From: an uncultured Planctomycetia bacterium
GTDB taxonomy: Bacteria > Planctomycetota > MHYJ01 > CAYUME01
Reading direction: 5' to 3'
NCBI GenBank assembly: GCA_964445475.1
Contig: CAYUME010000001.1
Span: forward strand, 1-36,380
DNA: 36,380 nucleotides
Part shown: positions 1 through 36,380 of the stretch, piece after piece
Position numbering within the stretch: position 1 is the stretch's first letter
How the letters are laid out: every line of letters begins with the position of its first letter
Notes under the pieces: model-generated
The model's database searches: none
What the model was told of the DNA's origin: nothing
The model's input: only the letters and a program-made list of their open reading frames with translations
Translations under genes and position numbers: made by a program

Positions 1-799
1 TCCTCGCCGGCTTGAACGGGACCCGGGTGAACGGCCGGGCGTCGGTCCGGTTCGCGAACCATGCGAGCGAGCCGGCCGCCCCCGCGTCCTCCTGCAGCCA
101 AGCCGCCTCGTCGGGGAAGTCGCGGAGGAGCGCCTCCCAATGCGCGGGCGGCGGCGGCGTCTCGCCGGTCGTCACCTGGAACCGGACCGAGCCGTTGGCG
201 CGGTCCCGGTCTTCCCCGCACCAGGCCTCGAAGCGCGCGTAGGTCCCGTCGAGCGCGTACCGCACCTCGCTCGTCGAGTGGACCCAGATCCCGAACGCGA
301 ACGTCTTGTCGCCGACGCGGAGCGGGTGGTCCTGCCAGTTCTTGTCGACGAGGAGCTGGCCCCAGCCGACGCGCACGGAGACGGGCCTGAGGGCCGTCAG
401 TCGGGTCTTCCGGCCGTCCGTCCCGACGAGCGTCGGCTCGCCCCAGATGTTGCAGTTGGCGGTCCCCTCGAGGGTCTCGGCGCGGAGGCAGAGGCTCTTC
501 AGGCCCGTGACGTCGAGCGAGACGCGCACCGCCGGGCCGTCGCCGCGGACCGGGCCGCTGTCCCACGGGGGGACCCCCTCCACCGTTGCCTTCGCCGCCT
601 TCCCTTCCGGCGACCGGAGGAACCGCTCGCGCGTGGCCGTCATGGTCTCCAGCCACGTGTCGCTCTTGACGTAGGCGGTGGAGGCCGTGCGGCTGTCGGC
701 CTCCGTGCCGCGCGGGGCGAGGAGCGCGACGGTCCCGGCGAGGAGCCCGAAGGCGAGCCCCACGACGACGGCGCGCCGGAGACAGGTGATCGGTCTCAT
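1..799 (-). CDS. NPCBM/NEW2-domain secreted protein (3' end runs off the left window edge)
   Basis: Absent from the ORF track because no stop lies in the window. Manual minus-strand translation starts at the ATG (complement of 797-799), which is preceded by GGAGGA. It reads MRPITCLRRAVVVGLAFGLLAG... (signal-like) and stays open to position 1. It contains KTFAFGIWVHSTSEVRYALDGTYARFEAWCGEDRDRANGSVRFQV, a pattern typical of NPCBM carbohydrate-binding modules. Confidence 0.7.
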   Translation of the reverse strand, partial: MRPITCLRRAVVVGLAFGLLAGTVALLAPRGTEADSRTASTAYVKSDTWLETMTATRERFLRSPEGKAAKATVEGVPPWDSGPVRGDGPAVRVSLDVTGLKSLCLRAETLEGTANCNIWGEPTLVGTDGRKTRLTALRPVSVRVGWGQLLVDKNWQDHPLRVGDKTFAFGIWVHSTSEVRYALDGTYARFEAWCGEDRDRANGSVRFQVTTGETPPPPAHWEALLRDFPDEAAWLQEDAGAAGSLAWFANRTDARPFTRVPFKPAR

Positions 800-888
800 C
801 GGGTTCCTCCTTCCGGGCCGCGGGGGGCGTCGATTCCGCGGTCGGTCGCTTCAGGAAATACCATTATTGTGGCGACCGGGTCCTATTT

Positions 889-2385
889 CTACTGTATTCC
901 GCCCCGGGCGGCCGCGAGTGCCGGGTAGAGCCGCTGGTAGCGCGCGAAGGCCCCGGCGTACGCCGCCGTCCGCTCCGGGCGCGGCGCGACCGTCCGGACG
1001 GGGCCCGCCACGCGGCGCTGCGCCTCGTCCAGGTCCCGGTAGACCCCGACGCCGACGCCGGCCAGCATCGCCGCGCCGAGGAGCGTGGCGTCGGCAACCT
1101 CCGGGACGTCGACGGGGAGGCCCGTCACGTCGGCCCGGTTCTGGACCCAGAAGGCGTTCTTCGCCCCGCCGCCGCCGGCGGCGACGCGGGCGAAGCGGAC
1201 GCCGAGGCCGGCCTGCAGGGCCTCGAGGATGTCGCGGAACTGGAAGTTGATCCCCTCGACGACCGCCTGGAGGAGGTCGTCGCGCGTCGTGGCGGCGCCG
1301 ATCCCGCTGAAGGCGCCCCGGGCGTCGGCGTCGGCGACGGGGCAGGCGGCGCCCGCGAGGTGCGGGAGGAAGAGGAGGCCGCCGGCGCCGGGCGGGGCGT
1401 CCGCGCGCGCCGCGTCGCCGTCCCCCTCCGCCGCCCCCGTGAGGCGCCGGAACCAGTCGAGGCACTCGCCGGCCATCGTGCCGCACCAGGCGGCATGGAC
1501 GCCGGGGGCGACGTGGGCCTGCATGCAGACCGACGCGTCGCGGACCGCGGGGGTGAGGACCGGCTCGGCGACCGCCGTGACAAGGTTGTCCCAGGTGCCG
1601 ATCACGTTCATGACCGTGCCGGGGCGATGCGCGCCGACGGGGAGCGTGCCGCAGAGGTGGTCCTGGCCGCCGAGGACGACGGGCGTCCCCTCCGGGAGGC
1701 CGGTCCGCGCGGCGGCCGCGGCGGAGACCGCGCCGAGGCGCGTCCCGCTCGGCTTCAGCGCCGGCAGGAGGGCCTTCGGGACCTTTGCCGCGGCCAGGAG
1801 CTCCTCCGACCAGTCCCGCCGCCGCTGGTCGAGGAGCAGGAAACAGGAGGCCATGCTGTAGTCGGTGGCGCGCGCGCCGCAGAGGCGGAAGTTGAGGAAG
1901 TCCTCGATGAGGAGCCACGTGGCCGTCCGGGCGAGGATCGCCGGCTCGTGCTCGCGCATCCAGAGGATGCGCATGACGGCCTCGAAGTGCCAGACCGGGA
2001 GGCCGGCGACCGCGAAGGTCTTCTCCGCCCCCACCGTCTTCCGCCACCACGCGGCCTGCGGGACGGTGCGGGGGTCGTGCCAGCTGATGAAGGGGTAGAG
2101 GACGTTCCCGCCCGCGTCGACCGGGACGCCGTCCATGCCCATGCCGGTGACGGCGACGGCGCGGATGCGCCTCGGGTCGTCGAGGCGGGCGACGGCCTCG
2201 CGGCAGGCGTCGGCGGCGCCGCCCCAGATCTGCTCGGGATCCCAGACGACCCAGTCGGGGTGCGCGGGGTCGGGCCGGACCTGCTCGGTGGGGCGGCCGG
2301 CGACGGCGAGGGGGCGCCCGCCGGCGTCGAAGATCCCCGCCTTCAGGCTGGTCGAGCCGAGGTCGATGGCCGCCAGGCAGTCCAT
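889..2385 (-). CDS. FGGY-family carbohydrate kinase (xylulo-/rhamnulo-/fuculokinase-like)
   Basis: This is ORF 889..2454 trimmed to the internal ATG at 2385. It has MDCLAAIDLGSTSLKAGIFD (the N-terminal FGGY phosphate motif), GGQDHLCG and a C-terminal GGGAKNAFWVQNRADVTG motif. The sugar specificity cannot be called. Confidence 0.9.
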   Translation of the reverse strand: MDCLAAIDLGSTSLKAGIFDAGGRPLAVAGRPTEQVRPDPAHPDWVVWDPEQIWGGAADACREAVARLDDPRRIRAVAVTGMGMDGVPVDAGGNVLYPFISWHDPRTVPQAAWWRKTVGAEKTFAVAGLPVWHFEAVMRILWMREHEPAILARTATWLLIEDFLNFRLCGARATDYSMASCFLLLDQRRRDWSEELLAAAKVPKALLPALKPSGTRLGAVSAAAAARTGLPEGTPVVLGGQDHLCGTLPVGAHRPGTVMNVIGTWDNLVTAVAEPVLTPAVRDASVCMQAHVAPGVHAAWCGTMAGECLDWFRRLTGAAEGDGDAARADAPPGAGGLLFLPHLAGAACPVADADARGAFSGIGAATTRDDLLQAVVEGINFQFRDILEALQAGLGVRFARVAAGGGGAKNAFWVQNRADVTGLPVDVPEVADATLLGAAMLAGVGVGVYRDLDEAQRRVAGPVRTVAPRPERTAAYAGAFARYQRLYPALAAARGGIQ

Positions 2386-2488
2386 CGCGTGCTCCCCGAT
2401 AGGACGGAGAAGGCCGCAACAACGCCATGACGCCAAGGAGTCCGCCAAGATCATCCCGTCCGGGCGTCTTGACTTGGTGCCTTGGCGG

Positions 2489-3556
2489 TTATTTCTTCGC
2501 CTCCGCCTGCGCCTTTCCGTGCAGGTAGTTGCCCGTCGTCAGGACGCTCACGCCGGCGACGAGGACGAGGATGCCGGCGGCGATCCAGGCCACGCTCCGC
2601 CGGCTGGCGCCCTTCCACTCGCCGGTCAGGAAGCCGTTGACGTTCCCGACGATGATGGCGAAGGACATGAAGACGGCGTAGCCGACCGCGACGCCGAGCG
2701 CTCCGAGCATCGGGGCGCCGACGAGGAAACAGAGGAGGGCGCCGTCGTGCAGCGACGCCATGAGGAGCGCCAAGACGAGGACCCGCCCGATCCCCGGCCT
2801 CCGGAACGAGCCCCACGTGCGGTTCGCGCAGAGCTTGTAGACGCAGTACCCGCAGGCGGAGAGCGTCCCGCCCCAGAGGATCAGGGCGCAGACCACGAAG
2901 GCGGACCGCCAGCCGGTGTCGAACGCCGCTTTCGATGCCGCGGCCACGTCGTCGCCGAAACTGGCCGCGATGCCGAAGCAGGCACAGAGGATGCCCGAGG
3001 CCAGCGCGATCGCGAGTCCCTTCCCCAGGCTCGGCCTGCCGCGGGAGGACTCGGCGGTATCGGGCGCCCGCCCCGCCTTCTGGCTTGCCTCCTTCAGCAG
3101 GGCCGCGCGCCCGCAGACCACGACCCCGACGAGGCAGACGGCGACGCCGGCGGTGATGACGGCGCCGTGCGGGGTGAAGAGCTGGTCGGGATTGTGGATC
3201 AGCAGGGGCCCCAGGCCGCCGGTGGCGATCTGGGCGCCGTAGTTGATGGCGTAGGCGAGCGAGAGGCCGATGAAGGCGAAGCTGAGCCCGAGCGCCATCG
3301 AGCCGAGGCCCCAGAGGAAGCCGAAAAGGACGGGGCCCGCCACCGCCGCCCAGTCTGCCGCCGCGCAGGTGGCGAAGAGCCCGTCCGCGATCAGCGGGAA
3401 GACCGCGGTGGGGATGAGCACGGTCACGAAGAGGAAAAACGGCCCCCAGAGCGTCTCCCAGGGCGTGTCCTTCCCGGCGAACTTGGAGGGCAGCCCGAAG
3501 CACCCGCCGCAGATCGCGCCGAGCAGCAGCAGTCCCATGCCGAGCGCGGTGTCCAT
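2489..3556 (-). CDS. rhaT: L-rhamnose/H+ symporter family (RhaT-like) sugar transporter
   Basis: ORF 2489..3592 trimmed to the ATG at 3556 (MDTALGMGLLLLGAICGG). It is a polytopic hydrophobic protein of about 355 aa. It has LWGLGSMALGLSFAFIGLSLAYAI and a C-terminal GEWKGA segment resembling RhaT. It sits next to a sugar kinase. Confidence 0.75.
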   Translation of the reverse strand: MDTALGMGLLLLGAICGGCFGLPSKFAGKDTPWETLWGPFFLFVTVLIPTAVFPLIADGLFATCAAADWAAVAGPVLFGFLWGLGSMALGLSFAFIGLSLAYAINYGAQIATGGLGPLLIHNPDQLFTPHGAVITAGVAVCLVGVVVCGRAALLKEASQKAGRAPDTAESSRGRPSLGKGLAIALASGILCACFGIAASFGDDVAAASKAAFDTGWRSAFVVCALILWGGTLSACGYCVYKLCANRTWGSFRRPGIGRVLVLALLMASLHDGALLCFLVGAPMLGALGVAVGYAVFMSFAIIVGNVNGFLTGEWKGASRRSVAWIAAGILVLVAGVSVLTTGNYLHGKAQAEAKK

Positions 3557-3629
3557 GGCGGGCCTTTCAATCGGGGCGCCCTGGCGGTTCAACCTCGCGC
3601 CGCCTTCGCGCGCGTCGTGTCCTTCGCGG

Positions 3630-4697
3630 TCAGGAGGCCTTCATGCCTTTCGTGATCGGCGCGGCGGCCACGTCTTCGCGCGCGTCGCGGCCCCCCTCCC
3701 GCCGGAGCGTCTCCAGCATCGCCCGGTAGTTCCCCGGCTTGACCCCCCGGTGGATCGTGTTGCTCGACGAGAGGATGAAGCCGGAAGGGCCGCCCTGCCG
3801 GAGGCACTCCCGGACGGCCGCCGCCACCTCCGCCTCCGTCCCGTCCTGCAGGACGCCCGCGCAGTCGACGTTCCCCTTCAGGCAGATCCGGTCCCCGTAG
3901 GCCACCTTCATCGCGCCCAGGTCCATGCCGCCGCGCGGATCGATCGGGTCCAGGCAGTCGATGCCGCACGCGACCCAGAAGTCGACCAGCGGCCGGACGT
4001 CCCCGTCGGAGTGCTTGACGACGAGACAGCCGAGATCCTTGTAGCCCCGCACGACCCGCCGGAAGGCGGGGGCGATGGCGTCGAAGTACATGGCCGGGGA
4101 GACGAGGAGCCCCTTCCCGTTGGCCACGTCGTCCGTCGTGGCGACGATCCCGATCCCGTAGCGGCGGACGGCGACGCGGGCCAGGGCGAGGTTGTACTCG
4201 ACGACGCGGTCGAGGGTCGCCGCGAAGGTCGCGGGGGCGAGCGCGAGCTGCATCAGCGCCGTCTCGTAGCCGAGCAGGTCGCGCATGTCGGAGAAGCCGT
4301 CGCGGAGGTTGAGGACGACGGCGCGGCGGCCGCCGGCGGCGCGGAGGGCCCGCTCGAGCGTCGCGAAGCGGTGCGGCGCCTCCGGGTCGGGGAAGCCGAC
4401 GTCCTCGGGGCGGGTGTCCTCCTTCAGCGGGCTCTCCGTCACGCACGGGATGCAGTCGCCTGTCTCCGCCCGCGTCACGCCCCACTCGTCCACGAACGTG
4501 GTCTTGTCGACGGGCCGCCGGCTGTAGTCGGGCCGGACGTTGATCCCGTCGAGGTCGAGGGCGCAGGCGGCGTCGACGGGGTCCGCCGTGCCGGCCAGCG
4601 CCCGGCAGACGGAGGCGTCGAGGAACCACTCGAAGGTGGGGACGCGGTCGGGTGTCCCGCGCCGCAGGGCCGTGAGGATGCGCTCTTTTCCGGTCAT
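3630..4697 (-). CDS. Uroporphyrinogen decarboxylase (URO-D) superfamily protein, MtaA/CmuA-like
   Basis: ORF 3630..4901 trimmed to the ATG at 4697 (MTGKERILTALRRGTPDRVP). The layout is typical of URO-D family proteins, including a C-terminal GGPSGFILSSSNTIHRGVKPGNYRAML segment. No heme-pathway genes are nearby. Confidence 0.75.
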   Translation of the reverse strand: MTGKERILTALRRGTPDRVPTFEWFLDASVCRALAGTADPVDAACALDLDGINVRPDYSRRPVDKTTFVDEWGVTRAETGDCIPCVTESPLKEDTRPEDVGFPDPEAPHRFATLERALRAAGGRRAVVLNLRDGFSDMRDLLGYETALMQLALAPATFAATLDRVVEYNLALARVAVRRYGIGIVATTDDVANGKGLLVSPAMYFDAIAPAFRRVVRGYKDLGCLVVKHSDGDVRPLVDFWVACGIDCLDPIDPRGGMDLGAMKVAYGDRICLKGNVDCAGVLQDGTEAEVAAAVRECLRQGGPSGFILSSSNTIHRGVKPGNYRAMLETLRREGGRDAREDVAAAPITKGMKAS

Positions 4698-4795
4698 CGG
4701 GTCTTCCGGGGGAATGGGAGGGTGGCTGCCGGTCCGTCGTCCAAGCCTAGCGCATCGGCCGCCGGCAGGGAATGGCCAAAACGGGGATTCGCATG

Positions 4796-4801
4796 TATAA
4801 T
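4796..4801 (+). promoter_or_regulatory. TATAAT -10 box upstream of the AraC gene (possible leaderless transcript)
   Basis: A perfect TATAAT stands out in a GC-rich background. A weak -35 (TGGCCA, 4773-4778) lies 17 nt upstream. The ATG at 4810 is only 8 nt downstream of the -10 box. Confidence 0.35.
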
Positions 4802-4809
4802 CCTTGGAT

Positions 4810-5619
4810 ATGGACGAATACCTCGCGCACGTCGAGGTCCAGATGCTGGAGTCGCGGGTCTCGAACCTGACGCCCGCGTACTGGCGCCGGGAGGGGGACA
4901 ACCGCCCGTACGGACGGATCTATTACGTGAAGCGCGGCGGCGGGTTCATCCGGCCGTACGGCCGGGACGTCCGTCTCGTGCCGGGCCGCGTCTACCTCGT
5001 GCCGCCCCGCGGCGATTTCGCATACGGGTGCACCGAGGACATGCAGATTTGGTGGATGCATTTCGCCGCCACCCTCTTCGGCTTCGTCGACCTCTTCGAC
5101 TACCTGCCGTACGACGTCGAGCGGGTGCCGGAGGACCGGAAGCGCCTGGAGCGGCGGATGGGGCGGCTGCTGGAGGCGGCGAAGAGCGGGCGGCCCGCGG
5201 ACCAGCTGGAGGGGACGGGGATCCTGCTGCAGCTGATCGCGCCTTTCTTCCGGAAGCCGGAGGCCCCGCTCACGGCCCGGCAGGAGGGGATCCGGCGGTT
5301 CCTGCCGGTGCTGCGGCACATCGACGAGAACCTGGGGCGGCGGATCTCCGTCGCCGACCTGGCCCGGATCGCCAGTTATGAGAAGTCCCATTTCTCGACG
5401 CTCTTCACGAAGACCTTCGGCCTCTCCCCCTGGAAGTACGTGGTCCGGAAGCGGATCGAGCGGGTCCAGCTGGCACTGCAGCGGTCGGACGCCAAGCTGG
5501 AGAACCTGGCCGAGGCGTTCGGCTTCCAGGACGCCTTCCACCTCTCCCGGGCGTTCAAGCGGGAGACGGGGCTGCCGCCGCGGGAGTTCCGGAAGGTCAA
5601 GCGGGAATGGGGTCCCTAG
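4810..5619 (+). CDS. AraC/XylS-family transcriptional regulator
   Basis: It has an N-terminal cupin-like sensor and a C-terminal double HTH (ISVADLARIASYEKSHFSTLFTKTFGLSPWKYVVRKRIE...AFGFQDAFHLSRAFKRETGLPPREFR). The track's start at 4804 is a TTG; the ATG at 4810 is preferred. Confidence 0.9.
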   Translation: MDEYLAHVEVQMLESRVSNLTPAYWRREGDNRPYGRIYYVKRGGGFIRPYGRDVRLVPGRVYLVPPRGDFAYGCTEDMQIWWMHFAATLFGFVDLFDYLPYDVERVPEDRKRLERRMGRLLEAAKSGRPADQLEGTGILLQLIAPFFRKPEAPLTARQEGIRRFLPVLRHIDENLGRRISVADLARIASYEKSHFSTLFTKTFGLSPWKYVVRKRIERVQLALQRSDAKLENLAEAFGFQDAFHLSRAFKRETGLPPREFRKVKREWGP

Positions 5620-5651
5620 GGATCGACGGCCCTCGAATCAGGAGGCAGACG

Positions 5652-7118
5652 ATGAATCGCCGCGACTTCCTCGCCGGCACGGCGGCCTCCGGCGCCGCCG
5701 CGATCGTCCCCCGGCACGTCCTGGGCGGACCGGGGCGGGTGGCCCCGAACGACAAGGTCACCGTGGCCCACATCGGGATGGGCACCCAGGGCTTCCACGA
5801 GCTCGGGGTCCTGCTCGCCGCCCCCGAGCTGCAGATCGTCGCCGTCTGCGACCCGAACACGGACAGCAGCGACTACGTCGAATGGGGCAAGGGAAGCCTC
5901 CTCCACTGCATCCGCACGCTCCTCGGCCACCCCGGGTGGCGCGCGGGCGAGACGGGGGCGCCCGCCGGGCGCGAGGTGGGACGCGAGGTCGTCGAGACCT
6001 ACTACGCGACGAAGCGCGACGCCGACCGATTCAAGGGGGTCGCGACCTACGCCGACTTCCGCGAGCTGCTGGAGACGGCGCGGGACGTGGACGCCGTGAA
6101 GATCATGACGCCCGACCACCTGCACGCGACCGTCGCCGTCGCCGCCCTGAAGAAGGGCAAGCACGTCGCCATGCACAAGCCCATCGCGAACCGGCTGGCC
6201 GAGGGGCGACGGGTCCTCGAGACGGCCCGCCAGGCGGCCGGCCAGACGCACCTGCAGGCCTACGGCTCGGGGGCGGCCAACGGGCTGATCGCCCAGCAGA
6301 TCCGGGCGGGCGCCATCGGCGCGCTCCGGGAGATCCACAACTGGACGAACCGGCCGGTCTGGCCCCAGTACACGGAGATCCCCGCGGACCGTCCGCCCGT
6401 GCCGAAAGGATTCGACTGGAGCCTGTGGCTCGGCCCCGCCCTCGACCGCCCCTACCACCCGCGCTACACGCACACCGTCTTCCGCGGCTGGTACGACTTC
6501 GGCGGCGGATCCATGGCCGACATGGGGATCTACAGCCTCTGGCCGGTCTTCACCGCGCTGGAGCTGGACGCCCCGCTCAGCGCCCAGGCCTGGGCGACGC
6601 ACACCTGCGCGATCGTGGACGGCGTCAGCCGGCCGGTCGTCAATGATTTCGCCTATCCGGCCGCCTGCGCCTTGCGGTTCCAGTTCGCGGCGAAGGGCGA
6701 CCGGCCCGCCGTCGAGCTTTTCTGGTACGACGGCGGCATGAAGCCGCGACTGCCCGAGATCCTGGAGTCGCAGGGCGTCGGGATGGACCGCGAGGGGATC
6801 CTGTTCGTCGGGGATGCCGGAGCGATCCTGGCGGACTTCCTGGGACGGAACCCGCGGCTCTTCACGCGGGGGAAGAACGAGCCGCTGCCGCTCGGGGAGC
6901 GCCCCGGGAGCAACGGGCTGCTGATGGCCTTCAAGGGGCAGCCCTCGCCGGGAAGCTTCCTTAGCACAGGCCCGATCACGGACACCGTCAACCTCGGCAC
7001 CGTGGCCCTGCGGGCGGGGAAGAAGGTCCTCTTCGACAGCGCCGCCCTGAAGATCACCAATGACGCCGGCGCGAACCGGCACCTGACCCGCGACTACCGG
7101 GCGGGCTGGGAGCTGTGA
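5652..7118 (+). CDS. Gfo/Idh/MocA-family NAD(P)-dependent oxidoreductase with twin-arginine signal (GH109-like architecture)
   Basis: The ATG at 5652 is preceded by AGGAGG. MNRRDFLAGTAASGAAAIV is a TAT motif and VAHIGMGTQG is a Rossmann fingerprint. TAT-signal Gfo/Idh/MocA proteins include NAD-dependent glycosidases (GH109). Confidence 0.85.
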   Translation: MNRRDFLAGTAASGAAAIVPRHVLGGPGRVAPNDKVTVAHIGMGTQGFHELGVLLAAPELQIVAVCDPNTDSSDYVEWGKGSLLHCIRTLLGHPGWRAGETGAPAGREVGREVVETYYATKRDADRFKGVATYADFRELLETARDVDAVKIMTPDHLHATVAVAALKKGKHVAMHKPIANRLAEGRRVLETARQAAGQTHLQAYGSGAANGLIAQQIRAGAIGALREIHNWTNRPVWPQYTEIPADRPPVPKGFDWSLWLGPALDRPYHPRYTHTVFRGWYDFGGGSMADMGIYSLWPVFTALELDAPLSAQAWATHTCAIVDGVSRPVVNDFAYPAACALRFQFAAKGDRPAVELFWYDGGMKPRLPEILESQGVGMDREGILFVGDAGAILADFLGRNPRLFTRGKNEPLPLGERPGSNGLLMAFKGQPSPGSFLSTGPITDTVNLGTVALRAGKKVLFDSAALKITNDAGANRHLTRDYRAGWEL

Positions 7119-7154
7119 CGCCGGCATCCGGGTCGGATCCCGGACCGCGGCCCG

Positions 7155-7196
7155 CAAACAAAACGGGGGCGGAGGGCCCGCCGGCCCTCCGCCCCC
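7155..7196 (-). terminator. Rho-independent terminator of the EF-hand gene
   Basis: A perfect 14-bp stem (GGGGGCGGAGGGCC at 7165-7178, GGCCCTCCGCCCCC at 7183-7196) closes a 4-nt loop. On the minus-strand RNA it is followed by GUUUUGUUUG (complement of 7155-7164). Confidence 0.7.
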
Positions 7197-7218
7197 GATG
7201 TCGCGCCCGTCCGGTCCG

Positions 7219-7551
7219 CTACTCGTTCGGCTTCTCCGCCGGCGCGGCCTGCCCCTGCTCCTTCTTCTTCTTGCCGCCGCCCTTCTTCTTGCCTCCCCCG
7301 GCCTTCAGCGCCTCCTCGATCTCCTGCGCCGACAGCAGGCCGTCCCCGTCCTTGTCGTGCTTCTTGATGACCTTCCCCACCTCCTTGGCGTCGATCTTCC
7401 CGTCGCCGTCGGCATCGAAGAGCGCGAGGATCTTTTCCGCGGTGACGAGCTCCGGGGACTTCTGATCGGCGGGGGCGTCCTGGGAGAACCCGGCGAGCGT
7501 CCCCCCGAAGACGAACGCCGCCAGCGCGCACGCCATGACTGCGACCTTCAT
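7219..7551 (-). CDS. Secreted EF-hand calcium-binding protein with Lys/Gly-rich tail
   Basis: It has a signal peptide (MKVAVMACALAAFVFGGTLAG) and two canonical EF loops (DADGDGKIDAKE and DKDGDGLLSAQE). The C-terminus is GGGKKKGGGKKKKEQ. Confidence 0.85.
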   Translation of the reverse strand: MKVAVMACALAAFVFGGTLAGFSQDAPADQKSPELVTAEKILALFDADGDGKIDAKEVGKVIKKHDKDGDGLLSAQEIEEALKAGGGKKKGGGKKKKEQGQAAPAEKPNE

Positions 7552-7998
7552 GTCTGGGCTCCGGTCGTTGGGCCGCGGGCTCCGGGCCTGCGGGGATTGG
7601 TTGCGTGAACAGCCACATCGTCGTGCCGGAGCGATCCGGGGGGCCCGCGCTCGGGAAGGAAGGCGAGGGGCGGGGAGACCGACCGGGCGGCGTCCTCAGC
7701 CCTCCGGTTCGGAAGGCCGCCCCCGACCGGCGTGTGCCGGTCCGGGATTGACGTCGTCTGCAGGTTGCCGGTCTTCACGGGGTGGCGGGCGGACGGCCCG
7801 ACCTGTCGGATCGCACGGGCACGGCAAACGGCCTTCTTCAGAACCCCCGGAGGGGACCGAAGTTTCTGCCATTTACAGTGCGTCGGCACGCCCGGTGCAT
7901 ACGCGCGATCGGCGGACGCGCGAGCGGGCGCGACGTGCGCCCCGCGGGGTTGTCGTCCCAGGACGCCGCCTCCGCGTCGAAGTCCCGCCGGTCGTCGC

Positions 7999-8436
7999 TC
8001 ACGGGGCCTCCTCCCCGGCCGCCTTCAGCCGCTTCAGCGCCCCGTGGTACTTGGCCATGCGGGCGAGATCCTTCTCGGTGACCGACGGGATCTCCGCCAG
8101 GTTCATGTTGTCCTCCAGGTCCGCGATCTTGACCCGGCGGGCCAGGGGGTGGGCGGCGATGCGGTCGAGGTAGGCGTCGTAGGCGGCGCCATCGCCCTTC
8201 GTCAGCAGACCGACCGCCTCGACGACCCGCGCGGAGAAGCCCTTCGCCCGCAGGTCGTCCCGCGTCACCGGCGTGTCCTCGATCACGTCGTGCAGGATCG
8301 CCACGATCCGCTCCTCGTCCGTGGCCATCCGCAGCATCACCCGGAAGGGGTGCAGCAGGTACGGCAACCCGTTCTTGCGGGTCTGCCCGTGATGGGCATT
8401 GGCCGCGAGGAGGATGGCGGTTTGGAGATCGGACAT
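7999..8436 (-). CDS. HD-domain protein, RelA/SpoT-type (p)ppGpp-hydrolase-like (small alarmone hydrolase-like)
   Basis: It occupies the C-terminal 145 aa of ORF 7999..10086, starting at the ATG at 8436. It has AHHGQTRKNGLPYLLHP and ILHDVIEDT, the SpoT-type HD signature. Confidence 0.8.
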   Translation of the reverse strand: MSDLQTAILLAANAHHGQTRKNGLPYLLHPFRVMLRMATDEERIVAILHDVIEDTPVTRDDLRAKGFSARVVEAVGLLTKGDGAAYDAYLDRIAAHPLARRVKIADLEDNMNLAEIPSVTEKDLARMAKYHGALKRLKAAGEEAP

Positions 8437-8465
8437 GGCGTGCCCCCGGGTTTGGAACGGGCTGC

Positions 8466-9632
8466 CTACCGGCAGCTCCGGTAGATCGCGACCAGATCGG
8501 CCTTCGTGTAGCCCGGGATCTGCCAGAGGGCGCACAGCTTCAGCGCCAGCTCCGACAGGCGGTCGAGGTCGGGATTCGCGATTCCCGCCGCGCCGAACGA
8601 CGTCGGCGTCCCCGCCTGGTCGAACCAGGCCTTCAGGCGCGCCGTCCCCGCCTCTGCCGCCGCCGCGTCGTCCGAGGCCGTCGCCCCCATCACGGCGCGC
8701 GCGAAGCGGGCGAACCGCCCGGGGCCCTTCCGCGCCGCCGTGAAGGCCATCCAGGCCGGCAGGACGATCGAGAGCCCCGCGCCGTGCGCGATGTCGTGGA
8801 TGGCGCTGATCGGGTGCTCCAGCATGTGGTTCGGGATCGTGAAGGGCCCCAGGCCGCAGGGGGCGAGCGTGTTCCACGCCAAAGTCGCCCCCCACATCTG
8901 GACGGCCCGCGCCTCCAGGTCCTGCGGATCCTCCAGCACCCGCTCCGCCGACTCCATCAGGCTGCGGATCACCCCCTCCGCGTACCGCTCCTGCAGCGGC
9001 ACCCACCCCGCGTCGTGAGTGAAGTACCCCTCCAGCAGGTGCGTGACCGCGTCCGCCGTCCCGTACGCCGTCTGCGATCGCGGCAGCGAGCGCGTCACGG
9101 CGGGGTCGAGGATCGAGACCCGCGGAAAGAGGGGCGGGGCGCCGAACCCGAACTTGTCCTGCGTCGCCTCGTTCGTGATCACCGTCCCGCCGTTCATCTC
9201 CGAGCCCGTGGCGGGGAGGGTCAGGACCGTCGCCAGCGGCAGCGCCCGCTCGACCTTCACCGTCCCGTCGTAGAAGGACCAGACGTCCGTCGTCGCGGTC
9301 GTTCCGGCCGCGATCGCCTTGGACGCGTCGATGACGCTCCCCCCGCCGACGGCGAGGAGGAAGTCGATCCCGCTTTCCCGGGCCAGGGCGATGCCGCGCC
9401 GGACGTGAGAAAGGACGGGGTTGGACTGCACCCCGGGATGCTCGATCCAGGCGATGCCCGCCTTCGTCAAGGCGGCCACGACGCGGTCGTACAGGCCGTT
9501 CGTCTTGATGCTCGACCGGCCGTATACGAAAAGGGCCTTCTTGCCGAGGGGCTTGATCTCGTCGCCGACCTGGTCGACGGTCCCCTCGCCGAAGACGATC
9601 TTCGTCGGGTTGTGGAACGTGAACGGCTTCAT
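8466..9632 (-). CDS. Iron-containing (group III) alcohol dehydrogenase, YqhD/butanol-dehydrogenase-like
   Basis: ORF 8466..9854 trimmed to the ATG at 9632 (MKPFTFHNPTKIVFGEG). It has the GGGSVIDASKAIA dinucleotide motif and conserved His residues (HMLEHPISAIHDIAHGAG). It lies 29 nt upstream of the HD gene. Confidence 0.9.
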   Translation of the reverse strand: MKPFTFHNPTKIVFGEGTVDQVGDEIKPLGKKALFVYGRSSIKTNGLYDRVVAALTKAGIAWIEHPGVQSNPVLSHVRRGIALARESGIDFLLAVGGGSVIDASKAIAAGTTATTDVWSFYDGTVKVERALPLATVLTLPATGSEMNGGTVITNEATQDKFGFGAPPLFPRVSILDPAVTRSLPRSQTAYGTADAVTHLLEGYFTHDAGWVPLQERYAEGVIRSLMESAERVLEDPQDLEARAVQMWGATLAWNTLAPCGLGPFTIPNHMLEHPISAIHDIAHGAGLSIVLPAWMAFTAARKGPGRFARFARAVMGATASDDAAAAEAGTARLKAWFDQAGTPTSFGAAGIANPDLDRLSELALKLCALWQIPGYTKADLVAIYRSCR

Positions 9633-9841
9633 GCGGGCCTCCGCGGGAAGGGGAGCCGGCGCGCGACCGGTGCGGCCGCCGGACCGCGTGCATTCCGATG
9701 GGACATATATATAAGGAAGCGCGGCGGCGGTCCAGCCCCGCGCGCGCGGGACCTCCGCGTTGCCGCAGACCGGACGATGGCGGGTGACTTGGACGGGGGC
9801 GCAAGGTATAGTAGCGGCCGGACGGCCGGAGGGAGGCGACC

Positions 9842-12379
9842 ATGCGCCAGACACGGCTCCGCCTCGCGATCCTCGCCCTCGCCTGCCCGCTGATCTCCCT
9901 CCCCGCGCCGACCGCCGGGGCCGCCCCGTCCGTCGCGACGCCGGCCCCGAAACCGGCGCCGTCCCCCGCCCCTCCGCGGCCCAAGCCGAAGCAGGACCTC
10001 CGCGTCGATCCCGGCCTCCTCGATCGATTCCTCGCCGGCCCCCTGGCCGGCTCCGAGGAGGTCGTCTTCGCCGCCCGCGGCCTCAACTACGACGGCCACT
10101 GGTACGCCAACATCGGCTATTACGCCGACAGCGCCGACCGCAAGGCCTACGGCATCGGCGGCAAGCTCTACCGCCTGAACCTCCGGACGAAAAAGCTCAC
10201 CTGCCTGCTCGACGACCCGAAGGGCGGCGTCCGCGATCCCCAGGTCCACTACGACGGGAAAAAGATCCTTTTTTCCTACCGCAAAGGCGGTACCGATCCC
10301 TACCACCTCCACGAGATCAACGTCGACGGCACCGGGCTCAAGCAGCTGACCGACGGTCTCTACGACGACTACGAGCCGACCTACGTCGCCGACGGCGGCA
10401 TCGTCTTCGTCTCCACCCGTTGCAAGCGCTGGGTCAACTGCTGGCTCACCCAGGTCGGCGTCCTCTACCGGTGCGACGCGGACGGCTCCAACGTCCGGCC
10501 GATCTCCAGCAACAACGACCACGACAACACGCCCTGGCCCCTCCCCGACGGGCGCATCCTCTACATGCGCTGGGAGTACGTCGACCGCAGCCAGGTCCAC
10601 TACCACCATCTCTGGACGAGCAACCCGGACGGGACGAACCAGGCGGTCTACTACGGCAACCTCCATCCCGGGATCGTCATGATCGACGCGAAGCCGATCC
10701 CCGGGACGAACCGGGTCGTCTCGATCTTTTCCCCCGGCCACGGCCGCAAGGAGCACGACGGGATCCTCACGGTCGTCAGCCCCGACGGCGGGCCCGACCA
10801 CAAGGGATTCGCCCGGACCGTGAACCCCGCCGCGCACTTCCGGGACCCCTGGGCCTTCTCGGAGGACGCCTTTCTCGTCGCGGCGGGGCAGTCCCTCCTG
10901 CTGATGGACGGCGCCGGGAAAACGCAGGAGGTCTTCCGGCTCCCGCCGGAGGACGCCCGGGCCGGCCTCCACGCCCACGAGCCGCGCCCCCTCGCCCCGC
11001 GCCCGCGCGAAGACCGGATCCCGTCCCGCGTCGTCCCGGAGGAGGCGACCGGGCGGTACGCCCTCGCGGACATCTACTTCGGCCGCACCATGGCCGGCGT
11101 GAGGCCCGGGGAGGTCCGGAAGCTGCTCGTGCTGGAGACCCTCCCCGAGCCGATCCACTTCTCGGGCGGCATGGAGCCGGTCAGCCTCGGCGGGACGTTC
11201 ATCCTCGAGCGCATCCTCGGGACGGTCCCCGTCGAGCCCGACGGCTCCGCCTACTTCGAGGTCCCCGCCCTCCGCAGCCTCTTTTTCGTGGCCCTGGACG
11301 AGCAGGACCTCTCGGTCAAGCGGATGCAGAGCTTCACGACGGTCCAGCCGGGGGAGACGCTCTCCTGCGTCGGCTGTCACGAGCACCGGGCCCAGGCGCC
11401 GCTGGTCTCGACGGGGGCGGACCTGCAGGCGATGCGACGCCCGCCCAGCCGGATCGAGCCGATCCGCGACGTCCCCGACGTTCTCGACTTCCCGCGCGAC
11501 GTCCAGCCGATCCTCGACCGGCACTGCGTCCGGTGCCACGACGGGGACCGGCCGGCGGGGGCGACGAAACCGGAGGAGGGGCCCCGGGCCGGCGGCGTGG
11601 TCCTCTCCGGCGACCGCGGGCCGATGTACTCGTTCGGCTATTTCCACCTGATCGCCCGCGGCCAGGTGGCCGACGGGCGCAACCGGGCGCAGAGCAACTA
11701 TCCCCCGCGGGCCATCGGCAGCTCCGCCAGCCCGCTGATGAAGAAGCTCGACGGCGCGCACTACGGCGCCCGCGTCTCGCCGCTCGAGAAGAAGACGGTC
11801 CGCCTCTGGATCGAGAGCGGCGCGGCCTACCCCGGCACCTACGCCGCCGTCTACAGCGGGATGCTCGGGAGCTACCACGAGAACAAACTGGTGCGGCAGG
11901 ACGAGGGGTGGCCGGAGACCCGGGCGCTGGCCGGGGTCCTGCAGAAGCGCTGTGTCGGCTGCCACGGGAAGGGGCGCGAGCTGCCGTTCTCCGCCTCCGT
12001 CCACGCGTTCGGCGGCCACGTCCGGTACAACCTCACCCGGCCGGAGCAGTCGCTGATGCTGCGGGCGCCGCTCGCGCCCGCTGCGGGCGGCTACGGGAGC
12101 TGCCGGAAGCCCGGGGCGGGGGAAGGGACGGATGTCTTCGCGGGCCGGGAGGACCCGGACTACCGGGCGATCCTCGCCTACTGCGAGCGGGCGAAGCGGT
12201 TCCTCGACGCGGCGAAGCGCTTCGACATGCCCGGGTTCCGGCCGATCGAGGCTTGGGTCCGCGAGATGAAGCGGTACGGCGTCCTGCCCGCGGCCCTCGG
12301 CCCGGCCGACCCGATCGACCCCTACGCCGTCGAGCGGCGGTACTGGGAGTCGCTCTGGCACGTTCCGGCCGCCCGGTAG
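9842..12379 (+). CDS. Secreted PD40/TolB-like beta-propeller protein with three C-terminal CxxCH heme-c motifs (hydrazine-synthase-alpha-middle-domain-like / Planctomycete-cytochrome-like family)
   Basis: GGAGGGAGG precedes the ATG. It has a signal peptide and a Pro-rich linker (PAPKPAPSPAPPRPKPK). The CxxCH motifs are at 11366-11380 (CVGCH), 11525-11539 (CVRCH) and 11951-11965 (CVGCH). It is a clear paralogue of 21299..24055. Confidence 0.85.
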   Translation: MRQTRLRLAILALACPLISLPAPTAGAAPSVATPAPKPAPSPAPPRPKPKQDLRVDPGLLDRFLAGPLAGSEEVVFAARGLNYDGHWYANIGYYADSADRKAYGIGGKLYRLNLRTKKLTCLLDDPKGGVRDPQVHYDGKKILFSYRKGGTDPYHLHEINVDGTGLKQLTDGLYDDYEPTYVADGGIVFVSTRCKRWVNCWLTQVGVLYRCDADGSNVRPISSNNDHDNTPWPLPDGRILYMRWEYVDRSQVHYHHLWTSNPDGTNQAVYYGNLHPGIVMIDAKPIPGTNRVVSIFSPGHGRKEHDGILTVVSPDGGPDHKGFARTVNPAAHFRDPWAFSEDAFLVAAGQSLLLMDGAGKTQEVFRLPPEDARAGLHAHEPRPLAPRPREDRIPSRVVPEEATGRYALADIYFGRTMAGVRPGEVRKLLVLETLPEPIHFSGGMEPVSLGGTFILERILGTVPVEPDGSAYFEVPALRSLFFVALDEQDLSVKRMQSFTTVQPGETLSCVGCHEHRAQAPLVSTGADLQAMRRPPSRIEPIRDVPDVLDFPRDVQPILDRHCVRCHDGDRPAGATKPEEGPRAGGVVLSGDRGPMYSFGYFHLIARGQVADGRNRAQSNYPPRAIGSSASPLMKKLDGAHYGARVSPLEKKTVRLWIESGAAYPGTYAAVYSGMLGSYHENKLVRQDEGWPETRALAGVLQKRCVGCHGKGRELPFSASVHAFGGHVRYNLTRPEQSLMLRAPLAPAAGGYGSCRKPGAGEGTDVFAGREDPDYRAILAYCERAKRFLDAAKRFDMPGFRPIEAWVREMKRYGVLPAALGPADPIDPYAVERRYWESLWHVPAAR

Positions 12380-12443
12380 TCGGAGCGGCCGGGAGGGTGT
12401 CCCCCGGAGCCGTTCCCCCCGGTTCGCGCGCCCCGTTCCGCGC

Positions 12444-12471
12444 TTGACATCCCCCGGCGGCGCGCTATAAT
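12444..12471 (+). promoter_or_regulatory. Sigma-70-type promoter of the IclR gene
   Basis: There is a perfect TTGACA (12444-12449), a 16-nt spacer and a perfect TATAAT (12466-12471). The ATG at 12505 lies 34 nt downstream. Confidence 0.55.
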
Positions 12472-12480
12472 TCCACAATA

Positions 12481-12492
12481 GGAATCGATTCC
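12481..12492. promoter_or_regulatory. Perfect 12-bp palindrome GGAATCGATTCC (candidate IclR operator)
   Basis: The sequence is its own reverse complement. It sits between the -10 box and the iclR start codon, around the predicted transcription start. Confidence 0.4.
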
Positions 12493-12504
12493 ATTAGAGG
12501 TATT

Positions 12505-13359
12505 ATGTCCCGCCGCCCGGCTGCCGCGACGCCGCCTGCGAACGGGGGGGGCGCCCCCGCCCTCGAGCGCGGCCTCGCCGTCCTCGAGCTCCTCGCCCGC
12601 CGCCGCGCCCCGATGCGCGCGGCCGACCTCGCCGACGCCCTCGGCGCCCCCCGCAACAGCCTCGGCCGCGTCCTCCAGGTCCTCGCCGACCGCGGCTACC
12701 TCGACCGCGACGCCGTCGACCGCACCTTCGCCCTCGCCCCCAAGCTCCTCGCCCTCGGCAGCGCCACCGCCTGCGAGGAGGACCTCCTCGAGGCCGCCCG
12801 CGACGCCGTCCGCGACCTCCGCGACGCCACCGGCGAGATGGCCCAGCTCAACGTCCGCCTCGGCGCCGAGGGCGTCGTCCTCGACGTCGCCGCCTCCCGC
12901 CACCCCGTCCGCATGACCGTCGACCCCGGCACGCGATTCACCCTCCACGATGCGGCCGGCGGCAAGGCGCTCCTGGCCTGGCTGCCGGACGCGGAGCGGA
13001 AGCGCCTCCTGGCGCGGCTCCCGCTCGCCCGGCGCACCCCCCGGACAATCGTCTCGCGCGACGCCCTCCGACGGGAGCTGGAGGCCGTCCGCCGCCGGGG
13101 CTATGCCCTCGACCGCGCCGAGTGCGTGGAGGGGATCCGCTGCGTCGGCGCCCCCGTCTTCGACCGGCGGGGCGGCTGCGTCGCCGCCCTCGTCGTCACG
13201 GGGCCGTCCATGCGCATCCCGGAGTCGCGCTTCCCGGAGCTGGCCCGCCAGGCGCTCGCCCAGGCCGACCGCGTCTCGCGACGGCTCGGGTGGGAGCGGC
13301 CGGAGGCGGGGCGCGACGAGACGACGCGGAAGCCGCGGACGATCGCCGACCGACGCTGA
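12505..13359 (+). CDS. IclR-family transcriptional regulator
   Basis: It has an N-terminal winged HTH (LERGLAVLELLARRRAPMRAADLADALGAPRNSLGRVLQVLADRGYL). Its C-terminal effector domain carries GYALDRAECVEGIRCVGAPVFD, which is typical of IclR. Confidence 0.9.
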   Translation: MSRRPAAATPPANGGGAPALERGLAVLELLARRRAPMRAADLADALGAPRNSLGRVLQVLADRGYLDRDAVDRTFALAPKLLALGSATACEEDLLEAARDAVRDLRDATGEMAQLNVRLGAEGVVLDVAASRHPVRMTVDPGTRFTLHDAAGGKALLAWLPDAERKRLLARLPLARRTPRTIVSRDALRRELEAVRRRGYALDRAECVEGIRCVGAPVFDRRGGCVAALVVTGPSMRIPESRFPELARQALAQADRVSRRLGWERPEAGRDETTRKPRTIADRR

Positions 13360-13390
13360 TTCGGAACCCCTGTTTTGGGAGGGCGGGACG

Positions 13391-14938
13391 ATGAGCACGA
13401 ACGGACGGAATCCCCTTCATCGCTGCTGCGGCTGCCCGGCGAAGCCCGCGGGCCTGACCCGGCGCGGCTTCCTGGCCACGAGCGGCGCCGCGGCCGGCGC
13501 CCTGTCGATCGCCGGCTGCACGGCGGCCCAGGTGGCCGGACAGGCCGACGCCCCCGCCGCCCCGCCCCGCAAGCCGCTGGTCGTGAAGGCCGTCCTCACC
13601 CACGATATCCCCCGTCGCCGGGAGAAGACCAGCTGGAGGAACTGGGGCGGGATCCACACCGCCGAGGCCGCCGAGCAGGAGGTCGCCCGGATCCGCGGCG
13701 AGCTCGACACGATCAAGGCCGCCGCCGACTTCCCGATGGAGGTCCTTCCCGTCTCCATCGCCCGCAGCCCCAACGAGGTCGCCAACCTCGCCGACCTCGC
13801 CCGGGCCGACGCGGTCGTGATCTACGCCGCGGGCGGCGGACAGAACCTCTTCGACGCGATCGTGAAGACGGGCAAGCCCGTGATCTTCTTCCTCCGCCAC
13901 CGCTCCGGTCCCGTCTCCCTCTGGTACGAGATCATCAGCCCCCGCTACCTCCACCAGCACGGCGATCAGCTGGCCGTGAAGGGCGTGGACAACGGGGACG
14001 TGGTGGTCGACTCCCGCGACGACCTGACGTGGCGCTTCCGCGCGCTCACGGGCCTCAAGAACACGCTCGGCCTGAAGATCCTCGCCGTCGGCGGCGCCGG
14101 CGGGTGGAGCAAGATCGACAAGCCCGCTCCCGAGCATGCCGTCGAGAAGTTCAAGTTCGACATCCAGAACGTCGCCTATCCCGATCTCAAGACGCTCCTG
14201 GTCGCCGCCCGGGGGGATGCCCGGGCCGTCCAGTCCGCGAAGGACCGCGCGGCAGCCTATCTCCGGGCCCCCGGCGTGCGGCTCGAGACGGAGAAGGCCT
14301 TCGTCGAGAACGCCTTCCTCCTCGAGCAGGTCTTCCGCGTGCTGATGGAAAAGGCCGGGACGCATGCCATCACCATCAACAGCTGCATGGGCACGATCAT
14401 GCCGATCGCGGAGACGACGGCCTGCCTGACCCTCTCCCTCCTCAACGACGCCGGCTACCTCGCCTTCTGCGAGTCCGACTTCGTGGTCATCCCCTCGGGC
14501 GTGCTCCTCACGGCCATCTCCAACAAGCCCCAGTTCCTCAACGACCCCACCTACCCCCACCACGGCGTGGTCACCGTCGCCCACTGCTCGGGGCCGCGCC
14601 GGATGGACGGGCGGAACGCGGAGGACGTGCGGATCGTGACGCACTTCGAGTCGGACTACGGCGCCGCGCCGAAGGTCGAGATGAGGAGGGGGACCGTCTG
14701 CACCAACATCATCCCCGACTTCGGCTTCAAGCGCTGGGTCGGCTTCCGCGGCGAGATCGCCGACGCCCCCTTCCTCCCCATCTGCCGCGACCAGGTGGAC
14801 GTCGCCTACAAGGTCCCGGACGAGGCGATCGCGCTCAACATGCCGGGCTTCCACTGGGAGTTCTGCTACGGCGACTACCTCAAGGAGTTCGGGTACGCGC
14901 TGAAGAAGACCGGGATCGGGTGGGAGTGCCTGGGATAG
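13391..14938 (+). CDS. TAT-signal lipoprotein of unknown function, possibly L-fucose/L-arabinose-isomerase-like fold
   Basis: The ATG at 13391 follows GGGAGGG. RRGFLATSGAAAGALSIAGC combines a twin-arginine motif with a lipobox Cys. The internal LAFCESDF segment resembles the CExD segment of COG2407-type isomerases. That similarity is a weak, by-eye call. Confidence 0.75.
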   Translation: MSTNGRNPLHRCCGCPAKPAGLTRRGFLATSGAAAGALSIAGCTAAQVAGQADAPAAPPRKPLVVKAVLTHDIPRRREKTSWRNWGGIHTAEAAEQEVARIRGELDTIKAAADFPMEVLPVSIARSPNEVANLADLARADAVVIYAAGGGQNLFDAIVKTGKPVIFFLRHRSGPVSLWYEIISPRYLHQHGDQLAVKGVDNGDVVVDSRDDLTWRFRALTGLKNTLGLKILAVGGAGGWSKIDKPAPEHAVEKFKFDIQNVAYPDLKTLLVAARGDARAVQSAKDRAAAYLRAPGVRLETEKAFVENAFLLEQVFRVLMEKAGTHAITINSCMGTIMPIAETTACLTLSLLNDAGYLAFCESDFVVIPSGVLLTAISNKPQFLNDPTYPHHGVVTVAHCSGPRRMDGRNAEDVRIVTHFESDYGAAPKVEMRRGTVCTNIIPDFGFKRWVGFRGEIADAPFLPICRDQVDVAYKVPDEAIALNMPGFHWEFCYGDYLKEFGYALKKTGIGWECLG

Positions 14939-14980
14939 GACGGTCCGCACGCCGTCCTGCCGGCCATCGACCGCGCCTTC

Positions 14981-15004
14981 CGGGCGGCCCTTCGGGGCCG
15001 CCCG
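14981..15004 (+). terminator. Stem-loop terminator candidate after 13391..14938
   Basis: A 10-bp perfect stem (CGGGCGGCCC and GGGCCGCCCG) closes a TTCG tetraloop. It is followed by TTCCGTTTCGG, a modest U content. Confidence 0.55.
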
Positions 15005-15025
15005 TTCCGTTTCGGGGACGCCGAA

Positions 15026-15058
15026 GGCGGGCCCGGACGGGACGGGGCCGCCGTTTTT
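15026..15058 (+). terminator. Second rho-independent terminator candidate
   Basis: The arms are GGCGGGCCCG (15026-15035) and CGGGGCCGCC (15043-15052), a 10-bp stem with one mismatch. The stem is followed by G and TTTTT (15054-15058). Confidence 0.55.
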
Positions 15059-15121
15059 CGTGGCCGCGATCCCGGCCGGGAGGCATGATGGGGCTAGCGG
15101 CACCCCCATCCGGAGCAGCCC

Positions 15122-16102
15122 ATGCGCCTTTCCGCCCCGGCCGGCCTCCTCGCCCTGCTTGCCGCCCTCCCCGCCCCGGCTCGGGCCGGGGATTCTCCCG
15201 TCCCGCGGTATGTCGTCGATCCCGCCTGGCCGCAGCGCCCCGCGGAGGCGAAATGGGGAGAGACGCCCGGCATCGCCATCGACGTGGCCGGCCTCGTCTG
15301 GGTCTTTACCCGGGCCCAGCCTCCGGTCCAGGTCTACGACGCCGCCGGGAAATTCGTCCGCGCCTGGGGCGGCGACCACGTCAAGATCGCACACGGCCTT
15401 CGCTTCGACCGCGGGGGAAACGTCTGGCTCGCCGACATCGGCAAGCACGTCGTGATGCAGCTCACCCCGGAGGGGAAGCTCCTCAAGACCCTGGGGACGC
15501 CCGGCCAGGCCGGGTGCGACGAGACCCACCTCGACAAGCCCACCGACCTGGTCGTCGCCCCCGACGGCGGCGTCTTCGTCACCGACGGCTACGGCAACAA
15601 CCGCGTCGTGCATTTCGACCAGGACGGCCGGTTCGTGAAGGCCTGGGGGAAGCGCGAGCGCGGGACGGGACCGGGCGAGTTCGACCTGCCCCACTCCATC
15701 GTGATGGACGCCAAGGGCCTCCTCTACGTCGCCGACCGGAGCAACGCCCGCGTCCAGGTCTTCGACGCCGACGGCAGGCACCTCGCGTCGTGGGAGAACG
15801 TGATGGTGCCGTGGCATCTGCTCATCACGGAGCAGGACGAGATCTGGGCGTGCGGGTCGTCGGTCATGCCGCGCCCCGAGAAGGGCATGCCGTTCCTGCC
15901 GCCGGTCGACCAGGTCGTCGTCAAGTTCGATACCTCCGGCAAGGTGCTCGACCGGTTCGCCATGCCGAAGGGGCAGGACGGGAAGGAGCGGCTGGGGGAG
16001 GTGAACTGGCTGCACGGCGTGGCGTTCGACGCGACGGGAAGCCTCTACACCTGCGACATCAAGGGGAAGCGGGCCTTGAAATTCGTGAGGAAGGCGGACT
16101 GA
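15122..16102 (+). CDS. Secreted NHL-repeat six-bladed beta-propeller protein (peptidyl-alpha-hydroxyglycine lyase-like)
   Basis: It has a signal peptide (MRLSAPAGLLALLAALPAPARA). NHL-type blades repeat along the protein: VWLADIGKHVVMQL, VFVTDGYGNNRVVHFD, LYVADRSNARVQVFD and LYTCDIKGKRALKF. Confidence 0.85.
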   Translation: MRLSAPAGLLALLAALPAPARAGDSPVPRYVVDPAWPQRPAEAKWGETPGIAIDVAGLVWVFTRAQPPVQVYDAAGKFVRAWGGDHVKIAHGLRFDRGGNVWLADIGKHVVMQLTPEGKLLKTLGTPGQAGCDETHLDKPTDLVVAPDGGVFVTDGYGNNRVVHFDQDGRFVKAWGKRERGTGPGEFDLPHSIVMDAKGLLYVADRSNARVQVFDADGRHLASWENVMVPWHLLITEQDEIWACGSSVMPRPEKGMPFLPPVDQVVVKFDTSGKVLDRFAMPKGQDGKERLGEVNWLHGVAFDATGSLYTCDIKGKRALKFVRKAD

Positions 16103-16186
16103 ACCGCCGAGAGCGCCGTGATGCGCCGAAGCCATACGGGATTGCCCTGACGCGGTGGACTCGGCGCGTTCCGGTGCATCTCGGCG

Positions 16187-17176
16187 TTGAATACTCACGT
16201 GAGTCCAATCGTCGTGAATCGAGCCGCCGCCGTCGCGCCCCTCCTGGTGCTCTCCTGCGCGGCCCCCGTGCGCGCCGCCGACCCGCCCCCCCGCCCCCTC
16301 GTCGTCGCCCTCGTTTCCCTGAAGTCCCTCTACACGGACGGCTCCGACGCGACGGTCAACAAGGGCCACCTCGAGGCGAATCTGAAGCGCCATCTCGAGT
16401 TTGTCGACCGCGCCGCCGCAAAGGGCGCCGGGTTCATCGGGTTTCCCGGGATGTCGCTCAGCGGCTACCGCTTCAGCGCGAACACGGCCTGGCTGAGCCT
16501 CGACGGCCCCGAGGTGAAGGCCCTCGCGACGACGGCCGCCGAAAAGAAGGTCTGGATCGGCGCGGGGATCGCCGAGCGCGACGCCGTCGGAAAGCGCTGG
16601 AACACCCAGTTCGTCGTCGGCCCCGACGGCGCCGTCGCCGGCTGGCACCACAAGATCTGGCTCACGAAGGAGAAGGGCGTCGTCGAGCCGGGCACCGACC
16701 GCAACGTGTTCGACGTCGCCGGCGTGAAGACGGGGATCGTCACCCGCGCGGACGGCTCGGACTTCGCCAACCTCCGGGCGCTGGCCGACGCCGGGGCGAG
16801 GCTGATCTACGCGCTGCACTGCACCACGACGGGCGGGACGACGGCCGGCTGGTACCGGTTTCGCGCGAAGTGGGGCGGGCCGTGGGATGGCGCGATGGTG
16901 CCGGCGAAGACGACCCCCGACGGCCCCGAGGCGCCGATGCCGTCGGGCGGCTGGATCGCCCGCCTCAAGGTCCACGCCGCGCTCGTCAACCAGGCCGGGC
17001 TCTATGGCACCGACGTTCCCTCGCCGGCACCCGACGCGAACGCAGGCTGGGCGGGCGGGGCGTGGCTCATCGGGCCGGACGGCCGGACGCTGGCCCAGGT
17101 CCCCGCCTCCGCGCAAAGGTCCGACAGCCGCGAGTCCGTCTTCCTGTGCGGGGTTCCGACGGACGAGACGGAGTGA
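16187..17176 (+). CDS. Secreted carbon-nitrogen hydrolase (nitrilase superfamily) fold protein lacking catalytic Glu and Cys
   Basis: The fold motifs are recognisable: GFIGFPGMSLSGY, HHKIWL and GVKTGIVTRADGSDF...AGARLIY. The start is uncertain: TTG 16187, GTG 16199 or GTG 16214, none with a clear RBS. A signal-like AAAVAPLLVLSCAAPVRA segment is present. Confidence 0.7.
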   Translation: MNTHVSPIVVNRAAAVAPLLVLSCAAPVRAADPPPRPLVVALVSLKSLYTDGSDATVNKGHLEANLKRHLEFVDRAAAKGAGFIGFPGMSLSGYRFSANTAWLSLDGPEVKALATTAAEKKVWIGAGIAERDAVGKRWNTQFVVGPDGAVAGWHHKIWLTKEKGVVEPGTDRNVFDVAGVKTGIVTRADGSDFANLRALADAGARLIYALHCTTTGGTTAGWYRFRAKWGGPWDGAMVPAKTTPDGPEAPMPSGGWIARLKVHAALVNQAGLYGTDVPSPAPDANAGWAGGAWLIGPDGRTLAQVPASAQRSDSRESVFLCGVPTDETE

Positions 17177-17219
17177 TTATGTATACTATAATACATACGT
17201 GTGTATTTTATTATACAGA
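17177..17219. repeat. AT-rich palindromic island between convergent genes (possible bidirectional terminator or protein-binding site)
   Basis: The sequence is TTATGTATACTATAATACATACGTGTGTATTTTATTATACAGA. Hairpin 1 is TATGTAT (17178-17184) with ATACATA (17191-17197). Hairpin 2 is TGTAT (17202-17206) with ATACA (17213-17217). GTAT/ATAC units recur throughout. Confidence 0.4.
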
Positions 17220-17245
17220 TCAGGCGGCGGCGGGGCAGGCGGCGG

Positions 17246-18247
17246 TCAGTCTGCGGCCCGGGGCGTCGCTCCGGCGCCGGGGGAGGGACTTCCCATCGCG
17301 CGGACCAGAAGGAGGACGCCACGGGCCGGGATCGCCTCGTGAAGCGTGATGAGCGTCGTGTCGTCCGCGTGGTCGTCCGCCGTCTTCGCGCCGGCGCCCT
17401 TTCCCGTCCGGTTTCCGGCCTCGTTCATCGGCGCGATGCGCGCGACGTGGCCGATGGCGTTGCCGCACGCGTCGAGCACCGCCGCCCCGCTGCTGCCGGG
17501 CGCCCAGTCGGTGCTGACGTTCATGCGGAGCCGCGCGGCCCCGGCGAGCGTGGCGGGGTCCCCCTCGCGCTTCCCCAGCCAGAAGAAGCGGTTGACCATC
17601 CCGGCGCTGAAGTAGCCGCGGACGCGGAGGGGCTCGCTGAAGAGGTAGGCCGCGTCGCCGGGCGCGGCCCGGTCGTTGAGCGCGAGCGGCTCGAGCCGAT
17701 CGCCCTCCACGCGGACGATCGCGGCGTCGAGGTCCTGCCGGGCCGCCAGCACGGCCGTGACCGCACGCACCGTGCCGTCCGCCTCGACGGCGACAAGGCA
17801 CTGCTCGCGCCGGTCGGCGTCGGGCTCGAGGACGTGGTAACAGGTGGCCACGACGCCGCCGGGGGCGATGGCGTAGCCGCCGGCGAGGTTCAGGTGCCAG
17901 TTGTCGCACTTCGCGCACCGGTAGTTCCAGCCGACGCGCGCGTAGCCCGCGCGGGCGCGCGTGTAGATGTCGCGCGGCGCGAGCGGCCGGTCGGACGCCG
18001 CGGGAAGGCTGACCCGGTCGGGCCGGGGGGCCTTCAGGAGCTCCGCCACGCGCTTGCCGTCGAGCAGCCGCCCGGCCTCGCGCAGGGCCTTCGCCTGCTC
18101 CAGGAGCGTCGCGTCCCGCTCGAGGGCAACGCCGCGCTCGATCGGCACGCCCGGGGCCTGCGCGCGCAGCGGTGACGCCGCGGCGGCCGCCAGAGCGGCG
18201 ACGAGCGTCGCGCGGACGACGCGGATCCTCCCGCCCGGTGTCGTCAT
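17246..18247 (-). CDS. Secreted trypsin-like (S1/Trypsin_2) serine protease
   Basis: ORF 17246..18538 trimmed to the ATG at 18247, which is preceded by GGAGGAAA. It has a signal peptide (ATLVAALAAAAASPLRAQA). The catalytic triad context is intact: TCYHVLE (His), DLDAAIVRV (Asp) and WAPGSSGAAV (Ser). Confidence 0.85.
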   Translation of the reverse strand: MTTPGGRIRVVRATLVAALAAAAASPLRAQAPGVPIERGVALERDATLLEQAKALREAGRLLDGKRVAELLKAPRPDRVSLPAASDRPLAPRDIYTRARAGYARVGWNYRCAKCDNWHLNLAGGYAIAPGGVVATCYHVLEPDADRREQCLVAVEADGTVRAVTAVLAARQDLDAAIVRVEGDRLEPLALNDRAAPGDAAYLFSEPLRVRGYFSAGMVNRFFWLGKREGDPATLAGAARLRMNVSTDWAPGSSGAAVLDACGNAIGHVARIAPMNEAGNRTGKGAGAKTADDHADDTTLITLHEAIPARGVLLLVRAMGSPSPGAGATPRAAD

Positions 18248-18525
18248 GGTTCGTTTCCTCCGTTGACCCGCTTCCGTATTCCTCACCTCTTGGTCCCCGG
18301 CGGCGCCGCGGTTACGCGAATGTAACAGGACGCGCGCCCGGGCGGGCAGCGAAAGCGGGCCGGGAGACGGGTCTCCCCCCGGGAGCGGAGAGGGGGCCTG
18401 AACCGGGGAGCGACGACCGCAGCCGGGTTCCATGGCGGATCGAGCTCCTTCCTTATATATTAGATGGACCGCCGGTCGCGGACCCCGACCGGTGGAGCAC
18501 ACGCGTCCGGAAGGAGGATGACACC

Positions 18526-20691
18526 ATGCGAAATCCACGCCGAGGCAGGTCGCGAGCAGGCGCCTGCGTTGCCTTCGGGCTGCTGCTGCCGGCCGCGGCC
18601 GGCGAGCCGGCCCCGGGGCGCGTCCAGCTCGCCTTCGACGCCCGGCAAGCGCCCGTCGCCCACGGCGCCGCGCGGCTCCGGGCCGCGCTCGAGGCCGCCG
18701 GGTGGACGGTCGGCGACGGCGGCGACGCGGCCGCCGTGCGCCTCGAGGTGGCGTCCGACCCGGCGCCGGGCGCCGCGGAGTCTTTCCGTGTCGTCCGCGA
18801 CGGCCGTGTCCTGGCGGTCCGCGGCGGCGGGCCGGCCGGCGCGATGTACGGCGCCCTGGCCGTCGCCGAGGACCTCCGCAACGGCGTGGCCCTCCGCGAC
18901 GTCCCGGAACGCGACGAAAAAGCCCGCTTCCCCTTCCGCGCCATCAAGTTCAACCTGCCGTGGATGTCCTACCGCAAGGGCGAGTCCCTCCAGCTCCACC
19001 AGCAGACCTGCCGAGACCTGGCGTTCTGGGAAGCCTTCCTGGACAGGATGGCGGAGAACCGCTTTAACGTCCTCTCCCTCTGGGGCCTCCACCCGTTCAC
19101 GCTCCTGATCCGCCCGAAGAGCTTCCCGGAGGCCTGCGGCCTCACCGATGCCGAGCTGGCCGACTGGCAGCGCTTCTGGAAATCGCTCTTCCGCATGGCG
19201 AAGGACCGCGGCATCGAGACGTACCTCGTCAACTGGAACATCTTCGTCTCGCCGGAGCTCGCGAAGGCCCGCCACGTCGCGACGTACAGCGCCGACTGGG
19301 GCTACTTCGGCTCCGGCGACACCTCCGACCTCGTCAAGCGCTACACGCGCGAGTGCGTCACGCAGGTCCTCGACGAGTACGGGGACCTCGCCGGCCTGGG
19401 CATCACGCACGGCGAGCGGATGGGCGGGATGACGCCGGAGGAGCGCCAGCAGTGGTTCCTCGACACCGTCGTCGCCGGCATGAAGGCGGCCCGGCGCCCC
19501 GCGAAGCTCATCCACCGCGCGCCGCTCTCGGCGGGCAAGGGCTCCGGCGGGTCGACCGGGGCGGCCGTCGAGAAGATGACCCGCGTGTCGATGGAGCGGA
19601 TGGACCTGCCGCAGCCGATCTGGGTCGAGATGAAGTTCAACTGGTCCCACGCCCACTCCTCGCCGCACCTGGTCCACGTCCACGGCGGCCCGCTGACGGA
19701 CGCCTACTGGAACCCGCCGCCGACGAGCTACAAGGTCGTCTGGATGGCGCGGAACGAGGACGTCTTCTGCCTGCGCTGGGGCGAGCCGGACTTCATCCGC
19801 CGGCACGTCGCGCTCAACGGCGCGCCGCACGTCGGCGGGTACTTCGTCGGCTCGGAGTGCTACATCCCGGCGAAAGACTACTTCACGAAGGACGGCCCGC
19901 CGGCCGGTGAGCCGTACGCCTTCCAGCGGCAGTGGCTCTTCTACAAGGCGTGGGGGCGGCTCCTCTACGATCCGGACACGAAGGACGACGTCTTCGCGGC
20001 GGAGTTCCGGCGGCGGTACGGGCCGGGCGGAGACAAGGTCTTCGGGGCGCTGGTGCGGGGCAGTCGCATGCCGCTCCGCCTGGCCTCCCTCTACAAGGCG
20101 ACCTGGGACTTCACGCTCTACGCCGAGGGCTTCCTCGCCCCCGCCGCCTCGGGTGGCCGGTTCGACGGGAGCTCGCCGTTCCTCTCCGTGGACGAGCTGG
20201 TCGACCACCCGGCGCTGGACCCGGACTACGTTTCGATCCGGGACTTCGTCGCGGGGGAGGCGGCGGGGCGCGCGTTTCCCGAGGGGGCGGTCACGCCGCC
20301 CGCGCTGGCCGACGTCTTGGAGCGCGACGGCCGCGAGGCGCTGCGCCTCGTCGAGGGGGTCGCGGCGGACGGGAAGCCGGTGGCCGCCGAGATCGCCGCC
20401 TGCCGCGCCTGGGCGCACCTGAGCCTCTACTTCGCCGAGAAGCTCCGGGGCGGCGTGGCGCTGCAGCGCTTCCGTCAGTCCCGCGAGGCCGCGCGGCAGC
20501 AGGAGGCGGTCGCCCGCCTGGAGCGGGCCGTCGGGCACTGGGAGGACGTGATCCGCGTCACGGAGCCGGCCTACCGCGAGGTGCCGCTCATCCACCTGGA
20601 GAAGTACAAGGACGGACGGTTCCACTGGTCGCGGTTCCTGGCGGACGTCAAGCAGGACGTGGAGATCGCACGAAAGGGGAAACGGCCGTGA
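18526..20691 (+). CDS. Secreted putative glycoside hydrolase (GH20b/GH67N-like N-terminal domain + TIM-barrel-like core; DUF4838-like)
   Basis: The ATG at 18526 follows AAGGAGGA, and a signal peptide is present. GAMYGALAVAEDLRNG resembles the GH20b/GH67N alpha/beta domain. RFPFRAIKFNLPW...ENRFNVLSLWGLHPF resembles a TIM-barrel start. The family assignment is tentative. Confidence 0.7.
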   Translation: MRNPRRGRSRAGACVAFGLLLPAAAGEPAPGRVQLAFDARQAPVAHGAARLRAALEAAGWTVGDGGDAAAVRLEVASDPAPGAAESFRVVRDGRVLAVRGGGPAGAMYGALAVAEDLRNGVALRDVPERDEKARFPFRAIKFNLPWMSYRKGESLQLHQQTCRDLAFWEAFLDRMAENRFNVLSLWGLHPFTLLIRPKSFPEACGLTDAELADWQRFWKSLFRMAKDRGIETYLVNWNIFVSPELAKARHVATYSADWGYFGSGDTSDLVKRYTRECVTQVLDEYGDLAGLGITHGERMGGMTPEERQQWFLDTVVAGMKAARRPAKLIHRAPLSAGKGSGGSTGAAVEKMTRVSMERMDLPQPIWVEMKFNWSHAHSSPHLVHVHGGPLTDAYWNPPPTSYKVVWMARNEDVFCLRWGEPDFIRRHVALNGAPHVGGYFVGSECYIPAKDYFTKDGPPAGEPYAFQRQWLFYKAWGRLLYDPDTKDDVFAAEFRRRYGPGGDKVFGALVRGSRMPLRLASLYKATWDFTLYAEGFLAPAASGGRFDGSSPFLSVDELVDHPALDPDYVSIRDFVAGEAAGRAFPEGAVTPPALADVLERDGREALRLVEGVAADGKPVAAEIAACRAWAHLSLYFAEKLRGGVALQRFRQSREAARQQEAVARLERAVGHWEDVIRVTEPAYREVPLIHLEKYKDGRFHWSRFLADVKQDVEIARKGKRP

Positions 20692-21212
20692 CCCGCGTCC
20701 ACCATGACGACATCGCGCTCGGACAGGTGGCGGACCAGTCCCGCTGGATCCTCACCGTCCGGAAGGCGGCGCCCTTCAAGAAGACGGTACCGGTCCCCAT
20801 CCACGAAGACACGGCCCGCTACCGGCCGTACCTGCGGACGTTCCTGCGGTTCGTGGTCACCGGCACGCTGCTGGGCCCCGTCGAAGAGGACCTCGAGGGA
20901 AAGACGATCGATGCGGCCCACCGGGACACGGACACGGACCTGCACTGCTATCGCCTGTACGAGGTCGAGCACATCGGCAAATCCCCGATCTACGAGCGCT
21001 ATAAGACGACGGCCGACCTCGACGCGGAGAAGGAGCTGATCCTCTTCCTGGGCTGGAAGGCGAAGGACGAGTTCCGCTATGTCGCCTACGAGTCGATGTC
21101 GAAAAAGGGGGACGTCCTCCGGGAGATCGAGCGGATCCGGAAGGACGTGCGCACCGTATACCCGAGTGCGGGAGCCTCCCCGTCCTTCGACGAGGATCCC
21201 CCTCCCCCGTGA
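20688..21212 (+). CDS. Hypothetical protein (174 aa, no signal peptide, no recognisable domain)
   Basis: The GTG start at 20688 overlaps the upstream stop (GTGA, 20688-20691). The frame has high GC3 and a non-shadow amino-acid composition (KELILFLGWKAKDEFRYVAYESMSKKGDVLREIERIRKDV). Confidence 0.6.
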   Translation: MTRVHHDDIALGQVADQSRWILTVRKAAPFKKTVPVPIHEDTARYRPYLRTFLRFVVTGTLLGPVEEDLEGKTIDAAHRDTDTDLHCYRLYEVEHIGKSPIYERYKTTADLDAEKELILFLGWKAKDEFRYVAYESMSKKGDVLREIERIRKDVRTVYPSAGASPSFDEDPPPP

Positions 21213-21298
21213 GCCGGCTCCCCCGAATTCCCGGGGCACCGGACGGCCCCATCCGTTATAATAACGCCGGACCTCGGCACATCGCAGGGGGCGCCGCC

Positions 21299-24055
21299 GT
21301 GAGCGTGCCCGGTTTTCACCCGGAGGACGAATCGGCGGCCCGGCGGCGCTGCACGGCGACGGTGTTTCGATCCGCCGCCCTCCTCGTCCTCGCCGCCCCG
21401 GCCTTCGCGGCCGACGCGCCGATCGCGCCGGACCGGCCCACCGCGATCGCCTTCCCCGCCGCCGAGGCCCGATTCGTCCGCGTCGTCATCCACGCCACCA
21501 CGCAGGGCCAGCCGTGCCTCGACGAGCTCGAGGTGTACGGCCCGGACGGGAAGGAGAACCTGGCCCGGGCCGGCGCCGGCGCGAAGGCCTCGGCCTCCTC
21601 GTGCCTCCCCGGCTACGCCATCCACCAGGTCGGGCATCTGAACGACGGCCGGTACGGCAACGACCACAGCTGGATCGCCGCGGGGACCGAGGGCGAGTGG
21701 GCGCAGATCGAGCTGCCCCGCGCGGCGACGGTCGACCGCGTCGTCCTCTCGCGCGACCGCGAAGGGCGGTTCCGCGACCGCGTCCCCGCCGCCTTCGAGG
21801 TCCGCCTCTCCCCCGACGGCGCGGCATGGAAGACGGTCGCGCGGCGCGGCGCGGCGGTGGCGTGGCCGGTGCCGCCGCTGCCGTCCGGGACGATCCCCGA
21901 GGAGGTCCTTCTCCGCTACGCCTTCGCCTGCGAGGCGCGGGCCCTCGCGCGGATTGGGATCGACCCGGTGGCGCACGCCCTGCGCCAGACGGAGGAGCTG
22001 GCGGACCGCCTCGCCGCCCGCGGGCTGGACGTGGCGGCCGAGCGGGTTCGGCTGGCGGCGCTCCGCCGCCGGGCGGAAGCGCCGGCGTCCGACGGCGTCG
22101 ATCCCGACGCGGCGCTCGGGACGCTCGTCGCCGTCCGCCGGGCGAAGCGGGGGCTCTTCCTCCGGGACCCCGCCCTCGCGCCGCTCGAGACGGTCCTCTT
22201 CGTCAAGCGCCAGCCGTTCGTCCCCTCGCACAACTACAGCGACCTCTTCGACGCGCAGGGCGGCCCCGGCGGCGGCGTCTATCTCCTGCGGATCCCGCGC
22301 CCGGGAGGCCGGCTGGCGCCGGACGCAGCGACGCTCGTCCCCCTCTTCGAGACCCGCGACGGCGTCTGCCGCGATCCCGCCGCGGACTTCGACGCGCGCC
22401 GCGTCCTCTTCGCCTGCCGGGAGTCGCGGGACGGCTACTTCCACCTGCGGGAGGTCCGCCCCGACGGCAGCGGCCTCCGGACGCTCACGGACGGCCCCTT
22501 CCACGACGTCTACCCCTGCCCGCTCCCCGACGGCGGCCTCGCCTTCGTCTCCACCCGCTGCAAGGCGCGCTTCCTTTGCTGGCGCCCGCAGGCGTACGTC
22601 CTCTTCCGCATGGACGCCGGCGGCGGGGACATCCGTCCGCTCTCGCACGCCAACCTGAGCGAGTGGGCGCCGTCGGTGATGGGCGACGGGCGGATCCTCT
22701 GGACCCGGTCGGAGTACCTCGACAAGGGCGCCGACTTCGGCCACACCCTCTGGGCGATCCGCCCCGACGGGACCTACCCGGAGCTGGTCTTCGGCAACAA
22801 CACGCGGTTCTGCTACGCCAACGCCCGGGAGGTGCCGGAGACTGGCGAGCTCTGCTGCACGCTGATCTCGCACGGCGGCGACCTCAACGGCCCGATCGCC
22901 TTGGTCCGCCGGCAGGACACGGTCGCCGACCCCGCGGCCGTCCGCACCCTCACTCCGGACGTGAGCCCCCACTTCCACATGAGCTGGGCGCGGCGCGCGT
23001 GCTTCCGCGACCCGTTCCCGATCGGCCGGGACCTCGTCCTCTGCAGCCACGCGCCCGACGACCGGTTCGGCCTCTACGTCATCGATCGCTTCGGCAACCG
23101 GGAGGTCCTGTACCTGGACCCCGCCCTCGGCAGCATGGCGCCGTCGCCGTTCCGGGCGGTTCCGGTGCCGCCCGTGCCCGGCGGCGCGGCGGCGCAGCCG
23201 GAAGACCCGGAGCGCCTCGGCCGCCTCTTCATGAGCGACGTCTACCGGGGGCTGGCGCCGGCGGTGAAGCGCGGCGCGGTGAAGTGGCTCCGCATATGCG
23301 AGGAGGTCCGGGCCGGCCTGAAGCTCCTCCCCGACGGGCAGTACCAGAAGGACCATCCGGCATTCGAAGACTGGTACGCGACGCCGACCCACAAGGTCCG
23401 CGGCCCGCACGGCTGGCCCAGCTACGTGGCGAAGGCCTCCCTCGGCCTCGTGCCGGTCGAGGCGGACGGCTCCGCCCACTTCTACGTGCCCGCCGGCAAG
23501 GTGATCTACTTCCAGGCGTTGGACGAACGGCTCAACGAGCTGCAGCGGATGCGGAGCGTGCTCCAGCTGCAGCCGGGCGAGGCGCGGGGGTGCGTCGGCT
23601 GCCACGAGAGCCGGCTGGAGGCGCCGGCGCCGCACCCGACGACGGCCCTGCACCGGCCGCCGAGCGTCCCGCAGCCGCCGCCGTGGGGCGCGGTCCCGTT
23701 CTCGTACGAACAGGTCGTGCAGCCCGTCTGGGACGCCCGGTGCGTCCGTTGCCACGACGCGTCGGACGCGAAGGGGCTCGACCTGAGCGGGGCGCGGGAC
23801 GCCGAGAAGGTGCCCGCCTCGTACCGGACGCTGATCGAAGGGGGGTGGGTGCACTATTTCGACTACGCGTGGGGCCGCGAGCACGACAAGGCGGCCCCGC
23901 TCTCGTTCGGGACGCTCCGGAGCCGGCTCCTGTCCTTCCTCGAGCCCGGCCACCACGACGTGCGCGTGACCGCCGACGAGCGGCGCGCGGTGACGTGCTG
24001 GATCGACCTGAACGTCCCCCTCTGGCCGGACTATGTCTACCGGCCGGAGCGGTGA
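21299..24055 (+). CDS. Secreted discoidin(F5/8 type C)-like + PD40-like beta-propeller protein with two CxxCH motifs (paralogue of 9842..12379)
   Basis: I prefer the GTG at 21299 because it follows an AT-rich TTATAATAA (21256-21264). The in-frame GTG at 21209 is also possible. It has a signal sequence (FRSAALLVLAAPAFA) and discoidin-like ARFVRVVIHAT...CLDELEVYG and EWAQIELPRAATVDRVVL segments. The CxxCH motifs are at 23591-23605 and 23741-23755. Confidence 0.85.
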   Translation: MSVPGFHPEDESAARRRCTATVFRSAALLVLAAPAFAADAPIAPDRPTAIAFPAAEARFVRVVIHATTQGQPCLDELEVYGPDGKENLARAGAGAKASASSCLPGYAIHQVGHLNDGRYGNDHSWIAAGTEGEWAQIELPRAATVDRVVLSRDREGRFRDRVPAAFEVRLSPDGAAWKTVARRGAAVAWPVPPLPSGTIPEEVLLRYAFACEARALARIGIDPVAHALRQTEELADRLAARGLDVAAERVRLAALRRRAEAPASDGVDPDAALGTLVAVRRAKRGLFLRDPALAPLETVLFVKRQPFVPSHNYSDLFDAQGGPGGGVYLLRIPRPGGRLAPDAATLVPLFETRDGVCRDPAADFDARRVLFACRESRDGYFHLREVRPDGSGLRTLTDGPFHDVYPCPLPDGGLAFVSTRCKARFLCWRPQAYVLFRMDAGGGDIRPLSHANLSEWAPSVMGDGRILWTRSEYLDKGADFGHTLWAIRPDGTYPELVFGNNTRFCYANAREVPETGELCCTLISHGGDLNGPIALVRRQDTVADPAAVRTLTPDVSPHFHMSWARRACFRDPFPIGRDLVLCSHAPDDRFGLYVIDRFGNREVLYLDPALGSMAPSPFRAVPVPPVPGGAAAQPEDPERLGRLFMSDVYRGLAPAVKRGAVKWLRICEEVRAGLKLLPDGQYQKDHPAFEDWYATPTHKVRGPHGWPSYVAKASLGLVPVEADGSAHFYVPAGKVIYFQALDERLNELQRMRSVLQLQPGEARGCVGCHESRLEAPAPHPTTALHRPPSVPQPPPWGAVPFSYEQVVQPVWDARCVRCHDASDAKGLDLSGARDAEKVPASYRTLIEGGWVHYFDYAWGREHDKAAPLSFGTLRSRLLSFLEPGHHDVRVTADERRAVTCWIDLNVPLWPDYVYRPER

Positions 24056-24075
24056 GGGGCCGAAATCGGGGTTGT

Positions 24076-24112
24076 CCGTCTTCGCCTTGTTACGGAACGG
24101 GGGCGAAGGCGG
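24076..24112. terminator. Hairpin between convergent genes (bidirectional terminator candidate)
   Basis: The arms are CCGTCTTCGCC (24076-24086) and GGCGAAGGCGG (24102-24112). They form 11 bp with one G-U pair and a 15-nt loop. There is no strong U tract. Confidence 0.4.
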
Positions 24113-24130
24113 ACCAACCCCTCCCACCGC

Positions 24131-25789
24131 TCACATCCGCAGCGTCTGGTAGAACATGTGCACGGGCGATCCGCCGAAGGCGATGGCCAGGGCGACCGCC
24201 TCGCCCATCTCGGCCTCCGTGGCGCCGGCCTTTCGCGCGGCATCGGCGTAGATCTTCACGCACGGGTCGCACCGCCGGGCCACCGCCAGCGCCAGCCCGA
24301 TCAGCTTCTTCGTCTTGAGGTCCACCGCGCCCGGCATCGAGACGGCGTTCTGGTAGGCCTTGAAGGCCTCCAGGAGCGCCGGCGGCAGCGGCGGCTTTCC
24401 CTCGCCGGCCGGCCCGGCCGCCGGGGCGGCCATCGCGGCCGGGGGGGGGCTCGCGCAGCAGGCCGTCTCGACCGGCGGGCCGCCGGCACAGCACGCGGCG
24501 TCGGGTGCCGGGGCGGGTGTCGCCGCCGGGGCCGGCGCCTTCGCCGTCTCGCGACGCGGCGGGGCGAGCGGCGCGAAGTCGGCTGCCTGCCTTGTCGAGG
24601 CCCGGATGAATCCGCCCGGTTTCGCGCCCGTCACGCGGCCGACAACCGCCGCGCGCGCGAAGCCGCCCGCCCGCACCTCCTCCGCGTAGGCCGCCGCCGC
24701 GTCCGGCGGCAGGAAGACGAGGAGCCCCCCGGACGTCTCCGGCCCGAAGAGGATGTGGCGCTGGGCCGGCGCGAGGGCGGAGAGGTCGAGGCGCGCCGGG
24801 TCGGCCGACTCCGCGTTCCGCTCGACCGCCCCCGGCAGCACCTCCTGGCGCGCCAGCTCCGCGACGCCCGGGAAGAGCGGGAGGGCGTCGACGTCGAGCG
24901 CGACCTCGACGCCGGAGGCCCGCGCGACGTTGGCGAGGTGTCCGAGGAGGCCGAAACCCGTCACGTCCGTGGCCGCGTGCGCGCCGCGCGCCGCCATCCG
25001 CTCCGCCGGGAGCCGGTTGAGCGCCGCCATCGACCGGGTCGCCTCCGCGAGCCCGTCCGCCGGCGCCCGGCCGAGCTGCCGGGCGAAGGCGAGGATGCCG
25101 GCGCCGAGGGGCTTGGTGAGGACGACGGCGTCCCCGGCCTTCGCGCCCGCGTTGGAGGCGAGCCCCTTCCGCGGCGCCGACCCGACGACGGCGAAGCCGA
25201 ACTTCACCTCCTCGTCGTCGATGCTGTGGCCGCCGATCACGCTGATCCCCGCCTCGGCCATCGCGTCGATGCCGCCGCGGAGGATCTCCCGCATCGCGTC
25301 GAGGGGCAGGGCGTGGACGGGGAAGCCGAGGATCGAGAGGGCGACCTCGGGCTTCCCCCCCATCGCGTAGATGTCGCTGACCGAGTTCGCCGCGGCGACC
25401 CGGCCGAACGTGTAGGGGTCGTCGACGGACGGCGAGAAGACGTCGACCGTGAGGACCGTCGTGCCGTCGGGCCGGAAGTCGATGACGCCGGCGTCGTCCC
25501 CCGCCGCCCGGCCGATGACGATCCGGGGGTCGGCGACGTCGGGGAGGCCGGCGAGGGCGGCCTCGAGGTCCCGCTGCGAGATCTTCGAGGCGCAGCCCGT
25601 CCTGCGGACGTGCTCGGTGAGGCGGACGGCGCCCGTCGCGGCCGGCGGCCGCTCGCCGGCGCACGCGCAGCGGTCCCGCGTCCGGAAGTCCTCGCACGGG
25701 CAGGGGAGCTGCGGGTTGCAGACGCAGTGGCCGAGCGCGATCGAGCGTTTCATGATGCGGCGCCGCTTCTCGAGCTGGTCGGGCGTCAT
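24131..25789 (-). CDS. selD: Selenide, water dikinase (selenophosphate synthetase SelD) fused to an N-terminal 3xCxC module and a C-terminal AhpD/carboxymuconolactone-decarboxylase-like CxxC domain
   Basis: The SelD/PurM-fold motifs are intact: TGCASKIS (Cys/Lys active-site loop), GDDAGVIDF, VDDPYTFGRVAAANSVSDIYAMGGKP, VIGGHSIDD and ATDVTGFGLLGH. The extra modules are described in the separate sub-features. Confidence 0.85.
   Translation of the reverse strand: MTPDQLEKRRRIMKRSIALGHCVCNPQLPCPCEDFRTRDRCACAGERPPAATGAVRLTEHVRRTGCASKISQRDLEAALAGLPDVADPRIVIGRAAGDDAGVIDFRPDGTTVLTVDVFSPSVDDPYTFGRVAAANSVSDIYAMGGKPEVALSILGFPVHALPLDAMREILRGGIDAMAEAGISVIGGHSIDDEEVKFGFAVVGSAPRKGLASNAGAKAGDAVVLTKPLGAGILAFARQLGRAPADGLAEATRSMAALNRLPAERMAARGAHAATDVTGFGLLGHLANVARASGVEVALDVDALPLFPGVAELARQEVLPGAVERNAESADPARLDLSALAPAQRHILFGPETSGGLLVFLPPDAAAAYAEEVRAGGFARAAVVGRVTGAKPGGFIRASTRQAADFAPLAPPRRETAKAPAPAATPAPAPDAACCAGGPPVETACCASPPPAAMAAPAAGPAGEGKPPLPPALLEAFKAYQNAVSMPGAVDLKTKKLIGLALAVARRCDPCVKIYADAARKAGATEAEMGEAVALAIAFGGSPVHMFYQTLRM
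24134..24388 (-). other. C-terminal AhpD/CMD-like domain of the SelD fusion with CxxC (RRCDPCV)
   Basis: The domain spans about aa 468-552 (LLEAFKAYQNAVSMPGAVDLKTKKLIGLALAVARRCDPCVKIYADAARKAGATEAEMGEAVALAIAFGG). This is the pattern typical of carboxymuconolactone decarboxylase / alkylhydroperoxidase AhpD family domains. Confidence 0.6.
25655..25732 (-). other. N-terminal Cys-rich module of the SelD fusion (CVC-x5-CPC-x8-CAC)
   Basis: The module spans about aa 20-45 (GHCVCNPQLPCPCEDFRTRDRCACAG). It carries six Cys arranged as three CxC pairs. Confidence 0.6.
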
Positions 25790-25893
25790 GGCGCTGTCCC
25801 TTCCAAGGTTCCGGGTCGCGCGAGCGCCGGGAAAACGGCCCGGGGCCGTCCCGGAGCGCTCACCCCGTCATCCGTCCCTCTGTCGACGAGCCG

Positions 25894-26685
25894 TCAGGCG
25901 TCGGGTCCCGTCCGTCCCCGGCGGCACGCGAGGATCGCCGCCCCGAGGGCCCCGGTCATCTGGGGGTCGGGCGCCACGGCGACCGGCGTCCCGAGCGCCT
26001 CCGCGAGCGCCTCCGCCATCCCCGGGATCCGCGCCACCCCCCCCGTGAAGAAGACGGGCGTCTCCACCCGCCGCCCCGCCATCCCCGCCACGCGCGAGGC
26101 GATCGACTTCTGGACGCCCGCGACGATGTCCGCCGGCGGCGTCTCCTGCGTCAGCAGGCCGATGATCTCCGTTTCGGCGAAGACGACGCACATGCTGCTG
26201 ATCGCCGCCGGCGCGGTCGCGGCGCGGGCGAGCGCCCCCAGCCCGTCGAGCGGCACGCCGAGGCGCGCCGCCACGACCTCCAGGAACCGACCCGTTCCCG
26301 CCGCGCACCGGTCGTTCATCGCGAAGTCCTGCACGGTCCCGTCGGGGGCCAGCCGCAGCAGCTTCGCGTCCTGGCCGCCGATCTCGACGACCGTCGCGGC
26401 GCCCGGGGCGACGCGGCGGACCCCGGCGGCGTGGCAGGTGATCTCGGTGACGGCGGCGTCGGCGAAGCCGATCGCGTGGCGCGCGTAGCCCGTGGCGACG
26501 ACGGCCCCGACGTCGCTCCGCCGCCGGCCGCAGTCCGCCAGGAGGCGGTCGAGGAGTGCGGCGGCGACCGTCTCGGGCTTGAGGCCCGCGTCGACGGCCC
26601 CCGCGGCGAGGAACGAGTCCCTCGCGGGGTCCAGGAGCGCGACCTTGGTCGCGCGCGAGCCGCTGTCCACGCCGGCGCAGATCAT
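25894..26685 (-). CDS. BcrAD/BadFG/HgdC-family ATPase (activator of 2-hydroxyacyl-CoA dehydratase-type enzymes)
   Basis: The ATG at 26685 is preceded by GGAGGTG, 2 nt after the upstream stop. It has ASKHA motifs (GVDSGSRATK, EIGGQD). It also has NDRCAAGTGRF and SSMCVVFAETE, the two Cys that hold the bridging [4Fe-4S] cluster in HgdC-type activators. Confidence 0.9.
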   Translation of the reverse strand: MICAGVDSGSRATKVALLDPARDSFLAAGAVDAGLKPETVAAALLDRLLADCGRRRSDVGAVVATGYARHAIGFADAAVTEITCHAAGVRRVAPGAATVVEIGGQDAKLLRLAPDGTVQDFAMNDRCAAGTGRFLEVVAARLGVPLDGLGALARAATAPAAISSMCVVFAETEIIGLLTQETPPADIVAGVQKSIASRVAGMAGRRVETPVFFTGGVARIPGMAEALAEALGTPVAVAPDPQMTGALGAAILACRRGRTGPDA

Positions 26686-26687
26686 CG

Positions 26688-28070
26688 TCACCTCCGTGCG
26701 CGTGCCGTTTCGACGAGCGCCTCGAGCCGGGAGCGGATCGAGGGCGCGAGGGCGTCGGTGAGGGGCGGCACCTCGACCTCGGCCACAGGCAGGCCCAGCC
26801 GTTCCCGGACCGCCGCCGCGATCGTCTCGCCCTCCCACGCGCAGTGGCTCGCCCCGGGGATGCGCGAGACGACTACCGCCTCCGCGCCGAACCGCGCCGC
26901 GTCCGCCGCGATCCGCGCCGCGCGGTCCGCCGCGGGCCCGACCATCGGGTCGGCCAGCGCCGCCCGCGCCAGCGCCTCCATCGGTTCCACGCCCTCCGGG
27001 AGGGGGTCGAGGGCGTGGCAGAAGAGGAACTCTGTCCCGCAGAGCCGTCCCCCGCACGCCTCGAGCAGGTTCATCGCGCGGAGGTCGGCGACGGGGTTGA
27101 CCCAGAAGACGCGGACGGCGTCGGCCGGCAGGACGGCCGTCCCGGCCGCGACGCGCGCGCGGACCTCGCCGAGGAGGGCGTCGTAGACGCGGAGCGTCTC
27201 GTCGCGGTCCGAGCAGAAGTGGATGACGAGCATCTCCGCGATCTGGTGCTCGAGGGCCGGGAGGGGGCAGGCGGGGGCGGTGAAGACGAGCTCGCGGAGC
27301 GCGGCGAGTCGCCCGCGGACGGCGTTCGCGGCGCGGATCCCCGCCGCCAGCTCCGCGTCCGTCAGCGCGTGGCCCGTCAGCCCGTCGAGGGCGCGGCGGA
27401 CGCGGACCAGCTCCTCGCGGACGAGGGCGACCTGCGCGGCCGGGGCGCGGAGGCCGCCGGGGAGCGCCGTCGCGGGCTCGCCGGGCTCCGGCGCGCGCCG
27501 CGCGGGCATCTCCCACCAGAGGATCGGGTGGCCGAGCGACGCGAGCCGCTGGGCCACCGCCGAGAGGTCGTCGCAGACGGCCCCGACGCTCGAGACGAGG
27601 AGGTCGGGGATCGGGAAGTGCCGGCGGGAGACGAAGGCGCCGAGCAGGGCGCGGACGGGGCAGAGCCCCTCGCCGGCGCCGAGCGCGCTCGCGATCCCGA
27701 GGAGCCCCTCGCTCATCTCCATGATGCAGGGGATCCACCACGCCCCGTCCGTGTAGAAGGCGGTCACCCGGGGGTAGGCGTAGGCGAGGACGGTGACGGT
27801 GCCGAGGTCCTTCATCGCGCCGACGAGCGTGTGGCCCGCGGTCCGCGCCTGCGCCAGGCGCTCCTCCTCCGTCAGCAGGAAGTTCCAGAGGCGGAGGGCC
27901 GCGGGGGAGGGGTCGTACGTCAGCCGGAGGAGGCGGCGGTCGCCGTCGCGCACGTGGCGCGCGAGCGGCCCGGCGTAGGGGTAGGGCGGATCCGGGCGCG
28001 GCGAGGCCGCCCGCGCCGCGCAGAGCGCGTCGAGCTCCTCCATCGTGAGCGGCCGCGCCGTCTCCGTCAT
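26688..28070 (-). CDS. 2-hydroxyacyl-CoA dehydratase / benzoyl-CoA reductase family (HGD-D, BcrC/BadD/HgdB-type) subunit, large
   Basis: It is 460 aa, taken from ORF 26688..29063 and starting at the ATG at 28070 (MTETARPL). It has HGD-D-like segments (GAVCDDLSAVAQRL, VFWVNPVADLRAMNLLEACGG, EAVVVSRIPGASHCAWE). An ATGA overlap with the upstream gene suggests translational coupling. Confidence 0.8.
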   Translation of the reverse strand: MTETARPLTMEELDALCAARAASPRPDPPYPYAGPLARHVRDGDRRLLRLTYDPSPAALRLWNFLLTEEERLAQARTAGHTLVGAMKDLGTVTVLAYAYPRVTAFYTDGAWWIPCIMEMSEGLLGIASALGAGEGLCPVRALLGAFVSRRHFPIPDLLVSSVGAVCDDLSAVAQRLASLGHPILWWEMPARRAPEPGEPATALPGGLRAPAAQVALVREELVRVRRALDGLTGHALTDAELAAGIRAANAVRGRLAALRELVFTAPACPLPALEHQIAEMLVIHFCSDRDETLRVYDALLGEVRARVAAGTAVLPADAVRVFWVNPVADLRAMNLLEACGGRLCGTEFLFCHALDPLPEGVEPMEALARAALADPMVGPAADRAARIAADAARFGAEAVVVSRIPGASHCAWEGETIAAAVRERLGLPVAEVEVPPLTDALAPSIRSRLEALVETARARR

Positions 28071-29029
28071 CGCAGCATCCCCCCGAACGCCTCGCTCCGC
28101 CCGTCCACCCCCGGCCCCGCCCCGCCGTCCCCGTCGAGGGCGAGGGCGAGGCCGGGCCGGCCCGTCGCCGCCGCGATCCGCTCCGCGTGCGCCGCCCACG
28201 GGTCGCACCAGACGGGGCGGACGAGAAGGACGCCGCGCGCCCCCGAGAGGGGGACCTCGCGCCGCAGCCAGGCGTAGAGCGCGTCGTCCGGCCGGCGCGA
28301 GACGTCGGGGAGCGATCCCGCGTAGGCCTCGACGAGGACGGCGAGCGGCTCGGCGTCGAGCCGCCGGCGGTCGAACCGCGCCGGGAGCGTCCGCGCCCCC
28401 GTCTCGGTGCCGTCGAGGACGCCGGACCCGCCGGCGCGGGCGATCCGGTCGACGAGGGCGGCGTCCTGCGCGCCGAGCGGGCCGCCGACGAGGGCGAGGG
28501 GGACGCGCCGCGCGGGGGGCGGGTCGGGCCCCTCGTGCGCCCCGGGTCCGGCGAAGAGCCGGTCGAAGGCGCGAGGGCCCCGGCGCGCCGCCTCCGCGAG
28601 GACCTCCTCGCGCAGGGCCTCGTGGCGCCGCATCGCGGCGGCCAGCCCCGCCGGCGCCGGCGCGTGTCCGCCCCACGACGCGACGGCCCCTGCCAGCCGC
28701 TCGAGCTCGTCCCGGTAGAGCCGCAGCGCCGCGGGCGTCTGCCACGTCGTCGGGACGTTCAGGAGGAATGTCCGGGCGGCGCCGGCGGCCGCCCGCTCGG
28801 CGGCGCGCCGCATCTGGTCGCACGTCGTCGCGAAGACGAAGGCTCCGGCGTCGCGCCCGGCGAGGGCGGCCGAGAGGGTCGCCCGGGCGAAGGCGCAGGC
28901 GCCCGTCGCCGGGCCGGCGTCCCGGGCGTCCCGGCGCGGGCGGATCCGGACCGGCTCCGCCCCGCAGGCCTCCAGCCATTCCGGCGGGACGAACGGCGAG
29001 ACGTATGCGACCCGAAGCCCGTCGGCCAT
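28067..29029 (-). CDS. HGD-D family subunit, small (partner of 26688..28070)
   Basis: ORF 28067..29113 trimmed to the ATG at 29029 (MADGLRVAYVSPFVPPEWLEACGAEP). It has FATTCDQMRR (the conserved CD motif of the family) and GVLLVRPVWCDPW. Its stop overlaps the next start (ATGA at 28067-28070). Confidence 0.75.
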   Translation of the reverse strand: MADGLRVAYVSPFVPPEWLEACGAEPVRIRPRRDARDAGPATGACAFARATLSAALAGRDAGAFVFATTCDQMRRAAERAAAGAARTFLLNVPTTWQTPAALRLYRDELERLAGAVASWGGHAPAPAGLAAAMRRHEALREEVLAEAARRGPRAFDRLFAGPGAHEGPDPPPARRVPLALVGGPLGAQDAALVDRIARAGGSGVLDGTETGARTLPARFDRRRLDAEPLAVLVEAYAGSLPDVSRRPDDALYAWLRREVPLSGARGVLLVRPVWCDPWAAHAERIAAATGRPGLALALDGDGGAGPGVDGRSEAFGGMLR

Positions 29030-29096
29030 GGCCCGCCGCTCCCGACCTGTCGCGACCTGACATCCGGGCGGGGACAAGCCCCGCCCCTCCCGCGCG

Positions 29097-29900
29097 TTAC
29101 CGCTTGCGCGCAAGGAAGAGGCCCTGCGCGATCTTGCCGGCGTCGGCCAGCCCCTTCATGAAGATCATCTCCCCCGCCAGTCCCTGGAGCATCGCCGCGT
29201 CCCAGCCGATGATCCGCAGGGCGTCGGAGGTGAGCTGCATGTCGATCATCCGGAGGTAGAGGTCGCAGTACGGCGCGAACCGCTTCGTGTCCTCGGCGGC
29301 GAGGACCTCGCAGCCGGCCTTCTCGAGGAGCGACCGGTAGCCGCCGAGGTCCTGGACGGAGGGGAACTTCATGAACGCCAGGTAGCGGTCCGCCTCGGCG
29401 TCGGAGAGCCCCGCCGCCCCCTCGATCCAGTCGGTGAAGGCGATCGTGCCGCCGGGCTTGACGAGCCGCGCCGCCTCGGCGACCAGCTTCGCCTTGTCGG
29501 CGACGTAACACCACGCGTCCTCGCCCCAGACGAAGTCCGCCGCGACGTCCGGCAGGCCGCTGGCGGTGACGTCCTGGAGGACGAACGCGATCTTGTCGGC
29601 CAACCCCTCCTCCCGGCAGCGGCGCTTCCCGACCTCGACGACGGTGGGGGTGGCGTCCACGCCGGTCATCGAGGCGACGCCCCGGAACCGGACGAGGAAG
29701 CGCATGCCGGCGCCGCTGCAGCAGCAGAGGTCGATCCCCTTGCTGCCGGGGGCGATCTTCGCGCGCTCGGCGAGATCCATCGACGACTTGAATCCGCCGA
29801 TGTGGATCTGCTGGCCCATGATCAGCTCCCAGAGGACCCCCTCCGGGCCGCCGTACACCGCCTGCACGTTCGCCAGCCCGATCCCCGCCTTCGTCTTCAT
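29097..29900 (-). CDS. Class I SAM-dependent methyltransferase
   Basis: It is 267 aa, starting at the ATG at 29900. Motif I is GIDLCCCSGAGMRF, the acidic loop is VDATPTVVE, and VKPGGTIAFTDW is also present. The substrate cannot be called. Confidence 0.85.
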   Translation of the reverse strand: MKTKAGIGLANVQAVYGGPEGVLWELIMGQQIHIGGFKSSMDLAERAKIAPGSKGIDLCCCSGAGMRFLVRFRGVASMTGVDATPTVVEVGKRRCREEGLADKIAFVLQDVTASGLPDVAADFVWGEDAWCYVADKAKLVAEAARLVKPGGTIAFTDWIEGAAGLSDAEADRYLAFMKFPSVQDLGGYRSLLEKAGCEVLAAEDTKRFAPYCDLYLRMIDMQLTSDALRIIGWDAAMLQGLAGEMIFMKGLADAGKIAQGLFLARKR

Positions 29901-29938
29901 CGCTCTCCCCCTTGCATTGTGGTATGTCCATGCCGTCT

Positions 29939-31153
29939 TCAGTTGCGAGCCGCCGCACGCGATCGCGCCGTCTCGTAGAGCGCCTCGACCCGCACCGCGA
30001 TCCGCGCGGAGTCGGACGGCGCGTAGTCGGTGCTGATCCGCAGGCACGGCAGCCCCAGCTCCCCCTCGACGAGCGCCTTCACGCGTGCCGACTCGACGTC
30101 GTACGTCAGGCAGGCCTGCCACGACAGGTCGATGACGCACTGCGGGCGGTACTCGGCGGCGAGCCGGCGGAGGAGGTCGAGCCGCCGGTCGTTCGGCGTC
30201 ATGACGGAGCAGGGCAGGTGGAAGTACTTCTCCGCAATCGCCCGCAGCGGGTCCGGTGCCTCCGCGTCGACGTCGTCGACGATCGGCTTGAGGCCGGTGC
30301 AGGACTCGAGGGCGACGACGAGACCGCCGTGGTCCTCGACGATGTCCATGACGCGCTCGGCGCCGTGGGCCATCGGGACGCCGGTCATGAGGACGCGGAC
30401 CCGCTTCGCCAGGTCGGGGCTGGGCGGGCGGGCCTTGAGGGCGGCCAGCGCCTTCTCGTAGGCGGCGATGTCGCAGGGGATGCAGGAGATGATGCTCTTC
30501 AGGTCGAGCAGCTCGCGACCGCGGAGCGGCGGGGGCGAGGCCTTCATGCAGGCGGCCAGCGCGCGCCGCAGCGCCCGCTCGCGGTTCATCTCGCGGATCG
30601 CTTTCCGAAGGGCGCAGTCGGTGACCGTCGCGCCGAACCGGCGCTCGAGCCCTTCCTTCAGGCCCCGCACCTCGTGGAGCCAGTGGTCGAATGCCGCGGG
30701 GTCGTCCGCCTTCTGCGGGAGCTCCAGCACGTGCATCGGCCGCGTCCGCGCCATCAGCTCGTACATCTTTTTCTTCCCGTCGCACGTCGTCTCCGCCACG
30801 ACGAGATCGGCCATCTCGAGAAAGGGGTTCGACTTCTGCACGTGGTAGCCGTACGTGGACTTGATCAGCGGACAGAGGTTGGCGGGGAGCTCGGCCTCGG
30901 CGTCGGGGATGGTCCTGTCGGAGCCGCCGCAGAGGCAGACGGGCACGGCGTTCGCGGCGAGGATGACCTCGCGGGGGGTGTACTCGCAGAGGATCCCGAC
31001 GATCCTCCGCCCGTTCGCCTTCGCCTCCTGGGCGTATTGGAGGCAATTGGGGGCCATCCGGGCGAACCGCCCGAAGGGGTCGCCGGTAGGGGCGGCGGCG
31101 GCCGGTGCGCCACCGCACGCCGTGGCGGGCCGGGTTCCGCAGCAGTCGCTCAT
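29939..31153 (-). CDS. Stand-alone HGD-D family protein, double-cubane-cluster-protein (DCCP)-like
   Basis: It is 404 aa, with GGAGGA upstream of the ATG at 31153. It has RIVGILCEYTPREVILAANAVPVCLCG, VVAETTCDGKKKMYE and LESCTGLKP...QACLTYD. It is Cys-rich, including an N-terminal MSDCCGTRPATACGG. Confidence 0.8.
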   Translation of the reverse strand: MSDCCGTRPATACGGAPAAAAPTGDPFGRFARMAPNCLQYAQEAKANGRRIVGILCEYTPREVILAANAVPVCLCGGSDRTIPDAEAELPANLCPLIKSTYGYHVQKSNPFLEMADLVVAETTCDGKKKMYELMARTRPMHVLELPQKADDPAAFDHWLHEVRGLKEGLERRFGATVTDCALRKAIREMNRERALRRALAACMKASPPPLRGRELLDLKSIISCIPCDIAAYEKALAALKARPPSPDLAKRVRVLMTGVPMAHGAERVMDIVEDHGGLVVALESCTGLKPIVDDVDAEAPDPLRAIAEKYFHLPCSVMTPNDRRLDLLRRLAAEYRPQCVIDLSWQACLTYDVESARVKALVEGELGLPCLRISTDYAPSDSARIAVRVEALYETARSRAAARN

Positions 31154-31590
31154 GACGGTCCTCCTGTCCGCGCGCCGCGGCGCGGACCGGGAGGATCCGA
31201 CGCCTAGGGCTCGGGCATGACCGCGGGTTGCCGGGCGGGGACCTCACGGGCCCCCTGCGGGCCCGCTCACTGGAACAGGAACAGCCGGTGCGTCTGCATC
31301 ACGTGCGCGTTCCTTGAAGGGAGGGCCGTCGGGCCCGCCGATCCCGCAACATCGCCTATTCAAGCAACTTTGCGCGAGAGACCAAGAGAAATCGGCTGGC
31401 CCGCAGGCCCTTTCGGCAGGCCGTGGCCGCGCGGGGGCGGGATTGAACCCATTCCCCATATTGGCCGTTCCTGCCCGTGTGGTTACGGCGGCGTTCCGGG
31501 AGAGGGTGCTCTTTTTGTTGCCCATCGTTCCGTGGGCGTGCATCATTCCGGGTCGCGGACGGTCCCCGGTCGACAGGCGCCCCCTGAGCC

Positions 31591-32454
31591 ATGGCCAAGA
31601 TCCCCCACTACGGCGCGCGCCGAAACGTCGGCGCCTACGAGCGCCCCTTCTCGGGCGTCGGGGAGGAGTTCGAACCGCTCGGAATCGCCCCCGGCGGGAC
31701 GGGCTTCGTCCTCCACGAGACCGGCTACTGGCCGCAGGACCGCTACTGGAACTTCCCGAACGTCTACAGCCCGTTCTGGCGGGCGATGTACGACTACCGG
31801 GCGGGGCATGCCGTCCGGTTCGGGGGGCGCGTCACGCCGCTGGGGCCGGGGCGCGTGGTCATCATTCCCAACCACCAGCGGTTCGACTGCCTGGGCGACC
31901 CCCCGGTCCCTTCGCTCTGGTTCGCCTTCTCCTGCCGCCGGAGCGCCGACCCCCGGCAGCCGATGCCGATCGCCGTTCCGCTCACGCCCGTCCTGCGCGC
32001 CTACGTCAACGAGTTCCCGGCGGTTTTCCGTGCCCGCGGCCCGGAGCGGCGCGAGGGGATCCGGCGGCTGAGCGAGTCGTTCCTCCTCTATCTGCTCGCC
32101 CGGCCGGAGATCCGCTGGCAGCCGCCGGTGCCGGAGCCGATCGCGCGGGTGGTGGCGCAGGTCAACGAGCGGCCGGGCGAGGGGTGGCGGAACCCGGAGC
32201 TCGCGCGCCGGGCCTGCATGAGCGAGGACGGCTTCATCCGGGCCTTCCGGCAGTGGATGAACCGGACGCCGGCGCGGTACGTCGCCGAGGTGCGGATCCG
32301 CGAGGCCTGCCGGATGATGACGGAGACGGACCGGTCGATCGACGCGGTCGCCGACACCCTCGGCTTCCCCGACCGCTTCTGCTTCTCCCGCGTCTTCAAG
32401 CGGCTCACCGGCCTCACCCCCGCGCGTTACCGCAGGTCCCGGCGGCGGGAGTGA
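31591..32454 (+). CDS. AraC/XylS-family transcriptional regulator (divergent from the SelD operon)
   Basis: It has a C-terminal double HTH (LARRACMSEDGFIRAFRQWMNRTPARYVAEVRIREACRMM...GFPDRFCFSRVFKRLTGLTPARYRR). Confidence 0.9.
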   Translation: MAKIPHYGARRNVGAYERPFSGVGEEFEPLGIAPGGTGFVLHETGYWPQDRYWNFPNVYSPFWRAMYDYRAGHAVRFGGRVTPLGPGRVVIIPNHQRFDCLGDPPVPSLWFAFSCRRSADPRQPMPIAVPLTPVLRAYVNEFPAVFRARGPERREGIRRLSESFLLYLLARPEIRWQPPVPEPIARVVAQVNERPGEGWRNPELARRACMSEDGFIRAFRQWMNRTPARYVAEVRIREACRMMTETDRSIDAVADTLGFPDRFCFSRVFKRLTGLTPARYRRSRRRE

Positions 32455-32568
32455 CCGCCCGTCCACCCCCCTTTCCCTTGCGCCCTTCCGCCGACTTCCC
32501 CATACTACGCCCCGTTGCGCCGGTTCGGGGTGGGGCGCGCATCGTCCGCTTCGGGCAGACCCGCCGCC

Positions 32569-33882
32569 ATGACGCACTACGACTCGGTGGGCGTGCACGT
32601 TCCCGAGATCCTGCTGCCCAAGGCCGGGCACGGCCTGGCGACGTGGCCCGTGGTGGCGTGCGACCAGTACACCTCGCAGCCCGACTACTGGGCGCAGGTC
32701 GAGGCGCGGGTCGGTGACGCGCCCTCGACGCTCCGCCTGATCCTGCCCGAGGCCCATCTCGAGGCGCCCGACGTGGACGCCCGGATCGGGCGCGTCCACG
32801 CCGCGATGCGGTCGTACCTGGACCGCGGCCTCTTCGAGTCCCGCACGGGCTTCGTCCACGTCGAGCGGACGGTCGGCGGCCGGACCCGCCGCGGCCTGGT
32901 GCTCGCCCTGGATCTCGAGCGGTACGACTACCGCACGGGGTCGACGAGCCTGATCCGCGCCACCGAGGGGACGATCGTGGAGCGGATCCCGCCGCGGCTG
33001 CGGATCCGCGACGGCGCGCCGCTCGAGACCCCGCACATCCTGGTGCTGATCGACGATCCGGAGCGCACGGTGATCGAGCCGCTCGCCGCGGTGTCCGGCG
33101 CGTTCGAGCGCCTCTACGACGTCGAGCTCATGATGGGCGGCGGCCGCGTCACCGGGCGCCGGGTGCCCGAGGACGCGCAAGGCCGGGCGATGCAGGCGCT
33201 GGAGCGGCTGGCCGATCCGGTTCGCTTCGCGGCCCGCTACGGCCTCGACGCCGGTCGCCCGGTGCTGCTCTTCGCCATGGGCGACGGCAACCACTCCCTG
33301 GCCGCGGCCAAGGCCTGGTGGGAGCGGATCAGGCCGCGGGTCGGGAGCGATCACCCCGCGCGGTACGCCCTGGTGGAGATCGGGAACGTCCACGACGCGG
33401 CGCTCGTCTTCGAGCCGATCCACCGCGTGCTCTTCGGCGTCCGCGGCGACCTGTTCGACGCGCTGCGCCGGCGTCTCGGCCCGGGCGTCGAGGTCGCCGA
33501 CGCGCCGGACGCGGCCCAGATGGCGGCGCGCGTCGCGGACGTGAAGGCCGGCGGCCAGCGCTTCGGCCTGGTTGCGCCGGACGGGTTCCGGGTCGTCTCG
33601 GTCGCCCGTCCGTCCTCCACCCTGGCGGTCGGCACGGTGCAGGGCGTCCTCGACCCGTTCCTGGCCGCGCAGGGCGCCGGCCGCATCGACTACGTGCACG
33701 GGATGGACGTGGTCGTGGGCCTCGGCCGGAAGCCGGGGCACCTCGGGGTTTTCCTGCCGGCGATGGACAAGAGCGACCTTTTCCGGACCGTGATCCTCGA
33801 CGGCGTGCTGCCGCGCAAGACCTTCTCGATGGGCGAGGCGCACGAGAAGCGATTCTACCTGGAGTGCCGGAGGATCGTCTGA
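32569..33882 (+). CDS. DUF1015-family protein
   Basis: ORF 32515..33882 trimmed to the ATG at 32569. It has IRATEGTIVERIPPRLRIR, GDGNHSLAAAKAWWE and a C-terminal PRKTFSMGEAHEKRFYLECRRI segment that match my recollection of DUF1015. Confidence 0.75.
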   Translation: MTHYDSVGVHVPEILLPKAGHGLATWPVVACDQYTSQPDYWAQVEARVGDAPSTLRLILPEAHLEAPDVDARIGRVHAAMRSYLDRGLFESRTGFVHVERTVGGRTRRGLVLALDLERYDYRTGSTSLIRATEGTIVERIPPRLRIRDGAPLETPHILVLIDDPERTVIEPLAAVSGAFERLYDVELMMGGGRVTGRRVPEDAQGRAMQALERLADPVRFAARYGLDAGRPVLLFAMGDGNHSLAAAKAWWERIRPRVGSDHPARYALVEIGNVHDAALVFEPIHRVLFGVRGDLFDALRRRLGPGVEVADAPDAAQMAARVADVKAGGQRFGLVAPDGFRVVSVARPSSTLAVGTVQGVLDPFLAAQGAGRIDYVHGMDVVVGLGRKPGHLGVFLPAMDKSDLFRTVILDGVLPRKTFSMGEAHEKRFYLECRRIV

Positions 33883-33922
33883 TGCCCCCGGGTCGTCGCC
33901 CCCTGCTGTGCGAGCCGCCGCG

Positions 33923-34753
33923 ATGAAGATCGGGATCATCTCGGACGTCCACGCGAACCTCGAGGCGCTGGAGGCGGCCCTTGCCCGCCTGGAGCGGGAA
34001 CGGTGCGCCCTGATCTACTCGGGGGGCGACCTGATCAACTACGGTCCCGACCCCCTGGCGTGCATCGAGAGGGCCGACGGCGCCGTGGTCCTGCAGCTGA
34101 CCGGCAACCACGAGGAGGAAGCCCACAATTACATCAACGGGGACAAGGGCATGCACTGGTTCCGGGAACACGCCAAGCAGTCCATCGAGTGGACCGTCAG
34201 CCACTTCAAAAAAGGGGCCGGATTCGGGAGGCTCCAGGCGTTTCTCGGCTCGGTCATGGACCGGGCGGTGCCGAGCCAGCACTGGGAGGGCCGGACGCTC
34301 TACGTCCATGGCATCCCCACCGACCCGCTGATGGGCTACCTGACGGACCCGGACGTCAACCTCGCGGCCGAATTCGCCAGGATGGAGGAGGCGGAGGAGC
34401 GGGGGCAGGTGGATTTCTGCTTTTGCGGCCACACCCACCAGCCCGCCATCTACTCCTTCGACGGGGAAGCCGTGTCGGACGAATCCGCCGAGATGCGCGC
34501 GGCCTTCGAGACCCAAGGCGATGTGGCCTACACCCAGACGCTGCTGCCGGGGAGAAAATACATCCTCAACGTCGGCTCGGTCGGCCAGCCGCGGGACGGG
34601 GACACCCGGGGATGCTGCGTGGTCTACGACGACAAGCTGAAGCCGTCGGTCCGGTTCATCCGCTTCGTCTACGACCACGGGAAGACCGTCGAAAAAATGA
34701 AGCAGCGCCGGGTCCCGGCACAAAACTGGCAGCGGCTGCTGGTCGGCCGTTGA
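33923..34753 (+). CDS. Calcineurin-like metallophosphoesterase (YfcE/MJ0936-type)
   Basis: It starts MKIGIISDVHAN and also has GGDLINYG, GNHE and GHTHQP, the canonical metallophosphoesterase motifs. Confidence 0.85.
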   Translation: MKIGIISDVHANLEALEAALARLERERCALIYSGGDLINYGPDPLACIERADGAVVLQLTGNHEEEAHNYINGDKGMHWFREHAKQSIEWTVSHFKKGAGFGRLQAFLGSVMDRAVPSQHWEGRTLYVHGIPTDPLMGYLTDPDVNLAAEFARMEEAEERGQVDFCFCGHTHQPAIYSFDGEAVSDESAEMRAAFETQGDVAYTQTLLPGRKYILNVGSVGQPRDGDTRGCCVVYDDKLKPSVRFIRFVYDHGKTVEKMKQRRVPAQNWQRLLVGR

Positions 34754-34934
34754 TGCGGATGGAACCCGGTTTCCGGCTCAACGCCCCGCCCTTCCGCGTC
34801 CCCCTTCCCTTGCCCGACCCCGTCCGCGCCTCGCGTTCAACGGGCTTGCCGTCGATCGGAGCGGGATCCTCGCGTCGCTCGACGACGGGACGGTCGCCTG
34901 TCTCAAGGAGGAGGAGAAGGACGGCCCCTCGGCG

Positions 34935-36380
34935 CTACCGGCGCTTCGCCCGGTAGCGGCCTTCGATGTCCAGCGTGTTGTCATCCTGGAGCACGTGACG
35001 GAGACCGCCTTCGACGACCGCCGTCTTGTCGTCCTGGACCGTGTAGGGCTTCTTCCAGCCCTGCGTCTCCCCCTCCTTGAATAGGCAGAGGCCGTCCGGC
35101 GTGAACTCGCGCGAGTAGGATTTCCCTGCATGCGTGTACGCCCAGGTTCCCAGGATCCGGTGGCTCTCGATCCGCACGGGCTTGGGCGGCGCGGGGGGCT
35201 CGGGTCCTTTCGTCCGCTCCTGGAGCTCCTTCAGCACGGACCAGTCCGCCGCGGTCTTGTCGAAGTTGAGGATCCGGATCTCCAGCGGCTTCAGCTCGAG
35301 CGAGATCGTGTCGCCCAGGGCGTATTCCGTCTTGAGCCCCTCGACGCAGTCGGCCATCGGCGAGGAAAGCCGGAAGGGGCCGCTGCCCGGCAACAGGCCG
35401 AACGCGCGGTCGAGGGTGAAGCGGTACGTCCGGGCCGTGTCGGCCGGATTGTGAATGGAAACGTAGCCCTGCGTCCCATTCCATGCCGTGTAGCCGTACA
35501 CCTCGCCGGCCTTCGGACTGCCGCCGTGCATCCGCGAACGAAGGAAGGCGGGGAAGACGTGATAGGCCCAGTGCAGCCCTTCGGCGATCACGTCCCAGTC
35601 GTAGTCCTGCAGGACCCGCGGCTTGATGTAAAGCTCGATGAAGCCCGTCCCGCGCGACAGATTCATGTAGAGGTACTTGCGGAAGACCTCCTGGGTCTCC
35701 CCGCTGCGCGTCTTCTTCGGCTCGTGGTTGAAGAGGGCGTGCAGGGGGAACTGGGTCCGCTCCCGGGTCCAGATCTCGTGGTACCGGTCGTCGCGATAGA
35801 CCAGCTCCTGGGTCCGGGTGCTTCCGCCCGCGGCGTCCCCCGCGTTGATCATCCAGACCGAATCGACGTGCATCAGCCACCAGGAGCTGAGATAGGCGCC
35901 GTTGGAGATGACGAGGTAGACGTCCGGGTTGGCCTCGGCCATCTTCTGGAAGATCCGGATCAGGCGTTCCGTCCCCGCGGTCAGGTAGTAGATCTTCAGC
36001 TCGTCGTACGTTGCGTCGTTCAATCTGGCGTCGCCGTCCGACAGGCCCTCGATCCCGAGCTGCGGCATGTAGGGAATGCCGTACTGCTCGCCGTGGAGCT
36101 CGAAGTTGCGCAGGTGGAGGTGTCCGAAAAGCCCGTCCAGTTTGAAATAGGTGACCCCCTGCTTTGTCAGCTCGACCATGCGGTCTTCGAGGAGCTGCAT
36201 GTACCGGGGGCCGGCCAGCGACATCCAGTCGCTGAGCGCCTCGAATCCCTTCTCGCGGTACTGCTTGACCGCGCGGCTCGAGCCGAACAGGCAGCCGGGG
36301 CTCAACCACAGGCCCAGCGTGGAATCGGCCGCGCGCACGGTCTCCCGGCTGAAGGCGAAGTCCGGATCGAACTTTCCGTT
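34935..36380 (-). CDS. Clan GH-D (GH36/GH27-like) alpha-galactosidase-like glycoside hydrolase, 5'-truncated by the window edge
   Basis: The frame stays open beyond the track's 'M' (a GTG at 36338) to position 36380 (NGKFDPDFAFSRETVRAADS...). GVTYFKLDG resembles the nucleophile strand of GH36/27. The family call is tentative. Confidence 0.65.
   Translation of the reverse strand, partial: NGKFDPDFAFSRETVRAADSTLGLWLSPGCLFGSSRAVKQYREKGFEALSDWMSLAGPRYMQLLEDRMVELTKQGVTYFKLDGLFGHLHLRNFELHGEQYGIPYMPQLGIEGLSDGDARLNDATYDELKIYYLTAGTERLIRIFQKMAEANPDVYLVISNGAYLSSWWLMHVDSVWMINAGDAAGGSTRTQELVYRDDRYHEIWTRERTQFPLHALFNHEPKKTRSGETQEVFRKYLYMNLSRGTGFIELYIKPRVLQDYDWDVIAEGLHWAYHVFPAFLRSRMHGGSPKAGEVYGYTAWNGTQGYVSIHNPADTARTYRFTLDRAFGLLPGSGPFRLSSPMADCVEGLKTEYALGDTISLELKPLEIRILNFDKTAADWSVLKELQERTKGPEPPAPPKPVRIESHRILGTWAYTHAGKSYSREFTPDGLCLFKEGETQGWKKPYTVQDDKTAVVEGGLRHVLQDDNTLDIEGRYRAKRR

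What the first reader, a model, noticed from the sequence alone, without database searches (positions are those of the whole stretch)
24131..31153. SelD-anchored six-gene operon with an ATP-driven HgdC-type reductase module and a methyltransferase: candidate undescribed selenium (or chalcogen/metalloid) pathway
Seen in the sequence: six minus-strand genes are packed with gaps of 38, 67, -4 (ATGA overlap), 2 and 104 nt. In order they are a DCCP-like HGD-D protein (31153-29939), a SAM methyltransferase (29900-29097), an HGD-D small subunit (29029-28067), an HGD-D large subunit (28070-26688), an HgdC/BcrAD ATPase (26685-25894) and a three-module SelD (25789-24131). An AraC regulator lies divergently upstream.

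Established knowledge: HgdC-type ATPases inject low-potential electrons into HGD-D partners such as 2-hydroxyacyl-CoA dehydratases, benzoyl-CoA reductases and DCCP. The SelD contexts I know are Sec (selA/selB/tRNA-Sec), 2-selenouridine (selU/ybbB), Se-dependent molybdenum hydroxylases (yqeB/yqeC) and selenoneine/ovoselenol (sen/ovs). None of these uses HGD-D/HgdC components.

The window also lacks the usual partners of dehydratase or BCR loci: there is no CoA-transferase, CoA-ligase, acyl-CoA dehydrogenase or ferredoxin.

Inference: the operon may couple strongly reducing chemistry with selenophosphate formation and methylation. Possible roles are biosynthesis or detoxification of a Se-containing small molecule, or maturation of a Se-containing cofactor or cluster.
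Basis: partly seen in the sequence, partly recalled or inferred. Interest (0 to 1): 0.85.

Follow-up and report, generated by a model that had tools for sequence, protein, structure and literature searches.

The report
Selenium-linked ATP-driven iron-sulfur reductase operon
A six-gene operon, conserved in Planctomycete-like anaerobes, joins the selenium-activating enzyme SelD (here fused to two cysteine-rich redox domains) to ATP-powered iron-sulfur reductases and a methyltransferase, which points to an undescribed step in how these bacteria obtain or handle selenium.

Summary

The five genes DCCP, methyltransferase, small HGD-D, large HGD-D and activase form a near-invariant module. In 80 metagenome loci seeded on the large HGD-D, neighbour presence was 62/62, 60/61, 33/33 and 33/33.

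A three-part SelD (new Cys-rich N-domain, SelD core, CC linker plus AhpD-like CxxC domain) directly follows the activase in 22 of 38 testable loci. The module lies near 6-7 of 12 fusion-SelD loci but near only 1 of 74 ordinary SelD loci.

In relatives, the fusion SelD sits beside or between selA and selB, often next to tRNA-Sec. It is therefore the selenocysteine-pathway SelD, not the anchor of a separate pathway.

The two extra HGD-D proteins keep only a three-Cys [4Fe-4S] site, as in dehydratases and benzoyl-CoA reductase. The DCCP keeps every double-cubane Cys.

My best reading is moderately confident: the module is an ATP-driven reductive selenium-mobilising and buffering unit that feeds selenide to SelD. 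The methyltransferase's role is unresolved.

Earlier papers noted a DCCP-SelD correlation and listed HGD-D/activase genes in one selenium island. None of those I could search describes this operon.

The parts
29939..31153 (-). Double-cubane cluster protein (DCCP) with a Cys-bearing N-terminal tail.
   Evidence: NF040772 scores 410 bits (cutoff 350). It scores 185 bits against C. hydrogenoformans DCCP 6ENO/7YYL. C56, C73/C75, C94, C124, C285, C315 and C348 are invariant in orthologues and align to the DCCP cluster Cys. The N-terminal tail has the pattern MxxC(C)G...C in most lineages.
29097..29900 (-). Class I SAM-dependent methyltransferase, an integral member of the module.
   Evidence: Pfam Methyltransf_11/25/31/23. 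The closest solved relatives are phosphoethanolamine N-MT, sarcosine/dimethylglycine N-MT and MitM. It matches ArsM, ArsM-AhpD and DVU_1556 models only weakly. It was present in 33/33 testable loci. More than 120 database clusters are at least 70% identical. Conserved Cys: C59-C61 (motif I), C131 and C197.
28067..29029 (-). Small HGD-D subunit, translationally coupled to the large subunit.
   Evidence: PF06050 at 76 bits. hhalign to the DCCP family gives E = 5e-19. Only C45, C70 and C275 are invariant, and they align to DCCP C94, C124 and C348, giving a three-Cys [4Fe-4S] site. It lies directly upstream of the large subunit in 62/62 loci. The ATGA overlap was read.
26688..28070 (-). Large HGD-D subunit, the marker of a narrow, sharply delimited subfamily.
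   Evidence: PF06050 at 100 bits. hhalign to DCCP gives E = 4e-18. C137, C166 and C410 align to DCCP C94, C124 and C348, and C286 is a family-specific invariant. Only 279 of 1.84 billion representatives reach E <= 1e-3, and 97 reach E <= 1e-30. It barely matches any PDB sequence.
25894..26685 (-). HgdC/DCCP-R-type ATPase (activase), the single electron-injecting partner for the three HGD-D proteins.
   Evidence: TIGR00241 at 238 bits (cutoff 125) and BcrAD_BadFG at 172 bits. C127 and C166 are invariant in 8/8 orthologues. It lies directly downstream of the large HGD-D in 60/61 loci.
25790..25893 (-). 104-nt spacer between the activase and SelD genes.
   Evidence: No consensus terminator or promoter. 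The fold is not more stable than shuffles (z = -0.28). A weak 5-bp hairpin followed by TTTT was read; it is not conserved in the 88%-identical relative L001.
25640..25789 (-). SelD fusion, N-terminal Cys-rich module (aa 1-50): H-C-x-C-x5-C-P-C-x2-F-x5-C-x-C.
   Evidence: H21, C22, C24, C30, P31, C32, F35, C41 and C43 are invariant or at least 90% conserved in 118 fusion proteins. No Pfam, NCBIfam or PDB sequence match. AlphaFold gives pLDDT 84-94 with a deep alignment. There is a weak local resemblance to the ferredoxin:thioredoxin reductase active-site core.
24590..25630 (-). SelD core (aa 54-400), selenide, water dikinase.
   Evidence: TIGR00476 at 337 bits and NF002098 at 304 bits, both above cutoff. 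C66 and K69 sit in the G-C-x-S-K loop. Position 66 aligns with an in-frame TGA (Sec) in 54 ordinary SelD loci. The AlphaFold core has pLDDT 80-97.
24389..24589 (-). Low-complexity linker (aa 401-467) carrying a near-invariant vicinal Cys-Cys (C444-C445).
   Evidence: The CC pair is invariant in 16 and at least 90% conserved in 118 fusion proteins, although the linker is otherwise unconserved. pLDDT is about 31-34, so it is predicted disordered.
24131..24388 (-). C-terminal AhpD/CMD-like domain (aa 468-552) with CxxC (C507, C510).
   Evidence: PF02627 at 55 bits (cutoff 23) and TIGR00778. The closest structures are small CxxC CMD/AhpD proteins 7Y4R and 5DIK. It matches the AhpD halves of the ArsM-AhpD and MduS selenoprotein models. 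The CxxC motif is at least 90% conserved.

Best explanation
What is shown:
- The window carries a conserved selenium-associated module. One HgdC-type ATPase (activase) is encoded with three HGD-D proteins: a double-cubane DCCP and a translationally coupled small/large pair. Each member of the pair keeps only a three-Cys [4Fe-4S] site. A SAM methyltransferase completes the module.
- The module lies next to a three-part SelD that, in relatives, is the SelD of the selenocysteine pathway.

What is inferred:
1. The activase uses ATP to inject very low-potential electrons into the DCCP and/or the heterodimer.
2. These reductively release selenide from a selenium source that ordinary thiol chemistry cannot mobilise. 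Candidates are elemental or polymeric selenium (from my own thermodynamic estimate, Se0/HSe- is about -0.7 V at pH 7) or a C-Se or S-Se bonded compound taken up from outside. Many relatives place an outer-membrane-type DUF3034 protein inside or beside the operon.
3. Selenium is passed as a Cys-bound species along flexible Cys arms: the DCCP N-terminal tail, and the CC linker and AhpD CxxC of SelD. The Cys-rich N-domain, possibly a small Fe-S/disulfide unit, helps reduce S-Se bonds at the catalytic Cys66.
4. SelD then makes selenophosphate for SelA.

The methyltransferase is the least explained part. Most likely it methylates selenide or a selenol, either to cap the toxic free pool or to activate the substrate.
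For: Module integrity in 80 loci seeded on the large HGD-D:
- small subunit upstream 62/62;
- activase downstream 60/61;
- DCCP 33/33;
- methyltransferase 33/33.

Linkage to selenium genes:
- The fusion SelD directly follows the activase in 22/38 testable loci and lies elsewhere in the locus in 3 more.
- A sel gene lies in the flank in about 10 of 14 lineage clusters (80% identity) that have enough flank.
- selA and selB flank the fusion or the module, and tRNA-Sec abuts it. L171 reads selA-SelDfusion-selB-?-DUF3034-MT-DCCP-HGDs-HGDl-activase on one strand.
- The module is found at 6-7 of 12 fusion-SelD loci against 1 of 74 ordinary SelD loci (Fisher p about 1e-5 to 1e-6).

Chemistry-bearing residues:
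- All DCCP cluster Cys are kept. The heterodimer keeps only the three Cys that define the open-site catalytic [4Fe-4S] of HadB/BzdO (PMC11971306).
- The activase C127 and C166 are invariant.
- The SelD accessory Cys motifs are near-invariant in 118 proteins.

Precedents:
- The known SelD fusions (NifS-SelD, Ndh-SelD) add domains thought to deliver selenide (PMC2398784).
- NF040772 DCCPs are almost confined to SelD-positive genomes (10.1101/2022.07.06.499078).
- DCCP and its reductase sit in methyl-selenide salvage clusters (PMC10418091).
- HGD-D and activase genes lie in the Slackia selenium island (PMC5322559).
- TudS shows that this fold can act in chalcogen transfer through a [4Fe-5S] state (PMC11971306).

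Other points:
- No module protein resembles a selenophosphate-using enzyme.
- A DUF3034 outer-membrane-like protein (at least 15 loci) and a NapH-like membrane Fe-S protein (17 loci) recur beside the module, which suggests an external substrate and an electron feed.
Against: - No experiment or substrate-level evidence exists; the direction of selenium flow is inferred from context only.
- A SAM methyltransferase has no obvious place in a pathway that releases selenide.
- A 73%-identical methyltransferase occurs without any HGD-D gene, next to an SMR efflux pump (L170).
- The module occurs without SelD within 10 kb in about a third of testable loci (L169, L172).
- The fusion SelD occurs without the module in 5 of 12 loci.
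- The window itself has no selA, selB, tRNA-Sec, DUF3034 or NapH-like gene.
- Many of the 80 loci come from a few sediment projects and are not independent: they form 22 clusters at 80% identity and 4 at 70%.
- The resemblance of the N-domain to ferredoxin:thioredoxin reductase is not significant (Foldseek E about 5; hhalign probability 14%).
Confidence: 0.4

Rival explanations
1. Consumer model. SelD supplies activated selenium to the module. The DCCP and/or the HGD-D pair carry a selenium-containing Fe-S cluster, for example a Se-bridged [8Fe-8S-Se] double cubane or a [4Fe-4S]-Se site. The small/large pair might act as an assembly scaffold. Alternatively, the module plus methyltransferase builds a methylated organoselenium metabolite.
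For: The genes are physically linked to SelD. Haft and Gwadz list a Se-bridged cluster as a formal possibility to explain why 955 of 970 DCCPs occur in SelD-positive genomes. The family already has members with an extra chalcogen on the cluster ([4Fe-5S] in HAD-beta and TudS). Two divergent paralogues beside a canonical DCCP recall scaffold/enzyme pairs. The methyltransferase would have a natural role in making a methylated product.
Against: No protein in the module resembles a known selenophosphate-dependent transferase such as SelA, SelU, SenB or YqeB/YqeC. The adjacent SelD is the selenocysteine-pathway enzyme, flanked by selA, selB and tRNA-Sec, not a dedicated second copy. The SelD accessory domains look like acceptors and reducers of incoming selenium, as in the NifS- and Ndh-SelD fusions. 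An outer-membrane-type protein inside the operon in relatives points to an imported substrate.
Confidence: 0.25
2. Detoxification or volatilisation. The reductases take selenium oxyanions or Se0 down to selenide. The methyltransferase converts it to volatile methylselenol or dimethylselenide. SelD adjacency only reflects sharing of the selenide pool.
For: The methyltransferase is always present (33/33). A close homologue sits with an SMR efflux pump outside the module, which is a resistance-like pairing. The methyltransferase and the AhpD domain each weakly match the two halves of the ArsM-AhpD and MduS fusion selenoproteins.
Against: The module is tightly linked to the Sec-incorporation genes selA, selB and selC rather than to resistance genes or transporters. 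ATP-driven ultra-low-potential reduction is costly for detoxification. ArsM membership fails: 37 bits against a cutoff of 263. The source environments are ordinary anoxic sediments, where selenium is normally scarce; this last point is my own inference.
Confidence: 0.12
3. The substrate is unrelated to selenium. The module reduces and methylates some other small molecule, and its proximity to sel genes reflects shared anaerobic regulation, co-transfer as an island, or dependence on a selenoprotein elsewhere in the pathway.
For: About a third of testable loci have no sel gene nearby (L169, L172). The methyltransferase subfamily also lives in a non-selenium context (L170). The only known DCCP substrates in vitro are acetylene, azide and hydrazine (PMC11971306). 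Haft and Gwadz consider an indirect link more likely than new chemistry.
Against: Adjacency recurs with different gene orders and orientations in lineages as distant as 36% identity, including Lentisphaeria, Verrucomicrobiota and Planctomycetota. That pattern argues for selection rather than inheritance of a single island. Enrichment against ordinary SelD loci is strong. The module specifically accompanies the Cys-rich fusion form of SelD.
Confidence: 0.15

Closest known systems
Double-cubane cluster protein system DCCP/DCCP-R of Carboxydothermus hydrogenoformans (PDB 6ENO, 7YYL; Jeoung and Dobbek)
   Same: The gene at 29939-31153 passes the NF040772 equivalog and keeps all cluster Cys. An HgdC-type ATPase is encoded in the same operon. 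Electron injection is presumably ATP-driven as in DCCP/DCCP-R.
   Different: Here the DCCP has a Cys-bearing N-terminal tail. It is always accompanied by a second, heterodimer-type HGD-D pair and a methyltransferase, and usually by SelD and the Sec genes. The physiological substrate of the reference DCCP is itself unknown.
2-hydroxyacyl-CoA dehydratases (HadBC/HgdAB) and class I benzoyl-CoA reductase BzdNO
   Same: The small and large HGD-D proteins share the fold family. They retain exactly the three Cys that bind the open-site catalytic [4Fe-4S] (PMC11971306). They depend on the same type of activase.
   Different: No CoA-transferase, CoA-ligase or acyl-CoA dehydrogenase was seen in the window genes scanned or among the genes that recur next to the module. 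Equivalog models for HadC, BzdN and BcrC score far below cutoff or not at all. The large subunit belongs to a narrow subfamily with only 279 representatives in 1.84 billion.
Known SelD fusion proteins: NifS-SelD and Ndh-SelD (Zhang et al. 2008, PMC2398784)
   Same: A bona fide SelD core is fused to a redox or selenium-handling domain that presumably delivers selenide.
   Different: The fused parts here are a new N-terminal six-Cys module, a CC-bearing linker and a C-terminal AhpD/CMD CxxC domain. This architecture is not mentioned in the SelD papers I could search.
DCCP-selenium association of Haft and Gwadz (SAO system paper), type I mlp methyl-selenide clusters (PMC10418091) and the Slackia heliotrinireducens selenium island (PMC5322559, Table 1)
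   Same: DCCP or HGD-D genes plus an activase co-occur with, or lie near, selD/selA/selB in anaerobes.
   Different: Those reports give a genome-level correlation, or list the genes without discussing them. None describes a fixed operon with a HAD-like heterodimer, this methyltransferase and a SelD-AhpD fusion, and none covers the PVC superphylum.
ArsM-AhpD and MduS methyltransferase/AhpD fusion selenoproteins (NF041537, NF045649)
   Same: A class I methyltransferase is functionally paired with an AhpD-like CxxC/CxxU domain. Both halves find weak matches in this operon.
   Different: Here the two parts are on separate proteins. No Sec codon is present at any aligned Cys. Scores are far below the family cutoffs.
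Ferredoxin:thioredoxin reductase catalytic subunit (PDB 1DJ7, 2PVD, 7C3F)
   Same: There are three CxC pairs, and the CPC-x8-CxC spacing is identical to FTR C74/C76...C85/C87. hhalign aligns exactly that segment. FTR chains take 4 of the top 10 Foldseek places.
   Different: The first CxC pair is 5 residues upstream rather than 16. The domain is half the size. There is no Pfam match, and all scores are non-significant.

Membership tests
SelD, selenide, water dikinase (TIGR00476 / NF002098) | Whole-protein score above the curated equivalog cutoff, with AIRS and AIRS_C domains. | tested here: met
   337 bits (cutoff 125) and 304 bits (cutoff 299); PF00586 and PF02769.
SelD, selenide, water dikinase (TIGR00476 / NF002098) | Catalytic Cys/Sec and Lys in the N-terminal glycine-rich loop (E. 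coli C17/K20, numbering from my own knowledge). | tested here: met
   G65-C66-A-S-K69. G65 and K69 are invariant and C66 is at least 90% conserved in 118 fusion proteins. Position 66 aligns to an in-frame TGA in 54 ordinary SelD loci.
SelD, selenide, water dikinase (TIGR00476 / NF002098) | ATP-dependent formation of selenophosphate from selenide. | not testable with these tools
   This needs an enzyme assay.
Selenocysteine pathway context (selA, selB, selC with selD) | selA, selB or tRNA-Sec adjacent to the selD gene. | tested here: inconclusive
   Not met in the window: there is no tRNA and no SelA or SelB match in 36 kb. Met in relatives: L004, L006, L007, L010, L086, L087, L171 and many loci seeded on the large HGD-D.
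Double-cubane cluster protein (NF040772) | Score above the curated cutoff. | tested here: met
   410 bits against a cutoff of 350.
Double-cubane cluster protein (NF040772) | The full set of Cys ligands of the [8Fe-9S] cluster. | tested here: met
   C56, C73/C75, C94, C124, C285, C315 and C348 are invariant in 6-7 orthologues and align with the Cys of 7YYL/6ENO.
Double-cubane cluster protein (NF040772) | A cognate HgdC-type ATPase is encoded nearby. | tested here: met
   The activase at 25894-26685 is in the same operon, and this holds in 60/61 relatives.
Double-cubane cluster protein (NF040772) | An [8Fe-9S] cluster is actually bound, and small molecules are reduced. | not testable with these tools
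   This needs protein chemistry.
HgdC / BcrAD / DCCP-R activase (TIGR00241) | Score above cutoff, plus the two Cys that bridge the dimer [4Fe-4S] cluster. | tested here: met
   238 bits against a cutoff of 125. C127 and C166 are invariant in 8/8 orthologues. That these are the HgdC ligand positions rests on my own knowledge.
2-hydroxyacyl-CoA dehydratase / class I benzoyl-CoA reductase catalytic subunits | HGD-D fold with a three-Cys [4Fe-4S] site. | tested here: met
   PF06050. HGDs C45, C70, C275 and HGDl C137, C166, C410 align to DCCP C94, C124, C348.
2-hydroxyacyl-CoA dehydratase / class I benzoyl-CoA reductase catalytic subunits | Score at the equivalog level for a characterised dehydratase or reductase subunit. 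| tested here: not met
   The small and large subunits match no HadC, BzdN or BcrC model. Their only NCBIfam match is the double-cubane model at 24 and 45 bits (cutoff 350).
2-hydroxyacyl-CoA dehydratase / class I benzoyl-CoA reductase catalytic subunits | Genomic partners for CoA-ester substrates (CoA-transferase or ligase, acyl-CoA dehydrogenase). | tested here: not met
   None was seen in the window genes scanned or among the recurrent neighbours in 88 loci.
Arsenite / metalloid methyltransferase ArsM | Family-level score and the ArsM Cys set. | tested here: not met
   NF008823 scores 37 bits against a cutoff of 263, and NF041537 scores 38 against 510. The closest solved relatives are N-methyltransferases.
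AhpD/CMD thiol-disulfide domain | PF02627 above cutoff with the CxxC motif. | tested here: met
   55 bits against a cutoff of 23. C507-x-x-C510 is at least 90% conserved. It aligns to the CxxC of 7Y4R and 5DIK.
Ferredoxin:thioredoxin reductase catalytic subunit | Three CxC pairs that bind a [4Fe-4S] cluster and a redox-active disulfide, with family-level sequence or fold similarity. | tested here: inconclusive
   The pattern and the CPC-x8-CxC spacing match. However, there is no Pfam hit, Foldseek gives E = 5-7, and hhalign probability is 14%.
Other SelD-dependent systems (SelU, YqeB/YqeC, SenA/SenB) | A partner gene lies in the neighbourhood. | tested here: not met
   No such family was found among the window genes scanned with Pfam or NCBIfam, or in the annotated flanks of relatives. 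The rest of the source genome could not be examined.

The most novel reading that the evidence does not exclude
The module makes or uses a selenium-containing iron-sulfur cofactor. Selenophosphate from the adjacent SelD would provide a bridging or terminal selenide for the DCCP double cubane, or for the open-site [4Fe-4S] clusters of the small/large HGD-D pair. The pair would serve as scaffold or carrier. This would explain why DCCPs are almost confined to SelD-positive genomes.
Probability: 0.1. Interest if true: 0.95.

Novelty: new variant of a known kind. Interest (0 to 1): 0.72.

Why it matters
- **Open questions it bears on.** No physiological substrate is known for double-cubane cluster proteins. 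The near-perfect restriction of DCCPs to SelD-positive genomes, reported in 2022-23, has no explanation.
- **What this operon adds.** It turns that statistical link into a fixed, widely conserved gene arrangement with defined partners: a second HAD/BCR-like Fe-S heterodimer, a methyltransferase, and a SelD that carries three extra Cys-based redox modules.
- **Why it is testable.** The arrangement gives an experimental system for asking how anaerobes obtain selenide from poorly available selenium, or whether selenium enters Fe-S cofactors.
- **If the supply model holds.** It would be the first ATP-driven reductive route into the selenocysteine pathway. It would be a selenium counterpart to the nitrogenase-like methylthio-alkane reductases used for sulfur salvage; that comparison rests on my own knowledge.

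Tried and rejected
- **Rfam:** a scan of the whole window found nothing.
- **Promoters and terminators:** the consensus scan found nothing inside the operon. The weak hairpin plus TTTT in the 104-nt spacer is not stable beyond shuffles and is not conserved, so I do not treat it as a transcript boundary.
- **Defence systems:** a PADLOC scan gave only a generic methyltransferase hit.
- **AraC as a system regulator:** rejected, because no orthologue lies next to the module elsewhere.
- **Sec-containing variants of module proteins:** none has TGA at any aligned Cys.
- **N-terminal module of SelD:** no Pfam, NCBIfam or PDB sequence match. The first AlphaFold run with 16 sequences gave a poor N-terminus. 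A 118-sequence alignment gave a confident model, but the fold search had no significant hit.
- **ArsM or DVU_1556 membership of the methyltransferase:** rejected on score.
- **Source organism and genome inventory:** not obtainable. The exact protein is not on record in the contig index, and cluster look-ups gave no names.
- **Literature:** the published J Bacteriol version of the Haft and Gwadz paper was not held, so I used the preprint. DUF3034 is mentioned in only three held papers, judging by their titles none on selenium or this system (not read).

Full report
**1.

ORF listing confirms six consecutive minus-strand genes at the stated coordinates. The gaps are 38, 67, -4, 2 and 104 nt. I read the ATGA overlap of the two middle genes and the TGAcgATG junction before the ATPase gene directly from the sequence.

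Pfam and NCBIfam scans give the following assignments:
- 29939-31153 is an HGD-D protein that passes the curated double-cubane equivalog NF040772 (410 bits, cutoff 350).
- 29097-29900 is a class I SAM methyltransferase.
- 28067-29029 and 26688-28070 are divergent HGD-D proteins.
- 25894-26685 is an HgdC-type activase (TIGR00241, 238 bits, cutoff 125).
- 24131-25789 is a SelD that passes two equivalog models and carries a C-terminal CMD/AhpD domain.
- An AraC-type gene lies divergently upstream.

The other window genes I scanned encode sugar-related, regulatory and large secreted-type proteins; two large ORFs (12917-14938 and 18013-20691) and 34935-36380 matched no family. None belongs to a known selenium, CoA-ester or ferredoxin family. 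There is no tRNA, and nothing matches SelA or SelB.

**2. Anatomy of the proteins.**

*DCCP.* It scores 185 bits against the solved Carboxydothermus DCCP and keeps every cluster Cys. In most lineages it also has a Cys-bearing N-terminal tail.

*The small and large HGD-D proteins.* Profile-profile alignment to the DCCP family is clear (E = 5e-19 and 4e-18). They keep only the three Cys that align to DCCP C94, C124 and C348. According to the 2025 BzdNO structure paper, that is the signature of the open-site catalytic [4Fe-4S] cluster of HadB and BzdO. The same fold also gives the [4Fe-5S] sulfur-transfer enzyme TudS (PMC11971306). The large subunit defines a narrow family: only 279 of 1.84 billion representatives reach E <= 1e-3.

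*Activase.* C127 and C166 are invariant.

*Methyltransferase.* Its nearest solved relatives are N-methyltransferases. It fails ArsM and DVU_1556 membership on score.

*SelD fusion.* Alignment of 118 family members shows four near-invariant Cys features:
- an N-terminal H-C-x-C-x5-C-P-C-x2-F-x5-C-x-C module;
- the catalytic C66 and K69;
- a vicinal CC pair in an otherwise unconserved linker that is predicted disordered;
- the AhpD CxxC motif.

Position 66 aligns with an in-frame TGA in 54 ordinary SelD loci, which confirms it as the catalytic Cys/Sec site.

The N-module has no Pfam, NCBIfam or PDB sequence match. With a deep alignment AlphaFold models it confidently. The fold search has no significant hit, although ferredoxin:thioredoxin reductase catalytic chains take 4 of the top 10 places. 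hhalign aligns CPC-x8-CxC exactly onto the FTR active-site Cys 74, 76, 85 and 87 (the reference sequence was verified). I treat this as a lead, not a finding.

**3. Co-conservation.**

*Seeding on the SelD fusion.* The family has at least 120 clusters, all with AIRS, AIRS_C and CMD, mostly from Planctomycetota plus Lentisphaeria, Verrucomicrobiota and others. The full module was next to it in L001, L003, L004, L006, L008 and L087. An activase lay at the contig end in L086. Five fusion loci had no module within 10 kb.

Of 74 ordinary SelD loci from the same genome scan, only one (L047) had DCCP and activase genes nearby. The contrast is 6-7 of 12 against 1 of 74, with p about 1e-5 to 1e-6.

*Seeding on the large HGD-D.* This gave 80 metagenome loci at 58-92% identity. 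Among testable loci:
- the small subunit is directly upstream in 62/62;
- the activase is directly downstream in 60/61;
- the DCCP and the methyltransferase are each present in 33/33;
- the fusion SelD directly follows the activase in 22/38, lies elsewhere in the locus in 3, and is absent from the flank in 13.

These loci are not independent. They form 22 clusters at 80% identity and 4 at 70%. Even so, a sel gene lies in the flank in about 10 of 14 clusters that have enough flank.

Gene order varies (DCCP-MT or MT-DCCP; SelD before or after the module; selA/selB divergent or co-directional). That variation argues for selection rather than shared descent of a single island.

**4. The SelD is the selenocysteine-pathway enzyme.**

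The fusion SelD lies between or beside selA and selB in L004, L006, L007, L010, L086, L087 and L171. tRNA-Sec abuts the fusion gene or the activase in at least nine loci. L171 reads selA-SelDfusion-selB-?-DUF3034-MT-DCCP-HGDs-HGDl-activase on one strand.

So the operon is not anchored on a dedicated second SelD. It is an accessory of the Sec-utilisation trait. The conserved core is the five-gene reductase/methyltransferase module, which can also stand alone (L169, L172).

**5. Other recurrent neighbours (absent from the window).**

- A DUF3034 protein with a signal peptide and a C-terminal Phe, so outer-membrane-like. It lies directly upstream of the module or inside it in at least 15 loci.
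- A NapH/MauN-type membrane Fe-S protein, in 17 loci.
- A small membrane protein.
- Tandem small secreted proteins.

These suggest an imported substrate and a membrane-linked electron feed.

The AraC gene of the window is not conserved with the module.

A 73%-identical methyltransferase also occurs without HGD-D genes, next to an SMR pump (L170). The methyltransferase subfamily is therefore not exclusive to the module.

**6. What is already known.**

- Haft and Gwadz built NF040772. They reported that 955 of 970 strong DCCP hits lie in SelD-positive assemblies, left this unexplained, and listed a selenium-bridged cluster as a formal possibility.
- The mlp preprint shows DCCP and DCCP-reductase genes in methyl-selenide clusters alongside selABCD.
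- Lin et al. 2015 list two 2-hydroxyglutaryl-CoA dehydratase subunits and an activase among the STRING partners of YedE, YedF and LysR_Se in the Slackia selenium island, without comment.
- The known SelD fusions are Ndh-SelD and NifS-SelD.

I found no paper on the SelD-AhpD fusion, on the small/large HGD-D pair, or on this operon. NCBIfam release 20 has no specific model for any of them. The library holds only open-access papers and preprints, so absence there is not proof.

**7. Interpretation.**

Shown: a conserved module of one activase, one DCCP, one HAD/BCR-like heterodimer and one methyltransferase is physically and repeatedly linked to the Sec machinery through a Cys-rich SelD fusion.

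Inferred, confidence about 0.4: the module uses ATP-driven low-potential electrons to release selenide from a poorly available selenium source. It hands the selenium over Cys arms to SelD.

The arguments for this reading are:
- no selenophosphate-using enzyme is present in the module;
- known SelD fusion partners are thought to deliver selenide;
- DCCPs recur in other selenium-salvage contexts;
- an outer-membrane-type protein sits in the operon of relatives;
- the thermodynamics match. My own estimate puts Se0/HSe- near -0.7 V at pH 7, beyond ordinary ferredoxin.

The methyltransferase is the weak point. Selenide capping, substrate activation by methylation, and methylation of a cluster-bound chalcogenide are all possible, and none has been tested.

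The rivals are:
- a consumer model with a selenium-containing Fe-S cofactor or a methylated selenium product (0.25);
- detoxification or volatilisation (0.12);
- a non-selenium substrate with indirect linkage (0.15).

**8. Verdict.**

The finding is real and conserved, and I could not find this operon described in the papers available to me. Its framing as a separate SelD-anchored pathway is not.

The system is a new variant within the BCR/HAD/DCCP family of ATP-dependent Fe-S reductases, with a probable new selenium-related function and a new SelD architecture. It makes the open DCCP-selenium question directly testable.

Noticed in passing
window 9815-12379 (+) and 21209-24055 (+); also L001 16594-19119 (-): Two large paralogous proteins (31% identical) carry a hydrazine-synthase-alpha middle domain (PF18582). 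One has a haem-binding-type motif and the other an F5/8 type C domain. A homologue also lies near the module in the closest relative. Their function is unknown, and no homologue was found in the other fetched loci.
   Followed up: partly
L170 10001-11186: A methyltransferase 73% identical to the operon's enzyme sits in a contig labelled Deltaproteobacteria with no HGD-D genes. An SMR-family efflux pump gene follows 4 nt downstream. This resistance-like pairing may hint at the methyltransferase's substrate class.
   Followed up: partly
L171 8795-9754; L172 10860-11801; L158 5858-6871 and about 12 other loci: A DUF3034 protein (signal peptide, C-terminal Phe, so outer-membrane-like) lies directly upstream of the reductase module or inside it in many relatives. 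It is absent from the window. The three held papers that mention DUF3034 do not, judging by their titles, deal with selenium or this system; I did not read them.
   Followed up: partly
L159 19505-20368, L004 4231-5331, L086 13434-14585 and 14 other loci: A NapH/MauN-type membrane 4Fe-4S protein recurs downstream of the fusion SelD and tRNA-Sec or of selB, often preceded by a small membrane protein. It could be the electron entry point for the activase.
   Followed up: partly
L106, L113, L120, L131, L157-L161 and others, upstream of the methyltransferase: Tandem arrays of up to four small (about 150-190 aa) and one larger (about 427 aa) related secreted or membrane-anchored proteins occur in 22 loci, with no family match. 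L003 has a YdjY-domain protein between SelD and the methyltransferase.
   Followed up: partly
window 25830-25860 (minus strand): A short GC hairpin (ACGGC...GCCGT) followed by TTTT lies in the 104-nt activase-SelD spacer. A T run is unusual in a 75% GC region, but the fold is not significant and it is not conserved in L001.
   Followed up: yes
window 3630-4919 (-): A URO-D family protein lies next to RhaT-like and FGGY kinase genes. The UroD superfamily includes the MtaA-like methyltransferases recently tied to methyl-selenide use, but nothing here links this gene to the operon 20 kb away.
   Followed up: no
L012-L085 (ordinary SelD loci): 54 of 74 ordinary SelD genes have TGA (Sec) at the catalytic position. 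Every fusion SelD locus examined has Cys there.
   Followed up: partly
L087 15868-19116: The large HGD-D and the methyltransferase are each split into two ORFs in this long-read contig. These are either assembly frameshifts or pseudogenes.
   Followed up: no
P0373 and P0385 (representative library): Two proteins of about 860 aa have a large-HGD-D-like N-terminal half (35% identity) and a second matched stretch. They may be fused HGD-D forms of the pair.
   Followed up: no
window 4801-5619 (+) and 31591-32454 (+): The window holds two AraC-type regulators that are 29% identical. Neither has an orthologue next to the module in other loci.
   Followed up: yes
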